A DNA stretch of 64,000 nt from a bacterium (lineage in GTDB: Bacteria; UBA8248): positions 1,536,001-1,600,000 of the forward strand of contig OZ242260.1 of the NCBI GenBank assembly GCA_965207065.1, given 5' to 3'. A program made the position numbers and the translations under genes. Below, in pieces: positions 1 through 64,000 of this stretch (position 1 is the stretch's first letter; each line of letters begins with the position of its first letter). A model generated the notes under the pieces. It ran no database searches. It saw nothing but the letters and a program-made list of their open reading frames with translations, and was not told the DNA's origin.

Positions 1-754
1 TTCCGAACAGCGCCGGCAGGTTGCCGTCCCACAAATGCCGATTTGCAAGCAAGCTCTTTAGGGGAATCTTCGGAATTGGTTTTGTGAGGGGTGAGTGTTG
101 CAATGCAGGCGTAATGGCGACTTGCTTGACGGCAGTGGAAATGACCCGGTTGAGCAGTTCCGTTTTACAAACCAGGTCAATTCGCTTTTTCTCTTCCTCA
201 TCCAGCTCGAAAATAAATTTAATGATATCGCACGCATCCAAAAGACCGATTATCAGGGAATCCCTCGGGTCCGGAATGATATCCGTGAAAATCACCTCCT
301 CGATTCTCGATTTGATGTACCTTCCGACGCTCTCGCTTCGGGGATAACGTTCCAATTCCGCATGCCAGGCGCAGTGGTTCGTTGTGTAAAACTCACCATC
401 ATGGCGCGTCAGAATTTCGGACTTGAGCAAGTGCTTCAGCGTAGCATCGATGATGTCTTCCGAATGAACTGCAAGCCGCTCAATCCAGTATCGCGGTTCT
501 TCCAGATTGGGATGGGATGCGATCTCTTCCAGGCATAAATCCAGTGCCAGGTCGCCTGTTTTGGTTGAATCCAGGAGAAAAAGCGATTCTTCATCTGTAT
601 CAACGCGTGATTTCAAGGAGAGATCGGCCAGAACAGCGCCGATGGTGGCGCAGTTCAACGTCCAGCCCTCCACTTGGTGGAAATAACCGTTCTGCTCGTT
701 GAGAATCGTCAGGATGAATTCTTGCGGGATATTCAACGATTGCTTCGTTATCAT
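1..754 (-). CDS. GPP34/GOLPH3-like domain protein, probably fused to a C-terminal cytochrome P450 (partial, runs off the window)
   Basis: Not in the ORF track because it has no stop in the window. Manual translation from ATG 754 (GGAG 6 nt upstream): MITKQSLNIPQEFILTILNEQNGYF...LNCATIGAVLADLSLKSRVDTDEESLFLLDSTKTGDLALDLCLEEIA...RYWIERLA...IPDPRDSLIIGLLDAC..., which fits the GPP34 pattern. It then continues as Pro-rich SPLTKPIPKIPLKSLLANRHLWDGNLPALFG, like a P450 N-terminus. The P450 part is inferred; no heme motif lies in the window. Confidence 0.7.
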   Translation of the reverse strand, partial: MITKQSLNIPQEFILTILNEQNGYFHQVEGWTLNCATIGAVLADLSLKSRVDTDEESLFLLDSTKTGDLALDLCLEEIASHPNLEEPRYWIERLAVHSEDIIDATLKHLLKSEILTRHDGEFYTTNHCAWHAELERYPRSESVGRYIKSRIEEVIFTDIIPDPRDSLIIGLLDACDIIKFIFELDEEEKKRIDLVCKTELLNRVISTAVKQVAITPALQHSPLTKPIPKIPLKSLLANRHLWDGNLPALFG

Positions 755-834
755 GTTACACTCCATTCCTCGTGATTTGATTCTTTCTCGTGATGCCGAT
801 TCCTGCGGCTTCCGGTCCCCTTTTTTCCATCCCT

Positions 835-3800
835 CTACGAGATCTTCTTTGCCGTTCCGGTTCCGCCGTCCGGCTTCATGTCCACAGCCGCCACTCTTCC
901 AGCCATGACGCGTTGACTTCTCGCCGGTAATATCATGCTCTTTCGTCGCTTCCGGCGACGCTGCTCGTAGAGACCAAGCGCGTGCAGGGGGAAATACTGG
1001 CGGTAGAGCACGTAATCCAGGAGCGCCGTCCGAAAAAAAACGCCGGGCATGTCCTGCTTGGGCCAAGTCCCGTCTGCTTCCTGCGTATTAAGCAGGAAGC
1101 CAGCGCCCCGGGAAATCGCGGCCCAGTCTGTTTCGTCCGCCTTGAGGAGTGCTATCAGCGCCCACGCGGTCTGTATGACCTGGCTTTCCTGATGCGGGAC
1201 GTAGCAACCGCTTAGGCAGCCGCTGTGGTGTTCGCCCCATCCCCCGTCTGGCTGCTGGCGCTCCAGCAGCCAGCGGCAAGACGCGCGCAGCGCCGGATCG
1301 CTTGGACCGGCCCGGTCCGAAACAAGGCCCCAGATGCCGAAAAGGGTGCCGTAGATGTACTGGACCCCCCATACGCCGCGCCAACTGCCGTCAGCCATCT
1401 GGTTCCGTCGCAACCACAAGGCGCCCCGGGCGATGGAGTCGGCAACCACTGACCTGTCGCCAATTTCAGGAAATCGATCCCGGCAGACAGCCAGCGCCGC
1501 GATACAAGACGCGGTACATTCGACAAAAGAATGCTCGGTCATCGATTCGCCGAACATCTCTGCAGGATTCAAGCGCTCCAGATCAATTGCCGAGCGCCTG
1601 GCCTCATAACTGCCGAAGCCGCCGTCGGGGTTCTGGCTTCGCAACATAAAGCCAATCGCTTCGCTGAGCACGGACGAGTCCGTGTCGTCTCCGTGGGCGG
1701 CGACGAGTCCAAGCACCGCCTGCGCCGTGCAGTCACTCACCGGCCAGCCATGCCACCCACCGGCGAAGCACCAGCCGCCTTTGGGGTCAGCGCGGTAGGC
1801 TTCACGAAACCGTTCAAAGCTGATCTTGATCTGTTCGCCGAGCAGAAAATCGGCGCCGCGCCGGAGCGCATCCCGAACACGGTCCGTCTCAGGCATGGTA
1901 GCCAGAGCCTGCAGCGCGAACCCGGTATCCCACGAAGCGCTTCTTGCTCCGGTGACCCGCAAGCCGTCGTCTTCGTCTTCCCATATCCAGGAATCCATTT
2001 TCGATAGCGCCCTTCGGCAATCGGTATCGTCCGGATCGTGCAGCCACAGCGCCAGAATGTTGAGAATGCCGCTGACTGGAGAGATGCTCGTATGGCTGGT
2101 GGTCTGCAGTTCCCATCTGATCTGCCCGAGAATTGCATCCATGCACCGTGTGCGCAGGTGTTTGCTGTGGAACCGCTCGACCAGCCGTGCAAATCTATAT
2201 CCGAGCCTGAGCCAGACGGACGGCCTTGCAAAAAGATCGGCATCCCGAAGCCGGTTCCTAGCGGCGAGAAAATCGGCCCTGGCAAAACCTTGCGGATAAA
2301 GCTCTTCCCGCAACGCAGCGATAACTGGTGTGACGGGCGCCTGGTACCGGCGGGCATAAATCGACGCCATCGCCATATAGATGAGCCGTGTATGGCAGTA
2401 CCAGTTGGAGGGATGCAGCGGTATCTTCCGCGGCAGGCTCCACAATTCCGGCAGAACAGCGTTCACGCCGTTCCAATCATAAAGATTAAGGAGCGCCAGC
2501 CAGAATTTTCCCCAGCTCGGAATGCCGAGAATCCCCTCGGCCTGAATGAACCGCCGGGCCGGCGCGATCAGGGGGTCATCCGGCTCTACACCGAGCAGCC
2601 GCGCCGCGACATAAACGAGGGCGGTGACGAACAGATGGGGCGACGAATGCTCGTGCAGGCCCCATGAACCGTCTTGGAGACGGGTCCTCTCAAACGAGTG
2701 CAGCACCCGGCGCCGCTTTCCCGGATCGAGCGGCTGGCCGATGATGTGGTGGAGCAGTACGTATTGCGCCGTGAGCATGGGACACCAGACCATCTCGCCT
2801 TCCCAGTCGCCGTCCTCTCTCTGCAGTTGCACGAGGCATTGGGCGGCGCTTTCCAGCGCCGGACCGGCATCGGGCGAATCGACCTCTCCGGCGCGGGCGG
2901 GCCGCTCCGATTCGGTTTTCGAAGGGATGGTATAGGGGAATGCCCGTCGTAGGTGCTCTCGCGCTTTCGCGCTTTCCTCCCTTCCTTCCCTGGCCGCCTC
3001 CCTCAACTGGCGGATGCCGAGCAGCAACCACCAAAGGCGAGCAGCCAACGCGCGAAAGTTCACCAATATCCGACGCCATAGAAACCTGCGGATGGAGAAG
3101 GTTGTCTCCCGGCTCATTGCCCGCGCGACAGTTTCGCAAAAGGAGAAAACCGTCATTGGCATGGACAACTCTTGGCAGGCAAGTATCCGCATGGTCCGGT
3201 CCCGATACCCCGAATTCGCTCGCCAGCCCTGGTAAACGGCCTTTCTGAGCATAACCGATTCGGTGCGGTAATCGGTCAACACCTCATAAAGCCCCATGGC
3301 AAGGAACTCGGGAATACGGGTCGCCTGGAACCGCTTTGCGGTGAATTGCTGGAAGTCCTCGCTTTCGGAGAGCGCCAGCGCATCGCCGAAGCCGAGAGTC
3401 ATGCCGACTGCCGTCATGGGATGATAGTGTCCGGCCGCATCGCCGATAAGCACCCGGTGCGGGTTCCCGTACGTGACACGCGGTCTCAACTGGTTGGCGG
3501 CGGCATAGAATCGCCTGACGTGCAGCGCTTCGACGAAGGCCGGCCCGAGATTTCCTGGAAGCAGCCTGCCATAGGATTCAGACAAGAAACTTATCCGGTC
3601 CTTGGAATTCCAACAATCCAATGGGACATCCAGGTTGACCCGGACGGAGCCGTTCGCAAGTCCGTAAATGAAAATTGGACCCGGCCCACCCAGAACCAGA
3701 TGGCCGTATCCTTCAAACAGCAGGTCGGCGTCGTGTAACGTCACCCCGAGCATCCGCGAACAGAGCATCGGGTCCATGGAATATCCCAAGGATCTGCGCA

Positions 3801-4275
3801 CGATCGAAGCGCGGCCGTCGGCGCCGATAATTCGGTCGACATTTATGGCGCATTCCAAGCCATTTCTCGAGAAGGTAATCCGTTCGTCTTCAACGACATT
3901 GACCCGCGCGTGGGAAATGAAATCGACATTGGCCTCGTTCTCAATGACCTCGCGGAGGCTTGAAACGAGCAGCGCGTGGTCGCATACCAGACCCCGTGAA
4001 CCGTCTGGATAAGGAAGCAGGATCGGGTCGGAGTCGTCGTCGGGCAGCACCACGAAACCGACGCCCGACTTGCTGCCGGACAGCGTGTCGACATCAATCC
4101 CGATGTCACGCAACAACTTCACTCCCGGCGGATGCAACCATTCGCCTGCAAGGCGTTTAGACGCTTTCGGATTCGCTTCGAGCAGGGCCACCTTAACGCC
4201 CTTGCGCGCAAGGACAATTGCGCATACGCTTCCCACCGGTCCCGCGCCGATAATGGCGGCATCATACTTCGGCAC
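835..4275 (-). CDS. Squalene epoxidase / oxidosqualene cyclase fusion protein
   Basis: N-half: GAGPVG (FAD), RLAGEWLHPPG, GADG, LIGDAAGHYHPMTAVGMT (squalene monooxygenase motifs). C-half: QW repeats, IPSWGKFWL, WYCHTR, HGWPVSDCTAQ, LNPAEMFG, VECTAS, DGSWRGVWG, YRQYFPLHALG (OSC motifs). GTG at 4275 has GAGGAG upstream. Confidence 0.92.
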   Translation of the reverse strand: MPKYDAAIIGAGPVGSVCAIVLARKGVKVALLEANPKASKRLAGEWLHPPGVKLLRDIGIDVDTLSGSKSGVGFVVLPDDDSDPILLPYPDGSRGLVCDHALLVSSLREVIENEANVDFISHARVNVVEDERITFSRNGLECAINVDRIIGADGRASIVRRSLGYSMDPMLCSRMLGVTLHDADLLFEGYGHLVLGGPGPIFIYGLANGSVRVNLDVPLDCWNSKDRISFLSESYGRLLPGNLGPAFVEALHVRRFYAAANQLRPRVTYGNPHRVLIGDAAGHYHPMTAVGMTLGFGDALALSESEDFQQFTAKRFQATRIPEFLAMGLYEVLTDYRTESVMLRKAVYQGWRANSGYRDRTMRILACQELSMPMTVFSFCETVARAMSRETTFSIRRFLWRRILVNFRALAARLWWLLLGIRQLREAAREGREESAKAREHLRRAFPYTIPSKTESERPARAGEVDSPDAGPALESAAQCLVQLQREDGDWEGEMVWCPMLTAQYVLLHHIIGQPLDPGKRRRVLHSFERTRLQDGSWGLHEHSSPHLFVTALVYVAARLLGVEPDDPLIAPARRFIQAEGILGIPSWGKFWLALLNLYDWNGVNAVLPELWSLPRKIPLHPSNWYCHTRLIYMAMASIYARRYQAPVTPVIAALREELYPQGFARADFLAARNRLRDADLFARPSVWLRLGYRFARLVERFHSKHLRTRCMDAILGQIRWELQTTSHTSISPVSGILNILALWLHDPDDTDCRRALSKMDSWIWEDEDDGLRVTGARSASWDTGFALQALATMPETDRVRDALRRGADFLLGEQIKISFERFREAYRADPKGGWCFAGGWHGWPVSDCTAQAVLGLVAAHGDDTDSSVLSEAIGFMLRSQNPDGGFGSYEARRSAIDLERLNPAEMFGESMTEHSFVECTASCIAALAVCRDRFPEIGDRSVVADSIARGALWLRRNQMADGSWRGVWGVQYIYGTLFGIWGLVSDRAGPSDPALRASCRWLLERQQPDGGWGEHHSGCLSGCYVPHQESQVIQTAWALIALLKADETDWAAISRGAGFLLNTQEADGTWPKQDMPGVFFRTALLDYVLYRQYFPLHALGLYEQRRRKRRKSMILPARSQRVMAGRVAAVDMKPDGGTGTAKKIS

Positions 4276-4279
4276 CGAG

Positions 4280-5359
4280 TCAGCGCTCCTCAAAGGGCGC
4301 TGAGTACAGCGCGGCGGCGGTTGTGAAGGGCAGGTCGCCGTCCTGGATCGAGAGCAGGAACGTTTCCGGACCCTCGATCTCGTCATCATGCTCGGTGGGA
4401 ATAGAGAAGCGGTACCGGGGCCACCCCGCCGGGATAGTCAAATTGTAGGGGCCGCCCGTGTAGTCCCCTTGTTCCGACGCGGTCTGGTCCGTGTTCACCA
4501 ATGTAACAGTTGTATTCGTGAACCGAGGCCACGAGAACATCAGTTTCCATCTCGAGCACCTCGCCTTTGGCCACCGAGTTGGCGTTGTCCAGATACTCAA
4601 CACGCTTGTCAGGTCGCTGTGCGTCACGGTCTGCTGGCCGGCGTGCCCACGGGCAGGCCGCAGGCGACGTTGGTGTTGCTTGCCCTCGCTCCCGAAAACG
4701 ACGTTCAGCGTCCCTTCGTAGGCGTTGCCTTCTTCTAGGTTCGCCACTGGGGTGAGCATGATGAGCGCCTACTGCACCACGTTCGTGGCGAGGCCGGTGA
4801 AGGTCAGAGTCAGGTCACTTCCCGTACCGGACACCGTAACGCTGGTTCCGGTGGTGGCGTAGGAGTAGTCCGAGGTCACGTGATTGGTGTTGCGGACGGT
4901 GGTCGAGTTAGTGCCTATGCCGATGGAGAAGTGCGCCACGTCGTCCGTCAGCAGCCGCTGGCCGAGCTTGACCCTGACCTGCGCCGTGTCGGTCGCGTCG
5001 CCTTCGGTCATCCACGTATCCATCGCCTCGAAGGAGACCGTGACCTGCGCGGTGGCCTCGTCGGCAAAACCCGCCGACAGCAGGACAGGCAACAGCAAGG
5101 ACAGGAAGAGACGGTGCGGGGAAAAGGTGGTCCGTTTCCAGGGCGTGCGTCCCGGGGCGCCGATTCTTTTGCGGAGTCCGGAAGCCGCGCCGCGCGGACC
5201 GGAGCGGCGGGAAAACTCAGGCGGTGAGGCTGGAAGGCAAAGGCAGCGCCGCCATGCGGTAACGCTCATGGCCGACGTTCGGTTCGGTTCGGTTCGGTTC
5301 GGTTCGGTTCGGTTCGGTTCGGTTCGGTTCGGTTCGGTTCGGTTCGGTTCGGAGAACAT
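4280..5359 (-). pseudogene. Calx-beta domain surface protein/adhesin, disrupted and truncated
   Basis: Signal-peptide-like LFLSLLLPVLLSAGFADEATAQ. An in-frame TAG at 4769-4771 joins the 265-aa and 159-aa ORFs, and there are further apparent frameshifts. Calx-beta motif TASEQGDYTGGPYNLTIPAG...IPTEHDDEIEGPETFLLSI. Confidence 0.7.
5277..5351. repeat. Pentanucleotide microsatellite (GTTCG)x15, encoding (EPNRT)x5 on the minus strand
   Basis: Perfect tandem repeat, directly visible. Confidence 0.98.
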
Positions 5360-5855
5360 GGTGAAGAACGCTCTCGTCCGGCTTGTCAAGCCCTGATATG
5401 AAGCTTTTCTGCTATTGAAGAAGGCCCGAAAAACCAAGGGGAATGTTGCAAGGCGGCGCGCATCTTCGGTCTCCTTAAAGAATGGGAATAATTCAGCAAA
5501 GTTAACAAAGATTTTAGAGATTAACTTCATCATTGAGTTCATCGAATCTTGATCCTGAATGGTCAAATTAAGCGTTTATGTTTGCAAATGCTTCTTTCAT
5601 ATCTTGAGCCGTTATCCGGTTCCTTGCATAGATTCATACTATTCATTTTTGTATTGGCGTCAGCCGGAACGGATCGGGCCGAATGCCGCTTAACCTATGA
5701 GTTTTGGAGTGGGCTCCTGCGTATTCACTCGAGAATGAGGGCTTGTATTTCGAAAGCGATCCCATTATCGGGTCAACCCGCAAACCATGTTGCATTGAAT
5801 ACCTTGGCTATGTCAACGAAATTTGTCAAGAAAAATTGATTTGAAATATTTGGCA

Positions 5856-6421
5856 TCATGAGCGCCCAGAAGCGATGGCGCCGGCTACGCGGCTTCCGTC
5901 AATGACGCGGACGCTGCTCCCCAAGTCCTCATGCCTGCGGATGCGCCCGGCGTCTGCGGCACGCACCAGAAGCAACTGGCGGAACGCGATGTGCCCCGAC
6001 GTAAAGACGACGGCCTCCTCCCAGCCGCATCGAGAGTTCGCGAATCGAGGATCGTGATGCCCCCGCCCACCATGTCGAACTGCGATCCGGCCGCGCGAAG
6101 CCAGATGTTCTTCCAAGACGCGATGCCGCGGCGGGAAAAAGAGAGGCCCGCGCCCTTCATCGCTTCGAGGGCGCTCAACAGATTCGACTCGTAGCCTAGA
6201 TGGACGTGGGAGCCGGCGGAATTTGGAGCGGGGTCGGCGCTGTAGCTCACCGGTTTGAAGAAGGCATAGTATCCGAATATCAGAGGACGTCCATCACTCG
6301 TGCAAGCCACCGAAGGTGTGGCGAACGCGCCGACAGCGAGAACGAGACAAACCATCGAGGCGCAGGCGGCGAGTGATGTCCGTCCGGGCAGGCGGGAAAA
6401 CAGCGCAAGCATGCCTTTCAT
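5856..6421 (-). pseudogene. Amino-acid ABC transporter substrate-binding-like protein, frameshifted and truncated
   Basis: Signal peptide, then FFKPVSY...GYESNLLSALE...FDMVGGGITILDSR. The protein continues in another frame (FTSGHIAFRQLLLVRA) and stops early. Confidence 0.6.
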
Positions 6422-6734
6422 CCTTTCGGACGTAATGGAGTGGCGGCGAATTCGTGATGGAATCCTGCGCCTGAGAACGGCATTCTCGTATCATCCGCGC
6501 AATCGCCCAAGCGTCGAACCCGTACCATCTTTCGAATTCACCGGTTTCTCGACGTCATATCCGTCCCTCACATCCATTTCTTCACGTCGCTTGGTTTTGA
6601 GAGCGAATGAGAGTTTGGCCTTTTTCCAGAATGGTTTCGAATACTCTTCGAACCCAATTGTAACCCCGCTGTGATAAAATGCGGCGTACGCGGACGACGG
6701 ATGGATCCCACAACAGCAGAAGGAAACGCAAGCC

Positions 6735-6931
6735 ATGAAGCTGGGCGTATTGACGGGGACGGCGACTGCCCCGGCCTGAACGCGGTCATCCGCGCGGCGA
6801 CGGCATCGAACTTCCACCGGGGAAGCCATACGCTGGGTATCCGCCCGGGCTGGCACGGCCTGGTGGACGGCGATTTCACCGAGATTACGGGCCCGGTGAT
6901 CTCCGGTATCAGTGACAATACCATCGCTTAA
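6735..6931 (+). pseudogene. pfkA: 6-phosphofructokinase N-terminal fragment
   Basis: MKLGVLTG, then a frameshift into GDCPGLNAVIRAA...LGIRPGWHGL. Stops after about 65 codons. Confidence 0.8.
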
Positions 6932-7102
6932 CCGAAAAACTATAAGGGGCCGACGAGGCAGCTGCAAAGTTGCTTTTCTTCACGATTCGTAACGCAGAGG
7001 TCCTTAGGGGCGCCGCGTTGACTGGAGCGCTGCGAAGGGGCAGTTTGCCATTGTGTTTGGGGAATACCCAGATGTTCGGACAGCCCCTTCAGGAGGTTTC
7101 GA

Positions 7103-8860
7103 ATGATGTCCGTTTTTACCTCCAGGATTGTTGGACTCGTCGCCATGATCGCAATCATGTCCGGCTGCAGCAGCGCAACCAGACAAGGCCACGGCGTCCC
7201 GCCTGCAGGAGAATTGTTCCACGGGCAGAAAGCATTGATGGAAAAAGTCGAAGCCGGAGGTCCCCTCGAGGGTGTTCTGACGATTATCGATACGGAGTGC
7301 CGGGTTGCGGAATCCCACTGCGCCGTGGTCACTGAAACCGCCGCGGCGTTCGGAACACCTCGGGGAAACATACTCCACACGGAAAAAGGGCGCTTCGGCG
7401 ATGCCGACTATGAGTCCGTGCTTACTCACCCTGAAACGCTCGAAGAACTCATTGCATCCGGCGGATTGGAGGCCATAATCGAGGAGTTGAAACTTCTTGG
7501 GACGGCTCCGGGGACTTTCCTGACCCGGGCAACGTGGGAGGCGCACAGAGAACGGACGAAAGTCGTGGTCATGCCGTTCGGTCCGGTTTTCAACCGGCCG
7601 GGAGACGGTTCCCTGATCGCAAGTCGCAACATGCTGTTTGTCGCGTCAATCGGAAACGTCATCACCGATGAGAGCCAGCCGTTCGACAAGGATAGCTTCG
7701 TGCGCAACTGGTACACGCCCGGCTGGTGCAGCGATCGGGAATCGGTGGAGCGGCGCACGGGCAGCGGCAACTTCTATTGCGATCTCCTGAACGACGCACA
7801 GCTCGCCAGCATCTTCAGGAACCTGAAGGAGGCGCAGGGAAAGGCTCTGTATGCGACCTGGGGAGACATCAAGGACGGAGAAGTCACGCCCTATCCTTTT
7901 GCGGTGAGCTGCGGGGAAGCGAAGAACGATTGCTTCACGGTCATCCTGCCGCCTGAGCATCGGGGCCGGAAGATCGAGAGTTTCGATGATATGGCGCAAT
8001 ACGCCGTCGGCACCTCGTTTGCGTCGCCGGCTCTCGGCAGCTATCTCTTTTATCTTTCCCAACTCTGGGACGATGCGGGAGAGGTGCGCAGGATTCTCAA
8101 CGAATGCGCCATCGACGTTGGAGAACCCGGAATCGACAGGGAATTCGGCCGGGGCGTTGCGAGCGCCGACTGTCCGCAGGTGGCGAAGAGGGAAAGGACC
8201 ACCGCGCGGGCGAGCGTCTCACTTGACATGCGCTCGCCGCTGATGAATGCGCGGGATGCGGTGGTGTCTGCTGCCGCGGCGAGGGGCTACGAGGGGTCCA
8301 GGTCTTCGCGGCGGGAATCCGAATCCGGCGCGAGGGGGCCGCTTTCGTTCCACACCGCCCGGCCGCGGGGCGGGGCGAGAGCGCCGCTTCGGTTTTCGTT
8401 CGCCTCCTCGGCGCGGCAGCGTGTCGTTCCGGAGATTTACCTGGCGGAGGGCATTCTGGGCGCCGGGGTGACGAAACGCTTCACCACCGGCGAGAGCATC
8501 TCCTTATCGTTCGGGCATGGGTACGACACCCTTGCGGCGTCTTCCTTCCTGGCCGGCCCCGGACGCCGGGAATCGTTCATGGAGGTCGGCGTGCGTAAGC
8601 CGCTACTTCTAGGCCGAAACACGCTCGTCGAACTGTCGGGTTCATACGGGCGGGTGAACGATGAAATGCGACTCCAGGTATTCAGGGCGGGACTGAGGTC
8701 GGTGCATCGGGAAGGCAACCATAGCGTTGCATTCGACCTCGCGTATGCGCGGGCGGCCGGTTCTCTCGGCATCCCCGGCTATAGAGACGTGGGCAGGAAC
8801 AAGGTCCCCTTCATGAAGGAGTCGTTTGACACCGCCGTTTCCTGGCGCCTGGAATTTTGA
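7103..8860 (+). CDS. Lipoprotein with divergent S8 (subtilisin-like) peptidase domain and putative C-terminal beta-barrel
   Basis: Lipobox IMSGC. Candidate triad IIDTE / SHCAVV / GTSFASP, oxyanion ASIGN and S8-type C-terminal DVGEPGIDREFGRG. Amphipathic strands end in WRLEF. Confidence 0.6.
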   Translation: MMSVFTSRIVGLVAMIAIMSGCSSATRQGHGVPPAGELFHGQKALMEKVEAGGPLEGVLTIIDTECRVAESHCAVVTETAAAFGTPRGNILHTEKGRFGDADYESVLTHPETLEELIASGGLEAIIEELKLLGTAPGTFLTRATWEAHRERTKVVVMPFGPVFNRPGDGSLIASRNMLFVASIGNVITDESQPFDKDSFVRNWYTPGWCSDRESVERRTGSGNFYCDLLNDAQLASIFRNLKEAQGKALYATWGDIKDGEVTPYPFAVSCGEAKNDCFTVILPPEHRGRKIESFDDMAQYAVGTSFASPALGSYLFYLSQLWDDAGEVRRILNECAIDVGEPGIDREFGRGVASADCPQVAKRERTTARASVSLDMRSPLMNARDAVVSAAAARGYEGSRSSRRESESGARGPLSFHTARPRGGARAPLRFSFASSARQRVVPEIYLAEGILGAGVTKRFTTGESISLSFGHGYDTLAASSFLAGPGRRESFMEVGVRKPLLLGRNTLVELSGSYGRVNDEMRLQVFRAGLRSVHREGNHSVAFDLAYARAAGSLGIPGYRDVGRNKVPFMKESFDTAVSWRLEF

Positions 8861-8966
8861 ATTCATCGGTACGCATCGTTTACGGGTGAACCGTTATCGA
8901 GGCGGCTCTGCATAATGGCGCGCATTGTCCGGACGCCGATGCCGTAAGAGTTTTTTATAAAACAAT

Positions 8967-9265
8967 TCATTCCAATAATCCCGGCAATTCGGGCGCGACT
9001 TCTGAGATATTCCGGTTGATTTGTACGATTTCCTCCTCTCGTCCGTCCCGATCCATTTTGCGTATGATGGCCTGCGCCGCGAACATCGCGGAGCGAAGCA
9101 GGTGGATTTCCGCCTCGGTTCGCGGCCATTCGCGACGCTCCAGGGCCTCCATCGCGAGTTCGACCACGAGTCTGTCGGGTGAATTTTCCCGCCATTCGGC
9201 TTCTTTTCGAGGCGCTTCCACTGATCTGATTTCACCATGACGTTGATTTGTATCGTCCGGAGCAC
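8967..9265 (-). pseudogene. Small plasmid/ICE-type protein (RHH/MobC-like), frameshifted
   Basis: MLRTIQINVMVKSDQWKRLEK continues in another frame at an A-run as EAEWRENSPDRLVVELAMEALERREWPRTEAEIHLLRSAMFAAQA. The strand-helix-helix pattern suggests RHH. Confidence 0.45.
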
Positions 9266-9938
9266 CGGTTTTGCTGCTTCTTCATGAAATTTTTCACCCT
9301 GATCGATCGCAAAACGGGCCGGAAAAATCCCGTTTTCTGCATCGGGTGCACTACATTTTGAGCGCGTGCACCTTCAAATTGCCCCGGCCCATGAGATACC
9401 AGACTGGTATCCATCATAGCGCAGCGCAGGCCTGCTCGATACCAATTCAGTATCTCCGCAGGGGAAAGGCCATTCGCTGCTACCGCCGGTCACTCGATCC
9501 ATCCATATGAGGGGCAAGCGGAGCGCAGGCATTCGCATCATGGGCGACCCGCCACCTGAAAGATATCAGGATGGTATTACATTTTCCGGCGCGACGGGAG
9601 CACTCAGGAATACGAATTTTCACGGCATACTGCACGCAGTCGTATCACTGTAACACCAGCATCAGCGATGCGTCGGGTGTACTGAAAGAAACGCCGAAGG
9701 GCGGCTAGCGCAGGGATTCTTAGGAACGCGAGTCGAGGGGAATCATGCCGGTGAGAATGGCGAGCGGGAGCCGTCGCGGCGATTGAGCGCGAGGAGCAAT
9801 GCGGGGAGTTGTTCCTGCGGCAAGACCAGTGGAGTCTTCATCGTTGCCGGCGCAAGCGGCGCGAGCGTTGGTCGACGAGACGCAAAGGGCCGCGCCGCCG
9901 CCGGGCGGGGTGGCGACGCGACCCGAGGTGTTTTCGCG

Positions 9939-10898
9939 TCAGGCTGCAACGCGCTGGACGGGGATACCGAGGGTTTTAGCTTTGTCGACGAGGTTGTCGG
10001 TGATGCCCGAACCCGGGAACGCGATCACGCCCTTGGGCAGGAGTGCGAGGAGTTCGTCGTTCCTGCGGAAGGGAGCGGCCCTGCCGTGGGCGTCCCAATC
10101 CGGTTTGCAGACGACCTGGTGGACGCCGTTCCGCTCGGCCCATCCCGCCGCTATCTTCTCCGCACCGGGGCCGCCGCCGTGGACGAGAACGACGTCGGCG
10201 TACTTGGCCTTGACCTTGTCGAGGTGGCCGATGATTTTGCCCGCATCGCTCGCCTCCTTGCCTCCCGCGACGGCGACGAGGGTTCCCTGGGGCAAGTGGG
10301 CCGTGTTCTCGCGGTCCTTTCTGGCTCGCTGGAAGTCGCGCGCCTCGATGACAGCGGAGGTGAGCTTGCCGGTCTGGCTGACGTGGGAACCTCGCCTCGG
10401 CCGCCATACCTCGCCGGTCTCGATGCGGTAGGCTTCTGCTGCCGTGTCCCTGAGTCCCTCGAAGGCGTCCCTGCGCTCCGTGAGGTTGTTGGCCCGGTCG
10501 GTCTTGAGTTCGAGTTCACGCGACCTGATCTCGGAGCCGTCCTGCTCACGCTGTAGTTCGCGGACCCCGGGGATGAGCCTGTCGGCGGCGCGGTCGAGGC
10601 GTTGTGTCTGTGCGTCCAGGGTGTTGACGAAGCCCCAGAGGAGGTTTCTTCGCTCATCCGCGAGCTGCGTTCCATCGGGCACGGCTTCTGCGAGTGCGCT
10701 GAAGGCCTTGATGACGGCGGCGGTTGCTTCGCCCTCGTCCCACACGGGGCGGTTGTCGAACTCATCAGGCCCGGGCGTGGCGCCGAACAGGGCGGCCTGC
10801 TCGCAGACCATGGCGGTGAAGGATTCGTTCTGCGCTTCGTGTTCCGTGTGCTCGTGCATGTTCATCTCCTTGTGGTCATGAGTCGCGGTGGCAGTCAT
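9939..10898 (-). CDS. DUF2493 (YspA/SLOG-like) domain protein typical of ICEs/plasmids
   Basis: LLWGFVN, TGEVWRPRRGS, VLVHGGGPGAEKIAAGWAERNGVHQVVCKPDWDAHGRAAPFRRNDELL, IAFPGSGITDNLVDKA. AAGGAG RBS. Confidence 0.85.
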   Translation of the reverse strand: MTATATHDHKEMNMHEHTEHEAQNESFTAMVCEQAALFGATPGPDEFDNRPVWDEGEATAAVIKAFSALAEAVPDGTQLADERRNLLWGFVNTLDAQTQRLDRAADRLIPGVRELQREQDGSEIRSRELELKTDRANNLTERRDAFEGLRDTAAEAYRIETGEVWRPRRGSHVSQTGKLTSAVIEARDFQRARKDRENTAHLPQGTLVAVAGGKEASDAGKIIGHLDKVKAKYADVVLVHGGGPGAEKIAAGWAERNGVHQVVCKPDWDAHGRAAPFRRNDELLALLPKGVIAFPGSGITDNLVDKAKTLGIPVQRVAA

Positions 10899-10947
10899 CG
10901 TTCACTCCTTTCAGTGATTGGGTTTTCAGCCGTTGGTTCGGTTGTCC

Positions 10948-11319
10948 TCAAGCGAGGGGATGGTTGAATTCGGGAAGAGCGAAGCCACGCTCGTTGCGCC
11001 CCACTTCTTTGGGCATCTCGTCGAGATATTTGGCTGCCCACTCGGCGGCGCGTGCGAGGACGTCGCCGTGGCACGGGAGGGGCCAGCAGTGACAGCCGAG
11101 CTCGCAGCCAAGGAGGTCGGCGAGTTCGTAGAGGTCGAGCTCCTGGCGCTGGATTTTTCCCCACAGCCATCGCCGGTATTTCTCGATCACGACGTCGCGG
11201 TCGCCGTCGGCACCGACCCGGAAGGGGTTTCCCCACTTCGTCATGCGGTCGATCCTGACCAGCAAGCCACTGCCGTTTTCTGCGATATAGTCGTTCAGGT
11301 TCACCACGGTGGTTTCCAT
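10948..11319 (-). CDS. DUF4326 domain protein
   Basis: RIDRMTKWGNPF...VIEKYRRWL...LGCHCWPLPCHGDVL. AGGAG RBS. Confidence 0.85.
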   Translation of the reverse strand: METTVVNLNDYIAENGSGLLVRIDRMTKWGNPFRVGADGDRDVVIEKYRRWLWGKIQRQELDLYELADLLGCELGCHCWPLPCHGDVLARAAEWAAKYLDEMPKEVGRNERGFALPEFNHPLA

Positions 11320-11354
11320 GCCTTTCTCCTTTCCAGAGAGTTAACGGATATGCT

Positions 11355-11585
11355 TCTTAGCGCCTCATTTTCAGCACGTAAGGGCATCGGGCGGTGTTGC
11401 CGATGCCCGTAGGCGGGCGAATCAAGGGCTTGTCATTTTCCGGGGGGTTCCCGAAAAACACGGTTCATAGAGCGGCGCTCCTGTTTTTTGCCGCTCGACG
11501 TTTTTGGGGGGGCACCGGCAAATGATGGCCGCTTGCGGCCACCCTTTATTCGCTCGGCGTTCGTGCTAAAATGAGGACGCTAAGA
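11355..11585. promoter_or_regulatory. Large branched inverted repeat; candidate Frpo-like ssDNA promoter
   Basis: Arms 11355-11378/11562-11585, 11414-11428/11542-11556 and 11431-11459/11500-11528. The right arm carries TTTATT-N16-TAAAAT with an extended -10 TG. Confidence 0.65.
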
Positions 11586-11934
11586 GAGAGACATCAGTAC
11601 CGCCACCGGGACACAAGAGTTTTTGGTGTTTCACGATGAAGGCGAAGCTCATCGGGAAACATCCCTTCATGCTGCGGAAAGGGTCATTTCGGGCCGTTTT
11701 TTCCGGCCCGAAATTCCCGCAGCGGGGGGTGGACCGAGCCACTGTCTTGAGTATGGAGTGAGTGCAGGCGCCTGCAGATCTTCCGTGAACATGGTTTACC
11801 GTTCACGGAACCGGAGATTCCTCGGGTGCTCCCGGTAGACGAGAGAAGCCGACAAGGCGGGAAAGACGAGTGCCTCATCCATGGCTGCGGGAGAGGGTGT
11901 TCGGGGCATGACGGACCTCCTCTGGATAACAAGC

Positions 11935-11968
11935 AAAAAAAGGGGCCGGCGCCGTAACGCCGACCCCC
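11935..11968 (-). terminator. Rho-independent terminator after ssb
   Basis: GC hairpin followed by T7 on the minus strand. Confidence 0.75.
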
Positions 11969-11976
11969 CGGGGTGA

Positions 11977-12417
11977 TCAGAATGGAATGTCTTCGCCCAC
12001 TACGCCTGCCGCCACCACCGCCGTCTCGGGGTGCGCGCCATTGCCGTTGCCATTTCCGTTCCCGTTCATCTTCTCCAGGAACTGCACCCGCCCGCCGGGC
12101 GCGATGAGGATCTCGGTCGAGAACCGGTCCGAGTCTTCCTCGTCCTTCTTCCAGCGCCTGGTCTGGAGCTTGCCCGCGACGTAGACCAAGCGGCCCTTCT
12201 TCGCGTGCTTTTCGAACATGTCCACCAGGCCCGGCTGGAAGGTGACGACCCGGTGCCACTCGGTCTTGTCCACCCGATCGCCGGACTGCTTGTCGACGTA
12301 GCCCTCGTCGGTGGCGATCGAGAGGTTGGCGACGCGTCCGCCGCTCGCGAGATGGTTGATGGTGACGTCGGCGCCGAGACGCCCGATCAGTTCCGCTCTG
12401 TTGAGTCCGAATGCCAT
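11977..12417 (-). CDS. ssb: Single-stranded DNA-binding protein (mobile-element type)
   Basis: LNRAELIGRLGAD, TEWHRVV, KGRLVYVAGKLQTRRW, C-terminal DIPF. Confidence 0.95.
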   Translation of the reverse strand: MAFGLNRAELIGRLGADVTINHLASGGRVANLSIATDEGYVDKQSGDRVDKTEWHRVVTFQPGLVDMFEKHAKKGRLVYVAGKLQTRRWKKDEEDSDRFSTEILIAPGGRVQFLEKMNGNGNGNGNGAHPETAVVAAGVVGEDIPF

Positions 12418-12495
12418 TTTGATTCTCCTTGAAGTGTAGTGTGGATGATAAAGTCGAGGAGCCGGAAATCCTTTCTCTCCGCCCCCCGGTTCGCC

Positions 12496-12630
12496 CTAAA
12501 CGCTACAGAACTCCTCCGTCTCGCCTTGCGCCTCGTCGCGCAGCTTGCGGATCGTGTACGCGTCGAGTCCGAGTTCTGCGAGCAACTCATCTGCGGTGGG
12601 AATGTCGACGTCGTAGTCGTTCTCGTACAT
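12496..12630 (-). CDS. Small acidic protein (44 aa)
   Basis: GAGGAGG RBS, then MYENDYDVDIPTADELLAELGLDAYTIRKLRDEAQGETEEFCSV. Below the ORF-track length cutoff. Confidence 0.6.
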   Translation of the reverse strand: MYENDYDVDIPTADELLAELGLDAYTIRKLRDEAQGETEEFCSV

Positions 12631-12814
12631 GGCCAGGCCTCCTCTCGCGTTGTCGCCGGCGGCGGGAACTGGAGACCGTCTCCCTCTCCCTACCGGGCAT
12701 TTGCCCGGCTCTCCGCTTCACTCTCACTCTCGAGGGGAGGTCTTCATCCGGCGGGGAGCGCTCACGGAACGCGCCTGCCCTTGCATCGGGCCCTGAATTA
12801 TTGTCGGATGAGGC

Positions 12815-13231
12815 ATGGACGGACGAAGGCGCACGGGAAGATTCAGGTTCTGGTTACCGGCGCTCCTGTGGCTGCCGGCGGGGATGATTGCGGGCGAGGT
12901 TCTGCGCACGGGCTCAGCGGAGCAGGTGATGACACCCTCCTCGCTCATGGAGTTGCCGGCGGTTGCTCCGTTCGGCCTGCCGCTGGCGCTCGCCTGCCGG
13001 AGGCTGGCCCGCTCGGGCTATCCGGGTCCCGCCCTGGTGGCGTGGTTGGCGCTAGGAGCCGCCGCTGTGGCGGACCTCCCCGGTGCGCTGCCCGTCGGCG
13101 TTCAGGTGATCCTGGTCTCTCTTCCGGTCTGGCTGGCGGCGTGGCGGCTCACGCCGCGGCCCCGCGGCCCGGGATTCGCCCCCTCGTCACGACGACCGGA
13201 GAGCCGGAGGTTTCGCGGTCCGTTCCGGTGA
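12815..13231 (+). CDS. Hypothetical membrane protein
   Basis: Several hydrophobic segments; GAGG upstream. Confidence 0.5.
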   Translation: MDGRRRTGRFRFWLPALLWLPAGMIAGEVLRTGSAEQVMTPSSLMELPAVAPFGLPLALACRRLARSGYPGPALVAWLALGAAAVADLPGALPVGVQVILVSLPVWLAAWRLTPRPRGPGFAPSSRRPESRRFRGPFR

Positions 13232-13374
13232 CGGTCGTCAAACCCTCCCTCCCCGGCCGGGTCTGACCCTCCGTCGGCGGCCGGCCGGCTGCGCAGCAGG
13301 GCGACGCCGTACCCTCCCTCCCCGCTCGGTTCCGGCCCCCGCCGTCGGGCGGACGGCTGCATGTGCAGGCGCGC

Positions 13375-14190
13375 TCACCAGGGAGCCGCGGTGAGTTTCG
13401 CCATCACGGAGATATCCTCAACCACCTCGACCTCCTCCCGGGAGAGTTTCGCGAAGGCGAGGCACATCGCCACCTCCTCCCAGGAGTCCAACGGTCCGTG
13501 CTCGATACCCGTGGCGAGCTCCACAACTGTGTAGCGTGGTGGATGGACGGGCATCCCCCTGTGCACGCCCGAGGAGTGCCAGGAGCGCGAAGCGCAACGG
13601 GCGCACCTGGCAGCTCCATCAGTCGGCGATGAGCAGTCAACACATGCCACGCGAGCGCGCCTTGCATGATAGCGTGCCCGGCTCGCGGCGTTCTTGCGCG
13701 GACGGCGCTTCGAATCCCTTGCGGTGCACGAAGCGCAAGTAGAAGCGTTGTCGATTACTTCCGCCCCGCACCGTCCGCATCGCCCCCCGGCGCGCCTTTC
13801 GGCGTAGAGCTTCCTCTCGGCCGCCCGGCGTTCTTCGCGGCAGGGCGTGCAGACCGCGCTTCCTACAACGGGCGCCTGCCGTCCGCACATCGCACAGAGG
13901 CCCGCCTCGCGTCGTTCGCGTCTTCGCCTCCTGTTCCTCTCCCGCGCCATGCGCCGGCGGCTCTCGGGATCCCGCCCGCCATATCGAGTACCCTCTGATT
14001 TGGCTCTGGCGTATCGGGCTTGTTCGGACTTGCGTCCTCTCTTGAGGCAGTTCGCGCAGAGGCTTCGCTCGGGCACGGGAGGATGTTTGCCGCACCTGGG
14101 GCACATGCCCCGCGCGCGGCGCTCGGCCGCGCTTCTCCTGTGGCGTTCGCGCTCATAGGCGCGCCTGGTTTCCGGATCCTTGTGAGGCAT
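13375..14190 (-). CDS. Arg-rich protein with repeated CxxC zinc-finger-like motifs
   Basis: CPRC/CANC, CAMC/CTPC, CGRC/CASC, CVDC/CARC. GAGGA RBS. Confidence 0.65.
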   Translation of the reverse strand: MPHKDPETRRAYERERHRRSAAERRARGMCPRCGKHPPVPERSLCANCLKRGRKSEQARYARAKSEGTRYGGRDPESRRRMARERNRRRRRERREAGLCAMCGRQAPVVGSAVCTPCREERRAAERKLYAERRAGGRCGRCGAEVIDNASTCASCTARDSKRRPRKNAASRARYHARRARVACVDCSSPTDGAARCARCASRSWHSSGVHRGMPVHPPRYTVVELATGIEHGPLDSWEEVAMCLAFAKLSREEVEVVEDISVMAKLTAAPW

Positions 14191-14702
14191 GGGATTTTCC
14201 TCATGTGTCGGTGAAGTCGTACGGCCGGCAGTGGGCCGGCCAGACGTCTTGCGGGCTCATCCCCGGCTCATCATCTGTCCCCAGACGAGGTGCTCGCCCC
14301 ACAGTTGCAGGCCGCTGGCGGGGATTTTGATCCCCGTACAAATGATGAGCTCGTCCCGGGCGGGACGCATCTCCCTGACAACACGCCGCGAGGCCGTCAC
14401 GCGTTTTCTTCTGCGCCCCGCGCTCTCCCCTGCGGGCAGGGGTCTGAGTTCACCCCCGCCCGAGGATTTGTAGCGCCTTACCTCGTAACGCTCGTCCGCC
14501 AGGCCCTGTCCCAAGAGATGGGTGAGGAAGGGTGCTTTCGTCTTCTCGTCTTCCCCGTACAAATGATGAGGTTTCCGAGGATTTGTAGCATCGCGCGCCT
14601 CCTTGCAAAGGTGAATGATGGCGGCGGAAGCGAGCCTCTCCCGGCCCTCTTCCGCCGCCCCCTCCCGGCCAGGCTCCGCCTCTCCGAGGCGCGAGGCGGG
14701 GA

Positions 14703-15035
14703 TCAGGGAGCCGGGTCGTGACCGTGAAGCTCCTGCTCTTCGAGGTCGCGGAGGTGTGCGTAGCGTCCGGTCCTCGTCGTCCAGTCGAAGCGCTCGCCGT
14801 GATCGTCGGGGAGCCGGTAGCGGGTGAAGGCCGTCCAGTCCCCATGGCGGAACCCCCGCCACAGGACGCACGAGAGGGCGGCGATGAAGGCCCAGAGAGC
14901 CGCACAGAACCAGACGTCCCAAAGGAGGCGGAGTCCGCTCCCGGCCGCGAGAGAGAAGATCGTGGCGAGGAGCGCGAGAGCGGGTCCCGCCAGAACGAGG
15001 GCCCGGGCGTATGGGGAAGGATTCGGGTCACTCAT
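14703..15035 (-). CDS. Hypothetical membrane protein
   Basis: GGAGG RBS; two TM segments; WRGFRHGDW motif. Confidence 0.5.
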   Translation of the reverse strand: MSDPNPSPYARALVLAGPALALLATIFSLAAGSGLRLLWDVWFCAALWAFIAALSCVLWRGFRHGDWTAFTRYRLPDDHGERFDWTTRTGRYAHLRDLEEQELHGHDPAP

Positions 15036-15416
15036 GGGTCGCGCCTCCAGGGATGCGGGTGAGGGGAATGCGGGCGCCGCCCGGCCTCTCCGGCCAGGCT
15101 CCCGCACCCCCTGACGGCCCGGCTCCGCCTCTCGCCGGCGCGGCAGCGGTCTTCGCGGAACCCCTGACGTCCTCATCCCGAGTAGACGCGTATGCGCCGT
15201 TTCGAAGGATGGGGGGGCACATCTGCCCGGCGGGCGCGAACTTCGCCGTTCGACGGGCTCGGGACAGCCCCTTCGATACGCGGCTTCGCCGCTACTCCGG
15301 CCGAGGCGGAGCGGCGGCCGTCCCGGGATGAAAATGAATTTCCGTCATTCCCGGACCCGGAAGTTGCGCATCCACTATTAAAGATGCATGTTATATATGT
15401 ATTTGGAGGGTGTCTG

Positions 15417-15782
15417 ATGAGGCTTACGGTTCAGACAGTCTACGCTCTCAGGATGCTCATGCACCTGTCCTGCCACTCCGGCGCTCTGGTCACGATCCAC
15501 GAGATCGCGGAGCGATACGGGATATCGAAAAATCATCTGATGAAGGTCGCGCATTCATTGAGGCGCGCAGGGTTTGTCGAAACGAACCGGGGCGGCGGGC
15601 TTCGGCTCTCGAAACCGGCGAAGGCGATTCTTGTGGGAGCCGTGGCGAGACGAATGGAACAGGGCAGCGCGCTCGTCGAATGCTTTCCCGGGGCAGAAAG
15701 GGATGCCTGGTCGCGCCGATGTTGCGTGCCGCCGTCATTGGCGCATCACGCAGTTCCGGATGGGAGGATTCCACATGATTGA
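15417..15782 (+). pseudogene. Rrf2-family regulator (NsrR-like), C-terminally frameshifted
   Basis: MRLTVQTVYALRMLM...IAERYGISKNHLMKV...GGGLRL...LVECF. The expected next Cys segment (GCLV) lies in another frame. Confidence 0.75.
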
Positions 15783-16056
15783 GAATGTGCCGGCGGGACT
15801 CGTCAGATTCTACGGAAGCAAAGTATTCACCGGGAAGACGGTTCCCCAAAAACCCGGGACCCTGCACGATGCGAAGCCCGGCATCCGGGGCGGAATCGTG
15901 GTTCCTGACGGTTGCCTCGACCATGTCGTTCCGTATTCGCCCGAGCGGCGTCGCCGCCTCGAGACCGGCGACTACGGCGTCATCCGGCCTGCCGGGCCCC
16001 GCCGCGTGGGACTTCCCGGAAAAGTTCGGTTCAAGCTGGAATTCACCGGCGCATAG
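15775..16056 (+). CDS. DUF1971 (YeaR/TehB-N-like) cupin, degenerate
   Basis: VPAGLVRF...VFTGKTVP...HDAKPGIRGGIVV...GVIRP...VRFKLEF. GGAGG RBS. Confidence 0.6.
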   Translation: MIENVPAGLVRFYGSKVFTGKTVPQKPGTLHDAKPGIRGGIVVPDGCLDHVVPYSPERRRRLETGDYGVIRPAGPRRVGLPGKVRFKLEFTGA

Positions 16057-16595
16057 ACACGGACCGGAATTCGCCCGGACGCGCAGCCGCGTCGGGGCGC
16101 CTCGCCCCCTCTCATCCGTTGCAGTACGCCCGCGAGGCCCGGGAGTGGCGCAGATCATGGATCCGCACGCCCTTAATGCCCGCGCGCTCCCTTATGAGAC
16201 GTCAGGCCCCGTCGACGTTCCTTAAGCGCGTCCCCGGCTTCCTGCCGGGGGTCACCCAGGTCTCCCCGGGGTGGGCGGGAGACCCGGGAAGAGTTTGAAC
16301 GCGGGCCCTGAGAGCGAAACGACCCGCGCGCCCGCCTTGGAGTCTTAATGCCAGAAAGATCAAAAATCAGGAGTATGAATCAATAAGTTGGAACCAATGC
16401 GAAACTGAGTGGAATCAGGAACTCTGTCAGCCGCAGGAGTCAAGATTTGCGGCATCGCACGTTCCTGATGGTGCGGATGCGTTCCTGTGAACATACCGGG
16501 CCGTTGCGACAAAGCGCAGAATGCGGATAACATCGAGGATCATCAACTCTGGACTTCGCCGATTCGTTTGCGTTTACCGGGAAAGGAAAATTACG

Positions 16596-19070
16596 ATGAG
16601 GATCGCTTTGGCGGCAGCCGCCGCTTATGTAGTGCTGGCGGTGATGATATCCCATGCCGGACCTCTCGCGCCGGCCCCGCAGGTCATCGCCGAATACGAC
16701 CGCAAGTTCATCGAGCGCTCGGGTGCTCAGACGCTCGAGGAGCTGTTGGACACCGGCATCATCCGCTACTTTTTCACCGGGGGACGAGATCTGCTCGTCC
16801 TGGTGAACGGCAGACCCTACGCCACCACCGGCCAGAATCTGGATTCCCTGCCGCTCTCGGCCGTGGAGCGCATCGAGGTTCTGAGAGGCGAGAGTCTGAG
16901 CACGCTGGGCGGCCACGCCGCCATAAACGGCGCGTTCAATATTGTTCTCAGAAAGGACCTGGACGGCTTCGAGATGCGTACGGTTACGCGGATGCCGAGC
17001 CGGGACGGTGGCGACGGCTGGCAGGGCAGTGTCTTCTGGGGCGGCGCGGTCGGCAAGGGAGGACGCATGACCATCGGCGCAGACATACTGGACCGCCAGG
17101 AAATCCTCGGCAAGAACCGGGAACACAGCCGTTCCGAGTGGGTCGAGGGCGGCAGCTTCAGCCAGGCCAAGAATATCAGCGTCGGCGGCAACACCGTCTA
17201 TGTCTCCCAGAAAGACGACCAGGGAGCACCTACCGCCTTAAGGTCGGTGCCACTGGGGGACTGCGACCCGGCGCAAGGTTATGTCGGCCCGCTCAGCAAT
17301 CCGCCCGGTATCCGCACGGGCGACAAGGGCTGTGGTTACGCCTATGGAAACATCTGGTGGGATACACCCAGCTATGAGCAGAAGAGCGCCATCCTGAACC
17401 TGGAGCATCCGCTCGGAGAGGACGCCGAACTCCATCTGGACGCGAACATCAGGCAGGGCCGCGGGGCGTTCCGCTACGCGCCGTCGGTCGACGCGTTTTC
17501 CTTTACGCCGAACGAGACATTGCTGGATGAGCTCAAGCGAGCAGCCGGCTCCGACTTCCAGTTGGGAGAAAACGACGAGTTCGTCGTGGGGCACCGCTTT
17601 ATCGGCCACGGCAACCGTGACTGGGTGACGGATACCGAGGAATACGACGTTTCCGCAAGCGTCGAGGGTCGTCTGGGTGAAGGTCTCGGCTATGACGTGC
17701 GCGTCAGCGCCTACCGGCTGGACAATTCCGTGTCCGGCGACACCTTCGTGCATGCCGGCAAGATCAGGGAAGAGATCGAGAGTGGGAGCTACAACCTCGT
17801 GAACCCGTTGGACCCGCGTAATTCCGCAGCGATCAAGAACAGCAGCTTGCGGCAGGAGGAAAATATCAGTTCGGAGTATCTTGGCGCCCGTCTGGCGCTG
17901 GAGGGCTCCGGCTTCGCTATCGGCGGGCGCCAAACGGCATGGACCGCAGGGGTCGAGCTGGGGAGCGTGGACGCGCACCGCCTCCTGGTCTTTCGGGACA
18001 AGGACGGCTATACCCATAACGTGACCGAGGTGCTCGGTTCCGGCGGAACCAGTTATGCCGGCAAGCGCGACATCGCCGCGGCATTTGCGGAGATGTCCTT
18101 GCCGCTTACCGACAAACTGGAAATCAGGGTCGGGGGGCGAGGCGATGAATACGACGATATAGGCGGATTGGAATCGTGGCGTTTCGGGGCCGAATACCGG
18201 CTGACCGGCATCGTCACGCTGCGCGGCTCGTGGAGCGCGGGCGAGACGTCGCCCTCGATGCGGCATATCTACAGCGACGCGTCGCAGGACCACCCTTATG
18301 TCGTTTGCGACCCCGGGAGCGGACCGCCGCCCCGCACGTGCGATAGTCCGAACTTCCGGCAGGTGACGCGCGAGACAAGCGGCAACCCGGGTCTCGACCC
18401 TGCAGGCTCCGAGATGCTTTCTTTCGGCGCCGAGGCCCGCAAAGGGCCGTTCTATCTCGTCGCGGACTGGTATCGGCTCGCAATATCCGACCTGCCGGGG
18501 CAGAACACCGCCACCTGGGCCATGTTGAACCTGCAAGAATGCCAGGGCGGCAACCGGAATGATTGCATCGAGCGCATCGGCGGCGACATCACCATTCACG
18601 ACAGCTTTGCGAACATTGTCGATACCGAGATTTCGGGCGTGAATTTCCGATACGGCGCGCGCAAGAGAACGGATTGGGGCGTTATCGGGTTGCGCGGGTT
18701 CTGGCGGCACGTCATCAGTTCCGAACAGCAAATCGCGGGCGAAAAGCGGCGGCATCCCCTCCCCCGGGATGCGGTGCGCGTCGTAGTCTCGGCCGGGCGT
18801 GGCAATCTCACCGCTTTCTGGTCCACGAACTACCGCTCCGAAATCGAGAGTGAGTCGGGCGAAGGGAGGTTCAAGTCCTGGACCGGCCACGATTTGACGC
18901 TCGACTGGAAGCGGCCGCTGGGGCTGGAAAGCATGCGGGTGACCGCAGGCGTGTACAACCTCACCGATGCCAAACTCTCGACGAATACAGCCAACCCCTC
19001 CGTTGCGGACGGGCCCAGAGCGGCCGGCTGGGGCCGCACCTTCTTCCTCACCCTCAACATGCGGTTCTGA
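16596..19070 (+). CDS. TonB-dependent receptor
   Basis: Signal peptide; plug motifs LVLVNGR, LPLSAVERIEVLR, INGAFNIVLRK; C-terminal GVYNLTD...GRTFFLTLNMRF. Confidence 0.92.
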   Translation: MRIALAAAAAYVVLAVMISHAGPLAPAPQVIAEYDRKFIERSGAQTLEELLDTGIIRYFFTGGRDLLVLVNGRPYATTGQNLDSLPLSAVERIEVLRGESLSTLGGHAAINGAFNIVLRKDLDGFEMRTVTRMPSRDGGDGWQGSVFWGGAVGKGGRMTIGADILDRQEILGKNREHSRSEWVEGGSFSQAKNISVGGNTVYVSQKDDQGAPTALRSVPLGDCDPAQGYVGPLSNPPGIRTGDKGCGYAYGNIWWDTPSYEQKSAILNLEHPLGEDAELHLDANIRQGRGAFRYAPSVDAFSFTPNETLLDELKRAAGSDFQLGENDEFVVGHRFIGHGNRDWVTDTEEYDVSASVEGRLGEGLGYDVRVSAYRLDNSVSGDTFVHAGKIREEIESGSYNLVNPLDPRNSAAIKNSSLRQEENISSEYLGARLALEGSGFAIGGRQTAWTAGVELGSVDAHRLLVFRDKDGYTHNVTEVLGSGGTSYAGKRDIAAAFAEMSLPLTDKLEIRVGGRGDEYDDIGGLESWRFGAEYRLTGIVTLRGSWSAGETSPSMRHIYSDASQDHPYVVCDPGSGPPPRTCDSPNFRQVTRETSGNPGLDPAGSEMLSFGAEARKGPFYLVADWYRLAISDLPGQNTATWAMLNLQECQGGNRNDCIERIGGDITIHDSFANIVDTEISGVNFRYGARKRTDWGVIGLRGFWRHVISSEQQIAGEKRRHPLPRDAVRVVVSAGRGNLTAFWSTNYRSEIESESGEGRFKSWTGHDLTLDWKRPLGLESMRVTAGVYNLTDAKLSTNTANPSVADGPRAAGWGRTFFLTLNMRF

Positions 19071-19239
19071 GGGTCCGTCGGACAGCTTCGGGAGGGGTGC
19101 TGCTTTCCCGGCTGAGCCGGGAAGGGCTTCGGGGTGGTATCCGGGTGCGGGCGTCGGGGTCGGCATGCTCTCGGGCGCGACATTCATGCCATCGCTCAAT
19201 ATCGGCGTGCGCAGCTGCTTCCGGGACCGTCCTTCGCAC

Positions 19240-20451
19240 TCACCTCGGAGACGGCGGGCGGCGCTCCCGCCAGCCTTCCAGCATGTCCTCCGCGATGCTC
19301 CCGGCAACCCGCTCGGCCGCCTCCTGCGCCAAATCGCGCGCGAGGTGCGCGTAGCGCGCCGTCGTTTCCATCTTGCTGTGACCCAGGAGCTTCCCGATCA
19401 CGGGGAGCGACTCGCCGAGCGCCAGGGCCCGCGAGGCCCAGGAGTGCCGCAGGTCGTGCAGCCTCACGTCCCCGAGGCCCGCGCGCTCCCTTACCGTCCG
19501 CCAGGCCTCGTCGATGTTCCCAAGGTGCGTCCCCGGCTTCCTGCCCGGTATGACCCAGGGGCCGCCGTGGGCGCCAAGGAGGTCCGCGAGGAGTTCGACG
19601 GCCTCAGGCGGCAAGGGGACCGCCCGCGCGCCCGTCTTGGAATCGGGCAGCCTGAGCTCGCCCGCTTCGAGCGCCACGTCTTCGCGGCGCAGCTTGAGGA
19701 CCTCGCTCCTCCGGCACCCGGTAAGGGCCAGGAGCCGGATAGCGGCCACCACGGGCGCGGAAACGTCGCCCGCAGCCTCCGCCTCCTCAAGCGCCTCTCC
19801 CAGCCGGGTGAACTCCGAATCCGTCAGGAACCGCTCGCGCCTGCGCTCGGGGTATTTCATAATCGAGCGGCAGGGATTTGATAATCCGTCCGGCGCCATG
19901 CCCCAGCCAGCAGCCTGCTCGTACATCGCGGAGAGGGTGCGGAGCGCCATGTTCGCCACCGCAGGCGTCTCGTACAAGCTCTCGTGGAATTCCGCCACCT
20001 GCGCGCGAGAGAGCGCAGCCAGCGGCAGCTTGCCCAGGGCGGGCAGGACGTGGCGGTTGATCACCGAGCGGTAGAGCGCGGCGGTGGCCGGCTTGCACCG
20101 CACCGCGACGTATTCGGCGAGGTAGCGCGAGCACACCTCATTCACCGTGGGGCCGCCCACAGGCTTCATCGGTTCGGGAACCGCCTCCTCGCCCGCCTTT
20201 ACCCTCGCGATGATGCGGGCGGCGCGCTTCCTCGCCTCATCGGCGTTGATCACCCCGTGGCGGCCCACCGCCACCCTCTTGGGTCCCTCGGGACCCCGCG
20301 CCTGGGCGATGTAGACTTTTGAGCCGGTGGGATAAACCCGCACGCCGAAGCCGGTGAGCTCCCGGTCCCAGAAGACCGTGTCTTTCTCCACTTTTAGCTT
20401 CCCGACCGCGCGGTTGGAAAGCGTCCCGTATTTCGTCTTCGCCATCTTCAC
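19240..20451 (-). CDS. Tyrosine recombinase/integrase with N-terminal arm-binding domain
   Basis: WDRELTGFGVRV; LTGCRRSE, DSKTG, HDLRHS, LLGH, RYAH. Confidence 0.95.
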   Translation of the reverse strand: MKMAKTKYGTLSNRAVGKLKVEKDTVFWDRELTGFGVRVYPTGSKVYIAQARGPEGPKRVAVGRHGVINADEARKRAARIIARVKAGEEAVPEPMKPVGGPTVNEVCSRYLAEYVAVRCKPATAALYRSVINRHVLPALGKLPLAALSRAQVAEFHESLYETPAVANMALRTLSAMYEQAAGWGMAPDGLSNPCRSIMKYPERRRERFLTDSEFTRLGEALEEAEAAGDVSAPVVAAIRLLALTGCRRSEVLKLRREDVALEAGELRLPDSKTGARAVPLPPEAVELLADLLGAHGGPWVIPGRKPGTHLGNIDEAWRTVRERAGLGDVRLHDLRHSWASRALALGESLPVIGKLLGHSKMETTARYAHLARDLAQEAAERVAGSIAEDMLEGWRERRPPSPR

Positions 20452-21626
20452 CCGGCCCTCCTGTTCGTGATGTGAATCCCGATACTCCCGCCCACCCGTA
20501 CCGCCGCCTCCCTCTCGGCCTCGCGCATCAGGTGCGCGTAGCGCGCGCTCGTCGCCACGCTCGTGTGCCCGAGCAGCTTGCCTATCGTGTATAAACTCTC
20601 GCCCAGCGCCAACGCCCTCGACGCGTAGGAGTGCCTGAGGTCGTGGATGCGCACGTCATGGAGCCCCGCCCGCTCCCTGATCGGCCGCCAGTAGTGGTGC
20701 AGGCCCGTGAGATGCTTCCCGGGTCTTTGTCCTGCGAATATCCAGGGGTTCTCAGGCAGCCTGGGAATGGCGTCCAGTATCCCGAGCACCGGCTTCGTCA
20801 GGGGGACCATCCGGGGACCCGCCTTGGCGTCCCTCAAGCGCAGATCGCCCGCCGTGCGGTCCACGTCGTCCCACCCGAGGCTCAGTATCTCGCCCCTGCG
20901 GCACCCGGTCAGGACGAGCAGCCGGATCGCCGCAACCGCGGGCGGCCATGTCCCGTCCTCCGCCTCGGCTTGCCTGAGCGCACGGCCCAGGCGCCGGTAT
21001 TCCTCAGGCGTCAGGAACCGCTCCCTCTTGCGCGTCCTGTAGCGGCGCACCGAGAGGCAGGGGTTCCGCCCGGGTGGGACCAGTTCCCACGCCTCGGCAA
21101 GGGTGTACATCCGCGAGAGTAGATGGACGGCCGCGTTGGCCCGGGCGGGCGTGGCCCTGAGCCTGTGATGAAGCGCCGTGACTTCCGCCCCGCCGACTTC
21201 TTCCAGCGCCATCCCGCCCAGGGCCGGCAGGATGTATTTGCCGAGCACCGTGCGGTACGCCGAGGCGGTGGCTGGCTTGAGATGCCGCTCCACGTGGATG
21301 CGCATGAAGCGCTCTGCGAGTCCCGATACGGTGGACTCCGCCTCGTGTGGTGGGGGTATTGGCTCTTCGCCCTGCTTGATGCGGTCGATGAGGAGGGCGG
21401 CCTGTTTCCTCGCCTCGTCGACGGTCAGTTCCCCGTGGTGGCCGAGCGTCACGCGCTTCGGACCCCCGGGTCCCCGGGACTGCACCACCCAGGTCTTCCT
21501 TCCCGTAACGTGGACTCGCACACCCAAGCCCGCCAGCTCCCGGTCCCAGAAGATCGCGTCCTTCCCGTCGGCCTCGAGCGCGTCGACGGTGCGCTTAGTG
21601 AGTTTCAGATCGCTTCGCTTCGGCAT
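20448..21626 (-). CDS. Tyrosine recombinase/integrase with N-terminal arm-binding domain
   Basis: WDRELAGLGVRV; LTGCRRGE, DAKAG, HDLRHS, LLGH, RYAH. Confidence 0.95.
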   Translation of the reverse strand: MPKRSDLKLTKRTVDALEADGKDAIFWDRELAGLGVRVHVTGRKTWVVQSRGPGGPKRVTLGHHGELTVDEARKQAALLIDRIKQGEEPIPPPHEAESTVSGLAERFMRIHVERHLKPATASAYRTVLGKYILPALGGMALEEVGGAEVTALHHRLRATPARANAAVHLLSRMYTLAEAWELVPPGRNPCLSVRRYRTRKRERFLTPEEYRRLGRALRQAEAEDGTWPPAVAAIRLLVLTGCRRGEILSLGWDDVDRTAGDLRLRDAKAGPRMVPLTKPVLGILDAIPRLPENPWIFAGQRPGKHLTGLHHYWRPIRERAGLHDVRIHDLRHSYASRALALGESLYTIGKLLGHTSVATSARYAHLMREAEREAAVRVGGSIGIHITNRRAG

Positions 21627-22180
21627 CCCACCTCCTGAAATATGTAATCAAAACGCATACGTTCGGCTTCATACTGGAGGGTATCAGAGCATACGTGTGA
21701 CGAAAGCGCAAGGGGGGTCGGAGTGGGGAATAAGAAAAATATGGCATTATAAACAATCAGTTATCGTAGACAAACGGAGTCAATGGTGCCATTGCGTGTT
21801 CAACGACTTCATGGCAATAATTAATCGAAATTTACGGAAATTCCGTCTCGTCCCGATTCGGCGGTTCACTGGTCAAACGGGACCAATACCGGAGCGATGG
21901 AAGCAACAGATGATTCAGCTGATTGCCGACCGGAGAGTGAAGATTTGCGCGATGCCTCGGGTGGCGCATCATACTGGACGCACGGATTTCATGGAGCACG
22001 GCAAATGCGGGCAATTGCGCGTCCGCTCCTCGGTCTGGAAAAAGGGGTTCCCGGGCGATGAGGTGGCGCGCCTGCGTCGCAGATTCGTCGGGTGGCGCGT
22101 GAAAGGCGCATCTTCTTTTCGTCCCGAGCGAAAATAAGTTTCAGGAAAGTGAAAAACGGGTGCTACAATGGGTCGTTTCC

Positions 22181-23638
22181 ATGAAAAAGGAGCGCGCCTT
22201 GGAGAGAAGCCTGTTCGATCAGCCAGAAGAAGACGGCGGAGCGCAGGAACCCCGGCTCGATCCGGCGGCGCCCCTGGCCGAGCGCATGCGCCCCCGCACG
22301 CTCGATGAGGTCCTGGGCCAGGATCACCTCATCGGCCCGGGCCGCGTGTTGAGGCGCGCCGTGGAGGAAGACGCCCTGCGCCCGCTCATCTTCTGGGGAC
22401 CGCCCGGCACGGGCAAGACGACGCTCGCGCGCATCATCGCGAACAGGACGAACGCGCACTTCATCACGCTGAGCGCGGTGCTCCACGGGGTGAAGGAATT
22501 GCGCGCCGCCGTGGACGAGGCGAAGCGCATGCAGCGCAGGAGCGTCCGCACGATTCTGTTCATCGACGAGATCCACCGCTTCAACAAGGCCCAGCAGGAC
22601 GGCCTCCTGCCACACGTTGAAAACGGCATGCTCACCCTCATCGGCGCCACGACGGAAAACCCTTCCTTCGAGGTCATCGCGCCCCTGCTCTCCCGCGCGC
22701 GCGTGTTCGTGCTCGAAGGATTGAAGGAAGAGCACGTCGTCGCGCTTCTCCGCCGCGCCCTGGAAGACGCCGAGCGGGGCTTGGGCGCCATGAAGCTCGA
22801 AGCCGAGGATGACGCGCTGCGCCGCGTCGCGGTCTTGAGCAGCGGGGACGCGCGCTCGGCGCTCAACATTCTGGAAGCCGCTGCCGCTTTGGCCGGTGAG
22901 AGCCGTCGGGTCGATGCCGCATTGGTGGGCGAGGCCGCCCAGCGCAAGACGCTGCTCTACGACAAGGCGGGCGAGGAGCACTTCAACCTCATCTCCGCCC
23001 TTCACAAGATCCTGCGGGCTTCCGATCCCGACGCCGCGCTCTACTGGCTCGCGCGCATGCTCGAGGGGGGCGAAGACCCCATGTACATCCTGCGGCGCCT
23101 CGTGCGCTTCGCCTCCGAAGACGTCGGCATGGCCGACCCGAATGCGCTCGCCGTGGCGACCGCCGCCCAGGGGGCGTTCCACTTCATCGGCCTCCCCGAG
23201 GGGAAGCTCGCCATCGCCCAGGCGGTGGTCTATCTCGCCCAGGCGCCCAAGAGCGACGCGGTCTACCGGGGCTTCGGGGCCGCCGAGCGCGCCGTGCGCG
23301 AGCGCGACGCCGCACCCGTCCCCCATCACCTGAGGAACGCGCCCACCGGCCTCATGCGCGATCTGGGCTACGGCGCGGGCTACAAGCACGCGCACGAGTT
23401 CGACGACGCGGTCGTGGAGATGGAGGGCATGCCCGAAGGGCTGCAGGGTACGCGGTTCTACCACCCCACCTCCCGGGGGTTCGAGGCGGAGGTCCAGAAG
23501 AGACTCGCCATACGCGAGGAGAAACTGAACGAGCGCCTCGGCGAACGCCTGAACGTGCCCGATGAGAAGTCCATGGACGACCGCCGCCCCTCCGACCCCG
23601 CCATGCCCGGCAGAAGGGCGCGGCGCAAGGATAAATAA
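22181..23638 (+). CDS. rarA: Replication-associated recombination protein A (AAA+ ATPase)
   Basis: PLAERMRP, GPPGTGKTT, DEIHRFNKAQQD, ATTENPSF, FASEDVG. Alternative TTG start at 22199. Confidence 0.96.
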   Translation: MKKERALERSLFDQPEEDGGAQEPRLDPAAPLAERMRPRTLDEVLGQDHLIGPGRVLRRAVEEDALRPLIFWGPPGTGKTTLARIIANRTNAHFITLSAVLHGVKELRAAVDEAKRMQRRSVRTILFIDEIHRFNKAQQDGLLPHVENGMLTLIGATTENPSFEVIAPLLSRARVFVLEGLKEEHVVALLRRALEDAERGLGAMKLEAEDDALRRVAVLSSGDARSALNILEAAAALAGESRRVDAALVGEAAQRKTLLYDKAGEEHFNLISALHKILRASDPDAALYWLARMLEGGEDPMYILRRLVRFASEDVGMADPNALAVATAAQGAFHFIGLPEGKLAIAQAVVYLAQAPKSDAVYRGFGAAERAVRERDAAPVPHHLRNAPTGLMRDLGYGAGYKHAHEFDDAVVEMEGMPEGLQGTRFYHPTSRGFEAEVQKRLAIREEKLNERLGERLNVPDEKSMDDRRPSDPAMPGRRARRKDK

Positions 23639-23700
23639 CCAAGTATAGAGAATTGCACTTTTGGTTTGCCAAATGAAAGAGGGAATGGGACGAGCAGCGA

Positions 23701-24171
23701 CTATTTTTCGCTTTCCCTTTTCCGTCGCATGAATATGACCGGATGCCCATAGAGGTCACCGCTTACATTGTTCAACTCCCTGTGCGCGATATCTTCTGAT
23801 GGTCCAAGTTTGCTGGTCCACCACCCATTTTCTAATTGTCGCGCTGCATGTTTCGGAACATTGCCTTTAGCGAAGATAACTATTTTTTCATATTCTTCTT
23901 CCAATGATCCGTCATCGCATTTCTTGTATCCAAGCGTTTCAAATGCAGCGCTAAAAGCCTCAAGGGTTTCTTCCATGGGAACATTTTGAGGCCAAAATAT
24001 CCGTTCTAATTGCTCGTCTATCTCACAGGGCCACCACCAATGTTCATCATCGGCAGCTGCCCAAGCTATGCAATTATAATTTTCCGTAGGACTACTTGTT
24101 ACGATGTGATTATTTTTATTGAGGAGGGGAAATAGTACGTAGAAATCTTCTCCTAAACGATCAAAAGACAC
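23701..24171 (-). CDS. Hypothetical protein with Cys/His motifs (possible papain-like fold)
   Basis: YNCIAWAA, WWWP, HAARQLENGWWTSKLG, DIAH. AT-rich. Confidence 0.7.
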   Translation of the reverse strand: MSFDRLGEDFYVLFPLLNKNNHIVTSSPTENYNCIAWAAADDEHWWWPCEIDEQLERIFWPQNVPMEETLEAFSAAFETLGYKKCDDGSLEEEYEKIVIFAKGNVPKHAARQLENGWWTSKLGPSEDIAHRELNNVSGDLYGHPVIFMRRKRESEK

Positions 24172-24595
24172 CTTTTCTCTTCCCCCACGAAAGCCATGAC
24201 TGCACTATTTTCGAAGGGTTTCCATGGGCGCTCTTTGGGACTGGGTTCTCTCCAGTGATTTTTTTAAGCGCGTGAATCCAAAAATTAGGTTTGTTTTTTT
24301 CTAGATCCAATTGCCTCAATATCATAGGAACCGCCCGTTCTCCCATCGCTATTATTTTTCGATAGGATGGACATGCAGTAATATCCGAAATGGATGACAT
24401 TACTTTTTTTTCCATGTTCCATTTTGCCAATAAATGCTCAAAGTCCGTCAGGTCTAAAATTCCTCTGCCCCACGACCTGGTGTGCCGGACGAATTTGGCG
24501 CTTCTGACGATATCGGCAGTAGTTTCCAATGCCTCATCCCTGGGCTGAATTGTTTCCGTTCCCGTCTGCTCAAAATCTATATTCGCTATATCCAC
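24161..24595 (-). CDS. Hypothetical helical protein
   Basis: PSYRKIIAMGERAVPMILRQL...WIHALKKITGENPV...WLSWG. Overlaps the next gene. Confidence 0.7.
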   Translation of the reverse strand: MDIANIDFEQTGTETIQPRDEALETTADIVRSAKFVRHTRSWGRGILDLTDFEHLLAKWNMEKKVMSSISDITACPSYRKIIAMGERAVPMILRQLDLEKNKPNFWIHALKKITGENPVPKSAHGNPSKIVQSWLSWGKRKGVF

Positions 24596-24596
24596 T

Positions 24597-24860
24597 TTAT
24601 GAAGTCCTCTCTTTCAATTCCTCGGGTGCTTCTAATACTGAGACAACTTGCTGGTGTTTGATGAGATAATAAGGGTTTCCTTCATCATCCCATTTACCAT
24701 GCACTCTAACAGCACGCACAAGCATCGTTTTTATTCCCAATACCGTTCCATCATCTAGCGTATACTCAACCAATGCCTCAGTAGATTTTGTGATCGGAAT
24801 ATTCAAACCTTCCACTTCCGTTCCATCTATGTCTTTTGTTTTAATTTTTCGGTATGCCAT
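24597..24860 (-). CDS. Hypothetical beta-rich small protein
   Basis: EYTLDDGTVLGIK...WDDEGNPYY. First gene of the AT-rich operon. Confidence 0.7.
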   Translation of the reverse strand: MAYRKIKTKDIDGTEVEGLNIPITKSTEALVEYTLDDGTVLGIKTMLVRAVRVHGKWDDEGNPYYLIKHQQVVSVLEAPEELKERTS

Positions 24861-25343
24861 CCTGGAACCCTTTTTGTGGAACAGATTATGCGTACCATCA
24901 CGATACCTAATAAATTATAGGATAGATATACCCACTTGCAACGAGGTACTTTAATCTAAAGAGTATTTGATTTTCACAAAAGATCAAAAGGCGGCTTTCT
25001 CTTTCCCTTACCATCATAGCAACTGACCCTGATGCTCAAATCGATAAATTGTTATAAATATTCAACAGCTGCATTTTAATGAACTTGCATTTATTTGAAA
25101 TGACTAAAAAAATTTTGCTCATTAGCTAATGGTCTCTGCTCATTTTCGCCTCACGACAGCCACCATGCACACTCATTTCGCGCTTGAGGTTCTTCTGCAA
25201 ATTAAGGAGTTATGGCGTAATAGCGTCAGGAAGGCGCAATAATTTAAAAATAGAGCACGCTTTCAGATAGACTGGTTCGACCACATAATATTCACCATAC
25301 GCGGGAGCGATCCCATATCTTGAATATTCTAGTGGCGCAATTA

Positions 25344-26123
25344 TCAGTTCGCCGCCGCAATGGAATCCTTGGATTCAATCGCCTCATCCATCTCGTCGAT
25401 AATCGCCTTCGCCGCGCTGAACGGGTCGTCGTTTTTCGTGATGGGCCTGCCCACGACGAGATAGTCCGAACCCATGCGGATGGCGTCCGCAGGCGTCGTG
25501 ATTCGCTTGTGATCGTCCGAGGCGGACCACGCCGGCCGGATTCCGGGGCTTACGATATCGGCGTTCGGGAACCTCTCGCGGCAGGCCCCGATGGCGTCGC
25601 CCGAGACGATCAGCCCGTCGCATCCCTCGGCGAGCAGCTTCTCCCCGCGTTCGAGAATGTATTGCGCCGAATCCGTTCCCGTAATTCCTTCGCTTCGCAA
25701 GTCATCATCACTGAGACTGGAGAGCAAAGGCACCATCAGGAGTTTGGGATGCTCCGCTGTCCCTCGGGTTTTGAGCGCGGTTTCTATCGTCCTGGTCGTC
25801 ATCACGTAGGGCATGGACTCGGTGAGCGTGACGAACCTGACGTTCAGGGAGGTGCAGCCCTCGATGAAGCTGGCGATCGTGTTGCCGATGTCTCCCGACA
25901 GCTTGAGATCGACGAACACTCCGCCTTCGCCTGAGCGGCGCTCCTGCAGCTCATTGATGAATCCGAGCAGGTTCCCCGCCAGAAAGAGTTCGAGCCCGAC
26001 CTTGAAAAAGGATACGTTCTCGAGTTTCTCGACCAGCGTGAGCGCTTCCTCGTGCGTCGGCACGTCCAGCGCAACGATAAGGCGGTCTTTGCCGCTCAGG
26101 TTCGCCGCGGGTCGCTCCCCCAT
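25344..26123 (-). CDS. pyrF: Orotidine-5'-phosphate decarboxylase
   Basis: LIVALD, FKVGLEL, VFVDLKLSGDIGNT, SPGIRP, DDHKRITTP, LVVGRPI. Confidence 0.93.
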   Translation of the reverse strand: MGERPAANLSGKDRLIVALDVPTHEEALTLVEKLENVSFFKVGLELFLAGNLLGFINELQERRSGEGGVFVDLKLSGDIGNTIASFIEGCTSLNVRFVTLTESMPYVMTTRTIETALKTRGTAEHPKLLMVPLLSSLSDDDLRSEGITGTDSAQYILERGEKLLAEGCDGLIVSGDAIGACRERFPNADIVSPGIRPAWSASDDHKRITTPADAIRMGSDYLVVGRPITKNDDPFSAAKAIIDEMDEAIESKDSIAAAN

Positions 26124-26318
26124 CGACGCTCCTCCTGTTTCTTCGGGCGGGTAAATCCGGTGATTTGCGGGCGTAATCGCAAAATCCTTATCTTATATTT
26201 CGCATGGGAAATCAATCGCGCGTCCCTCACGCTCTGGACGAGGCGAGGAGCATCATCAAGTGTTGCCCCGAAAGGCAAGATACTTGAAAATCAGGAAAAC
26301 TATCCCCGGAAACGCTGA

Positions 26319-26753
<435 letters not shown>

Positions 26754-26775
26754 ATCACCGCATTCCTCGCCTGAA

Positions 26776-27169
26776 GGGGTTGTTGAGAAAGCCCTGAATT
26801 CTAGATTCGGCGAATAGAACCGAGCGAGGAATCCGTAGGGACAGGCCCCCGTGCCTGTCCGATGTCGCTCCCCCCTTGAAAGGGAAACCCCATAAAGTCA
26901 ACCCCCCCTACCCCCCCTTGTCAGGGGGGTATAAAAAAGCGATGCGCCCCCGCCGGGCAGAGGAGGTTTTGCTGTTTCTTGCCCCCCTGACAAGGGGGGG
27001 TAGGGGGGGTTGGTTTTCAAGGCAGGGGGAGGACGAACGGGGTGGCTTTTTCAACAGACCCCTCAAGGGGGGAGTGATTCACCCCGACCCACACGGGCTT
27101 TTTCAACAACCTCTGACAAGGGGGGTTGGGGGGGGGTGCTACCCCGAGGAAGGGTATTTCAACAACCCC
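26776..27169. mobile_element. MITE-like element with TIRs and internal palindromes
   Basis: GGGGTTGTTGAGAAAGCCC ... GGGTATTTCAACAACCCC, with internal CCCCCCTTGTCAGGGGGG palindromes and a GTAG-REP. Confidence 0.6.
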
Positions 27170-28042
27170 CTACCGAAACAGCTCGATGTCCGCCTCCGCC
27201 TCTCCGTGGTAGACCGCCTTCACCTTCAGCAGGTCATCCAACACCAGCTTCTTGTCGCGCGGGTTTCTCAAGAGATACGCCGGGTGATACGTCGAGAGGC
27301 AGGGTATTCCCTGGTAGCGCCCGAACTTGCCCCTGAGCCTGCCGATGGGCGTCTTCGTCTGGAGCAGCCACTGCGCGGCGAATTTCCCTAACGCCAGGAT
27401 GAGCCTGGGCTGGATGACGGCGAGTTGCTTGTGGAGATACGGTTCGCAGCAGTCGATCTCGTCCGGTTCGGGGTTGCGGTTGCCGGGCGGGCGGCACTTC
27501 AGGATGTTGCAGATGTAGACCTCCTGGCGCGGGACCTCGATGACGTTTTCGATCATCTTTGTCAGCATCTGGCCCGCCCGGCCCACGAAGGGAATCCCCT
27601 CCGCGTCCTCGTTCGCTCCGGGCGCTTCGCCGACGATGACGAGGTTCGCCGCCGGGTTCCCCACGCCGAACACGAGGTTCGTCCGGCCCGCTCCCAGCTT
27701 GCACCGCAAACAACCGTCCACGGCGGCTTCGAGTTCTGCGAGCGACATCTCCGCTTGGGGGTCGAAGGGAAGCGGCGGTGGTTCGGGGCCCGGGTCTCTG
27801 CGCTTCGCCATGGGGGCCAGGGTGGGTTCGGGCGCAGGGGCGGCCTGGGGAATCAGGGCATGTTGCTCGGGTTTTGGCGCGGTTTCGGGTTCAGGCGCTC
27901 GTGCGGGCGTGGCCGCCACGGGCTGCGCCGCCTTGGGAACCGCCTCCCGCGGAGTTCCCAGGCACACGTAACCGACCCCTGCGGCGCGTTGGCTTCTCAG
28001 GTGTCCGAGTATTTCTCTGGCCAGTTCTGCGCGGTGGTTCAT
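27170..28042 (-). CDS. udg: Uracil-DNA glycosylase, family 4
   Basis: CLRCKL, VGEAPGANED, PFVGRAG, NILKCRPPGNRNP, TYHPAYLLR. Confidence 0.93.
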   Translation of the reverse strand: MNHRAELAREILGHLRSQRAAGVGYVCLGTPREAVPKAAQPVAATPARAPEPETAPKPEQHALIPQAAPAPEPTLAPMAKRRDPGPEPPPLPFDPQAEMSLAELEAAVDGCLRCKLGAGRTNLVFGVGNPAANLVIVGEAPGANEDAEGIPFVGRAGQMLTKMIENVIEVPRQEVYICNILKCRPPGNRNPEPDEIDCCEPYLHKQLAVIQPRLILALGKFAAQWLLQTKTPIGRLRGKFGRYQGIPCLSTYHPAYLLRNPRDKKLVLDDLLKVKAVYHGEAEADIELFR

Positions 28043-28076
28043 CGTCTTGGGCCGGCGGGCGCTTAGGATGTAGGAA

Positions 28077-29315
28077 TCAAGTACTGATGTTTTGCCACAT
28101 TTTGGCGAGACGGTCGAGGATGCGTCCGGCCAGAACCCCTTTTTCGAGCACCGGGAGCGCTTCGGTTTCGCTTCTGTCGATGATCCAGGCGCGCGAGGCG
28201 TCCGCGCCCATCGCGTCCTCATCACCCGAAACCCTGTTCGCCACAATGAAGTCCATTCCCTTTCTTATGAGCTTCTCCTTCGCGCGCTCTAATACCTCTT
28301 CGGTTTCAGCGGCGAAGCCGACCAGGATTCTCCCTCCCTTATCGCCTGCGAGTTCGGCGAGTATGTCCGTCGTCCGTTCGAGTTCGACAGCGAGAGGTCC
28401 GTCCCCTTTCTTGTGTTTTCGGGCCGAGGGGTCGACCGGGCGATAGTCCGCCACGGCGGCGGCCATAATGAGAGCGTTTGCAACCACCCATTCATCCTTC
28501 ACGGCTTGATACATCTCGGCGGCCGATTCCACGCGGACGACGCGCACGCCCGGCGGGTCTGCGAGTACGGCGGGTCCGCTCACGAGAACTGCGTCCGCTC
28601 CCCGCCTCGCGGCCTCTCCCGCCAGGGCGAAGCCCATCTTGCCGCTCGAGCGGTTCGAGAGATAGCGCACGGCGTCCCATCTCTCCCGCGTGGGTCCCGC
28701 CGTGACCACCACCTTCATGCCCGAAAGATCGGGATTCGGAACCAGAATCGCTCGCGCGGCCAGCAGAATCTCCCCCGGCTCGGGCATGCGCCCCCGGCCA
28801 ACGCCCTCTTCCGCGCGGGCCATGCGGCCGGCGGCCGGCTCCATGACGACGTGGCCTCTCTCGCGCAGGGCGGATACGTTCTCCTGAACGGCGGGCGAGG
28901 CCCACATGCGCGGGTTCATGGCCGGCGCGACGAGCGCGGGCGGCCTGGCGGAGAGCAGGAGCGTGGAAAGAAAATCATCCCCGACCCCTTGCGCGAACTT
29001 TCCGATGATGTTCGCCGTGGCAGGAGCGATGATGATGAGGTCCGCATGATCCGTAAGCGAAACGTGCGGCATGTCGCCCGTGGATCCGCCCCCCTCGACC
29101 GGAAACATTCTCTGGATAGGCGTCACCCCCGTGAGCACCTCGAAGGGCAGCGGCTGAACGAACGATGCGGCGCTTTCAGTCAGGACCGTCTGCACCTCGG
29201 CCCCGTCGAGGGCGAGCAGCCGCGCCAGATCGATTGATTTATACGCGGCGATGCCGCCCGATACGCCGAGGACGGTTTTCTTCCCGCTGAGGGGGGCCTG
29301 CGCCTGTTTGCTCAC
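28077..29315 (-). CDS. coaBC: Phosphopantothenoylcysteine decarboxylase/synthase
   Basis: GVSGGIAAYK, APATAN, PAMNPRM, TAGPTRE, NRSSGKMG, AAVADY, VGFAAET. Confidence 0.96.
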   Translation of the reverse strand: MSKQAQAPLSGKKTVLGVSGGIAAYKSIDLARLLALDGAEVQTVLTESAASFVQPLPFEVLTGVTPIQRMFPVEGGGSTGDMPHVSLTDHADLIIIAPATANIIGKFAQGVGDDFLSTLLLSARPPALVAPAMNPRMWASPAVQENVSALRERGHVVMEPAAGRMARAEEGVGRGRMPEPGEILLAARAILVPNPDLSGMKVVVTAGPTRERWDAVRYLSNRSSGKMGFALAGEAARRGADAVLVSGPAVLADPPGVRVVRVESAAEMYQAVKDEWVVANALIMAAAVADYRPVDPSARKHKKGDGPLAVELERTTDILAELAGDKGGRILVGFAAETEEVLERAKEKLIRKGMDFIVANRVSGDEDAMGADASRAWIIDRSETEALPVLEKGVLAGRILDRLAKMWQNIST

Positions 29316-29893
29316 GGGGAATCGACCTCCCCGCGATGGTTCAGAATAATTTTTTTGAGTTCCTGAAAAGCGACGTCCAGGTCGTCGTTGATGATGACGT
29401 GGTCGAACTGGTGGCTTTGCGCCATTTCTTCTTCGGCTCTCGAGAGCCGGAGTTCGGCGTCTTCGCCGGTTTCTGTCGCCCGTTGTTCGAGGCGCGTGGA
29501 CAGCTCGTCCAGCGAGGGCGGCATGACGAATACGAGGCTCGCCTCGGCTCGTCTCCGCTTGACCTGCAGGGCGCCCTGGACGTCCAGGTCCATGATCACG
29601 TCGTCTCCCCCGGCCAGACGCGCGTCCACCGCCTCTGCGGGCGTTCCGTAGCATTCCTCGAAAACATGCGCCCATTCGAGAAACTCGTTTCTGGCGATCA
29701 TCTCGTCGAACCGCGGGCGTTCCATGAAATAATAATGAACCCCGTCCTCCTCGTACTCGCGCCTTGGCCGCGTCGTCGCGCTAATCGAGTGCCAGATGTT
29801 GGGGAGTTCCCGGCATGAACGGTCGATGAGCGTGGATTTGCCCGCCCCCGAGGGAGCGGAAATAACGAAGAGGCGGCCCCTGCTTTGCATCAT
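29312..29893 (-). CDS. gmk: Guanylate kinase
   Basis: SAPSGAGKST, SATTRPRR, DGVHYYF, DLDVQGA. Confidence 0.97.
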   Translation of the reverse strand: MMQSRGRLFVISAPSGAGKSTLIDRSCRELPNIWHSISATTRPRREYEEDGVHYYFMERPRFDEMIARNEFLEWAHVFEECYGTPAEAVDARLAGGDDVIMDLDVQGALQVKRRRAEASLVFVMPPSLDELSTRLEQRATETGEDAELRLSRAEEEMAQSHQFDHVIINDDLDVAFQELKKIILNHRGEVDSP

Positions 29894-30762
29894 TCCACGT
29901 TCTGTACTTGTTCGCGGATTTTCTCGATGGCGCTCTTCACATCGACCGCGCTCTGGGTGAGGACGAGATCGATGGATTTGGACGAGATCGTGTTGGCCTC
30001 GCGGTTCATCTCCTGGGTGAGGAAATCGAGCTTCCGGCCGATGGGGCCTTCGCCCTCAAGCATCTCGCGAAACTGGACGACGTGGCTGTCGAGACGGCTG
30101 AGCTCCTCGCTGATGTCCCCGCGCTCTGCGGCGTAGATCATCTCCTGTTCCAGGCGCCCCTCGTCCATATCGACGCCTTGGGCGATTTCGAGAATCCGCT
30201 CGCGCATCCGCTCGGTGAGCAGCCTGCGCGCCTCGGGCAGGCGTTCGCGTATCTCGCCGCAACCCTTCTCCACGGTGTCGAGATGCTCACAGATGTCTTT
30301 CGATAGCGCGCCGCCCTCTTTCTCGCGCATCTCTCCCAGGGCGCCCAGCGCATCGCCGAGAGATTCCATCAGGACGCCCCGAATCTCGTCCTTCTCGGGT
30401 TCCGGCTCGGCGCTCTTGAGCAGGTCTCTGAAGCCGGTGAGTATCGAGAGGTCGATCTCGCCCGCGATTCCCAGTTCATTTTTCAGGGATTTCAGGGTGG
30501 TGAGCAGGGATTTCGCGGCATCGGCGTCGATGGGCGATGCGTGGTTCCCCTCCTCTCCCGAGCGGATATAGATGTCGAAGCGTCCCCGGGAGAAGCGCTT
30601 TTTCACCGCCTCGCGCACCTCATTCTCCAGGGCGAGCGACCAGCGCGGCCCCCGGCAGGAAACCTCCAGGTAGCGGTGGTTCACCGAGCGCGCCTCCACG
30701 CTGACCGAAGCCTCGCCCAGCGGCCGCTCTCCCGCACCGTAACCCGTCATACTGTCTATCAT
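29890..30762 (-). CDS. yicC: YicC/YloC family endoribonuclease
   Basis: SMTGYG, SVNHRYL, DISEELSRL, GRKLDFLTQEMNREANT, EKIREQVQNVE. Confidence 0.96.
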   Translation of the reverse strand: MIDSMTGYGAGERPLGEASVSVEARSVNHRYLEVSCRGPRWSLALENEVREAVKKRFSRGRFDIYIRSGEEGNHASPIDADAAKSLLTTLKSLKNELGIAGEIDLSILTGFRDLLKSAEPEPEKDEIRGVLMESLGDALGALGEMREKEGGALSKDICEHLDTVEKGCGEIRERLPEARRLLTERMRERILEIAQGVDMDEGRLEQEMIYAAERGDISEELSRLDSHVVQFREMLEGEGPIGRKLDFLTQEMNREANTISSKSIDLVLTQSAVDVKSAIEKIREQVQNVE

Positions 30763-30877
30763 GTTCCGCCCCGTGATGTGTTGTTAACAGCTAACCTGAA
30801 AGAGTCTACAATAATTTTCCGCTCGGGGCGTGTCAATTTACGCGCTTCGAGAAGATGTCCTTGGTTTGGGGTGAATT

Positions 30878-32641
30878 ATGGATACTTTCGTGCTTCAGGC
30901 GATTTCAGCGGAGTTGAGCGAGAACCTTCTGGGCGCGCGCCTGGAGAGAATCTCCCAGACCGACACGCACACGATCGTCCTCTATATCTCGGGCGCGAGA
31001 AGAGATAAACGCGCCCTTCTGATAAGCACGGACCCCGCGAACCCGCGCGTTCACCTGACGACGGACCCTCCCCCGAGCCTGCCGGAGGCGCCCACCTTTT
31101 GCCGCGCGCTCAGAAAACACTTGAGCGGCCATCGCCTCACCCGCGTGGCGGCCGGAGAGTGGGAACGCGTGCTCCAGTTCTCCTTCGAGCGGGGGGGCGG
31201 CGATTCCTTCGCGCTCATGGCGGAGGTGATGGGACGCTGGAGCAACCTCGTGCTCTTAAGCGGCGCGACGGGCGAAATCTTGGAGGCCAGGAGATTCGTT
31301 CCGCCCGGCCCACACACCCCGCGTCCTCTGGAGAGAGGGGGCAGGTATCAACTGCCGCCCGAGCAGAAAAAGCAGAATCCGGGCGCGCTCACGAGAGAAG
31401 CGCTTTTGGAGATGATTCGCGAGGCGAACCTTGGCTCCGCAAGTCGCGAGGATTTCGCGCGCTGGCTGGTTCGATCTGTGGCGGGCGTGAGTCCGGTACT
31501 GGCGCGCGAGCTTGCTCTTGCCTCCGGCGACGGGGAAGGCTGGGCGGGTGCTGCGGACGCGCTGATGGGGGTGATCGAGAGCTACCAAAACAAGGAATTC
31601 GCCCCCGCATGGATTCTGGGTGCGCATGGCGAACCTGCGGGGCTGAGCGCGGCCCGAATCGGGGGCGGCGATGCGGCCAAGTACCGCGCGTTCGGTTCCA
31701 TGAACGAGGCGGCGGATGCGTTTTATGGACGGCTCGTGAGAGATTCCCGGCTTGATGAGCGGAAAAAAGTGGTCTCCAGAATGCTCCGCCGCGCGGGGAA
31801 TCGTGTGCGCTCCTCCATCGAGGGGGTGCGGAGGGATCTGGCCTCCGCCGGGGAGGCGGACGCGGTATTGAGGAAAGGCGAGTTGCTGCTCGCGCATCTG
31901 GACGTGGTGGAGGCGAAGGCGAGCTTCGTTTCGGTTCCTGCGGAGGACGGACCGCTCGAAATCGCGCTCGACCCCAGGTTCACGCCCTCGGAGAACGCGC
32001 AGAAGTATTTCCGCCGCTACAAGAAGCTCAAGCGCCGCGCCTCTACCGGGCTGGTGCGTCTCCAGGAGATGGAAGAAGAGGAGCGATACATCGGCGCCCT
32101 GGCTTTCGATCTCGAAACGGCGGATGCGGTCGAAGACGTCTTGAGCGTGGAAGAAGCGCTGGCCCAGTCGGGTTACGCAGGGCGTGGAGGCCGGAAGAAA
32201 GAGAAAGACGCGCGCCCCAAGGGTAGGCAGGCGGCGCGCGCGAAACCCTACAGGCGGTTCGTCTCCCCCGAGGGCTGGGAGGTCATCGTCGGCAAGAACG
32301 CCATGGGCAACGACGAGATATTGAGAAGCGTGGGCCGGGCGAGCGATACCTGGCTTCACGCGCGCGGGGTTCCGGGCAGCCACGTGCTCTTGCGACGTAC
32401 GGGCGATGGACCGCCCCTGGAGCCCGACGCGGAATCTCTCGCCCAGGCGGCGGCGATCGCGGCCTATTTCAGCCGGGGACGGACGGATTCCAAGCTCACC
32501 GTCGCCTATCTTCCCTTCTCGCGCTTGAGGAAGCCCAAGGGGCGGCGCCCCGGCCAGGTGCTGATCGGCGCGCACGAAACTGTCCTCGTCGACCCGGATG
32601 TCGGGAAGCGGCTCAGCGAGGATTGGGAGGAGGTTTTGTGA
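30878..32641 (+). CDS. rqcH: NFACT family ribosome quality control protein (RqcH/FbpA)
   Basis: FCRALRKHL, EVMGRWSNLVL, ENAQKYFRRYKK, VGKNAMGND, WLHARGVPGSHV. Confidence 0.9.
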   Translation: MDTFVLQAISAELSENLLGARLERISQTDTHTIVLYISGARRDKRALLISTDPANPRVHLTTDPPPSLPEAPTFCRALRKHLSGHRLTRVAAGEWERVLQFSFERGGGDSFALMAEVMGRWSNLVLLSGATGEILEARRFVPPGPHTPRPLERGGRYQLPPEQKKQNPGALTREALLEMIREANLGSASREDFARWLVRSVAGVSPVLARELALASGDGEGWAGAADALMGVIESYQNKEFAPAWILGAHGEPAGLSAARIGGGDAAKYRAFGSMNEAADAFYGRLVRDSRLDERKKVVSRMLRRAGNRVRSSIEGVRRDLASAGEADAVLRKGELLLAHLDVVEAKASFVSVPAEDGPLEIALDPRFTPSENAQKYFRRYKKLKRRASTGLVRLQEMEEEERYIGALAFDLETADAVEDVLSVEEALAQSGYAGRGGRKKEKDARPKGRQAARAKPYRRFVSPEGWEVIVGKNAMGNDEILRSVGRASDTWLHARGVPGSHVLLRRTGDGPPLEPDAESLAQAAAIAAYFSRGRTDSKLTVAYLPFSRLRKPKGRRPGQVLIGAHETVLVDPDVGKRLSEDWEEVL

Positions 32642-32651
32642 TATCAATCGC

Positions 32652-32722
32652 GACTGATGAAGGAGCGATTGACAAGACTGATGAAGGAGCGATTGACAAG
32701 ACTGATGAAGGAGCGATTGACA
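32652..32722. repeat. 24-bp tandem repeat x3
   Basis: GACTGATGAAGGAGCGATTGACAA three times (last copy 23 bp). Confidence 0.97.
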
Positions 32723-32749
32723 CCCTCATCACGGTAGAGACCAGAGAGT

Positions 32750-32819
32750 GTAGGGGACGCATATATGCGTCCCTGCTTTTTCGCCGACATAATGCGGGTC
32801 GCATGTATGCGACCCCTAC
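32750..32819. repeat. GTAG-type REP doublet
   Basis: GTAGGGGACGCATATATGCGTCCC ... GGGTCGCATGTATGCGACCCCTAC. Confidence 0.75.
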
Positions 32820-32917
32820 AAGACAGGTAGGCAGGTGTTTACATATCTTGAAGGTCGGGCCTCTCCTTCGAGGAAGCCGATGACGAGCTAAAAAATCCCA
32901 CGCATTCAGTCTCCCCC

Positions 32918-33337
32918 CTACTCCCCCTCCAGAATCCGCTTCAGATTCGCCAGTTCGCGTATGTTCCTGAGCGTGCCGTCGCGGTGTTTGGCCTGGTTCT
33001 CGTATTCGTCGCACTCGACGGTGTGGAGGATGTGGGTGTAGGGGCCTTCTTCCTCGAAGTAGTAGCTGATGATCATGACGGGTGTTTTCGAGTCGCCCTC
33101 GAAGTTGTGCCAGACGATCTTTTTGCCCGGCTCCCAGACCATCATCTCAGAAACGTGCTCGGACCCGCTCGTGTAGACCTGGTGAAAGCGCATACCCACC
33201 CCGCTTTTCTTCTCGGAAATGATTTTGACGCTCTGGCTGAAGTCCGCGATTTGCGGGTGCGTTTCCACATGGCCGATGAAGTTGAACACCTCTTCGGCGG
33301 AGGCCTGTATTTTCTCGATGACAGCCACGGGAGGCAT
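32918..33337 (-). CDS. SRPBCC family protein
   Basis: IQASAEEVFNFI...GVGMRF...WEPGKKIVW...ELANLKRILE. Confidence 0.8.
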   Translation of the reverse strand: MPPVAVIEKIQASAEEVFNFIGHVETHPQIADFSQSVKIISEKKSGVGMRFHQVYTSGSEHVSEMMVWEPGKKIVWHNFEGDSKTPVMIISYYFEEEGPYTHILHTVECDEYENQAKHRDGTLRNIRELANLKRILEGE

Positions 33338-33349
33338 GCGTGTTCTCCT

Positions 33350-34513
33350 TTATAAGAATTTCGCCAGCACCTGGTTGGCGAGAAGGGTTCCCTTATCCGA
33401 CAGGCGAAGCCGGCCGTTCTCCCTGGCCAGGAGGCCGGAAGTCTCCAGTTCACGGAACAGTTCCCCGAACGCATCTTCGGGATCCGCGCCGCATTCTCGC
33501 GCGATGCGCATAAGCGAGACGCCCTCTTTCACCCGCAGGCCGAGCATCAGGGCCTCGCCGAGCGCTTTTTCAGGCTCATCCACGCGCTCTTTGCCGGCTG
33601 TGGGGTCGCTCGCGTTCTTCGCATATACGTCCGGCCGGGCGTGGTTCCAGAAGCGCTCCCCCTCCACCAGGGAATGCGCGCCCGCGCCCAGGCCGAGGTA
33701 ATCCCCCCTGCGCCAGTAGTTCAGGTTGTGCCGGCACGCGAAGCCGGGTTTTGCGAAGTTGCTGATCTCATAGCGCTCATAGCCTGCGGCGGACAGGGCC
33801 GAATCCCTGAGCTCCCACATGCGAAGCGCCGTATCCTCATCGGGGAGGCCGCTTAGTTCTCCCCGCGCCTGCTGCGCATGAAACGCCGTGCCCGGTTCGA
33901 TGGTCAGCTCATACGCGGAGAGGTGCTCGGGCCCCAGATCGAGGGCGCGCTCGATGTCGCGCGCGGCCATGTCTATCGTCTGAAACGGAATTCCGAACAT
34001 GAGGTCGAGCGAGACGTTGGTGAAGCCCGCCTCGCGAGCGGAGCGGAATGCGCGCTCAGCGTCATCGCCCGTATGGACCCGGTCGAGCCTCCCCAGCGCC
34101 TCGTCATCGAACGTCTGCACGCCGATGCTGATCCGGTTGACGCCGGCTTCTCTCAGCGCGCCGAAGCGCTCGGCCTCCGCCGCGCCCGGGTTCGCCTCGA
34201 GCGTGATCTCGCAATCAGGCGCGAGGTCGAACGATGCGGTGATGAAGTCCAGAACGCGCCTCGTTTCTTCCGCCGGGAAGAGCGAGGGCGTGCCCCCGCC
34301 GAAGAATATCGTGCCGACTTCCCGGCCATTCAGCGAGAACTGCTCCGCCCTGCTTTTCGTTTCCGCCATCAGCGCATCCCCGTAGCGGCGCGCCCAGTCC
34401 TCGCCCGCGTGGCCTTTTTCCAGGAGCGTATCCAGTGCGTAGGAGTTGAAATCGCAATACCCGCACTTGACGATGCAGAACGGAATATGGACGTAGAGCG
34501 ATAGCGGTTTCAT
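33350..34513 (-). CDS. hemW: Radical SAM heme chaperone HemW
   Basis: YVHIPFCIVKCGYCDF, FFGGGTPS, YEISNFA, HNLNYW. Confidence 0.93.
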   Translation of the reverse strand: MKPLSLYVHIPFCIVKCGYCDFNSYALDTLLEKGHAGEDWARRYGDALMAETKSRAEQFSLNGREVGTIFFGGGTPSLFPAEETRRVLDFITASFDLAPDCEITLEANPGAAEAERFGALREAGVNRISIGVQTFDDEALGRLDRVHTGDDAERAFRSAREAGFTNVSLDLMFGIPFQTIDMAARDIERALDLGPEHLSAYELTIEPGTAFHAQQARGELSGLPDEDTALRMWELRDSALSAAGYERYEISNFAKPGFACRHNLNYWRRGDYLGLGAGAHSLVEGERFWNHARPDVYAKNASDPTAGKERVDEPEKALGEALMLGLRVKEGVSLMRIARECGADPEDAFGELFRELETSGLLARENGRLRLSDKGTLLANQVLAKFL

Positions 34514-34609
34514 GTCGTGGTCTTCTTGTCGGTGAAATTAGCAGCACCAAATCCATTTGGGATATGATACCCTTCCTTTCCATCAATTGGGAGATCAGGG
34601 GGAGCAGAG

Positions 34610-36172
<1,563 letters not shown>

Positions 36173-36206
36173 ATCGTTACTTGGGACATGAGGCGCAAGG
36201 AGAGAT

Positions 36207-36941
36207 TTGATGGACAGAGCGATTTGGGCGACGTGGTACGACCTGCCCGCCGAGGGGGCGAACGAGTACATCGCATGGCTGCACGAAGTGCATCTGCCCG
36301 AGATGCTGGAGCGATCCGGCTACCTCTGGGCGGCGCACGTGGACAACGACAAGAGCGAGGAGCGCAGGCAAAACGTGAACCGGCGCCTCACGCACACCGA
36401 CGACCCCTCCGTGCCCACGGGCAACGGGTATCTCATGCTCTTCGGCGCCGAGAGCGTCCACACGTTCCTGAATCCCTCTCCTGCGCAGTTGGCCGAAAAA
36501 TGGGGGCCGGATGAGCGCGAGATGCTGGGGATGCGCGCAGGCGTGCGCGAGTGCGTTTTCGTGGAGACGGGCCGGATCGACGGTCCCGAGATAGCGCAGC
36601 GCGCCCCGGGCATCACGCCGGGCCCCAGGGTCCAGATGGGGAGCTTCAACAGCAACGCGCTCGAGAACGAGGAGGGCATGGGCGCGTGGTACGTGCAGCT
36701 TCGCTTTCCGCGCATGCAGACCCTGGAGGGCTGCGTGGGCATGCGCAAGCTGGTTTCCGTTAGCGGGTGGGCCAAGCACGCCGTGCTCTATGAGTTCGAC
36801 CTGAACACATCCGTCGAGCATTATTTCCAGAAAGAACTCGAGAGCGAGGACTGGTCGCGCGAGATGGTGGGCAGCCTCGTTCACGCGCCCGGCTCCCCGA
36901 GCACCGGAAAGCGCATCTGGCCGCCGGTCGATTCGCCTTGA
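36207..36941 (+). CDS. Hypothetical protein (two EthD-like alpha/beta barrel repeats)
   Basis: EYIAWLHEVHLPEML and WYVQLRFPRMQTLEG repeats. Confidence 0.6.
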   Translation: MMDRAIWATWYDLPAEGANEYIAWLHEVHLPEMLERSGYLWAAHVDNDKSEERRQNVNRRLTHTDDPSVPTGNGYLMLFGAESVHTFLNPSPAQLAEKWGPDEREMLGMRAGVRECVFVETGRIDGPEIAQRAPGITPGPRVQMGSFNSNALENEEGMGAWYVQLRFPRMQTLEGCVGMRKLVSVSGWAKHAVLYEFDLNTSVEHYFQKELESEDWSREMVGSLVHAPGSPSTGKRIWPPVDSP

Positions 36942-37019
36942 GGGCGCAACCGCCTTCCTCGCCCTGTGTCGTCCTGGAGCTCCCCCTTTTCCCACATCCC
37001 GGGTAAACGCTCCGCTCGA

Positions 37020-37350
37020 CTGGAAAACCAACCCCCCCTACCCCCCTTGTCAGGGGTCAAACGCGAGTGAGGAACGAGCGTTTGCATAAGCCATTCACGA
37101 GAAACACATCGGCTCGCAAAACCTCCCTCTTCGGTCGGTTTTGACCCTGACTAGGGGGGGTAGGGGGGGTTGCTCTCTCGACAATGGCTTTTTCAATACC
37201 TCCTTCAAGAGGGGAGTGATTCTCGCTTTTGCTCGCATTGCCGCCAGGTTTTCCAAGGAGGATCGATCCGATCCGCTAGGGGTTTTTCAACAGCCCTCCT
37301 CGGTCGGGTTTCAAATTCACTCCTCCCTTGAGGGGGCTGTTGAAAAAGCC
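37020..37350. repeat. Cluster of MITE-like palindromes/TIR copies
   Basis: CCCCCCTACCCCCTTGTCAGGGG and an inverted copy; TTTTTCAACAGCCC and GGGGCTGTTGAAAAAGCC. Confidence 0.7.
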
Positions 37351-37378
37351 GTATGGGCAGTCTGTAAGTAGATGGCTT

Positions 37379-37498
37379 GTAGGGACAGGCCCCCGTGCCT
37401 GTCCGAGGTCAATTCGTTGCCACCGCGCTTATCCCTGCAAAGCGCAACCACGGGGATGGATAGATCTGATACGGGCGGCCACAGGGGGCCGCCCCTAC
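37379..37498. repeat. GTAG-type REP doublet (REPIN-like)
   Basis: GTAGGGACAGGCCCCCGTGCCTGTCC ... GGGCGGCCACAGGGGGCCGCCCCTAC; near-identical ends at 47400-47489. Confidence 0.8.
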
Positions 37499-37625
37499 GG
37501 GTGAATGCGGTTATTGGTCGTCATACCGGTGTCGGAGCTGATTGAGGAATGAGGTCAAACCCGACCGATGAGGGAGAGTTCGCCGGGGCCTCGCGCGAGG
37601 CCCCGGCGGTTTTTCTTGGTGAGGC

Positions 37626-38615
37626 CTATTTCTTCTTCACGCCGATGCTGGCGAAAATCTTCCCGAAACGATTATATTCATCCGCGAGGTCTTTTTTGAG
37701 CGCCTCGCCGTAGAGCGGCGTAGGCACTTCGCCCATTTTGCTGATGAGCCTGCGGTAGGACTTGTTCTTCAGCAGCTTTTTGAAGCCTTCCACGAGAAAA
37801 TCGACGCGGTCCTGCGGGAGACCCTTGGGCCCGATGTAGAAGCGCTTCGAAGCCAGTATGAAGTCCACCCCGTTTTCCTTCATGGTCGGAACCTTGGGGA
37901 ACAGTGGCACACGCTTCTCCGAGCAGACGCCCAGGATGTTCAACTGCCCGCGCTTGTAGCGTCCCAGCGTGCCGCCCGTTGCGGGAAGCGCGCCCGCGCT
38001 GTCCACGTGGCCGCCGAGCATGGCGCGGAAGGCGGGGCCGCCGCCCTTGAAGGGAATGTGGTTCAGCTTGATGCCCGTGTCGGCCATGATCTTGAGGATC
38101 ATCAGATGCCCCGTGCCGTAAACCCCCGAGGAGCCGTAGCTCACTTTCCCCGGGTTTTTCTTGGCCGCCGCTTCGAATTCCTTGAAATTCTTCCAGGGCT
38201 TCGACGCCGGGGAGACCATCATGTAGTCCGCCTTGTTGATCATGAAAATGGGCACGAAGTCCTTGAGCGGGTGGTAGCCCATGTTGCGCACGTGCGGGCC
38301 GATGGTGAGGTGGGAAGCGGAGGCCAGCATGATGGTGTGGCCGTCGGGCTTCGCGCGCTTGAGCGCCGTCATCCCGATCTTGCCGCCGCCGCCCGGCATG
38401 AGCTGCACGATCATCGGCTGGCCGAAATAGTCGTTGGCCACGCTCGCCACGGCGCGGGAGTTCATGTCGTGCGAGCCGCCCGCGCCCAGGGCCACGATAA
38501 CGCGGATGGGCTTCCACGGAAACTTTCTGGCGGCGTCGGCGGGCGTCGCGCTCGTGAGGAAAACGAGTGCGAGCGCAAGCGCGAGTCCTGCCGGTAGCAT
38601 TTTCGTGATTTTCAT
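37626..38615 (-). CDS. tctC: Tripartite tricarboxylate transporter substrate-binding protein (Bug)
   Basis: FPWKPIRVIV..GAGG, PGGGGKIG, KPDGHT, HIPFKGGG, VPTMKE. Confidence 0.92.
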   Translation of the reverse strand: MKITKMLPAGLALALALVFLTSATPADAARKFPWKPIRVIVALGAGGSHDMNSRAVASVANDYFGQPMIVQLMPGGGGKIGMTALKRAKPDGHTIMLASASHLTIGPHVRNMGYHPLKDFVPIFMINKADYMMVSPASKPWKNFKEFEAAAKKNPGKVSYGSSGVYGTGHLMILKIMADTGIKLNHIPFKGGGPAFRAMLGGHVDSAGALPATGGTLGRYKRGQLNILGVCSEKRVPLFPKVPTMKENGVDFILASKRFYIGPKGLPQDRVDFLVEGFKKLLKNKSYRRLISKMGEVPTPLYGEALKKDLADEYNRFGKIFASIGVKKK

Positions 38616-38641
38616 GTCCGGTCTCCTTTTGGGGTAGGCAT

Positions 38642-40138
38642 CTATTCGCCCCCGGGCGTCGCCCAGGGCCGCTTCCAGATGCTCATGAAAAGAATCAGTG
38701 CGGCCAAGAGAATGAAGAACAGCGAAATCGGGCGCGTGAAGAACACCGAGTAATCGCCTTGCGAGAGCAGCAGGGCCTGCTTGAAGGAGCGCTCCGCCAT
38801 CGGCGTGATGATGTAGGCGATGACAAGCGGCGCGAGCGGGTAGTTCATCTTCCGGAGAAGGTAGCCGAACACGCCCGCGATGAGGGAGAGCTCCACGTCG
38901 CCCAGGTTGTTCTGGAAGATGTAGCCTCCCACCACGCAGAACATGATGATGCACGGCAGCAGCAGCGACTGCCGGATGGTGACCACCCAGGCGAATATGC
39001 CCGTGAGCAGCCAGCCCTGGACGAGCATGATGGGGTTTCCGATCAGGAGCAGGGCGAAGATGGCGTACATCGTCGTGGCGTTTTCCTCGAACAGGGACGG
39101 CCCGGGCCTTAAGCCCTGGGCGATGAACGCCCCCATCAGGATGGCCGCCGTCCCCCCGCCGGGGATGCCCAGCGTGAGGGTGGGGATCAGGTCCGCCCCC
39201 GCCACGGCGCTGTTGGCCGCCTCGGCCGCCGCCACGCCCTCGTAGCTGCCGTGGCCGAATTCCTCGGGTTTTTTGGAAGCCCGCTTCGCCGCGCCGTAGC
39301 CGATGAAGGTGGCGATGGAAGAGCCCGTCCCCGGAATCGCGCCGACGATGGTGCCGATGATGGAGGAGCGGAAGATCGTCCGGCCCGAAGCGGTGAACTC
39401 CTCCATCTTGAGCGAGCGCCCGCCCCTTAAGTGGGAGGTCGGCGGCTTTTCGGCGAGTTGGGATACCTTCTTCTCCACCTGGATGAGCACCTCGCTCACC
39501 GCGAACAGGCCGATGAGCAGGGGCACGAGGCCGATGCCGCCCTCGAGCGTGGGCAGGCTGAAGGTGAATCGCTCCGCCCCCGAGATGGCGTCCAGCCCCA
39601 CCAGGCCGAACATCAGCCCGATGAGGGCGGAGAGGATGCCCTTCGAGACCGATGCGCCGGTGACGCTCGATATGACGGTGAGTCCCATGACGAGCAGGCC
39701 GAAGAAATCCGCCGGCCCGAACTTGAGCGCCATCGCCGCGAGCGGGATGGCCGCGACGATGAGCGCGATGTCGCTGAACGTATCGCCCAGGGTGGAGGAG
39801 TAGAGCGCCATCTGGATCGCGCTTTTCGCCTCGCCCTTCTGGGCGAGGGGGTATCCGTCCAGGCAGGTGGCCGCCGCGGGCGGCGTTCCGGGCGTGTTGA
39901 CGAGGATCGCCGGAATCGAGCCGCCGAAGAGCGCGCCCTTGTGCACGCCCAAAAGGAAGGGGATGCCCAGCGTGGGCGCCATGAAGAAGGAAAACGGCAC
40001 GAGAATCGCCGTCGCCATCACGCCGGTGAGGCCTGGAATCGCGCCCACGGTTATCCCTGCGAAAACGCCTATCGCCACCATGCCAATCGCCTGGAAGGTG
40101 AACGCGATAGAGATGCCTTCGAGGATTTGTTCGATCAC
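38642..40138 (-). CDS. tctA: Tripartite tricarboxylate transporter large permease
   Basis: GAIPGL, ILVNTPGTP, DGYPLAQKG, AAEAANSA, LTLGIPG. Confidence 0.94.
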   Translation of the reverse strand: MIEQILEGISIAFTFQAIGMVAIGVFAGITVGAIPGLTGVMATAILVPFSFFMAPTLGIPFLLGVHKGALFGGSIPAILVNTPGTPPAAATCLDGYPLAQKGEAKSAIQMALYSSTLGDTFSDIALIVAAIPLAAMALKFGPADFFGLLVMGLTVISSVTGASVSKGILSALIGLMFGLVGLDAISGAERFTFSLPTLEGGIGLVPLLIGLFAVSEVLIQVEKKVSQLAEKPPTSHLRGGRSLKMEEFTASGRTIFRSSIIGTIVGAIPGTGSSIATFIGYGAAKRASKKPEEFGHGSYEGVAAAEAANSAVAGADLIPTLTLGIPGGGTAAILMGAFIAQGLRPGPSLFEENATTMYAIFALLLIGNPIMLVQGWLLTGIFAWVVTIRQSLLLPCIIMFCVVGGYIFQNNLGDVELSLIAGVFGYLLRKMNYPLAPLVIAYIITPMAERSFKQALLLSQGDYSVFFTRPISLFFILLAALILFMSIWKRPWATPGGE

Positions 40139-40611
40139 GGGAACAGGCTCCCCTCGGGCAGGACGACCTGGAAGCTGTACCAGAAGAAATACGTCAGGAA
40201 CAGCGGGAACAGGATGGCGGTCGATACGAGCAGGCGCCAGTCCCTGATGCCGAGCATGTAGATGATGGCGGCCATGAAAAACGGCGACGTGTAGGCGAAG
40301 CCCAGCAGCTTGAGCGCCTGCACGAAGAGGAATGTCAGGGCGAGGACGGCGCAGACCCGGGTGAGCGAGCCTTTCGCGTCGTCCCACAACCGCTCGCCCG
40401 ATAAATTCTTGAGCGCGGCGCCCATCATCAGCACGCAGGTGATGGCGAACAACACCATGGTGAACTGCGGGAAGAACTCGGGCCGCAGCACGGCGGGCGT
40501 GGACTCGTCGATGGGAATGGAGGAGACGATCTGGTACGGGATGAGATATGCGAAAGCGACTATCGTGAACACGAGAAAAACGACGCCCGTTATCAGATCG
40601 GCCTTGCGCAT
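40135..40611 (-). CDS. tctB: Tripartite tricarboxylate transporter small subunit
   Basis: Four TM helices, PEFFP, C-terminal LPEG; adjacent to tctA. Confidence 0.88.
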   Translation of the reverse strand: MRKADLITGVVFLVFTIVAFAYLIPYQIVSSIPIDESTPAVLRPEFFPQFTMVLFAITCVLMMGAALKNLSGERLWDDAKGSLTRVCAVLALTFLFVQALKLLGFAYTSPFFMAAIIYMLGIRDWRLLVSTAILFPLFLTYFFWYSFQVVLPEGSLFP

Positions 40612-40815
40612 ATCTGGTCCCGTTCTTTACGCGCCGACAGCTTTGGAAGCGCCCGGCGCTGCGGGAAACTGCTCATGGGTCGTTCGCGTTCGAGCGGCGC
40701 CCGCCTTCCGGTAGATTTTCTCTTTATGGGGAAATAATGTATCTTCATTGCTCGCTTCGCGCAATCGGGATGAGGGGGTCGGCTCCTTATCGGGTTGCGC
40801 CCGTGAGGAGGGGAT

Positions 40816-41253
40816 ATGTTCGAGACGACGCGCGGCGGCGTGGACGTGGGGCTTACCACGAGAAACATCGCCGCGATGAAGAAGTTCTACACCGAAGTGC
40901 TGGGGCTCGAGGAAGCGGCGGTGGTCGACGTGCCGGGCGATTTCGTGCGCGCGGCGGGCTTCGCCGGGGACGGCGTGAAGCTCCACGCCCTGAAATCGGG
41001 CGAGGTGCTCATCAAGCTGCTCGAATTCGCCGACCCGCCCGGCTCCTCGGATGCGCTTGCGGATTCGCTGTCCGGGTTTCGCTACCTCACCTTCTGGGTG
41101 AAGGACATGGAGGCCGCCGTGGCGCACCTGCGCGGCGCGGGCGTGGAACTGCTCTCGGATATCCTGTCCCGCGTTCCCGAGCGGAAGACGATTTTTTTCA
41201 AGGACCCCGACGGCAACCTGCTCGAACTCAACTGGGTGGACCCGGCGGTTTGA
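40816..41253 (+). CDS. VOC family protein
   Basis: FYTEVLGL, FFKDPDGNLLEL. Confidence 0.88.
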   Translation: MFETTRGGVDVGLTTRNIAAMKKFYTEVLGLEEAAVVDVPGDFVRAAGFAGDGVKLHALKSGEVLIKLLEFADPPGSSDALADSLSGFRYLTFWVKDMEAAVAHLRGAGVELLSDILSRVPERKTIFFKDPDGNLLELNWVDPAV

Positions 41254-41307
41254 GGTAAAAGAAACGCACAGGCTTTTTTAATCCATACCGACAGGAGATG
41301 AAACAAG

Positions 41308-41691
41308 ATGAAACTGACTTTTGATCACATTCATTGCGTACACACCGACGTGGACGAGGCGGTGGCCTTCTACGTGAACGTTTTCGGGGCGACCGAGACC
41401 AACCGCATCGACAGGGGCGGCGCGCCGCAGGTCTATCTCGACGTGCACGGCGCGAGCATCATCATCCGAGGCAAGCGCGACGGCGAGGAACTGGCAGCGG
41501 GACCTGGCGGCTGGCCGCGCTACAGCATCGATCACTATGCGTACTGCGTGGAGGGCAAGCTCGCCGATGCGGTCGCCGAGGTCCGCGCGAACGGCGGGAA
41601 CGTCGTGGCCGAAGGCGAGGCGGACGAGCTCTATTTCGCCTACGTGGAAGGCCCCGACGGCGTCGTCGTCGAGATGATGGAGATGAAGTAG
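41308..41691 (+). CDS. VOC family protein
   Basis: FDHIH, DHYAY, GPDGVVVEM. Confidence 0.88.
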   Translation: MKLTFDHIHCVHTDVDEAVAFYVNVFGATETNRIDRGGAPQVYLDVHGASIIIRGKRDGEELAAGPGGWPRYSIDHYAYCVEGKLADAVAEVRANGGNVVAEGEADELYFAYVEGPDGVVVEMMEMK

Positions 41692-41720
41692 AAACGAGGC
41701 CTAAGCCAAAGGCATTGAAG

Positions 41721-42377
41721 ATGTTCCAGAGAATCTTTTTCGCGGCGATCGTCTCGGGCGTCATCGCGGGGCTTTTCGCCACCGCGGTGCAGTCGACTCA
41801 GGTCATTCCCTTGATAGTCGAGGCGGAAAAATACGAGCGGCGAGAACCTGTCCCTATCCCCCAAACCCACGAAGACAACGTGGATGAGGGAGGGGACTCC
41901 TCGCGTCTGGCGCTCACCCTGGTTTCGAACGTCGTATCGGCGATAGGCTTCGCTCTTTTGCTCGTCGGTTGTTTCGCCCTTCACGGAAACGTGGACTGGC
42001 GGCGGGGGATCCTCTGGGGAGCGGGCGGTTTCGTTGTTTTCTCTCTCGCACCCGCAGTGGGTTTGCCGCCCGAACTCCCAGGTGTCGACGCGGCCTCCCT
42101 GCCGCACAGACAGATTTGGTGGATTCTCACCGTGGCGGCCACGGCGGCGGGCCTCGCCCTGTTGGCCTTCAAGCCGGGAGCAGCCTTCAAGGCGCTGGGC
42201 GTCGTCCTCATCGTCTTGCCGCACCTCCTCGGCGCCTCACACCCCGAAGCGGGCGGCGGACCGGTTCCCCGGGCGCTTCTCGAGAGGTTCATCCTCACCG
42301 CGCTCATGGCTTCGGCCGCCTTCTGGGTCGTTCTGGGCCTTTGCGCGGGCTATTTCTTCAACCGTTTGAAGGGGTGA
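41721..42377 (+). CDS. cbtA: CbtA family putative cobalt transporter subunit
   Basis: PLIVEAEKYE, LAPAVGLPPELPG, RQIWW, LPHLLGA. Confidence 0.9.
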   Translation: MFQRIFFAAIVSGVIAGLFATAVQSTQVIPLIVEAEKYERREPVPIPQTHEDNVDEGGDSSRLALTLVSNVVSAIGFALLLVGCFALHGNVDWRRGILWGAGGFVVFSLAPAVGLPPELPGVDAASLPHRQIWWILTVAATAAGLALLAFKPGAAFKALGVVLIVLPHLLGASHPEAGGGPVPRALLERFILTALMASAAFWVVLGLCAGYFFNRLKG

Positions 42378-42381
42378 GGAA

Positions 42382-42645
42382 GGGGATTGTTGAACTCCCC
42401 CCTCGTTCGTGTTTGGCTCGTAGGGGCTGTTCGCGGACGGCCCTCCCCGGAGAAAGCGGGCGCTTCACGAATTCCCCCTCCACTCGGCTTGGACCCAAAA
42501 ACCATCGTTCCGGAGTCAGACCCGATCAATGCGGGCGGGTTCGGTCCCACCGGTGCGGCAGCGGGCTTCGCAGAACACCTGACGCCCTCATCCCGAGCAA
42601 CCCCCCCCTGCCCCCCCTTGTCAGGGGGTCTTTTTCAATAACCCC
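42382..42645. mobile_element. MITE-like element
   Basis: GGGGATTGTTGAA ... TTTTTCAATAACCCC, with internal palindromes of the same family. Confidence 0.55.
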
Positions 42646-42868
42646 GGTGAGGAACGGTGTCGAGGATCTGCCGGGGTTGACGGTTCGGTGCCACGGTAAA
42701 TCTCTCGCCGTAACTTCGTCGTTCAGTGTATAAAACACGCCAAAAAGTCAGTGATTAGCGGCCAAATCACGATATATGGTTTTTTCTACGAATATTCCCC
42801 CAGGTTCTGACCCTGCCGGCAATTCCATAACCCATTGTAAAATATGCCGTTCGTGAATTCCTCCAGAA

Positions 42869-42885
42869 TTGGCGCATATTTTGCT
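42869..42885 (+). promoter_or_regulatory. Sigma54 -24/-12 promoter
   Basis: TTGGCGC-ATATT-TTGCT. Confidence 0.8.
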
Positions 42886-42943
42886 TCAGAATGAGGGAAG
42901 AGCAGCTGCCTGGTTCCCGGAGTGAGCAGGAAAGGGGGATGAG

Positions 42944-43144
42944 ATGGAATTTCTAAGCAGCTATTTCATGGTGGCGCTTCCTGTATTCATCGCATTCGTC
43001 GCGATTTGGTGGTTCTTGACTATCTACGTTCTGGCGAGTTCCATCAGGAGCGCCTCCCGCGTCAATGATATCGAGACGCACCAAGCCGGACCGAAGCGAT
43101 CGAACGCCGACGCACGGCAGCCGAATTTACGCAAAGCCGCCTAG
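42944..43144 (+). CDS. Small single-TM protein (66 aa), paralog 1
   Basis: MEFLSSYFMVALPVFIAFVAIWWF...LRKAA. Confidence 0.75.
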   Translation: MEFLSSYFMVALPVFIAFVAIWWFLTIYVLASSIRSASRVNDIETHQAGPKRSNADARQPNLRKAA

Positions 43145-43480
43145 AAACATGGGTTGCACGTTCATGTAGCGAGTAGATAGAACCTGCGGTCGACAGGGGC
43201 GCCACCTTGGATGGCGCACAAGAAGCAATTGCCGTTTTGGGTTTGCCGCCCGAACGAACGGCCCCTCACAGTTTTGCTCTTGCCCTGTCTACTTTGGTGG
43301 CCCTTCTCTGTTTCGGGAAAGCCGCCAGGCTTGATTCGCCATATCGTTTCGGACAAAAAGTCAGCGATAATCAGTAAAATTACGATATATCGTAATTATG
43401 GGCCATAATTTAATTCATCCTGCAAACCATTTCCCGTTGTAAAACCTTGTAAGTTAGCTGGTTTCTGTGAATTTCCAGTT

Positions 43481-43497
43481 TTGGCACGAATATTGCT
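43481..43497 (+). promoter_or_regulatory. Sigma54 -24/-12 promoter
   Basis: TTGGCAC-GAATA-TTGCT. Confidence 0.85.
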
Positions 43498-43556
43498 TAT
43501 AAATATAGACAAAGGAGTTTTCTGAGTACCGCAGTATGAGGGAAAGGAGGCGCGAG

Positions 43557-43757
43557 ATGGAATTCATCAAGATGTACGCAATGGCGGGGCTTCCGGTTTT
43601 ATTCGTATTCGCCGCGATTTGGTGGTTCATGACCTCCAGCATCATCCATCAGCCTCGGGCGAAAGCAGCTCAGACGAATGACGCCAGGATAGCCCTGGTC
43701 GAAACGAAACTGCTGGACGCCATCAACCCGGAATCGGAATTGCGGAAAGCCGCCTAG
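43557..43757 (+). CDS. Small single-TM protein (66 aa), paralog 2
   Basis: AAGGAGG RBS; MEFIKMYAMAGLPVLFVFAAIWWF...LRKAA. Confidence 0.78.
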   Translation: MEFIKMYAMAGLPVLFVFAAIWWFMTSSIIHQPRAKAAQTNDARIALVETKLLDAINPESELRKAA

Positions 43758-43794
43758 AGACGTGGCTCAGGAATTCAGGAAACGGAGAGAAACG

Positions 43795-44265
43795 ATGTAC
43801 GAGCGAATACTGATTCCCCTGGACGGTTCGGAAGAGGCGGAAGCCGCCGTGCATGAGGTGGTCCACCTCTCGATGAACCCGCAAGTTGTTCATCTGCAAC
43901 TGGTGGAAAACGGCGTCATGCAGTCGCGGCAGCTGGAAGGCTACACGGTGTACGCCGATCAGATTCACGATGCGCGCGCCAGGTTCGGCGATGCGTATCT
44001 CGAACCCTTGCGTCGGATGCTGGGAGACCGGGGCCTGCGCGTCGAGGTTTCCGTGACGAACGGCGCGCCGCTGCATGAGGTAGCCGGGACGGCGGAGAAA
44101 CTGGACGCCGACCTCATTCTCCTCGGCGCCGGAGAGGGAGGATGGCTGAGGCGGCGCATCGGGCTGTCGCACATCGCCCCGCGTCTCGCGAAGAAAGTGA
44201 AAGCCCACGTCCTGCTGGTGCAGGGAGGGGCGAAACAGAAAGAGGCTCTCCAGAGAGCCGCATAG
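43795..44265 (+). CDS. Universal stress protein
   Basis: MYERILIPLDGSEEAE...ADLILLG...VLLV. Confidence 0.88.
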   Translation: MYERILIPLDGSEEAEAAVHEVVHLSMNPQVVHLQLVENGVMQSRQLEGYTVYADQIHDARARFGDAYLEPLRRMLGDRGLRVEVSVTNGAPLHEVAGTAEKLDADLILLGAGEGGWLRRRIGLSHIAPRLAKKVKAHVLLVQGGAKQKEALQRAA

Positions 44266-44447
44266 AAAATCCTGCCGTGGCCCAACCAATGGGCCGCGCC
44301 CCACATACCTCCCCCTCGGTGGCCCACGCCATCCGGCAACGGGCCGCCGGGAGGGGAATCCTCACTTTCCATGATCAGAGTCGTTCCTTAGCCAACACCC
44401 GGATGCTAGAATCTCGCCACATTCATGATTCGCGTAAGGAGTGAAGG

Positions 44448-45344
44448 GTGAGAATCGGTATCCTGTGTCGGGACAAGACCCTACACGGCGTGCGCAGAAT
44501 TTCAGAATCCGCAAGGAGCAGGAAGCACCGGGTGCGCGTGCTGGATCCGTATCGCTTTCTGCTGAAGCTGAACGATGGAGAAATATCGCTCGAATTCCGC
44601 GGAAAACCCTTTACGAGGGCGGACGTATATCTTCCGCGCCTCGGGGCGAACATATCCGAGCATTCCCTGGCGCTCATCCGCCACCTGGAAGCTTCCGGCG
44701 CATTGGTGATCAACGGCTCAGGCGCGATCGAGACGGCGCGGGACAAGCTGCGAACGCTTCAGCTTCTGGCGCAAGAGGGACTTCCCGTACCGAATACTGC
44801 CTTCGCGCCCGACCCGGCCTATCTGCGCGCTGCGCTGGATAGCGTTGGAGGCGCGCCCGTCGTCATGAAGCTGCCGCGCGGCACGCAGGGCAAGGGCGTC
44901 ATGCGCGCCCACGACGCCCAGGAAGCGCAGGCCATATCCGATGTGATGTGGAACCTGCAGCGGGACGCCATCGTCCAGGAATACGTCGAAGAGGCCAGGA
45001 AGGGGGATTTGCGCGTCATCGTCGTGGGCGGTGAAGTGGCGGCCGCCGTAAGAAGGCGCGCCTCGCGGGATGAGTTTCGCACGAACCTGCATCGCGGCGG
45101 CTCCGTCAAGAAAGTCACGCCTGCACGGCATGTGGCGGAACTCGCCAGAGACGCCGCAAAACTCTGCGGCCTTGAGATCGCGGGCGTGGATTTGCTCGAG
45201 ACGAGCAGGGGCCCTCTGGTCCTGGAGGTGAACGCCGCGCCCGGCTTCGAGGGCGTGGAGCGCGCCGGCGGTCCCGAGGTCGCGCCGGTCATCATCGACT
45301 ACGTCGAGCGGCGTGTTGAGGAGCGTAAGAAGAAAAAGAGGTGA
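44448..45344 (+). CDS. rimK: RimK family alpha-L-glutamate ligase (ATP-grasp)
   Basis: ARDKLRTLQLL, GTQGKGV, FRTNLHRGG, LEVNAAPG. Confidence 0.9.
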   Translation: MRIGILCRDKTLHGVRRISESARSRKHRVRVLDPYRFLLKLNDGEISLEFRGKPFTRADVYLPRLGANISEHSLALIRHLEASGALVINGSGAIETARDKLRTLQLLAQEGLPVPNTAFAPDPAYLRAALDSVGGAPVVMKLPRGTQGKGVMRAHDAQEAQAISDVMWNLQRDAIVQEYVEEARKGDLRVIVVGGEVAAAVRRRASRDEFRTNLHRGGSVKKVTPARHVAELARDAAKLCGLEIAGVDLLETSRGPLVLEVNAAPGFEGVERAGGPEVAPVIIDYVERRVEERKKKKR

Positions 45345-45402
45345 ATCGTTTGCCGGTCGATTCGCTCCGGCCTATAATCCAGCGCTGGTTTTCGGGAACT
45401 GA

Positions 45403-46731
45403 TTGAGGAGACTCGACTTGAGCGACATCGACGCCATATGCCTTGCGGCGAGGAGTGCGGCCCTCGCGCTTGCGCCCCTGACGAACGAGGTGCGGAATCG
45501 TGCCTTGGCCGCCATGGCGGACGCGATTGACGAAAACTCGGGGTCTATCCTCGAGGCGAATGCGGAAGACGCCGCCGCGGCGGAACCCTTGGTCGCGAGC
45601 GGGGAGATGTCCGAGCCTTTGCTGAGACGCCTGGAACTGAGCGAGCGCAAAGTCGCGCAGATGGCGGACGGCGCGCGCGCGGTGGCCGCCCTGCCCGACC
45701 CCCTGGGGGTGGCGCGCATGGCTACCCTGCTCGATGAGGAGTTGACGCTCAGGCGGGTCACCTGTCCCCTGGGCGTGGTCGCCGCCGTGTTTGAATCCCG
45801 GCCCGACGCGCTGGTCCAGATCGCATCGCTGTGCCTGAAATCCGGCAACGCCTCCATCCTGAAGGGGGGCCGCGAGGCAGCGCACACGAACCGCCTGATG
45901 TCCGGGCTTTTAAGAGACGCGGCGGCTTCGTCCGGCGATGTGCCCGCCGACGCCTCCCAACTCGTCGAGGCGCGCGAGGACGTGCAGGCCCTCCTTTCGC
46001 GCGACGATGCGGTCGACCTGCTCATACCGCGCGGGAGCAACGAGTTCGTCCGCTACATCAAGCAGCACTCGAACATCCCGGTGCTCGGCCACGCGGACGG
46101 CATCTGCCACCTCTACGTGGACGAGGCGGCTGACACCGAGATGGCCGTACGGCTGACGTTCGACGCCAAGACGCAATACCCCGCCGTCTGCAACGCCATC
46201 GAGACGCTCCTGGTGCACGAGAAAAAAGCGGGCGAGTTCCTGCCCCTGGCCGCCGAGGCGCTCAAGGAAAAGGGAGTGGCCATCCGGGGCTGTGATGCCA
46301 CGCGGGCGATTCTCGAAAGCGCAGGCGCGGCTTCTGAAGAGGACTGGAATACGGAATATCTGGACCTCATCCTCTCCGTCCGGGTGGTGGAATCTCTGGC
46401 CCAGGCCGTTGATCACATCAACCGCTACGGCTCGCGCCACACCGACGCCATCGTCACGGCGGACGAGGCGGCGGCGCGGACGTTTCTTTCGAGAGTGGAC
46501 GCCGCCAGCGTCATGTGGAACGCGTCCACCCGCCTGGCGGATGGTTTCCGCTACGGTTTCGGCGCCGAGGTGGGCATCGCCACGGACAAGATTCACGCAC
46601 GCGGCCCCGTGGGTCTGGAAGGCCTGGTGACCTACAAGTACCAGCTCGAGGGAAACGGCCAACTCGTCTCCGACTACGAGGGGGCCGATGCGCGGGTCTT
46701 CCTCCACCGGCCGATTCCCATAAACGAATAG
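45403..46731 (+). CDS. proA: Glutamate-5-semialdehyde dehydrogenase
   Basis: FESRPD, LKGGREA, IPRGS, VCNAIETL, NASTRLADG, HARGPVGL. Confidence 0.96.
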   Translation: MRRLDLSDIDAICLAARSAALALAPLTNEVRNRALAAMADAIDENSGSILEANAEDAAAAEPLVASGEMSEPLLRRLELSERKVAQMADGARAVAALPDPLGVARMATLLDEELTLRRVTCPLGVVAAVFESRPDALVQIASLCLKSGNASILKGGREAAHTNRLMSGLLRDAAASSGDVPADASQLVEAREDVQALLSRDDAVDLLIPRGSNEFVRYIKQHSNIPVLGHADGICHLYVDEAADTEMAVRLTFDAKTQYPAVCNAIETLLVHEKKAGEFLPLAAEALKEKGVAIRGCDATRAILESAGAASEEDWNTEYLDLILSVRVVESLAQAVDHINRYGSRHTDAIVTADEAAARTFLSRVDAASVMWNASTRLADGFRYGFGAEVGIATDKIHARGPVGLEGLVTYKYQLEGNGQLVSDYEGADARVFLHRPIPINE

Positions 46732-46753
46732 AGCGCTTGGGACGCCTTGGGAC

Positions 46754-47077
46754 TTGGGCAAGTGGGTCGTCGTCTCGTTCCTCGTCCTGGGCGGTGCGTT
46801 CGTCGTCTTTCTGCTCGTTTTCCAGAACCCCCGGCAGGAAAAAACGCTCCTCACCACGGGTGAAGGCGCTGCGATCTACCGCCAGACCTGCGCCGTCTGT
46901 CATGGCGCGCGCGGCGAGGGAAAAGGCGGACTCGGGAATCCCCTGCGCGGTCGTAAACTGCCTCTCGCCTATATCAAAGAGGTCATCACGCGGGGCAAAA
47001 ATAAAATGCCCGCCCTGCCTCACATCCAGGGAGAGGCACTCGATAACGTGGCGAGATTCGTGAACGGCCTTCGCTGA
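46754..47077 (+). CDS. Membrane-anchored class I cytochrome c
   Basis: N-terminal TM helix, CAVCH, distal MP. Confidence 0.88.
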   Translation: MGKWVVVSFLVLGGAFVVFLLVFQNPRQEKTLLTTGEGAAIYRQTCAVCHGARGEGKGGLGNPLRGRKLPLAYIKEVITRGKNKMPALPHIQGEALDNVARFVNGLR

Positions 47078-47124
47078 TTCTTGAGTCGGGCGTGATCCCG
47101 CAACAACGATGATGCGGCGCCTTC

Positions 47125-47489
47125 GGGGTTGTGGAAAAGTCCCTGGAAGCGACTTTGAGTTTCGCGCGCGCATTTGAAGTCCACTCCCCCCTTGAGGGTC
47201 GGTCTCCCTCGGGGAAGACCGACGGTGAGCTAAGGGTGCATACCCGCAAGCGAATCGGTGGGGGGTATGATTGAAATTGCACGATAAAACACGATTCACC
47301 CCCCACCACATCGGCCTTCGTCCAAAGGACTCGGCCTCTGTGACTCCCCCTCAAGGGGGGAGTGATTTCATGTCAACAAGGGTATTTTCAAGGCAGTTGG
47401 TAGGGCCAGGCCCCCGTGCCTGTCCCTGAGAAGCACAACCACGAGAATGGGCATATCCGATACGGGCGGCCACAGGGGGCCGCCCCTAC
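47125..47489. repeat. MITE-like palindromes plus GTAG REP doublet
   Basis: GGGGTTGTGGAAAAG, CACTCCCCCCTTGAGGG, CCCCCTCAAGGGGGGAGTGA; REP doublet at 47400-47489. Confidence 0.7.
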
Positions 47490-47526
47490 GGCCGAATGCG
47501 GTTTTGCTCGTCATTCCACGCCGGAA

Positions 47527-48306
47527 TCACCCCTCGCTTCGCTCGGCGGTCCTCACCGCGAGAGAAAAACACACCCCGCCGAAGGCGATCATGACGAGCA
47601 CCGAAAGCCAGAGCCCCGGCAGATTGGACACGGCCTCGGGCGCGCTCAGGTAGAGAGTTCTTCTCAGGGCCGCCACGCCGTAGGTGAGCGGGTTCACCTG
47701 CATGATGAGGCCGATGAGCGGGTGCGCGCCCGCGACCGGGAACACCGCGCCCGAGAGCAGCCACAAGGGGATGAGCAGCAGGTTCATGATGGAGTGGAAC
47801 CCCTGGGTGGATTCGATCCGCCAGGCGAGCAGAAGCCCGAGCGCTGTCAGCGCGAAGCCGATCAGGCCCATCACCAGCACCGAGGCGAGAGCCGCTTCGA
47901 GCGTGAGCGGAACGCCCGCCAGAGGGGTGGCGATGAGCAGGAGCACGCCTTGTAAGAGCGCGAGCGTCGCCCCGCCCGTCACCTGACCCAGCACGATGGC
48001 CGAGCGCGGGACGGGCGCTGCGAGCACGCCTTGCAGGAAGCGCGCCTTTCTGTCGTCCACCACGGCGAAGGTGGAGAAGATGGCCGTGAAGAGCACCACC
48101 ATCGCGATGATGCCCGGGTAGAAGTATTCCAGGTAGCCCTCCCCCCCGCCACCTGCGTAGCGGAAGTTCCGTCCGAAGCCGCTGCCCAGCAGCAGCCAGA
48201 AAAGGATGGGCTGGCCGAACGCGCCGATGATGCGGCTGCGCTGGCGGACGAAGCGCACAATCTCGCGCTGCCATATCGTTCCCGTGCAAAGGAGGTAGGG
48301 GGTCAT
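47527..48306 (-). CDS. ABC-2 type transporter permease
   Basis: Six TM helices; YFYPGII, NPLTYGV. Confidence 0.9.
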   Translation of the reverse strand: MTPYLLCTGTIWQREIVRFVRQRSRIIGAFGQPILFWLLLGSGFGRNFRYAGGGGEGYLEYFYPGIIAMVVLFTAIFSTFAVVDDRKARFLQGVLAAPVPRSAIVLGQVTGGATLALLQGVLLLIATPLAGVPLTLEAALASVLVMGLIGFALTALGLLLAWRIESTQGFHSIMNLLLIPLWLLSGAVFPVAGAHPLIGLIMQVNPLTYGVAALRRTLYLSAPEAVSNLPGLWLSVLVMIAFGGVCFSLAVRTAERSEG

Positions 48307-49277
48307 GATTTTTTCGCTTCCGCAGCGGGGAGGTCCTCGTCCGCGTCGATGAAGCGCTTTCCCGTCTGGTTGATGAACACGTCCTCGAGCGTGGGCTTGC
48401 CCAGCGTGATGGAGCGCACCTCGCCGGGGAAGGCCTCGGCGATCCTGGGGATGGCCGCGTGGGCGTCGCGCATCTCGACGCGAAGCGATCCGTCCACGCT
48501 CTTCACCTCACAGGAGAACATTTTCTCCAGTTTCTCGCGCAGGATTTCCGGCTCTTGCGCCTCGATGGTCAGCACCTCGCCGCCCACTTCCTTCTTGAGC
48601 GCGTCGGGCGCGCCGATGGCGACGAGGTTCCCCTCGTGGATGACGCCGACGCGGTCCGCGTGGTCGGCTTCCTCGATAAAGTGCGTGGTGAGCACGACCG
48701 TGGTGTTCGTCTCGCTCCTCAGGCGCATGAGCTCGTTTCTGAAGTCGATTCTGGCCCCGGGGTCGAGGCCCGTGCTGGGTTCGTCGAGAAACAGTATCTC
48801 GGGCCGGGGCAGGAGCGCTTTGGCGAGTTCCGCCCTGCGCTGAAGCCCGCCGGAGAGCGTCTCGACGTAATCCTTCTTCCGGTCGCTCAGGCCGAATTGC
48901 GCGAGGAGCGCGTCGGCGGCGTTTCGGAGCGTGCTCCCGAGCATGCCGTGGAGTCTGCCGTGGTGGATCATGTTCTCGAACACAGTGAGCTTGGGGTCGA
49001 GCCCCGGTTGCTGAAAGACGACCCCGATTTTCCTTCGCACCGCATGGGGCGCGTCGCGCACCGAATGGCCGAAGACCTGCGCATCGCCCGAAGTGGGGCG
49101 CATGAGGGTGGTGATGATGCGGAAGAGAGTCGTCTTGCCGCCGCCGTTCGGGCCCAGGAGCGCGAATATCTCGCCCTCTGAAACCTCGAAGCGCACGTCC
49201 TTGAGCGCAGTGCGGCTGCCGTAGCGGTGGGTGACGCCTTCAACGGCGAGAGCGGGGTTCTGATCCAATGCGCTCAT
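48303..49277 (-). CDS. ABC transporter ATP-binding protein
   Basis: GPNGGGKTT, LSGG, LDEPSTGLD, TTH. Confidence 0.95.
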   Translation of the reverse strand: MSALDQNPALAVEGVTHRYGSRTALKDVRFEVSEGEIFALLGPNGGGKTTLFRIITTLMRPTSGDAQVFGHSVRDAPHAVRRKIGVVFQQPGLDPKLTVFENMIHHGRLHGMLGSTLRNAADALLAQFGLSDRKKDYVETLSGGLQRRAELAKALLPRPEILFLDEPSTGLDPGARIDFRNELMRLRSETNTTVVLTTHFIEEADHADRVGVIHEGNLVAIGAPDALKKEVGGEVLTIEAQEPEILREKLEKMFSCEVKSVDGSLRVEMRDAHAAIPRIAEAFPGEVRSITLGKPTLEDVFINQTGKRFIDADEDLPAAEAKKS

Positions 49278-49642
49278 TCCCCATCATCGTCGGGTGAGAG
49301 TTTCCGGTTGAAATAATAGTCCGCGTTCAGCCAGATGGCGCGGGAGTAGCGGAACGAGAATAGCGGAATCAGGATGCAAAGCCCACCCCATATGACGAGC
49401 TGCGCCGCAAGGCCGGGCGCGAGGAATATCTCGGTGAGCAGATAGCCGCCCAGGCAGATGATGATCGTGATGGCGTAGTTGATGTAGATGGCGCCGACGA
49501 AATAGCCCTGCTCACGCTCGAAGAGGTAGCCGCAGCCCGGGCATCGTTCGTGCATGCGGAATGGGCCGGTGAAAAGGGGTTCGGGGCATCTCGGGCATAT
49601 CAGGGCGCACCCGCGTCTTAAGGCGCGCAGGAATTCTCTCAT
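49274..49642 (-). CDS. DUF983 domain protein
   Basis: MREFLRALRRGCALICPRC...CPGCG...EREQGYFVGAIY. Confidence 0.8.
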   Translation of the reverse strand: MREFLRALRRGCALICPRCPEPLFTGPFRMHERCPGCGYLFEREQGYFVGAIYINYAITIIICLGGYLLTEIFLAPGLAAQLVIWGGLCILIPLFSFRYSRAIWLNADYYFNRKLSPDDDGE

Positions 49643-50064
49643 GCCCCCGGGTAGAAGACGTAGAGTATCAAGTAGACCGCGACGCCCGTGAACGAAACAT
49701 AGAGCCAGATGGGGTAGGTCCAGCGGGCGATGCGGCGGTGCCGCTCGAAATCCTCCCGCCACGCCCTGTAGAGGGTGATGACCGCCATGGGCGGCACCAG
49801 GACCGCCAGGGCCGAATGCGTGATGAGGATGATGAAATACACCGGACGAATCCAGCCTGTGCCGGTGAAGCCCACCGAGCCCACGTTGAAGTGGTAGACG
49901 AGATAGGAGATGAGGAATAGAGTGGAGACCGCGAACGCGCTCACCATGAGACGCTTGTGGGCTTCCACGTCTTTGACGTAGATGCGCCTCATCCCCGCCA
50001 TGAGCAGGAATGCGCACGTGAGGTTCAACAAGGCGTTCAGGGTGGGCAGATATCGAAGCGACAT
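49639..50064 (-). CDS. DUF420 domain membrane protein
   Basis: LPTLNALLN, HKRLM, FLISYLVYH, HRRIARWTYPIWLYVS. Confidence 0.9.
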   Translation of the reverse strand: MSLRYLPTLNALLNLTCAFLLMAGMRRIYVKDVEAHKRLMVSAFAVSTLFLISYLVYHFNVGSVGFTGTGWIRPVYFIILITHSALAVLVPPMAVITLYRAWREDFERHRRIARWTYPIWLYVSFTGVAVYLILYVFYPGA

Positions 50065-50110
50065 GAATTATGTATTTTTTATATAACGTCTGGCGTAGGG
50101 TAGGAGCGGC

Positions 50111-50407
50111 CTAAAAATCCGGCAGCACCATCAACACCACGAACACGCACAGCACGAGCGGTATCATGGCGATGAAGCCCAGCGCCACTTTCTCGAACTT
50201 CAGGTGCATGAAGTAAAGCGCCACGAGCACCGCCTTGGCCACGGCCATGCCAACGAGGAGCGCCCCCTTCAAAAGCTGCGGATAGGCGGGACTCGCCTGG
50301 GGGATGCCGGCCAGGACCTCGAGTATCGTGAGCGCCAGGAGCCACCAGAAGATGGCCATGTAGTTCACGTGGTGGTCGTCGTGTTCCGAGTGGCTTGCGC
50401 TCGCCAT
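50111..50407 (-). CDS. Cytochrome c oxidase subunit IV
   Basis: LLALTILE, KAVLVALYFMHLKFE. Confidence 0.9.
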   Translation of the reverse strand: MASASHSEHDDHHVNYMAIFWWLLALTILEVLAGIPQASPAYPQLLKGALLVGMAVAKAVLVALYFMHLKFEKVALGFIAMIPLVLCVFVVLMVLPDF

Positions 50408-50464
50408 GATGTATGTGCTCTCCCTCGAACGAACCGGGCGCGCTCAGGCGCTTGCCCGTGATGA

Positions 50465-51088
50465 TTACAGTAGATAAATGAACGTGAAGACGAGAATCCA
50501 GACGAGGTCCACGAAGTGCCAGTAGAGGCCCGCGATTTCCACCTCGTTCCAGTTCGTCGCCGAATAAACGCCCTTTTGGCCGCGCATCGCGATGACGGCC
50601 AGATAGATGACGCCGCCGGTCACGTGCATCCCGTGGAAGCCCGTGATGATGTAGAAGGTGGTGCCGAAGAGGCTGTCGCCCCACTTGTTGGCCGAAAGGT
50701 GGAGGCCCAAATTGATCAGATGGGTCCACTCATAGGCTTGTAAGGCGAGGAATATGAGTCCGCCGCCTACGGTGAGCCACATGTACTTCACCAGGCCCGC
50801 CTGATCGTCATTTTTGATGGCGTCCAGGCCCTTCACCATGGTGACGCTGCTGCATATGAGCAGGAACGTCATGAACGCGGTGAGCGAAATGCCCAGCACG
50901 TCCACGGGCACCGGCCAGTTCTCGCTGTTGCCCCGCATGATGGCGTAGCCCGCCAACAGGGTCCCGAACGACATGGCGTCGCCCGCCAGAAATACCCACA
51001 TCCCCAGCTTGCCCCAGCTTTCGGGGGTAAGCGGAGTTTCCGCTGGTTCCACTCCGTGGGCGTGATCCACGGCGGCGGCATCAGTCAC
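50465..51088 (-). CDS. Cytochrome c oxidase subunit III
   Basis: KLGMWVFL, LICSSVTM, TGFHGMHV, GLYWHFVDLVW. Confidence 0.93.
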   Translation of the reverse strand: MTDAAAVDHAHGVEPAETPLTPESWGKLGMWVFLAGDAMSFGTLLAGYAIMRGNSENWPVPVDVLGISLTAFMTFLLICSSVTMVKGLDAIKNDDQAGLVKYMWLTVGGGLIFLALQAYEWTHLINLGLHLSANKWGDSLFGTTFYIITGFHGMHVTGGVIYLAVIAMRGQKGVYSATNWNEVEIAGLYWHFVDLVWILVFTFIYLL

Positions 51089-51103
51089 TTCGCCTTCTCC
51101 TTC

Positions 51104-51340
51104 TTATTCAGAAAATATGCCTTTGTTCGCCGGCTCTCTCTTTGCGCGCCGGGAATTGTATACGAAATAACCGCCCGTGACCGTTGCGATCGCGAACGGC
51201 ATGCTGATCAGAAAGCCCATGCTCCAGAGAAAACCAGGCTCCGAGTCCACCCCGCACACCGCGCAGGCGAAGGCGTGATCCTGACTTGAGAGGACGACGC
51301 CAAAGGCTGTGGCGATGAGAATGTAAACGACCGGTTTCAC
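51104..51340 (-). CDS. Small membrane protein with ACxxC motif
   Basis: AAGGAG RBS and GTG start; signal/TM segment, AFACAVCG, second TM segment. Confidence 0.65.
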   Translation of the reverse strand: MKPVVYILIATAFGVVLSSQDHAFACAVCGVDSEPGFLWSMGFLISMPFAIATVTGGYFVYNSRRAKREPANKGIFSE

Positions 51341-51411
51341 CTGATTCTCCTTGAAGCGAGTATGCCACCCGCTTCGGGAAAGTGTCAACGTTTTCAGCGG
51401 TTCCTGCACCG

Positions 51412-52122
51412 CTACAACAGGTAGACCAGATAGAACAGAATCGGCCAAAGCCCAACCACCAGATGCCAGTACATTGCGCATGCGACGACCCCGTTGGGTT
51501 TGCGGGCGGAGTATTTTCCCAGATGCGCGCGAACGAGTACCACGACCAGCCAGACGACCGCGCTCAGCACGTGAACCCCGTGCGTTCCGATGATGGTGTA
51601 GAATAGCGATCCGTAGACGTTCGCCGACGCGGTAAGCCCGAAGCTGACCAGGCGCACCCACTCGTAGCCCTGTATGGCGAGGAAGACGACGCCCAGAACG
51701 CCCGTGATGGTAAGCAGACGCGGCAGGGACTTCGCGTCGCCTCTTTTCAGCGCAAGCTGCGCGCGGACCATCGTGTAGCTGCTGAGCAGCAGGAAGGCCG
51801 TGTTGACGGCGGTGACTTCCACTGGCAGGCGCGGCTGGAATGGCGGCGGCCAGGGCTTTCCGCTGAAGCGAAAGACCAGAAAGGCCCCAATGAGGCCCGA
51901 GAAGAACATGATTTCAGCCGCGATCAAGACCAGCATGGCGAGCTGGGTGTTTCCAAGCAAAGGTTTTCCGGCGGGAGGCGTATCCGGGGAGTCGTCTCCT
52001 CCTCCGTTTCCGTTGCCCCCGTTATCGTCGGGTGGTTCCGGCGGAGGCGGAGGAGGCGCGCCTTCCCATCGCTCCAGTTTTTCTTTCGGAGGCGCATCGA
52101 GTACCGGATTCAACGAGGCCAC
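51412..52122 (-). CDS. Cytochrome c oxidase subunit III (second copy)
   Basis: AAEIMFF, NTAFLLLSS, GTHGVHV, YWHLV. Confidence 0.92.
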   Translation of the reverse strand: MASLNPVLDAPPKEKLERWEGAPPPPPPEPPDDNGGNGNGGGDDSPDTPPAGKPLLGNTQLAMLVLIAAEIMFFSGLIGAFLVFRFSGKPWPPPFQPRLPVEVTAVNTAFLLLSSYTMVRAQLALKRGDAKSLPRLLTITGVLGVVFLAIQGYEWVRLVSFGLTASANVYGSLFYTIIGTHGVHVLSAVVWLVVVLVRAHLGKYSARKPNGVVACAMYWHLVVGLWPILFYLVYLL

Positions 52123-52128
52123 TCCCGT

Positions 52129-52239
52129 CTAGTTCCTGATGATGGCCACGGTCCACGCGAACGCGGCCAGGCACACGATGAAGAGAAAAAGCAAAAGCCC
52201 GGTGAGCCTGATCCTGTTTTTTGTTTGTGGCTTGTCCAT
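52129..52239 (-). CDS. Small single-TM protein (36 aa)
   Basis: MDKPQTKNRIRLTGLLLFLFIVCLAAFAWTVAIIRN, inside the cox operon. Confidence 0.5.
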   Translation of the reverse strand: MDKPQTKNRIRLTGLLLFLFIVCLAAFAWTVAIIRN

Positions 52240-52247
52240 CGGCAGCC

Positions 52248-53138
52248 TCATCCGAATATCATGCCCAGCAGGAGTGCCGGCAGATAAATCAGCGAGAAGT
52301 AGAACAACCGCCTCGCGGACGTAGGGCCTTTTTCCCTCGCCATGTGAACGCCGTAACCGAAATATACGAACCCCAGGATGGTGGAGACCGCGAAATAGGC
52401 GGGGCCGGCCATGCCGATCAGGGCCGGGGCCATTCCTGCGGGAATGAGCGCCATGCAATAGGAGATAACCTGCCTGCCCGTGCTGGCGCCGCCCGGGTCC
52501 TCTACGGGCAGGAGCTTGATGTCCGCTCTCGCGAAATCCTCGCGGTACATGACGGCGATCGCCAGCGCGTGGGGGATCTGCCAGAGGAACATGATGCAGA
52601 ACACCACGAACGCCTCGACCGAGAGCGCGCCCGTGGCCGCCGCCCAGCCGATGACCGGCGGCATGGCGCCCGGAACCGCGCCCACCACGCTGTTGAACGA
52701 GGTCGTTCGTTTTAGCGGCGTATACAGGAAAAGATACAGCCCGCCGGTGGCGGCGATGAGGAGCGCCGTGAAGGGGTTCACGAAAATGGCCAGATAGGCC
52801 ACGCCCAGCAGCATGACGGCGGAGCCGAACAGGAGCGCGTCGAACTTGAGAAGCCGCCCGTCTGGCAGCGGGCGTTTTTGCGTCCGGATCATCCGCGCGT
52901 CAAGGTCTTCTTCGGATGCCTGGTTCAGCGCCAGCGCGCCGCCCGTCGCAAAGGCCGAGCCGATGAGCGTGTGGATGAGCAGGGTAATATCGAGCCCTGC
53001 GCCCGAGGCGAGGTAGAAGCCCGCGGCGGTGACCACCAGCACCATCGGCAGGATGCGCGGTTTCGTGAGTTCCAGGTAATCCACCGCCCTTCGCCTGGCG
53101 GCGTCGAGATTCATCGCCTCGGTGCGGAAATTCGTCAT
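52248..53138 (-). CDS. ctaB: Protoheme IX farnesyltransferase (heme O synthase)
   Basis: YLELTKPR, DARMIRTQKRPLP, YTPLKR, GAVPGAMPP, FLWQIPH. Confidence 0.95.
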   Translation of the reverse strand: MTNFRTEAMNLDAARRRAVDYLELTKPRILPMVLVVTAAGFYLASGAGLDITLLIHTLIGSAFATGGALALNQASEEDLDARMIRTQKRPLPDGRLLKFDALLFGSAVMLLGVAYLAIFVNPFTALLIAATGGLYLFLYTPLKRTTSFNSVVGAVPGAMPPVIGWAAATGALSVEAFVVFCIMFLWQIPHALAIAVMYREDFARADIKLLPVEDPGGASTGRQVISYCMALIPAGMAPALIGMAGPAYFAVSTILGFVYFGYGVHMAREKGPTSARRLFYFSLIYLPALLLGMIFG

Positions 53139-54079
53139 GCGCGCGCGCCTCCCGCCGCAACGGGCGCTTCGGTGTCCTTCAAGGCGAACAGGCCGCTTTT
53201 ATTGAGGCGAAGGGCCACGACGAGCGAGGCCGCGAAGAGCATCGCGCCCACCACGACGTGGGCGGAGGTTATCGCGATGATGAGAACGGGCGTGAAGGCC
53301 TCGCCCATGGCGGCGTATTTCCCGACCCACGAGGCGCCGCCGAGCGCGAGTTGAACGATTAGCAGGACCCACAGGAAGTTCGCCTCTTTCGCCAATGCGC
53401 CGGGATTCGGCAGCTTCAGGGTCTTATAAGAGAGGAGGATGACGTGGATAGTGCTCAACACGGCGAAGAGCAGATGGGCGTCGAGCCTGTTTCCGGTGTG
53501 GCGCAGCACCGCGCCGAAGATAATCTGGACGTATAGCAGCGAAACGGTGATGAGGCCCAGTCTAGCCAGTCCCTTGTCCCCCGTTTCACCTGTATCATCT
53601 CGCCAGCCGCGTGAGGTGAACAATGCCAGGCTCACCATGAGTGCGAAGAAAACTTGCGCGACGCAGGCGTGGACGATGGCCAGGTTGAGTTTGATGAGAA
53701 CCACCCGCATCCCGCCGAGCACGCCCTGTAAAATCACCAGGCCGACGGCGAATGCGCCCAGCCTGCGCATCCATTTACGTTCATTGGCTTTCCAGATGGC
53801 GGCGGCCGTCAGGATGGTGAGAAACCCCACCAGCGAGCCGAGCAGGCGGTGCGAGTGTTCGATGAAAACGCCGCCCACCATCTTCGACCACGGGAAGAGG
53901 AACATGTTGTAGCCGAACGTGTTGGGCCAGTCGGGAACCGCGAGGCCCGAACCCGTGCTCGTCACCAGACCGCCGGCGAGGATGAGCACGACGGTGAAGA
54001 CGCAGGTCAGCAGGGCGAAACGATGGGGCCAGCCTCCCCCATTTTCGGCGGGAAGGCCGGCATGGCGATCAGATGCCAT
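53135..54079 (-). CDS. ctaA: Heme A synthase (COX15/CtaA)
   Basis: SGLAVPDWP, EHSHR, LQGVLGG. Confidence 0.92.
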   Translation of the reverse strand: MASDRHAGLPAENGGGWPHRFALLTCVFTVVLILAGGLVTSTGSGLAVPDWPNTFGYNMFLFPWSKMVGGVFIEHSHRLLGSLVGFLTILTAAAIWKANERKWMRRLGAFAVGLVILQGVLGGMRVVLIKLNLAIVHACVAQVFFALMVSLALFTSRGWRDDTGETGDKGLARLGLITVSLLYVQIIFGAVLRHTGNRLDAHLLFAVLSTIHVILLSYKTLKLPNPGALAKEANFLWVLLIVQLALGGASWVGKYAAMGEAFTPVLIIAITSAHVVVGAMLFAASLVVALRLNKSGLFALKDTEAPVAAGGARA

Positions 54080-54111
54080 GCGCGTTCTCTCCCGGGGTAA
54101 TTGCGGCGGCG

Positions 54112-56085
54112 CTAGTGTCCGGCTTCGGCGAGCGCCGGGTCGATGGGCTCGGTCTGCGGTGCCCAGTCCGCTTCCTCGCCGGGGACGCTGTATTCATAGG
54201 GTCCGCGCTGGACCACCGGCAGCGTGGGGCCGAAGTTCCCGTGCGGCGCCGGCGTGGGAGCCACCCACTCGAGCGTGTTGGCGTCCCAGGGGTTCTGGGG
54301 CGCGTCGGCTCCCAGCGGAGCCATGTTCTTCTCGAGATAGCGGTAGATCCAGACCGCAAGCGCCACGAAGACGATCGTGCCCACGATGCGTCCACCCGTC
54401 GAGGGTACGGGCTCCATCAGGCCCTCGAACATCACCGCCGCGCTCTTGTAGCCGATGAAGCCGACGATGAGAGCCGAGACCGCCTGGGTGAGCACGCGGA
54501 ACCACTTCGCGTTCCAGCGGAAGACGGTGGCGAAGAAGTTGAACACGAAGGGAATCTGCGAGAGCCCCAGCGCAAGCGCCGAGAGGGTGATGATCACGTT
54601 GATCGGCTGCATCCCTTGCAAGAACTCATACTGCATGGGGTTGTAGATGCGCCGCATGTGGCCGCCCACGCCCAGGATGTGCATCGGGAAGAACACCATG
54701 TTGAAGAAGATGAACGTGAGCCAGAAGTGCACCTTGCCCAGCGCTTCGTCCATGGACCTTCCGAACATTTTCGGGAACCAGTGCTGTATTCCGCCAAAGA
54801 GCGCGAATACGCTGCCGCCGAAGATGACGTAGTGGAAATGCGCCACGATGAAGTAGGTGTCGTGTATGTAGATGTCCACCACGTTCGACGCCATGAAGAT
54901 GCCGCTCAGCCCGCCGATGACGAACAGGATGACGAACGCCAGGGCATGGAGCATCGGCACGGTGAAGCGGATCGAACCGCCCCACAGGGTGCCCAGCCAG
55001 TTGAATGTCTTGATCGCCGATGGTATCGCGATGACGAGCGTCGTCATCATGAAGGCCGAACCAAGTGCGGGGTTCATGCCGGACTGGAACATATGGTGGC
55101 CCCAGACGATCCACGAAAGGAAGGCGATGGCGAGCATGGCGTACACCATGGCCCGGTAGCCGAAGATCGGTTTTCTGCAGTAAACGGGCAACAACTCCGA
55201 AGCGATGCCCATGCCCGGAAGTATGAGAATGTAGACTTCCGGGTGCCCGAAGTACCAGAACAGGTGCTGCCAAAGGAGGGGTTCGCCCCCCTTCGCCGGG
55301 TTGAAGAAGTTGGTCTCGAACACGCGGTCGAAGATCATCATCGCGGCCGCGGAGCCCAGAATGGGCAGGGCCAGCAGTCCCAGGATGGCGGTGACGAACA
55401 ATGACCACACGACCAGCGGCACCCGGAACCAGGTCATGCCCTCGGTGCGCATGTTGATGAGCGTGGTGATGTAGTTGATCGAGCCCATGAGCGAAGAGAA
55501 ACTCAGCACGAACAGACTTAATGCCCATAATGTCTGCCCCATGAATACGCCCGTGTATTCCGGAATGGTGGATAACGGCGCGTAGCCTGTCCAGCCGGCG
55601 GCGGCGTGTCCTCCCTCGACCAGGAACCCCGCGCTCATGATGACGGCGCCCAGAACGGCGACCCAGAAGGAAAGCATGTTCAATACCGGGAACGCCATGT
55701 CGCGCGCCCCGATCATCAGCGGGATGAGGAAGTTCCCGAAACAGCCCACCAGTATCGGCATCACGACCAGGAACACCATGATGGTCGCGTGCATGGTGAC
55801 CGCCATGTTGTAGAAGTTCGGCGTGACGTACCCCTCGGGCATGCCTTCGCTCTCGTCCGATATCCATTCTAAGCCCCAGACCTGCGTTTCCGGCCAGGCG
55901 AGTTGCCAGCGGAAGATCAGGGCGAGAATTCCGCCCACGACCATCATGATGAGGCCGAGCCAGAGGAACTGCCTGGCGATCATCTTGTGGTCCAGCGAGA
56001 AGACGTATGTGCTCCAGAACCCACCTTCGTGGTGGTCGTGAGCGCCGTGTGCGTCTGCCGTGGTTTCGCTCATGGTTACCTGCAT
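54112..56085 (-). CDS. ctaD: Cytochrome c oxidase subunit I (type A1)
   Basis: DHKMI, HATIM, GHPEVY, WGHHM, VAHFHY, MRR. Confidence 0.97.
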   Translation of the reverse strand: MQVTMSETTADAHGAHDHHEGGFWSTYVFSLDHKMIARQFLWLGLIMMVVGGILALIFRWQLAWPETQVWGLEWISDESEGMPEGYVTPNFYNMAVTMHATIMVFLVVMPILVGCFGNFLIPLMIGARDMAFPVLNMLSFWVAVLGAVIMSAGFLVEGGHAAAGWTGYAPLSTIPEYTGVFMGQTLWALSLFVLSFSSLMGSINYITTLINMRTEGMTWFRVPLVVWSLFVTAILGLLALPILGSAAAMMIFDRVFETNFFNPAKGGEPLLWQHLFWYFGHPEVYILILPGMGIASELLPVYCRKPIFGYRAMVYAMLAIAFLSWIVWGHHMFQSGMNPALGSAFMMTTLVIAIPSAIKTFNWLGTLWGGSIRFTVPMLHALAFVILFVIGGLSGIFMASNVVDIYIHDTYFIVAHFHYVIFGGSVFALFGGIQHWFPKMFGRSMDEALGKVHFWLTFIFFNMVFFPMHILGVGGHMRRIYNPMQYEFLQGMQPINVIITLSALALGLSQIPFVFNFFATVFRWNAKWFRVLTQAVSALIVGFIGYKSAAVMFEGLMEPVPSTGGRIVGTIVFVALAVWIYRYLEKNMAPLGADAPQNPWDANTLEWVAPTPAPHGNFGPTLPVVQRGPYEYSVPGEEADWAPQTEPIDPALAEAGH

Positions 56086-56175
56086 CCCTCGTAAGTTCGG
56101 TTTATCGGAGGAAAACTCCCGACGACCCGTTCAAGATATGAAAGAGGGCGCGGGCGCCCTCATGAATACAGCCGT

Positions 56176-56844
56176 TTATTTGTCCTTCTCGGCCCAGGCT
56201 TTCTTGCGCCACTTCGCGTAGTCGGCCTCGGAGTGTACGATGAACTCCCCGTTCATGCCGGAGTGCCCGAAGCCGCAGAGCTCCGCGCAGGGGATTTCGT
56301 ATTTGCCCACCTTGGTCGGCGTAAACCACAGCGGAATCGTCCGGCCCGGAACCACATCCTGCTTCATGCGGGTATGAGGTATGAAGAAGCTGTGGATGAC
56401 GTCCGCCCCCTTGAGCGAGATGAGCAACTGCTTGTTGACGGGCACGTTCAACTGGTTGTCGAGCACCAGGTCGTCCTTGGTGCCGAACTTCTTGTCGTCT
56501 CCAGGGTAGCGGACGATCCAGTTGAACTGCTTGCCGGTAACCTCGACGCGCACGTGCGGGTTCTGGGGGATCGCCAGCTTGAGCTTTGCCCAGGAGGTCT
56601 GTGTCATCAGGACGAAGACGAGCAGGATGAGGGTGGGGATCACCGTCCAGAGAATCTCCAGCGTGTTGTTGCCGTGCATGTATTTCGCCTTCACGCCGGG
56701 TTTGGCGCGGTACTTGATGAGGAAATAGATCATCGCGGCGGCGACCATGACGAAGACGACCACCGTCAGGTAGTAGGAGATATAGAAGAGAAAATCGATT
56801 TCCTCTCCTTCGAGAGAAATATTCTCGGGGAGCCAACTCATCAT
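56176..56844 (-). CDS. ctaC: Cytochrome c oxidase subunit II
   Basis: LEILWT, DVIHSF, CuA motif CAELCGFGHSGM; no fused cytochrome c. Confidence 0.95.
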   Translation of the reverse strand: MMSWLPENISLEGEEIDFLFYISYYLTVVVFVMVAAAMIYFLIKYRAKPGVKAKYMHGNNTLEILWTVIPTLILLVFVLMTQTSWAKLKLAIPQNPHVRVEVTGKQFNWIVRYPGDDKKFGTKDDLVLDNQLNVPVNKQLLISLKGADVIHSFFIPHTRMKQDVVPGRTIPLWFTPTKVGKYEIPCAELCGFGHSGMNGEFIVHSEADYAKWRKKAWAEKDK

Positions 56845-57136
56845 GATGAAGCGTATCCTCCGGGCCAAGCCGCGTGCAGGGCGAAGCGCACGGACGCTTC
56901 CCCATAACCGCGAAAAATGTATGGATTCCCTATAACCGCACGGGGAGTCTAAAGGATAAGCGAGAGAGTTTTCAAGCGCGCGCGGGAAAATAATTTGCAT
57001 AGAGGACGGGCTGTTCCCGTCTCCTCGGAGGTGAGACGCCCGGCGCATCCCCCGCCCCTTGACCCTGCTCCCGCCCGGGGGTAGTGTCCCCGTTTTGTTT
57101 GCAAGACGCGCGTCTTGCGGGCTATAAAGGAAGAGC

Positions 57137-57213
<77 letters not shown>

Positions 57214-57228
57214 TTCAAACAAAAGAGT

Positions 57229-57254
57229 CCGGGGCCATGCGCCCCGGCTTTTTT
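57229..57254 (+). terminator. Rho-independent terminator after tRNA
   Basis: CCGGGGC...GCCCCGG followed by T6. Confidence 0.8.
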
Positions 57255-57320
57255 AGGTTGGGGGAGTACATGGCAGCGCAATATATCGTGTGAGGTTAAA
57301 GGCTAGGAAAGGAAAGAGGA

Positions 57321-58196
57321 ATGAAGCGGAGAATAGTGTCGAAATCCGAAAATCACCTTCTTTCGGAATCAGGTGGCAAAATCGAACTCTGGATGACGAA
57401 AAGATTGCGTAATGAGCCAAATGACTCTTGGATGCAAAAAGCACGAACATGTTTACGAAAGCAACTGAAAACCCTCAAAGCAAATTCGGATGAGATAATT
57501 GAAGGAATATACATCTCAAGGGGAGGTGGAGGACATTCCACAGATGTCGACAATGTTCTTTTCTACAATGTTAGAGGAGGCTATTTCAAAGAATCTTCAC
57601 AACATGGCCTTCGGTTTTGTTACTTGGATGAAGACCCTCCGCCGTCGGGACATGCCAAACTTTTCGCTCACTATCAAAGCTACAAATTGGTCAACAAAAA
57701 AGAGGATTTCTCCTTCCTGAGAAAATGCAGGAATGTAGCGAGTTATGAATTCTGTACTATCCCCTCGCAAGACTTAAAGCTGAAAGAGGATATTTGGTGG
57801 GGCTCCATGAATACTAAATGGAACGCGAAGAAGGGAGAGGTTTTGGAGAAGTTCGCCTTGCGCGTTTGCGCACGATATCCGCAGTCTCGTAAGAAACAAT
57901 TTGTCGCATACGATGGAAAAGACGAAGACGTGTTTGACGGCATCGCCTCGGCGATGCACGTTTGGAGCAATGAAAAATGGGTCGATGAAGTCGCCGGTCG
58001 TGTTGCGAACGCCAGGGAGGTTTCCTGTGAGTCCGTTCGTGCGAAACTCCAAAATAAGGCTCATGCCTTTCTTGGTGAAAACAAAAATCAGCGTTGGGAC
58101 CCCGCAGACGACAGATGTGTCGCAGGAGAACACTTTCTCTCTCCCAGCACGGAAGACGAATGGCGCTTCAAGGTTGAAATCCTGGCTGTCGGATAG
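57321..58196 (+). CDS. Hypothetical protein (AT-richer, downstream of tRNA)
   Basis: 291-aa ORF with GAGG RBS; motifs DVDNVLFYN, FDGIASA, WDPADDRCVAGE. Confidence 0.65.
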   Translation: MKRRIVSKSENHLLSESGGKIELWMTKRLRNEPNDSWMQKARTCLRKQLKTLKANSDEIIEGIYISRGGGGHSTDVDNVLFYNVRGGYFKESSQHGLRFCYLDEDPPPSGHAKLFAHYQSYKLVNKKEDFSFLRKCRNVASYEFCTIPSQDLKLKEDIWWGSMNTKWNAKKGEVLEKFALRVCARYPQSRKKQFVAYDGKDEDVFDGIASAMHVWSNEKWVDEVAGRVANAREVSCESVRAKLQNKAHAFLGENKNQRWDPADDRCVAGEHFLSPSTEDEWRFKVEILAVG

Positions 58197-58706
58197 GCTC
58201 TCGGGAAATCTGATATCAACCCCCTCAAAAAACCACCCTTGCCTCTCTTGCGGGATGCCCCTGCAATATCCCCCATATTTTCATCGCTCCGGCGGGTGCG
58301 CTTCGCTGGTTTCGGGTCTCGCCTCACCGCTTGGATATTTTAGGATTTTCATAATATTCACCTGTGAGAAAGCAGTTACTCCTCGGAAAATCTTTCACCG
58401 GCCACGCCCTCGCGAGAGGGTTGTTTTTGCTGGAAATAACGCTATATGGAGGATTCCGGCGAAACGCCCCGTTTTTTTATGTTTTGCTTTTTGTTACGGA
58501 AAGGTTACAATACCGGACATATTTGAGAACGTATTTATATATGCGCCAATAAAAATTTCGCCCTGTGGATGTTCGAAGTTTCCGTCAAGAGGGAGGAATC
58601 TTTATTAGAGGATGCTCAATGTTTGCGGCGCGGGATGCGGCTCGGGTCTCGCGTTCAAGATGTACGGCATAATTGGGTTGGTTCCTTTCAATAAGGAGGC
58701 GCTTGT

Positions 58707-60680
58707 ATGAATGCGAAGATCTTCTGGCTATTCGCCTTCGTCGTGCTCTATTGGGCCTACTGCATTTTCTGGGGCATCAAGTGCGCGAGGATGGCGAGAA
58801 CGGCCGGCGACTATTTCATTGCGGGTCGCCAGCTATCCATGTGGGTGTTCGTCCTGGCGGCGACGGCGACGTCGTTTTCGGGGTGGACGTTCATGGGTCA
58901 CCCGGGACTGGTCTATCGAGACGGGTTCCAGTACGCCTACGCATCCTTCTACACCATCACCATTCCCTTTACCGGGGTGATATTCCTGAAGCGCCAGTGG
59001 ATGCTGGGCAAACGCTACGGATACGTCACGCCCGGGGAAATGTTCGCCGACTACTTCCAGGGCGACGCCATCCGCATCCTCACGGTCATCGTGGCGCTGC
59101 TGTTCTCGATTCCCTACCTCGGTGTTCAGCTCGGGGCCTCGGGCTTCTTGTTCAACGTGCTGACCGATGGTGCTTTCAGCGTTAACGTGGGTATGTGGCT
59201 GCTCTCGGCGGTCGTGCTCATCTACGTGGCAGCCGGGGGTCTGCGCGCCGTTGCCTACGTGGATACGCTCCAGTGCATTCTCCTCGCGCTGGGTATCATC
59301 ATCACCGGCTTCATCGCGCTCAGCATCGCAGGCGGATGGGGCGCGCTGAACGAAGGCCTCGCCAAGCTGGCGGCCTCCCCGGTGGGCAAGTGGGGGACGA
59401 CGAAAGGATACGGCGGCGGCGACTACAACGCCTACTTCGCCATTCCGGGCGTCATCCAGTTCACGGCCGGCCTGGGCAAGCAGACGCCCGTGGGCGGTCT
59501 GTGGACGGGCATCATGTGCCTGACCTACATGTTCGCGCTGATGGGGATTCAGTCTTCCCCGGCGTTCTCCATGTGGGCGTTCTCGAACAACAACCCGCGC
59601 CCCTTCGCGCCCCAGCAGGTCTGGGCGTCTTCTGCGGGCATCGGGTTCATCCTGTTCTTCTTCACCGCGTTCCAGGGTATGGGCGCGCACCTTCTCGGCG
59701 CGAACCCGGCGGTGACCAAAGCGGGACTTGCGCTATCGGACGTGCTAGCCGCGTCCATTGCGAAAAAGCCCGACTCGCTGGTGCCGTACTATTTCAACTA
59801 CATTGCGGACGCGGCGCCATGGCTGGTCGGACTTCTCGCGGTCTGTGCGCTGGCCGCCATGCAGTCCACGGGGGCGGCGTACATGTCCACGGCGGGCGGC
59901 ATGCTCACCCGCGACCTCTACAAGAGGTACCTGAACCCCGGCGCCTCGCATGAAACCCAGAAGGTGGCGGGCCGGATCGGCGTTTTGATCATCGTGGTCT
60001 CGGCGCTCCTTGTGGCGACGTTCTCAAGAGACGCGCTGGTGTTGCTTGGAGGACTCGCCGTCGCCTTCGGCTTCCAGATGTGGCCGCCGCTGGTGGCGGT
60101 GTGCTGGTACCCGAAGATAACGAGGCAAGGCGCCACGTGGGGTCTGGCGGCGGGTCTTTTGGCCGTCATCTTCACGGAGAACTTCGGCCTCACGATTCTC
60201 AAGGGAATCGGCATCGACATCTGGGGACGCTGGCCGTGGACGATTCACTCCGCCGGCTGGGGCATCATCTTCAACGTGGCGGTGTGCTGGATCGTCTCCG
60301 CGCAAACGCAGGACGCGGCGGCGGCGGCTCACCGGCAGAAGTACCACGACTTCCTGGCCGAGCACGCTTCGCTCTCGCCGGAGAAACAAGGCCTCGTCCC
60401 GATGGCGTGGGGCATTACGCTGGCCTGGATGTTCTTCGGCATCGGCCCGGGCGCCGTTATCGGCAACTGGATCTTCGGCGCTCCGAACGCTGGTTACGCA
60501 GGATGGACGTTCGGCATGCCCTCTATCTGGGCCTGGCAGATTCTCTTCTGGGTCCTTGGCGTGGGCATGATGTGGATGCTCGCCTACAAGATGGAGATGT
60601 CCACGGTGCCGGATACGGAAATCGAGGCGCTTGTGGAGGACATCGGCGACGTGGTCGCAGAGCAGGCGGGTTCGTCCTAG
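58707..60680 (+). CDS. Sodium:solute symporter family protein
   Basis: DYFIAGR, ATSFSGWTFMGHPG, AAMQST; many TM helices. Confidence 0.93.
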   Translation: MNAKIFWLFAFVVLYWAYCIFWGIKCARMARTAGDYFIAGRQLSMWVFVLAATATSFSGWTFMGHPGLVYRDGFQYAYASFYTITIPFTGVIFLKRQWMLGKRYGYVTPGEMFADYFQGDAIRILTVIVALLFSIPYLGVQLGASGFLFNVLTDGAFSVNVGMWLLSAVVLIYVAAGGLRAVAYVDTLQCILLALGIIITGFIALSIAGGWGALNEGLAKLAASPVGKWGTTKGYGGGDYNAYFAIPGVIQFTAGLGKQTPVGGLWTGIMCLTYMFALMGIQSSPAFSMWAFSNNNPRPFAPQQVWASSAGIGFILFFFTAFQGMGAHLLGANPAVTKAGLALSDVLAASIAKKPDSLVPYYFNYIADAAPWLVGLLAVCALAAMQSTGAAYMSTAGGMLTRDLYKRYLNPGASHETQKVAGRIGVLIIVVSALLVATFSRDALVLLGGLAVAFGFQMWPPLVAVCWYPKITRQGATWGLAAGLLAVIFTENFGLTILKGIGIDIWGRWPWTIHSAGWGIIFNVAVCWIVSAQTQDAAAAAHRQKYHDFLAEHASLSPEKQGLVPMAWGITLAWMFFGIGPGAVIGNWIFGAPNAGYAGWTFGMPSIWAWQILFWVLGVGMMWMLAYKMEMSTVPDTEIEALVEDIGDVVAEQAGSS

Positions 60681-60709
60681 ACGAGACCGTGATGTAGAAG
60701 CACCATCAT

Positions 60710-60750
60710 GCGGGGGAGGGGCGAAAGTCCCTCCCCCGTGTTGTTTCTTC
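60710..60750 (+). terminator. Terminator-like hairpin
   Basis: CGGGGGAGGG-GCGAAAGT-CCCTCCCCCG with a T-rich tail. Confidence 0.65.
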
Positions 60751-60775
60751 GCCGCCCTGATGGCTAAATAACCCC

Positions 60776-61015
60776 ATGGCTGAATTGTTCACCGCACAAT
60801 ACTCGCTGCTCTGGGTCATCGCGCTGGCCGCCGCGCTGTTTCTGCCCGTGCGTCAACTCATCTGGACGCTCTATGTCAGGCGGGCGGAAAAAGACGGGGC
60901 GGAAACCTCCGACGCTGAACGCCTCGACCTCAAAAAGCGCGCGGGTATGACGGCGTTGCTGCTTTGTTTCGTATTCTCCTACTTCTATGTGGCGCATCTT
61001 TTCCGGGGGCCATGA
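60776..61015 (+). CDS. Hypothetical two-TM protein
   Basis: LFLPVRQLIWTLYVRR; two hydrophobic segments. Confidence 0.7.
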   Translation: MAELFTAQYSLLWVIALAAALFLPVRQLIWTLYVRRAEKDGAETSDAERLDLKKRAGMTALLLCFVFSYFYVAHLFRGP

Positions 61016-61626
61016 TGAATCCGCGCGTACTCAAGCGCTTCATCAAGAACATGGCGATTCTCATTTTCGTCATGTTTTCCGCATGGGCGCTGTGGGAGAT
61101 GTATACCGACGAGAAGCCGGGGGATTACGCCACGCGCGAGGGCGATATCCGCCTGAGCGAGGGGAACTACGAGGAGGCGCTGACGAGTTTCAACCGGGCG
61201 CTTCGCGAAATGCCCAACCACCGCGGCGCGCTGATGGGCCGCGCGCTGGTGTTCATCCGGACGAAGGAATACGACAAGGCTTCGGCCGAACTCACCTACC
61301 TCATCGATTACCTCAAGAAAAACATCGAACCAGACGACGCGACGGGCGCCGGCCTCATGGCGGCGGCCTACGCCAACCGGGGCATCGTCCACGACACCAG
61401 GGGCCGCTATAAGGAAGCGCTCGCCGATTACATCGAGGCGCTCAGGACCGACCGGGGAGCGGTGGACGGGCCGGGAATCATCGACAAGGTGATCTACGGC
61501 ACGCCGAACCCGTCCTCTGTGCGCAAGCGCGCGATATACCTGAAAGAACAACTCGCCCTCCCGCCGGAAAGACGCCTGTTGCGCGTGCCGGAAATCGACG
61601 CGGAACAGCGCATGCACAAGCCCTGA
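61012..61626 (+). CDS. Membrane-anchored TPR protein
   Basis: YEEALTSFNRAL..PNHRGALMG, AYANRGIVHD..GRYKEALADY. Confidence 0.85.
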   Translation: MMNPRVLKRFIKNMAILIFVMFSAWALWEMYTDEKPGDYATREGDIRLSEGNYEEALTSFNRALREMPNHRGALMGRALVFIRTKEYDKASAELTYLIDYLKKNIEPDDATGAGLMAAAYANRGIVHDTRGRYKEALADYIEALRTDRGAVDGPGIIDKVIYGTPNPSSVRKRAIYLKEQLALPPERRLLRVPEIDAEQRMHKP

Positions 61627-61669
61627 TATTTTCCTTGAAGCGTTTTTCTGTACCCGGGGGAGTGAAGCG

Positions 61670-61870
61670 TTAGAATCGCACGATGCCGAGCACGTCCTGG
61701 AACAGGACCAGAAAGAAGAACACCGCGGCGATGCAGCCGAAGAGAAGGTGCACGAAATCCGCCCCGCCGTCGGGGTTTTTCGTGCGGATGGCCTTGATGG
61801 CGATGAAGCCCGTGACGAACAGGAAGATGAAGTTCACGGCTTGCTGGTTCTCGCCTGCGAATTCGAACAT
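61670..61870 (-). CDS. Small membrane protein
   Basis: Two TM segments; DFVHLLFGCIAA. Confidence 0.65.
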   Translation of the reverse strand: MFEFAGENQQAVNFIFLFVTGFIAIKAIRTKNPDGGADFVHLLFGCIAAVFFFLVLFQDVLGIVRF

Positions 61871-61900
61871 GAGGGATCCTGCCGTTAAAGTTTTTACACC

Positions 61901-62416
61901 CTATCTGGTGTAGCGTCCCGGCGCCAGGGAAGTCTCTTCGATTTTGCGCTCCTTGGCCATGGCCTTCATCTCTTTTTTCTCGAAATATGGCGGCAGGAAA
62001 GAAGTGCTCTCCCCGGCGACGAGGTGACTCAGCCAGACGATGCCGGTCATGACCGACACCATGAGGGTGGCGGTCACGATGAAGCGCTTGATGTCTGCGG
62101 GGATTTTTTTGCCGTAATCCTTGTCATACCTGTGATAGGCGGGGTCGTTTTCATCCAGATCACCCTGTTTGTCCAGGGCCAGTATCTGGTGCGCATGGCG
62201 GCGCGCCCAGAAGGGCACCTGATCGTAGAGCATGTAGGCCATGAAGAGTTGATTGATGAGTTCTTCGGACATCTCCTCGCCGTACCATTCGCTGTAGGCG
62301 AGTTGCAGAAACTGGAACTCCCCCACCTGGAGCAGGTTCGCCGCTTTGGCGACTTCGGCGCGCTGGGCGCTTTCCTCCCTGTCAGGGCGGATGAGCGTCT
62401 GGAAGAAAGTCACCAT
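61901..62416 (-). CDS. Hypothetical protein
   Basis: GAGG RBS; AANLLQVGEFQFLQLAYSEW, VPFWAR, one TM segment. Confidence 0.7.
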   Translation of the reverse strand: MVTFFQTLIRPDREESAQRAEVAKAANLLQVGEFQFLQLAYSEWYGEEMSEELINQLFMAYMLYDQVPFWARRHAHQILALDKQGDLDENDPAYHRYDKDYGKKIPADIKRFIVTATLMVSVMTGIVWLSHLVAGESTSFLPPYFEKKEMKAMAKERKIEETSLAPGRYTR

Positions 62417-62779
62417 GGCGACCTCTCGAGAAATAGCCTTTCCCGGCGGCATTTTCGTTGAAGACCGAAGGAACACTCCCACACTAAGCCCTTTGCCGGT
62501 CTGCGTCAATTTTGAGTCTGGAGGGACATTTTCTCACGGGCGAAACTAGACGGACAACCTCACCCCCGCTCTCTTTTTTATGTGATGTCCGTCCAAGTAC
62601 TCATTCCGAAGGGAGCGATACGTCACCAGAAATTCGTATTTTTCGGGTCCCGTGGATATTGTGCTATCATTTTCCCATCACCGCGTGAAACTGATTTACA
62701 GAAACTTGTTTTTTGTCCAGGCGCTTTTCTCCCGACAGAGGGAAGGAGTTGTCTTCTTTATTCCCAAGGAGGTATTTCG

Positions 62780-63748
62780 ATGAAACGGGCTTATCTGAGT
62801 ATCGTCGTCGCGGTTTCGGCCGTATTCGTTTTCACCGCCGCCGCGTCGGCGCAGTCGGTCACCATTCTGGGCGGCGGCCTCAAGGGCCAGCCCTATCAGT
62901 TCGCCGTGGGGCTGAGCAAGATCCTCAAGTCCAAGGCGGGCGTCAGCGCCACGCCGCAATCGGCCAAGGGCATGGTGGCGCAGGCGCGCATCATCGCCAA
63001 GGGCCAGGCGCAGTTTGCGTGGGGCCTCGGCGGCCCGGTGGGCGCATGGGCCTACAAGGGGGAGAGGCGCTTCAAGAAGGAAGGCCCCAAGAAGAACCTG
63101 CGCGCCGTCCTGGCGTATCCCTTCGGGCAGTTCCAGTGGCTGGCCCTGGCGGATTCGGGCGTCATGAATCTCAAGGACGTGAAGGGAAAGAAGGTATCGG
63201 TGGGCTCGGCCGCCAGCACCACGCAGACGTATGCGCGCTACTTCCTACCCGCGCACGGTCTCAAGAAGGGCCAGTATAATGAAAGCACGCCCGGTTTCCG
63301 GGGCGGATTCGGCCAGTTGAGAAACGGCAACGTCGCGGCCCACCTCACGATGGGAATGGCGCCGATGGGCCTCGTGCAGGAGTTGGCGGCGCTCAAGAAA
63401 ATCCGCCTGGTGGACATGGACGAGGCGGCTGTGAAGCACGTGGTCGCCACCTACGGCCCCGGCCTCACGGCGACCACCATCGCGCCGGGCACCTATGGCA
63501 AAAACCAGGTGAACAAAAAGCCGATCCGCACCATCTTCATCAACTTCGGGTTTTCCACCAGCACTCACGTGAGCGCCGACACCGTGTACAAGGTGACGAA
63601 AACCCTGTTCGGCAACCTCAAGGAATTCTACGGCACGGCCAAGGCGGCGAAGAACGTCACGCTCGCGGGGGCATGTCAGGGTCTTTCATTCCCGCTGCAC
63701 GACGGCGCCAAGCGCTACTACAAGGAAGTGGGCGCCAAGGGCTGCTAG
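62780..63748 (+). CDS. TAXI family TRAP transporter solute receptor
   Basis: AAGGAGG RBS; signal peptide, GKKVSVG, IAPGTY, PLHDGAKRYYKE. Confidence 0.92.
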   Translation: MKRAYLSIVVAVSAVFVFTAAASAQSVTILGGGLKGQPYQFAVGLSKILKSKAGVSATPQSAKGMVAQARIIAKGQAQFAWGLGGPVGAWAYKGERRFKKEGPKKNLRAVLAYPFGQFQWLALADSGVMNLKDVKGKKVSVGSAASTTQTYARYFLPAHGLKKGQYNESTPGFRGGFGQLRNGNVAAHLTMGMAPMGLVQELAALKKIRLVDMDEAAVKHVVATYGPGLTATTIAPGTYGKNQVNKKPIRTIFINFGFSTSTHVSADTVYKVTKTLFGNLKEFYGTAKAAKNVTLAGACQGLSFPLHDGAKRYYKEVGAKGC

Positions 63749-63839
63749 CGCGTCCTGAAAATCAGGAAATCCCCCCTGTGGATGTGAAAATCCACGGGGG
63801 GGAGGATTCTTCGCCTCATTTTCTAAGGTGTGAACCGCA

Positions 63840-64000
63840 TTGGACGCCTACCGAAGGCTCAACGCCAGAATCGTAACGGCGCTCGCGCTGGGTTTTTCCC
63901 TGTTCGAACTCTATACCGTCGGCTTCGGGATTCTCTCCCCCTTCGCGCAGCGCGCGACCATGCTTACCTTCGCGAGTGTGCTGGTCTTCCTCACGAGGCC
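63840..64000 (+). CDS. TRAP 4TM/12TM fused permease (partial)
   Basis: LDAYRRLNARIVTALALGFSLFELYTVGFG...QRATMLTFASVLVFLTR directly after the TAXI receptor. Confidence 0.75.
   Translation, partial: MDAYRRLNARIVTALALGFSLFELYTVGFGILSPFAQRATMLTFASVLVFLTR

Follow-up and report, generated by a model that had tools for sequence, protein, structure and literature searches.

At the left end of a 64,000-nucleotide stretch of bacterial DNA (the window), a gene for a squalene epoxidase (SE) fused to an oxidosqualene cyclase (OSC) is followed on the same strand by a gene that joins a GPP34 domain to a cytochrome P450. What do these two fusion proteins do together? On balance, sequence comparison suggests that with a third gene, encoding an RND transporter, they constitute a mobile module for making, tailoring and exporting a lanosterol-type sterol in sponge-associated bacteria. 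Both fusions have been published before, the SE-OSC as MsbE and the GPP34-P450 protein as GPP34_L. According to an initial annotation of this DNA, SE-OSC and a GOLPH3-like domain are not known to be paired in any characterised system, a statement that holds for the main texts searched. What goes beyond print is the linkage of GPP34_L to sterol and RND genes, the replacement of its phosphatidylinositol 4-phosphate (PI4P) residues, its kinship with CYP51, and the mobile three-gene block.

The squalene epoxidase-oxidosqualene cyclase fusion

The msbE-like SE-OSC gene occupies positions 835..4275 of the minus strand and encodes 1146 aa from a GTG at 4275 to a TAG stop at 835-837. The longest open reading frame (835..4389, minus strand) starts at the first ATG, 4389, and would yield 1184 aa according to the ORF list and translation. 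The contig's recorded protein is 1146 aa long, matching the GTG start, and the block shared with related locus L005 stops at position 4336, upstream of GTG 4275 and short of ATG 4389. In 1184-aa numbering, the squalene epoxidase (FAD monooxygenase) domain comprises residues 42-416 (3142..4266, minus strand), the linker residues 417-512 (2854..3141, minus strand), and the oxidosqualene cyclase domain residues 513-1142 (964..2853, minus strand). Pfam assigns FAD_binding_3 (42-341, 69 bits) and SE (188-416, 73.1 bits, cut-off 20.1) to the N-terminal half, and SQHop_cyclase_N (513-807, 182.6 bits) and SQHop_cyclase_C (817-1142, 184.2 bits) to the OSC half. No Pfam domain falls between 416 and 513, where the linker contains a hydrophobic, Arg/Trp-rich stretch. 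The epoxidase domain carries the FAD motifs GAGPVGS (4228-4248), GADGRAS (3805-3825) and GDAAGHYHPMTAVGM (3400-3444), and matches human squalene monooxygenase (6C6N) with an E-value of 1.7e-25.

Both domains lie in one frame with no stop between them, in agreement with the single 1146-aa chain first described from its motifs, and misassembly does not account for the fusion. The linker is bridged over 2777-3657 with 0 differences and 0 gaps by contigs of run X3, from a second sample, and contigs of run X1 span it without indels over 2777-4400. In addition, a single tblastn segment covers SE and OSC in 16 of the 19 related loci holding the fusion gene, the remaining three being interrupted by a contig or locus end.

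The cyclase half, with its catalytic-acid motif VSDCTAQ at 1720-1740, aligns to human lanosterol synthase (1W6K) over residues 505-1146 (E 9e-134) and keeps D455, C456 and V453 of that enzyme. It differs in being fused to an epoxidase and in having Q for E459, a position that is E in 17 relatives. V453 and H449 are kept in 17/17 relatives, and V453 is the lanosterol rule for bacterial OSCs (PMC4919349). Animal lanosterol synthases carry T381/C449, whereas A381/H449 are found here. The domain scores 504 bits with TIGR01787 (cut-off 322.7) and 720.8 bits with TIGR03463 (osq_cycl), below the curated cut-off of 851. A381/H449 depart from both the lanosterol and the cycloartenol triads, so that the product may be another tetracycle.

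Sterol clusters of sponge symbionts are known (PMC9531527), and "fused SMO/OSC homologs" are named in the methods of Brown 2023 (PMC10070321). The closest published counterpart is MsbE, which a gammaproteobacterium living in symbiosis with the sponge Melophlus sarasinorum encodes in its msbA-F sterol locus (Mohanty 2020, PMC7074536). MsbE is likewise a single chain from sponge-microbiome bacteria, with an N-terminal epoxidase bearing flavin-binding residues and a C-terminal cyclase bearing the lanosterol-synthase valine. The accessible parts of PMC7074536 describe no biochemical test of MsbE, report the genes flanking the msb locus on both sides as dissimilar to sterol genes, and do not mention P450. 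Related loci (e.g., L015) resemble the msb locus in their order of SdmB-like, SdmA-like, ERG24, CYP51 and SE-OSC genes. The window's locus, in contrast, is without msbA-D and msbF, and SE-OSC is followed instead by GPP34_L and the RND gene.

A three-gene block and its genome

The 5′ part of the GPP34_L gene lies at 1..754 on the minus strand. It starts at ATG 754 (MITKQ), which is the start type of GPP34_L relatives with their MITKQ-type N-termini, or at the alternative ATG 766. The gap to the SE-OSC stop is 80 nt, as originally given, or 68 nt, depending on which of these starts is chosen. The gene extends past the window's left end to G000:C1:1534736, 1265 bases left of base 1, and a whole-genome reading gives a full protein of 672-676 aa. 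Its GPP34 domain (~170-730 in the window) scores 79-80 bits in Pfam (cut-off 29.1). The suspected continuation into a P450 was confirmed by the left extension, which reveals a P450 domain (Pfam, 76.8 bits) with an ExxR motif (E538, R541) and a heme cysteine (C617) that are invariant across 20 relatives. PF05719 and PF00067 occur together in 118 of the 120 best GPP34_L homologues.

Beyond GPP34_L, and convergent to it and SE-OSC, lies a gene for an MMPL/sterol-sensing-domain RND transporter that the initial annotation missed. The protein has 12 helices in ~780 aa, a sterol-sensing-domain-like bundle, and Pfam scores of 120 bits for MMPL and 31.1 bits for Sterol-sensing (cut-off 22.3). RND proteins of the HAE3/MMPL kind include HpnN, a hopanoid transporter, and BstA, a sterol transporter. 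The protein resembles both in its 12-helix, sterol-sensing-domain-like form and its gene's place beside triterpenoid genes, but scores far below the curated cut-offs of these families (HAE3, 190/352; HpnN, 107/752; BstA, 20/1400). No BstB- or BstC-like partners were identified in the block's locus.

The two fusion genes share a strand; the operon proposed for them is uncertain: GPP34_L has its own conserved leader (755..928, minus strand), overlapping the final ~30 codons of the SE-OSC open reading frame, and this leader is common to the RND gene. A copy that is 73% identical over ~150 nt lies directly upstream of the RND gene in the same relative orientation. In L004 and L005, too, blastn places the leader at each of the two genes; in L006 its 3′ ~90 nt precede GPP34_L, and in L008 they precede the RND gene. 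It matches no Rfam family, and its consensus fold is weak.

Together the three genes form a block of 8.3 kb here, and the stretch shared with other metagenome-assembled genomes (MAGs) spans 8.3-10 kb. Its identity is 94.2% with L005 and 96.8% with L004, two other MAGs in which the flanks differ, and in the window's genome the block adjoins two recombinases, three transposases and a restriction-modification pair. The horizontal acquisition proposed earlier fits these observations; the block looks mobile, and the bacterium carrying it is of a kind found in marine sponges. All three genes are under purifying selection, with dN/dS of 0.15-0.52 in four comparisons, SE-OSC being elevated (0.33-0.52) in the two closest.

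Linkage to sterol and transport genes

Among related loci from many phyla, 80 were kept, of which 78 have a called GPP34_L; neighbourhoods extended to 10 kb. At least one sterol enzyme is encoded near GPP34_L in 61 of the 78, an RND transporter in 63 (MMPL/SSD in 52, AcrB-type in 11), and one or the other in 71. The commonest enzymes are SMT and a KshA-like Rieske oxygenase (35 loci each), followed by SE-OSC (17), ERG24 (12), SdmA-like (8), SdmB-like (6) and CYP51 (6). SE-OSC lies within 10 kb of GPP34-P450 in 19 of all 80 loci, and the compact sterol cassette envisaged at the outset does therefore recur elsewhere. The three genes' identities to relatives do not co-vary and gene order differs between loci; the three genes have not always been passed on together.

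Such linkage also fits a less probable reading, in which GPP34_L and the RND protein handle host sterols through uptake, modification or recycling, and SE-OSC is adjacent through its dealings with the same lipid class. Among the 33 genomes searched in which GPP34_L has no SE-OSC nearby, 23 lack any OSC (13 with only a hopene-cyclase type, 10 with no cyclase), and GPP34_L is thus not dependent on home-made sterol; in many of these genomes it occurs with SMT, the KshA-like Rieske oxygenase, a flavin oxidase and RND. Its pairing with RND (63/78) is commoner than that with SE-OSC (17/78), and the leader shared by GPP34_L and RND genes is absent from the SE-OSC gene. Against this, in the window's own GPP34_L clade 16 of 26 loci have SE-OSC no more than 10 kb away, and OSC was found elsewhere in all seven genomes searched from the other ten, which places an OSC in every searched genome of the clade. 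Moreover, all three genes travel in a block that is 94% conserved between genomes. The squalene supply genes are also kept (HpnC, 465.8 bits; HpnD, 450.1; HpnE, 290.6; all over cut-offs), with SE-OSC as the sole squalene/oxidosqualene cyclase in the 4.48-Mb genome. Handling of host sterols and a module for the bacterium's own sterol are mutually compatible.

For the substrates, products and direction of transport in the make-tailor-export module, and for what the GPP34 domain does in it, we infer the following. The HpnC/D/E route would supply squalene to SE-OSC, which would epoxidise it and cyclise the epoxide to a lanosterol-type tetracycle. GPP34_L would act on the sterol as a cytoplasmic, membrane-peripheral heme enzyme, and the MMPL-type RND protein would extract the sterol from the inner membrane, analogous to HpnN with hopanoids.

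The GPP34 and P450 domains

Long GPP34 proteins with a cytochrome P450 have been called exclusive to sponge symbionts (Microbiome 2025;13:4, PMC11706023). They share with the present protein both domains, a length of ~670 aa and a spread across numerous phyla of sponge-associated bacteria. The authors propose a eukaryote-like effector that binds phagosome PI4P and blocks maturation, with the P450 as an accessory, whereas here the gene context is one of making and modifying sterols and of lipid transport. The effector role seems improbable for this protein, even though its architecture is published from sponge symbionts only, as far as that paper's accessible text goes, and its GPP34 profile matches the GOLPH3/Vps74 fold (3KN1, E 8e-7). 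In that alignment, which is of profiles and not a structural superposition, the GOLPH3 PI4P-site residues W81, R90, R171 and R174 (PMC13408441) correspond to W35, I42, E103 and I106. W35 is invariant and preserves W81, but the other three are replaced, in relatives by I/V/A, E/Q/H and I, respectively, and the stretch around W161 is missing. Further, the N-terminus, read by eye, has no hydrophobic signal-like segment, the neighbouring genes encode sterol enzymes and lipid transporters and are not secretion genes, and the invariant ExxR and cysteine suggest catalysis inside the bacterium. The accessible main text of PMC11706023 contains no occurrence of sterol, squalene or cyclase, and reports no test of the PI4P residues. 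The linkage of GPP34_L to sterol genes points to another job than the one proposed. Without the GOLPH3 PI4P pocket, its GPP34 domain would more likely serve as a membrane anchor or in lipid hand-over.

The P450 domain appears to be a distant CYP51 relative in which the usual threonine for oxygen activation has been lost. Its best PDB sequence matches are CYP51 (E 2e-14, residues 251-648), and the best fold match is Methylococcus capsulatus CYP51 (6MCW; TM 0.80 on target, model pLDDT 81.8). The latter, CYP51fx (6MCW/7JJ1), acts in the sterol pathway and is the closest relative of the domain with a solved structure, and true CYP51 genes occupy the same clusters in relatives. GPP34_L differs in having an N-terminal GPP34 domain in place of a C-terminal ferredoxin, and the HT(S) of CYP51 is not kept, "HT" aligning to non-matching residues in what is one divergent alignment. 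As the I-helix threonine is missing and no redox partner genes are encoded near GPP34_L, ordinary mono-oxygenation is not assured.

Among 24 OSC-bearing genomes, a CYP51-type match (one CYP51 query) was absent from six, the window's included; two others had only fragments and one only P450s at 28-29% identity. GPP34_L is kept in all nine. The distribution of the msbC-type C14-reductase mirrors that of CYP51: it was found in all 15 genomes that have an intact CYP51 but in none of the other nine. A C14-reductase is needed after 14-demethylation. That GPP34_L replaced CYP51 as sterol 14-alpha-demethylase in such lineages, the window's among them, is more improbable still: its CYP51 kinship and retention in the nine genomes agree with the idea, but loss of the C14-reductase together with CYP51 suggests that the entire step was abandoned, 15/24 genomes carry both GPP34_L and CYP51, GPP34_L scores 56 bits to CYP51 vs 362 for the true CYP51 of related loci, and the "HT" is unmatched.

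With the queries used, CYP51, C14-reductase and SdmA/SdmB were not found anywhere in the window's genome, and its lineage appears to have lost them; the end product should therefore retain its 14-methyl and 4,4-dimethyl groups. It may be altered further by GPP34_L and by a second locus, where another GPP34_L (39% identical) adjoins an MMPL/SSD RND gene, SMT, a KshA-like Rieske oxygenase and a flavin oxidase, together with LolA-like and DUF1302-like genes.

The squalene epoxidase-oxidosqualene cyclase fusion

The genome from which the window is drawn (G000) is a single contig (C1) of 4.48 Mb, of which the window covers G000:C1:1536001-1600000. Its squalene epoxidase-oxidosqualene cyclase (SE-OSC) fusion is encoded on the minus strand. 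The open reading frame (ORF) runs from window position 4389 to 835 and comprises 1184 aa. Translation from the GTG at 4275 yields the 1146-aa single chain of the initial annotation, which is also the length of the protein on record for the contig. Pfam identifies both kinds of domain in this one ORF, with SE/FAD monooxygenase matches at residues 42–416 and two squalene-cyclase domains at 513–1142 (numbering of the 1184-aa ORF). No stop codon separates the epoxidase from the cyclase, and the linker is spanned by contigs of an independent sample with 0 indels.

The epoxidase half scores above the Pfam cut-off for SE (PF08491; 73.1 bits versus 20.1) and matches FAD_binding_3 at 69 bits. It carries FAD fingerprints of the GxGxxG, DG, and GD types (GAGPVGS, GADGRAS, and GDAAGHYHPMTAVGM) and aligns to human squalene monooxygenase SQLE (6C6N) with an E-value of 1.7e-25. 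For the cyclase half, the alignment to human lanosterol synthase (1W6K) has an E-value of 9e-134. The best curated model for this half is TIGR03463 (osq_cycl), although at 720.8 bits it falls short of its cut-off (851); TIGR01787, which covers squalene and oxidosqualene cyclases in general, is passed with 504 bits (cut-off 322.7), and the hopene-cyclase model stays under its cut-off (265 bits versus 431). Hopene cyclases carry a DxDD motif where OSCs have a motif of the (V/I)SDCTAE type. In the window's protein, VSDCTAQ aligns to human V453-S-D455-C456-T-A-E459, which is the OSC-type catalytic-Asp motif. Human position 453 is Val in the window's SE-OSC and in 17 of 17 relatives; Val at this position denotes lanosterol synthases and Ile cycloartenol synthases, a rule that held for the bacteria tested (PMC4919349). 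Positions 381 and 449 are A and H, respectively, and neither the lanosterol nor the cycloartenol triad is matched in full.

SE-OSC fusions are widespread, with 965 matches, the best 120 of which are all 1044–1184 aa long and contain both domain kinds. “Fused SMO/OSC homologs” are named in the methods of PMC10070321, and literature searches found no fusion from myxobacteria, the source to which the initial annotation had pointed. Directly upstream of SE-OSC (window 4280–5566, minus strand) are two ORFs of 159 and 265 aa, the first with a weak Calx-beta match and the second with five tandem EPNRT repeats; no Pfam family scores above its cut-off in either.

The GPP34-P450 fusion protein

The next gene 3′ of SE-OSC, on the same strand, encodes a GPP34-cytochrome P450 fusion protein (GPP34_L). 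The intergenic gap, initially given as 80 nt, has this length when measured from the ATG at 754, the start used by relatives, and is 68 nt from the ATG at 766. The expectation that the gene continues leftward into a P450 with its characteristic motifs was borne out in the 19 kb examined to the left of the window. The complete gene encodes 676 aa with a GPP34 domain (residues 13–199) and a P450 domain in which ExxR and the heme cysteine are present. Both domains exceed their Pfam cut-offs (PF05719, 79.3–80.2 bits versus 29.1; PF00067, 76.8 bits versus 22.8), and both occur in 118 of the 120 best homologues, which range from 647 to 691 aa. Among 20 aligned relatives, E538, R541, and C617 do not vary, nor does the PERF-like arginine R594. 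The heme-loop consensus is Y-G-L-[DG]-T-H-x-C-x-G, with N in place of Y in the window's protein.

By sequence, the P450 domain is nearest to CYP51 (E 2e-14, 56 bits, residues 251–648). An AF2 model of GPP34_L (pLDDT 81.8) displays a P450 fold; 6MCW is its nearest structural match (TM 0.80 on the target), and P450 BM3 follows closely. At related loci, true CYP51 reaches 362 bits to the Methylococcus capsulatus (M. capsulatus) enzyme, as compared to only 56 bits to CYP51 for GPP34_L. Judged by similarity and by co-inheritance with a C14-reductase, GPP34_L would lie outside the CYP51 family. In P450s, oxygen activation depends on an acid-alcohol pair in the I-helix, A/G-G-x-D/E-T. In one divergent HMMER alignment, the CYP51 I-helix sequence AGHHTS is opposite QSIYL-G of GPP34_L, with Thr facing L485, and the usual oxygen-activating threonine is therefore absent from GPP34_L. 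The family instead conserves S482, Y484, G486, and D487 in this region.

In the main text of PMC11706023, GPP34_L is described as a hallmark of symbiosis by which the phagosomes of the host are manipulated. There, the protein accounts for 656 of 663 long GPP34 proteins, occurs only in sponge symbionts, of many phyla, and is proposed to bind PI4P and block phagosome maturation. Record titles of GPP34_L relatives include Candidatus Poriferihabitaceae and bins with names in the style of sponge studies, and a sequencing run labelled “sponge metagenome” (X8) holds contigs of relatives at 85–95% identity. The link to GOLPH3 emerged solely from a profile built on the N-terminal 240 residues (3KN1, E 7.8e-7; Vps74, E 1e-5). 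A phmmer search of the whole protein against the PDB returned P450s only, and Foldseek with the full model gave only P450 chains among the matches listed. PI4P binding by GOLPH3 involves W81, R90, R171, and R174 (PMC13408441), and the main text of PMC11706023 does not look at the corresponding residues of GPP34_L. In a profile alignment, as distinct from a structural superposition, W81 is kept as the invariant W35 and the three arginines are replaced: R90 by I42 (I/V/A in relatives), R171 by E103 (E/Q/H), and R174 by I106 (I). On these residues, GPP34_L would not be a PI4P effector of the GOLPH3 type, and we infer another lipid- or membrane-related role for its GPP34 domain. The protein as a whole is read as a cytoplasmic, membrane-peripheral sterol enzyme.

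Sterol genes near GPP34_L and in the window's genome

A scan of one genome per species revealed at least 587 stretches encoding GPP34-P450 relatives, of which the best-scoring 80 loci were used, a sample hence biased toward relatives of the query. ORFs within ±10 kb were called by a simple longest-ORF rule and clustered by blastp, and recurrent clusters, which are threshold-dependent, were named with Pfam and NCBIfam. By the submitters' record titles, the 80 loci derive from MAGs of Binatia, Alpha- and Gammaproteobacteria (including Candidatus Poriferihabitaceae), Arenicellales, Bryobacterales, Nitrospirales, Latescibacterota, Longimicrobiales/Gemmatimonadaceae, Chloroflexota/Dehalococcoidia, and Opitutia.

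Neighbours were counted for the 78 loci in which GPP34_L was called. One or more sterol enzymes lie within 10 kb at 61 loci, an RND-superfamily transporter at 63, and one or the other at 71. Individually, the neighbours within this distance are an RND transporter of the MMPL type with a sterol-sensing domain (MMPL/SSD; 52 loci), a sterol methyltransferase (SMT; 35), a KshA-like Rieske oxygenase (35), a flavin amine-oxidase-family protein (25), SE-OSC (17, or 19 of 80 by tblastn), ERG4/ERG24 (12), a LolA-like protein (12), an AcrB-type RND transporter (11), SdmA-like (8) and SdmB-like (6) proteins, an LppX-like protein (6), and a true CYP51 with the 362-bit score to M. capsulatus CYP51 (6). None of the counted genes is found at nine loci (L013, L019, L023, L024, L027, L043, L046, L067, and L083), among them several short contigs and the two loci at which clustering missed the GPP34_L ORF.

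Sterol gene clusters in sponge-symbiont MAGs, Binatota included, are already known (PMC9531527; PMC10070321). The main texts of PMC11706023, PMC10070321, and PMC7074536 draw no link between GPP34 or the GPP34_L P450 and sterols, and no literature linking GPP34/GOLPH3 with sterols in symbionts was found in a search of main texts. The steady sterol context of GPP34_L thus appears not to be in print.

In a FastTree phylogeny of 88 rows, the window's protein falls within a starred 28-row clade, with six CYP51s across the midpoint root. The clade is made up of 24 Pseudomonadota, one Acidobacteriota, one Binatota, the window's protein, and that of the related locus L004. SE-OSC lies ≤10 kb from GPP34_L at 16 of its 26 loci. 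Genomes were searched for seven of the other ten, and all seven possess an OSC elsewhere (six fused, one unfused). Beyond the clade, SE-OSC is nearby at 3 of 54 loci. Among 33 searched genomes without a nearby SE-OSC, 23 are without any OSC, comprising 13 with hopene-cyclase-type genes only and 10 with no cyclase, as classed from score and frame length. By this distribution, the GPP34_L family as a whole goes with sterol-type chemistry and lipid transport, and a tie to de novo cyclisation is confined to the window's clade.

A very regular module occurs in Chloroflexota/Dehalococcoidia (loci L035–L082), consisting of a flavin oxidase, a KshA-like Rieske oxygenase, GPP34-P450, SMT, an MMPL/SSD RND transporter, and often an LppX-like lipoprotein. 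These genomes have hopene-cyclase-type genes only, or no cyclase; the substrate of the module cannot be a home-made sterol.

In the window's genome, HpnC, HpnD, and HpnE all score above curated cut-offs. A Nudix/MutT-like N-terminus, HpnC, and HpnD share one 719-aa ORF at G000:C1:4145207-4147366 (L093:5207-7366, minus strand), adjoined by HpnE at L093:3851-5206 (minus strand); the ORF could represent a true fusion for squalene synthesis or result from the way ORFs were called. SE-OSC is the sole cyclase, so squalene has one cyclising consumer. The published msb locus of a sponge symbiont, as described in the main text of PMC7074536, unites SE-OSC with CYP51, a C14-reductase, SdmA/SdmB-like proteins, and SMT, whereas the window's locus holds only the homologue of its fused SE-OSC gene, msbE. 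The queries used detected no CYP51-type gene, msbC-type ERG24 (C14-reductase), SdmA-like gene, or SdmB-like gene in the genome, a result that in MAGs is not the same as absence.

The SMT of the window's genome is 920 kb away, in a second sterol-type locus at G000:C1:602630-616078 (L092, 601001-613000) that encodes flavin amine-oxidase-family, LolA-like, DUF1302-like, GPP34-P450, TPR, MMPL/SSD RND, KshA-like Rieske oxygenase, and SMT proteins. Its GPP34-P450 is 681 aa long and 39% identical to the window's GPP34_L. The genes of this locus are 41–79% identical to cluster representatives from other MAGs, with the flavin oxidase (AmOx), SMT, and Rieske oxygenase 69–79% identical to genes of other classes or phyla.

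Because CYP51 is the nearest sequence relative of its P450 domain, it could be supposed that GPP34_L simply replaces CYP51. Across 24 OSC-bearing genomes, an intact CYP51 and an adjacent msbC-type reductase are found in the same 15, where GPP34_L coexists with both, and are missing together from the same nine, where GPP34_L is kept. Intact CYP51 is also missing from eight of nine genomes checked in the window's 16-row subclade. CYP51 fragments remain in two of the nine genomes without the intact gene: one of 127 residues at G003:C1:205308-205688 (genome of locus L017), ~2.5 kb from that genome's SE-OSC, and one of 80 residues at G042:C1:2346863-2347102 (genome of locus L021). Both are 65–69% identical to an intact CYP51, both genomes belong to the window's GPP34_L subclade, and the fragments look like remnants of a lost 14-demethylation step. 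Since CYP51 and the msbC-type reductase are missing from the same genomes, the lineage of the window seems to have dropped 14-demethylation as a whole. This speaks against plain replacement of CYP51 by GPP34_L, which is down-weighted, and predicts a lanosterol-type end product.

Two other candidates for missing steps were set aside. A weak ERG4/ERG24 homologue at G000:1358022 (113–115 bits to the Pfam model, 99 bits to the msbC-type ERG24) was rejected as a sterol C14-reductase, as its neighbours are unrelated and a similar ~100-bit homologue also exists where the msbC type is present. A 467-aa stand-alone P450 is not CYP51-like, with 7WZL and CYP3A4 as best PDB hits. It is present in two copies with identical scores (G000:C1:2239064-2240377, minus strand; 2282091-2283404, plus strand), ~42 kb apart and inverted, which indicates a large duplicated segment.

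Transporter, shared leader, and apparent mobility of the three-gene block

The third gene of the cassette converges on the GPP34_L gene. Its product, an RND protein of the MMPL type, is 779 aa long and matches a sterol-sensing domain. The Pfam models MMPL and Sterol-sensing both score above their cut-offs, and all curated RND models are under theirs (HpnN TIGR03480, 107 versus 752; NF052374, 39 versus 1100; BstA, 19.6 versus 1400; HAE3, 190 versus 352). A leader of ~150 nt, 73% identical between copies, lies upstream of both the GPP34_L gene (window 755-928, minus strand) and the RND gene (G000:C1:1532077-1532217, plus strand; L003:14077-14217). The copies have the same orientation relative to each gene and end just before the start codons; that of GPP34_L overlaps the last codons of the SE-OSC ORF. 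L004 and L005 likewise have the leader at both genes, and its 3′ ~90 nt recurs before GPP34_L in L006 and before the RND gene in L008. It was discounted as a structured RNA, given no Rfam family (one chance-level match, E 0.46) and a weak fold (−4.3 kcal/mol, 2 of 13 pairs compensatory). A scan of the RND/GPP34_L region yielded two promoter-like and two terminator-like sites, fewer than in shuffled sequences, with none between SE-OSC and GPP34_L. The shared leader suggests a common promoter, operator, or 5′ UTR. It also hints at co-regulation of GPP34_L with the transporter, and at transcription of GPP34_L that need not be joined to that of SE-OSC.

The three genes look horizontally mobile as a block. 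L005, from a Binatia MAG, shares a single block of 8262 nt with the window's genome at 94.2% identity, extending from just upstream of the RND gene to window position 4336, just upstream of the SE-OSC start; the L005 flank matches a different part of the window's genome at only 70–74%. The stretch in common with L004 is longer (10,019 nt, 96.8%), and the L004 flanks match dispersed positions, some of them repeated. The cassette has its nearest named relative in a Candidatus Binatia MAG. To the left of the block are two tyrosine recombinases, three transposase genes or fragments, and an NgoFVII-type restriction-methylase pair. G+C content is 57–60% over the window's first 8 kb versus 62–67% from 10 to 24 kb. 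Cross-phylum identities of the three proteins (57–79%) fit repeated transfer among sponge-associated bacteria; the three values do not run in parallel, and loci differ in gene order. Many of the loci are on single-contig chromosomes, which argues against binning errors.

A decaying remnant is a less likely description of the cassette, as all three ORFs are intact and dN/dS is 0.15–0.52 for all three genes in four comparisons (highest for SE-OSC in the two closest); these ratios point to purifying selection on each gene. The cassette is real and well preserved, and the initial description of it was accurate. Its parts are known in print; what is new is their make-up here, three genes in one mobile block, carried by a lineage from which the remaining pathway has been lost.

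A reading that joins these observations, which we regard as rather doubtful in its entirety, would make the block a self-contained, horizontally travelling module that makes, tailors, and exports sterols, with symbionts of unrelated phyla supplying or remodelling the sterols of sponges. GPP34_L would be a new kind of P450, derived from CYP51 and devoid of the threonine, that acts on sterols in the membrane by a route other than the ordinary activation of oxygen. The GOLPH3-fold domain would have been re-purposed from phosphoinositide binding to membrane docking, or to sterol hand-over to the SSD transporter, whose gene has the same regulatory leader. The “eukaryote-like effector” of PMC11706023 would then be a lipid-metabolic enzyme, and bacterial 14-methyl or side-chain-alkylated sterols from such modules would also bear on the sponge sterane biomarker debate. 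The steady linkage of GPP34_L to sterol and lipid-transporter genes, together with the lost PI4P pocket, offers a testable alternative to the effector hypothesis. Since sponge sterols and steranes serve as the oldest chemical evidence for animals (PMC10070321), it matters who makes or modifies sterols in the sponge holobiont. The minimal cassette is a handy test object, with three intact genes in a genome in which no CYP51, C4-demethylase, or other cyclase was found. The naturally fused SE-OSC is also of practical interest as a way to channel squalene into lanosterol.

Other possible signs of insertion were observed in the window's genome. A ~3.2-kb element upstream of the cassette in L004 (L004:874-4075) has five long copies (2.5–3.3 kb) in the window's genome, for example at G000 positions 21183-24455, 77332-80540, 910919-914038, 2319288-2322381, and 4449594-4452139. 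Shorter matches occur at five further places, with one shorter set at window ~8980-12333; identity is 80–89% for long and shorter matches alike, and the element is a high-copy repeat or mobile element. Finally, window positions 24001-26000 have a G+C content of 47%, versus 61–67% around them, and this stretch may be another foreign insert.
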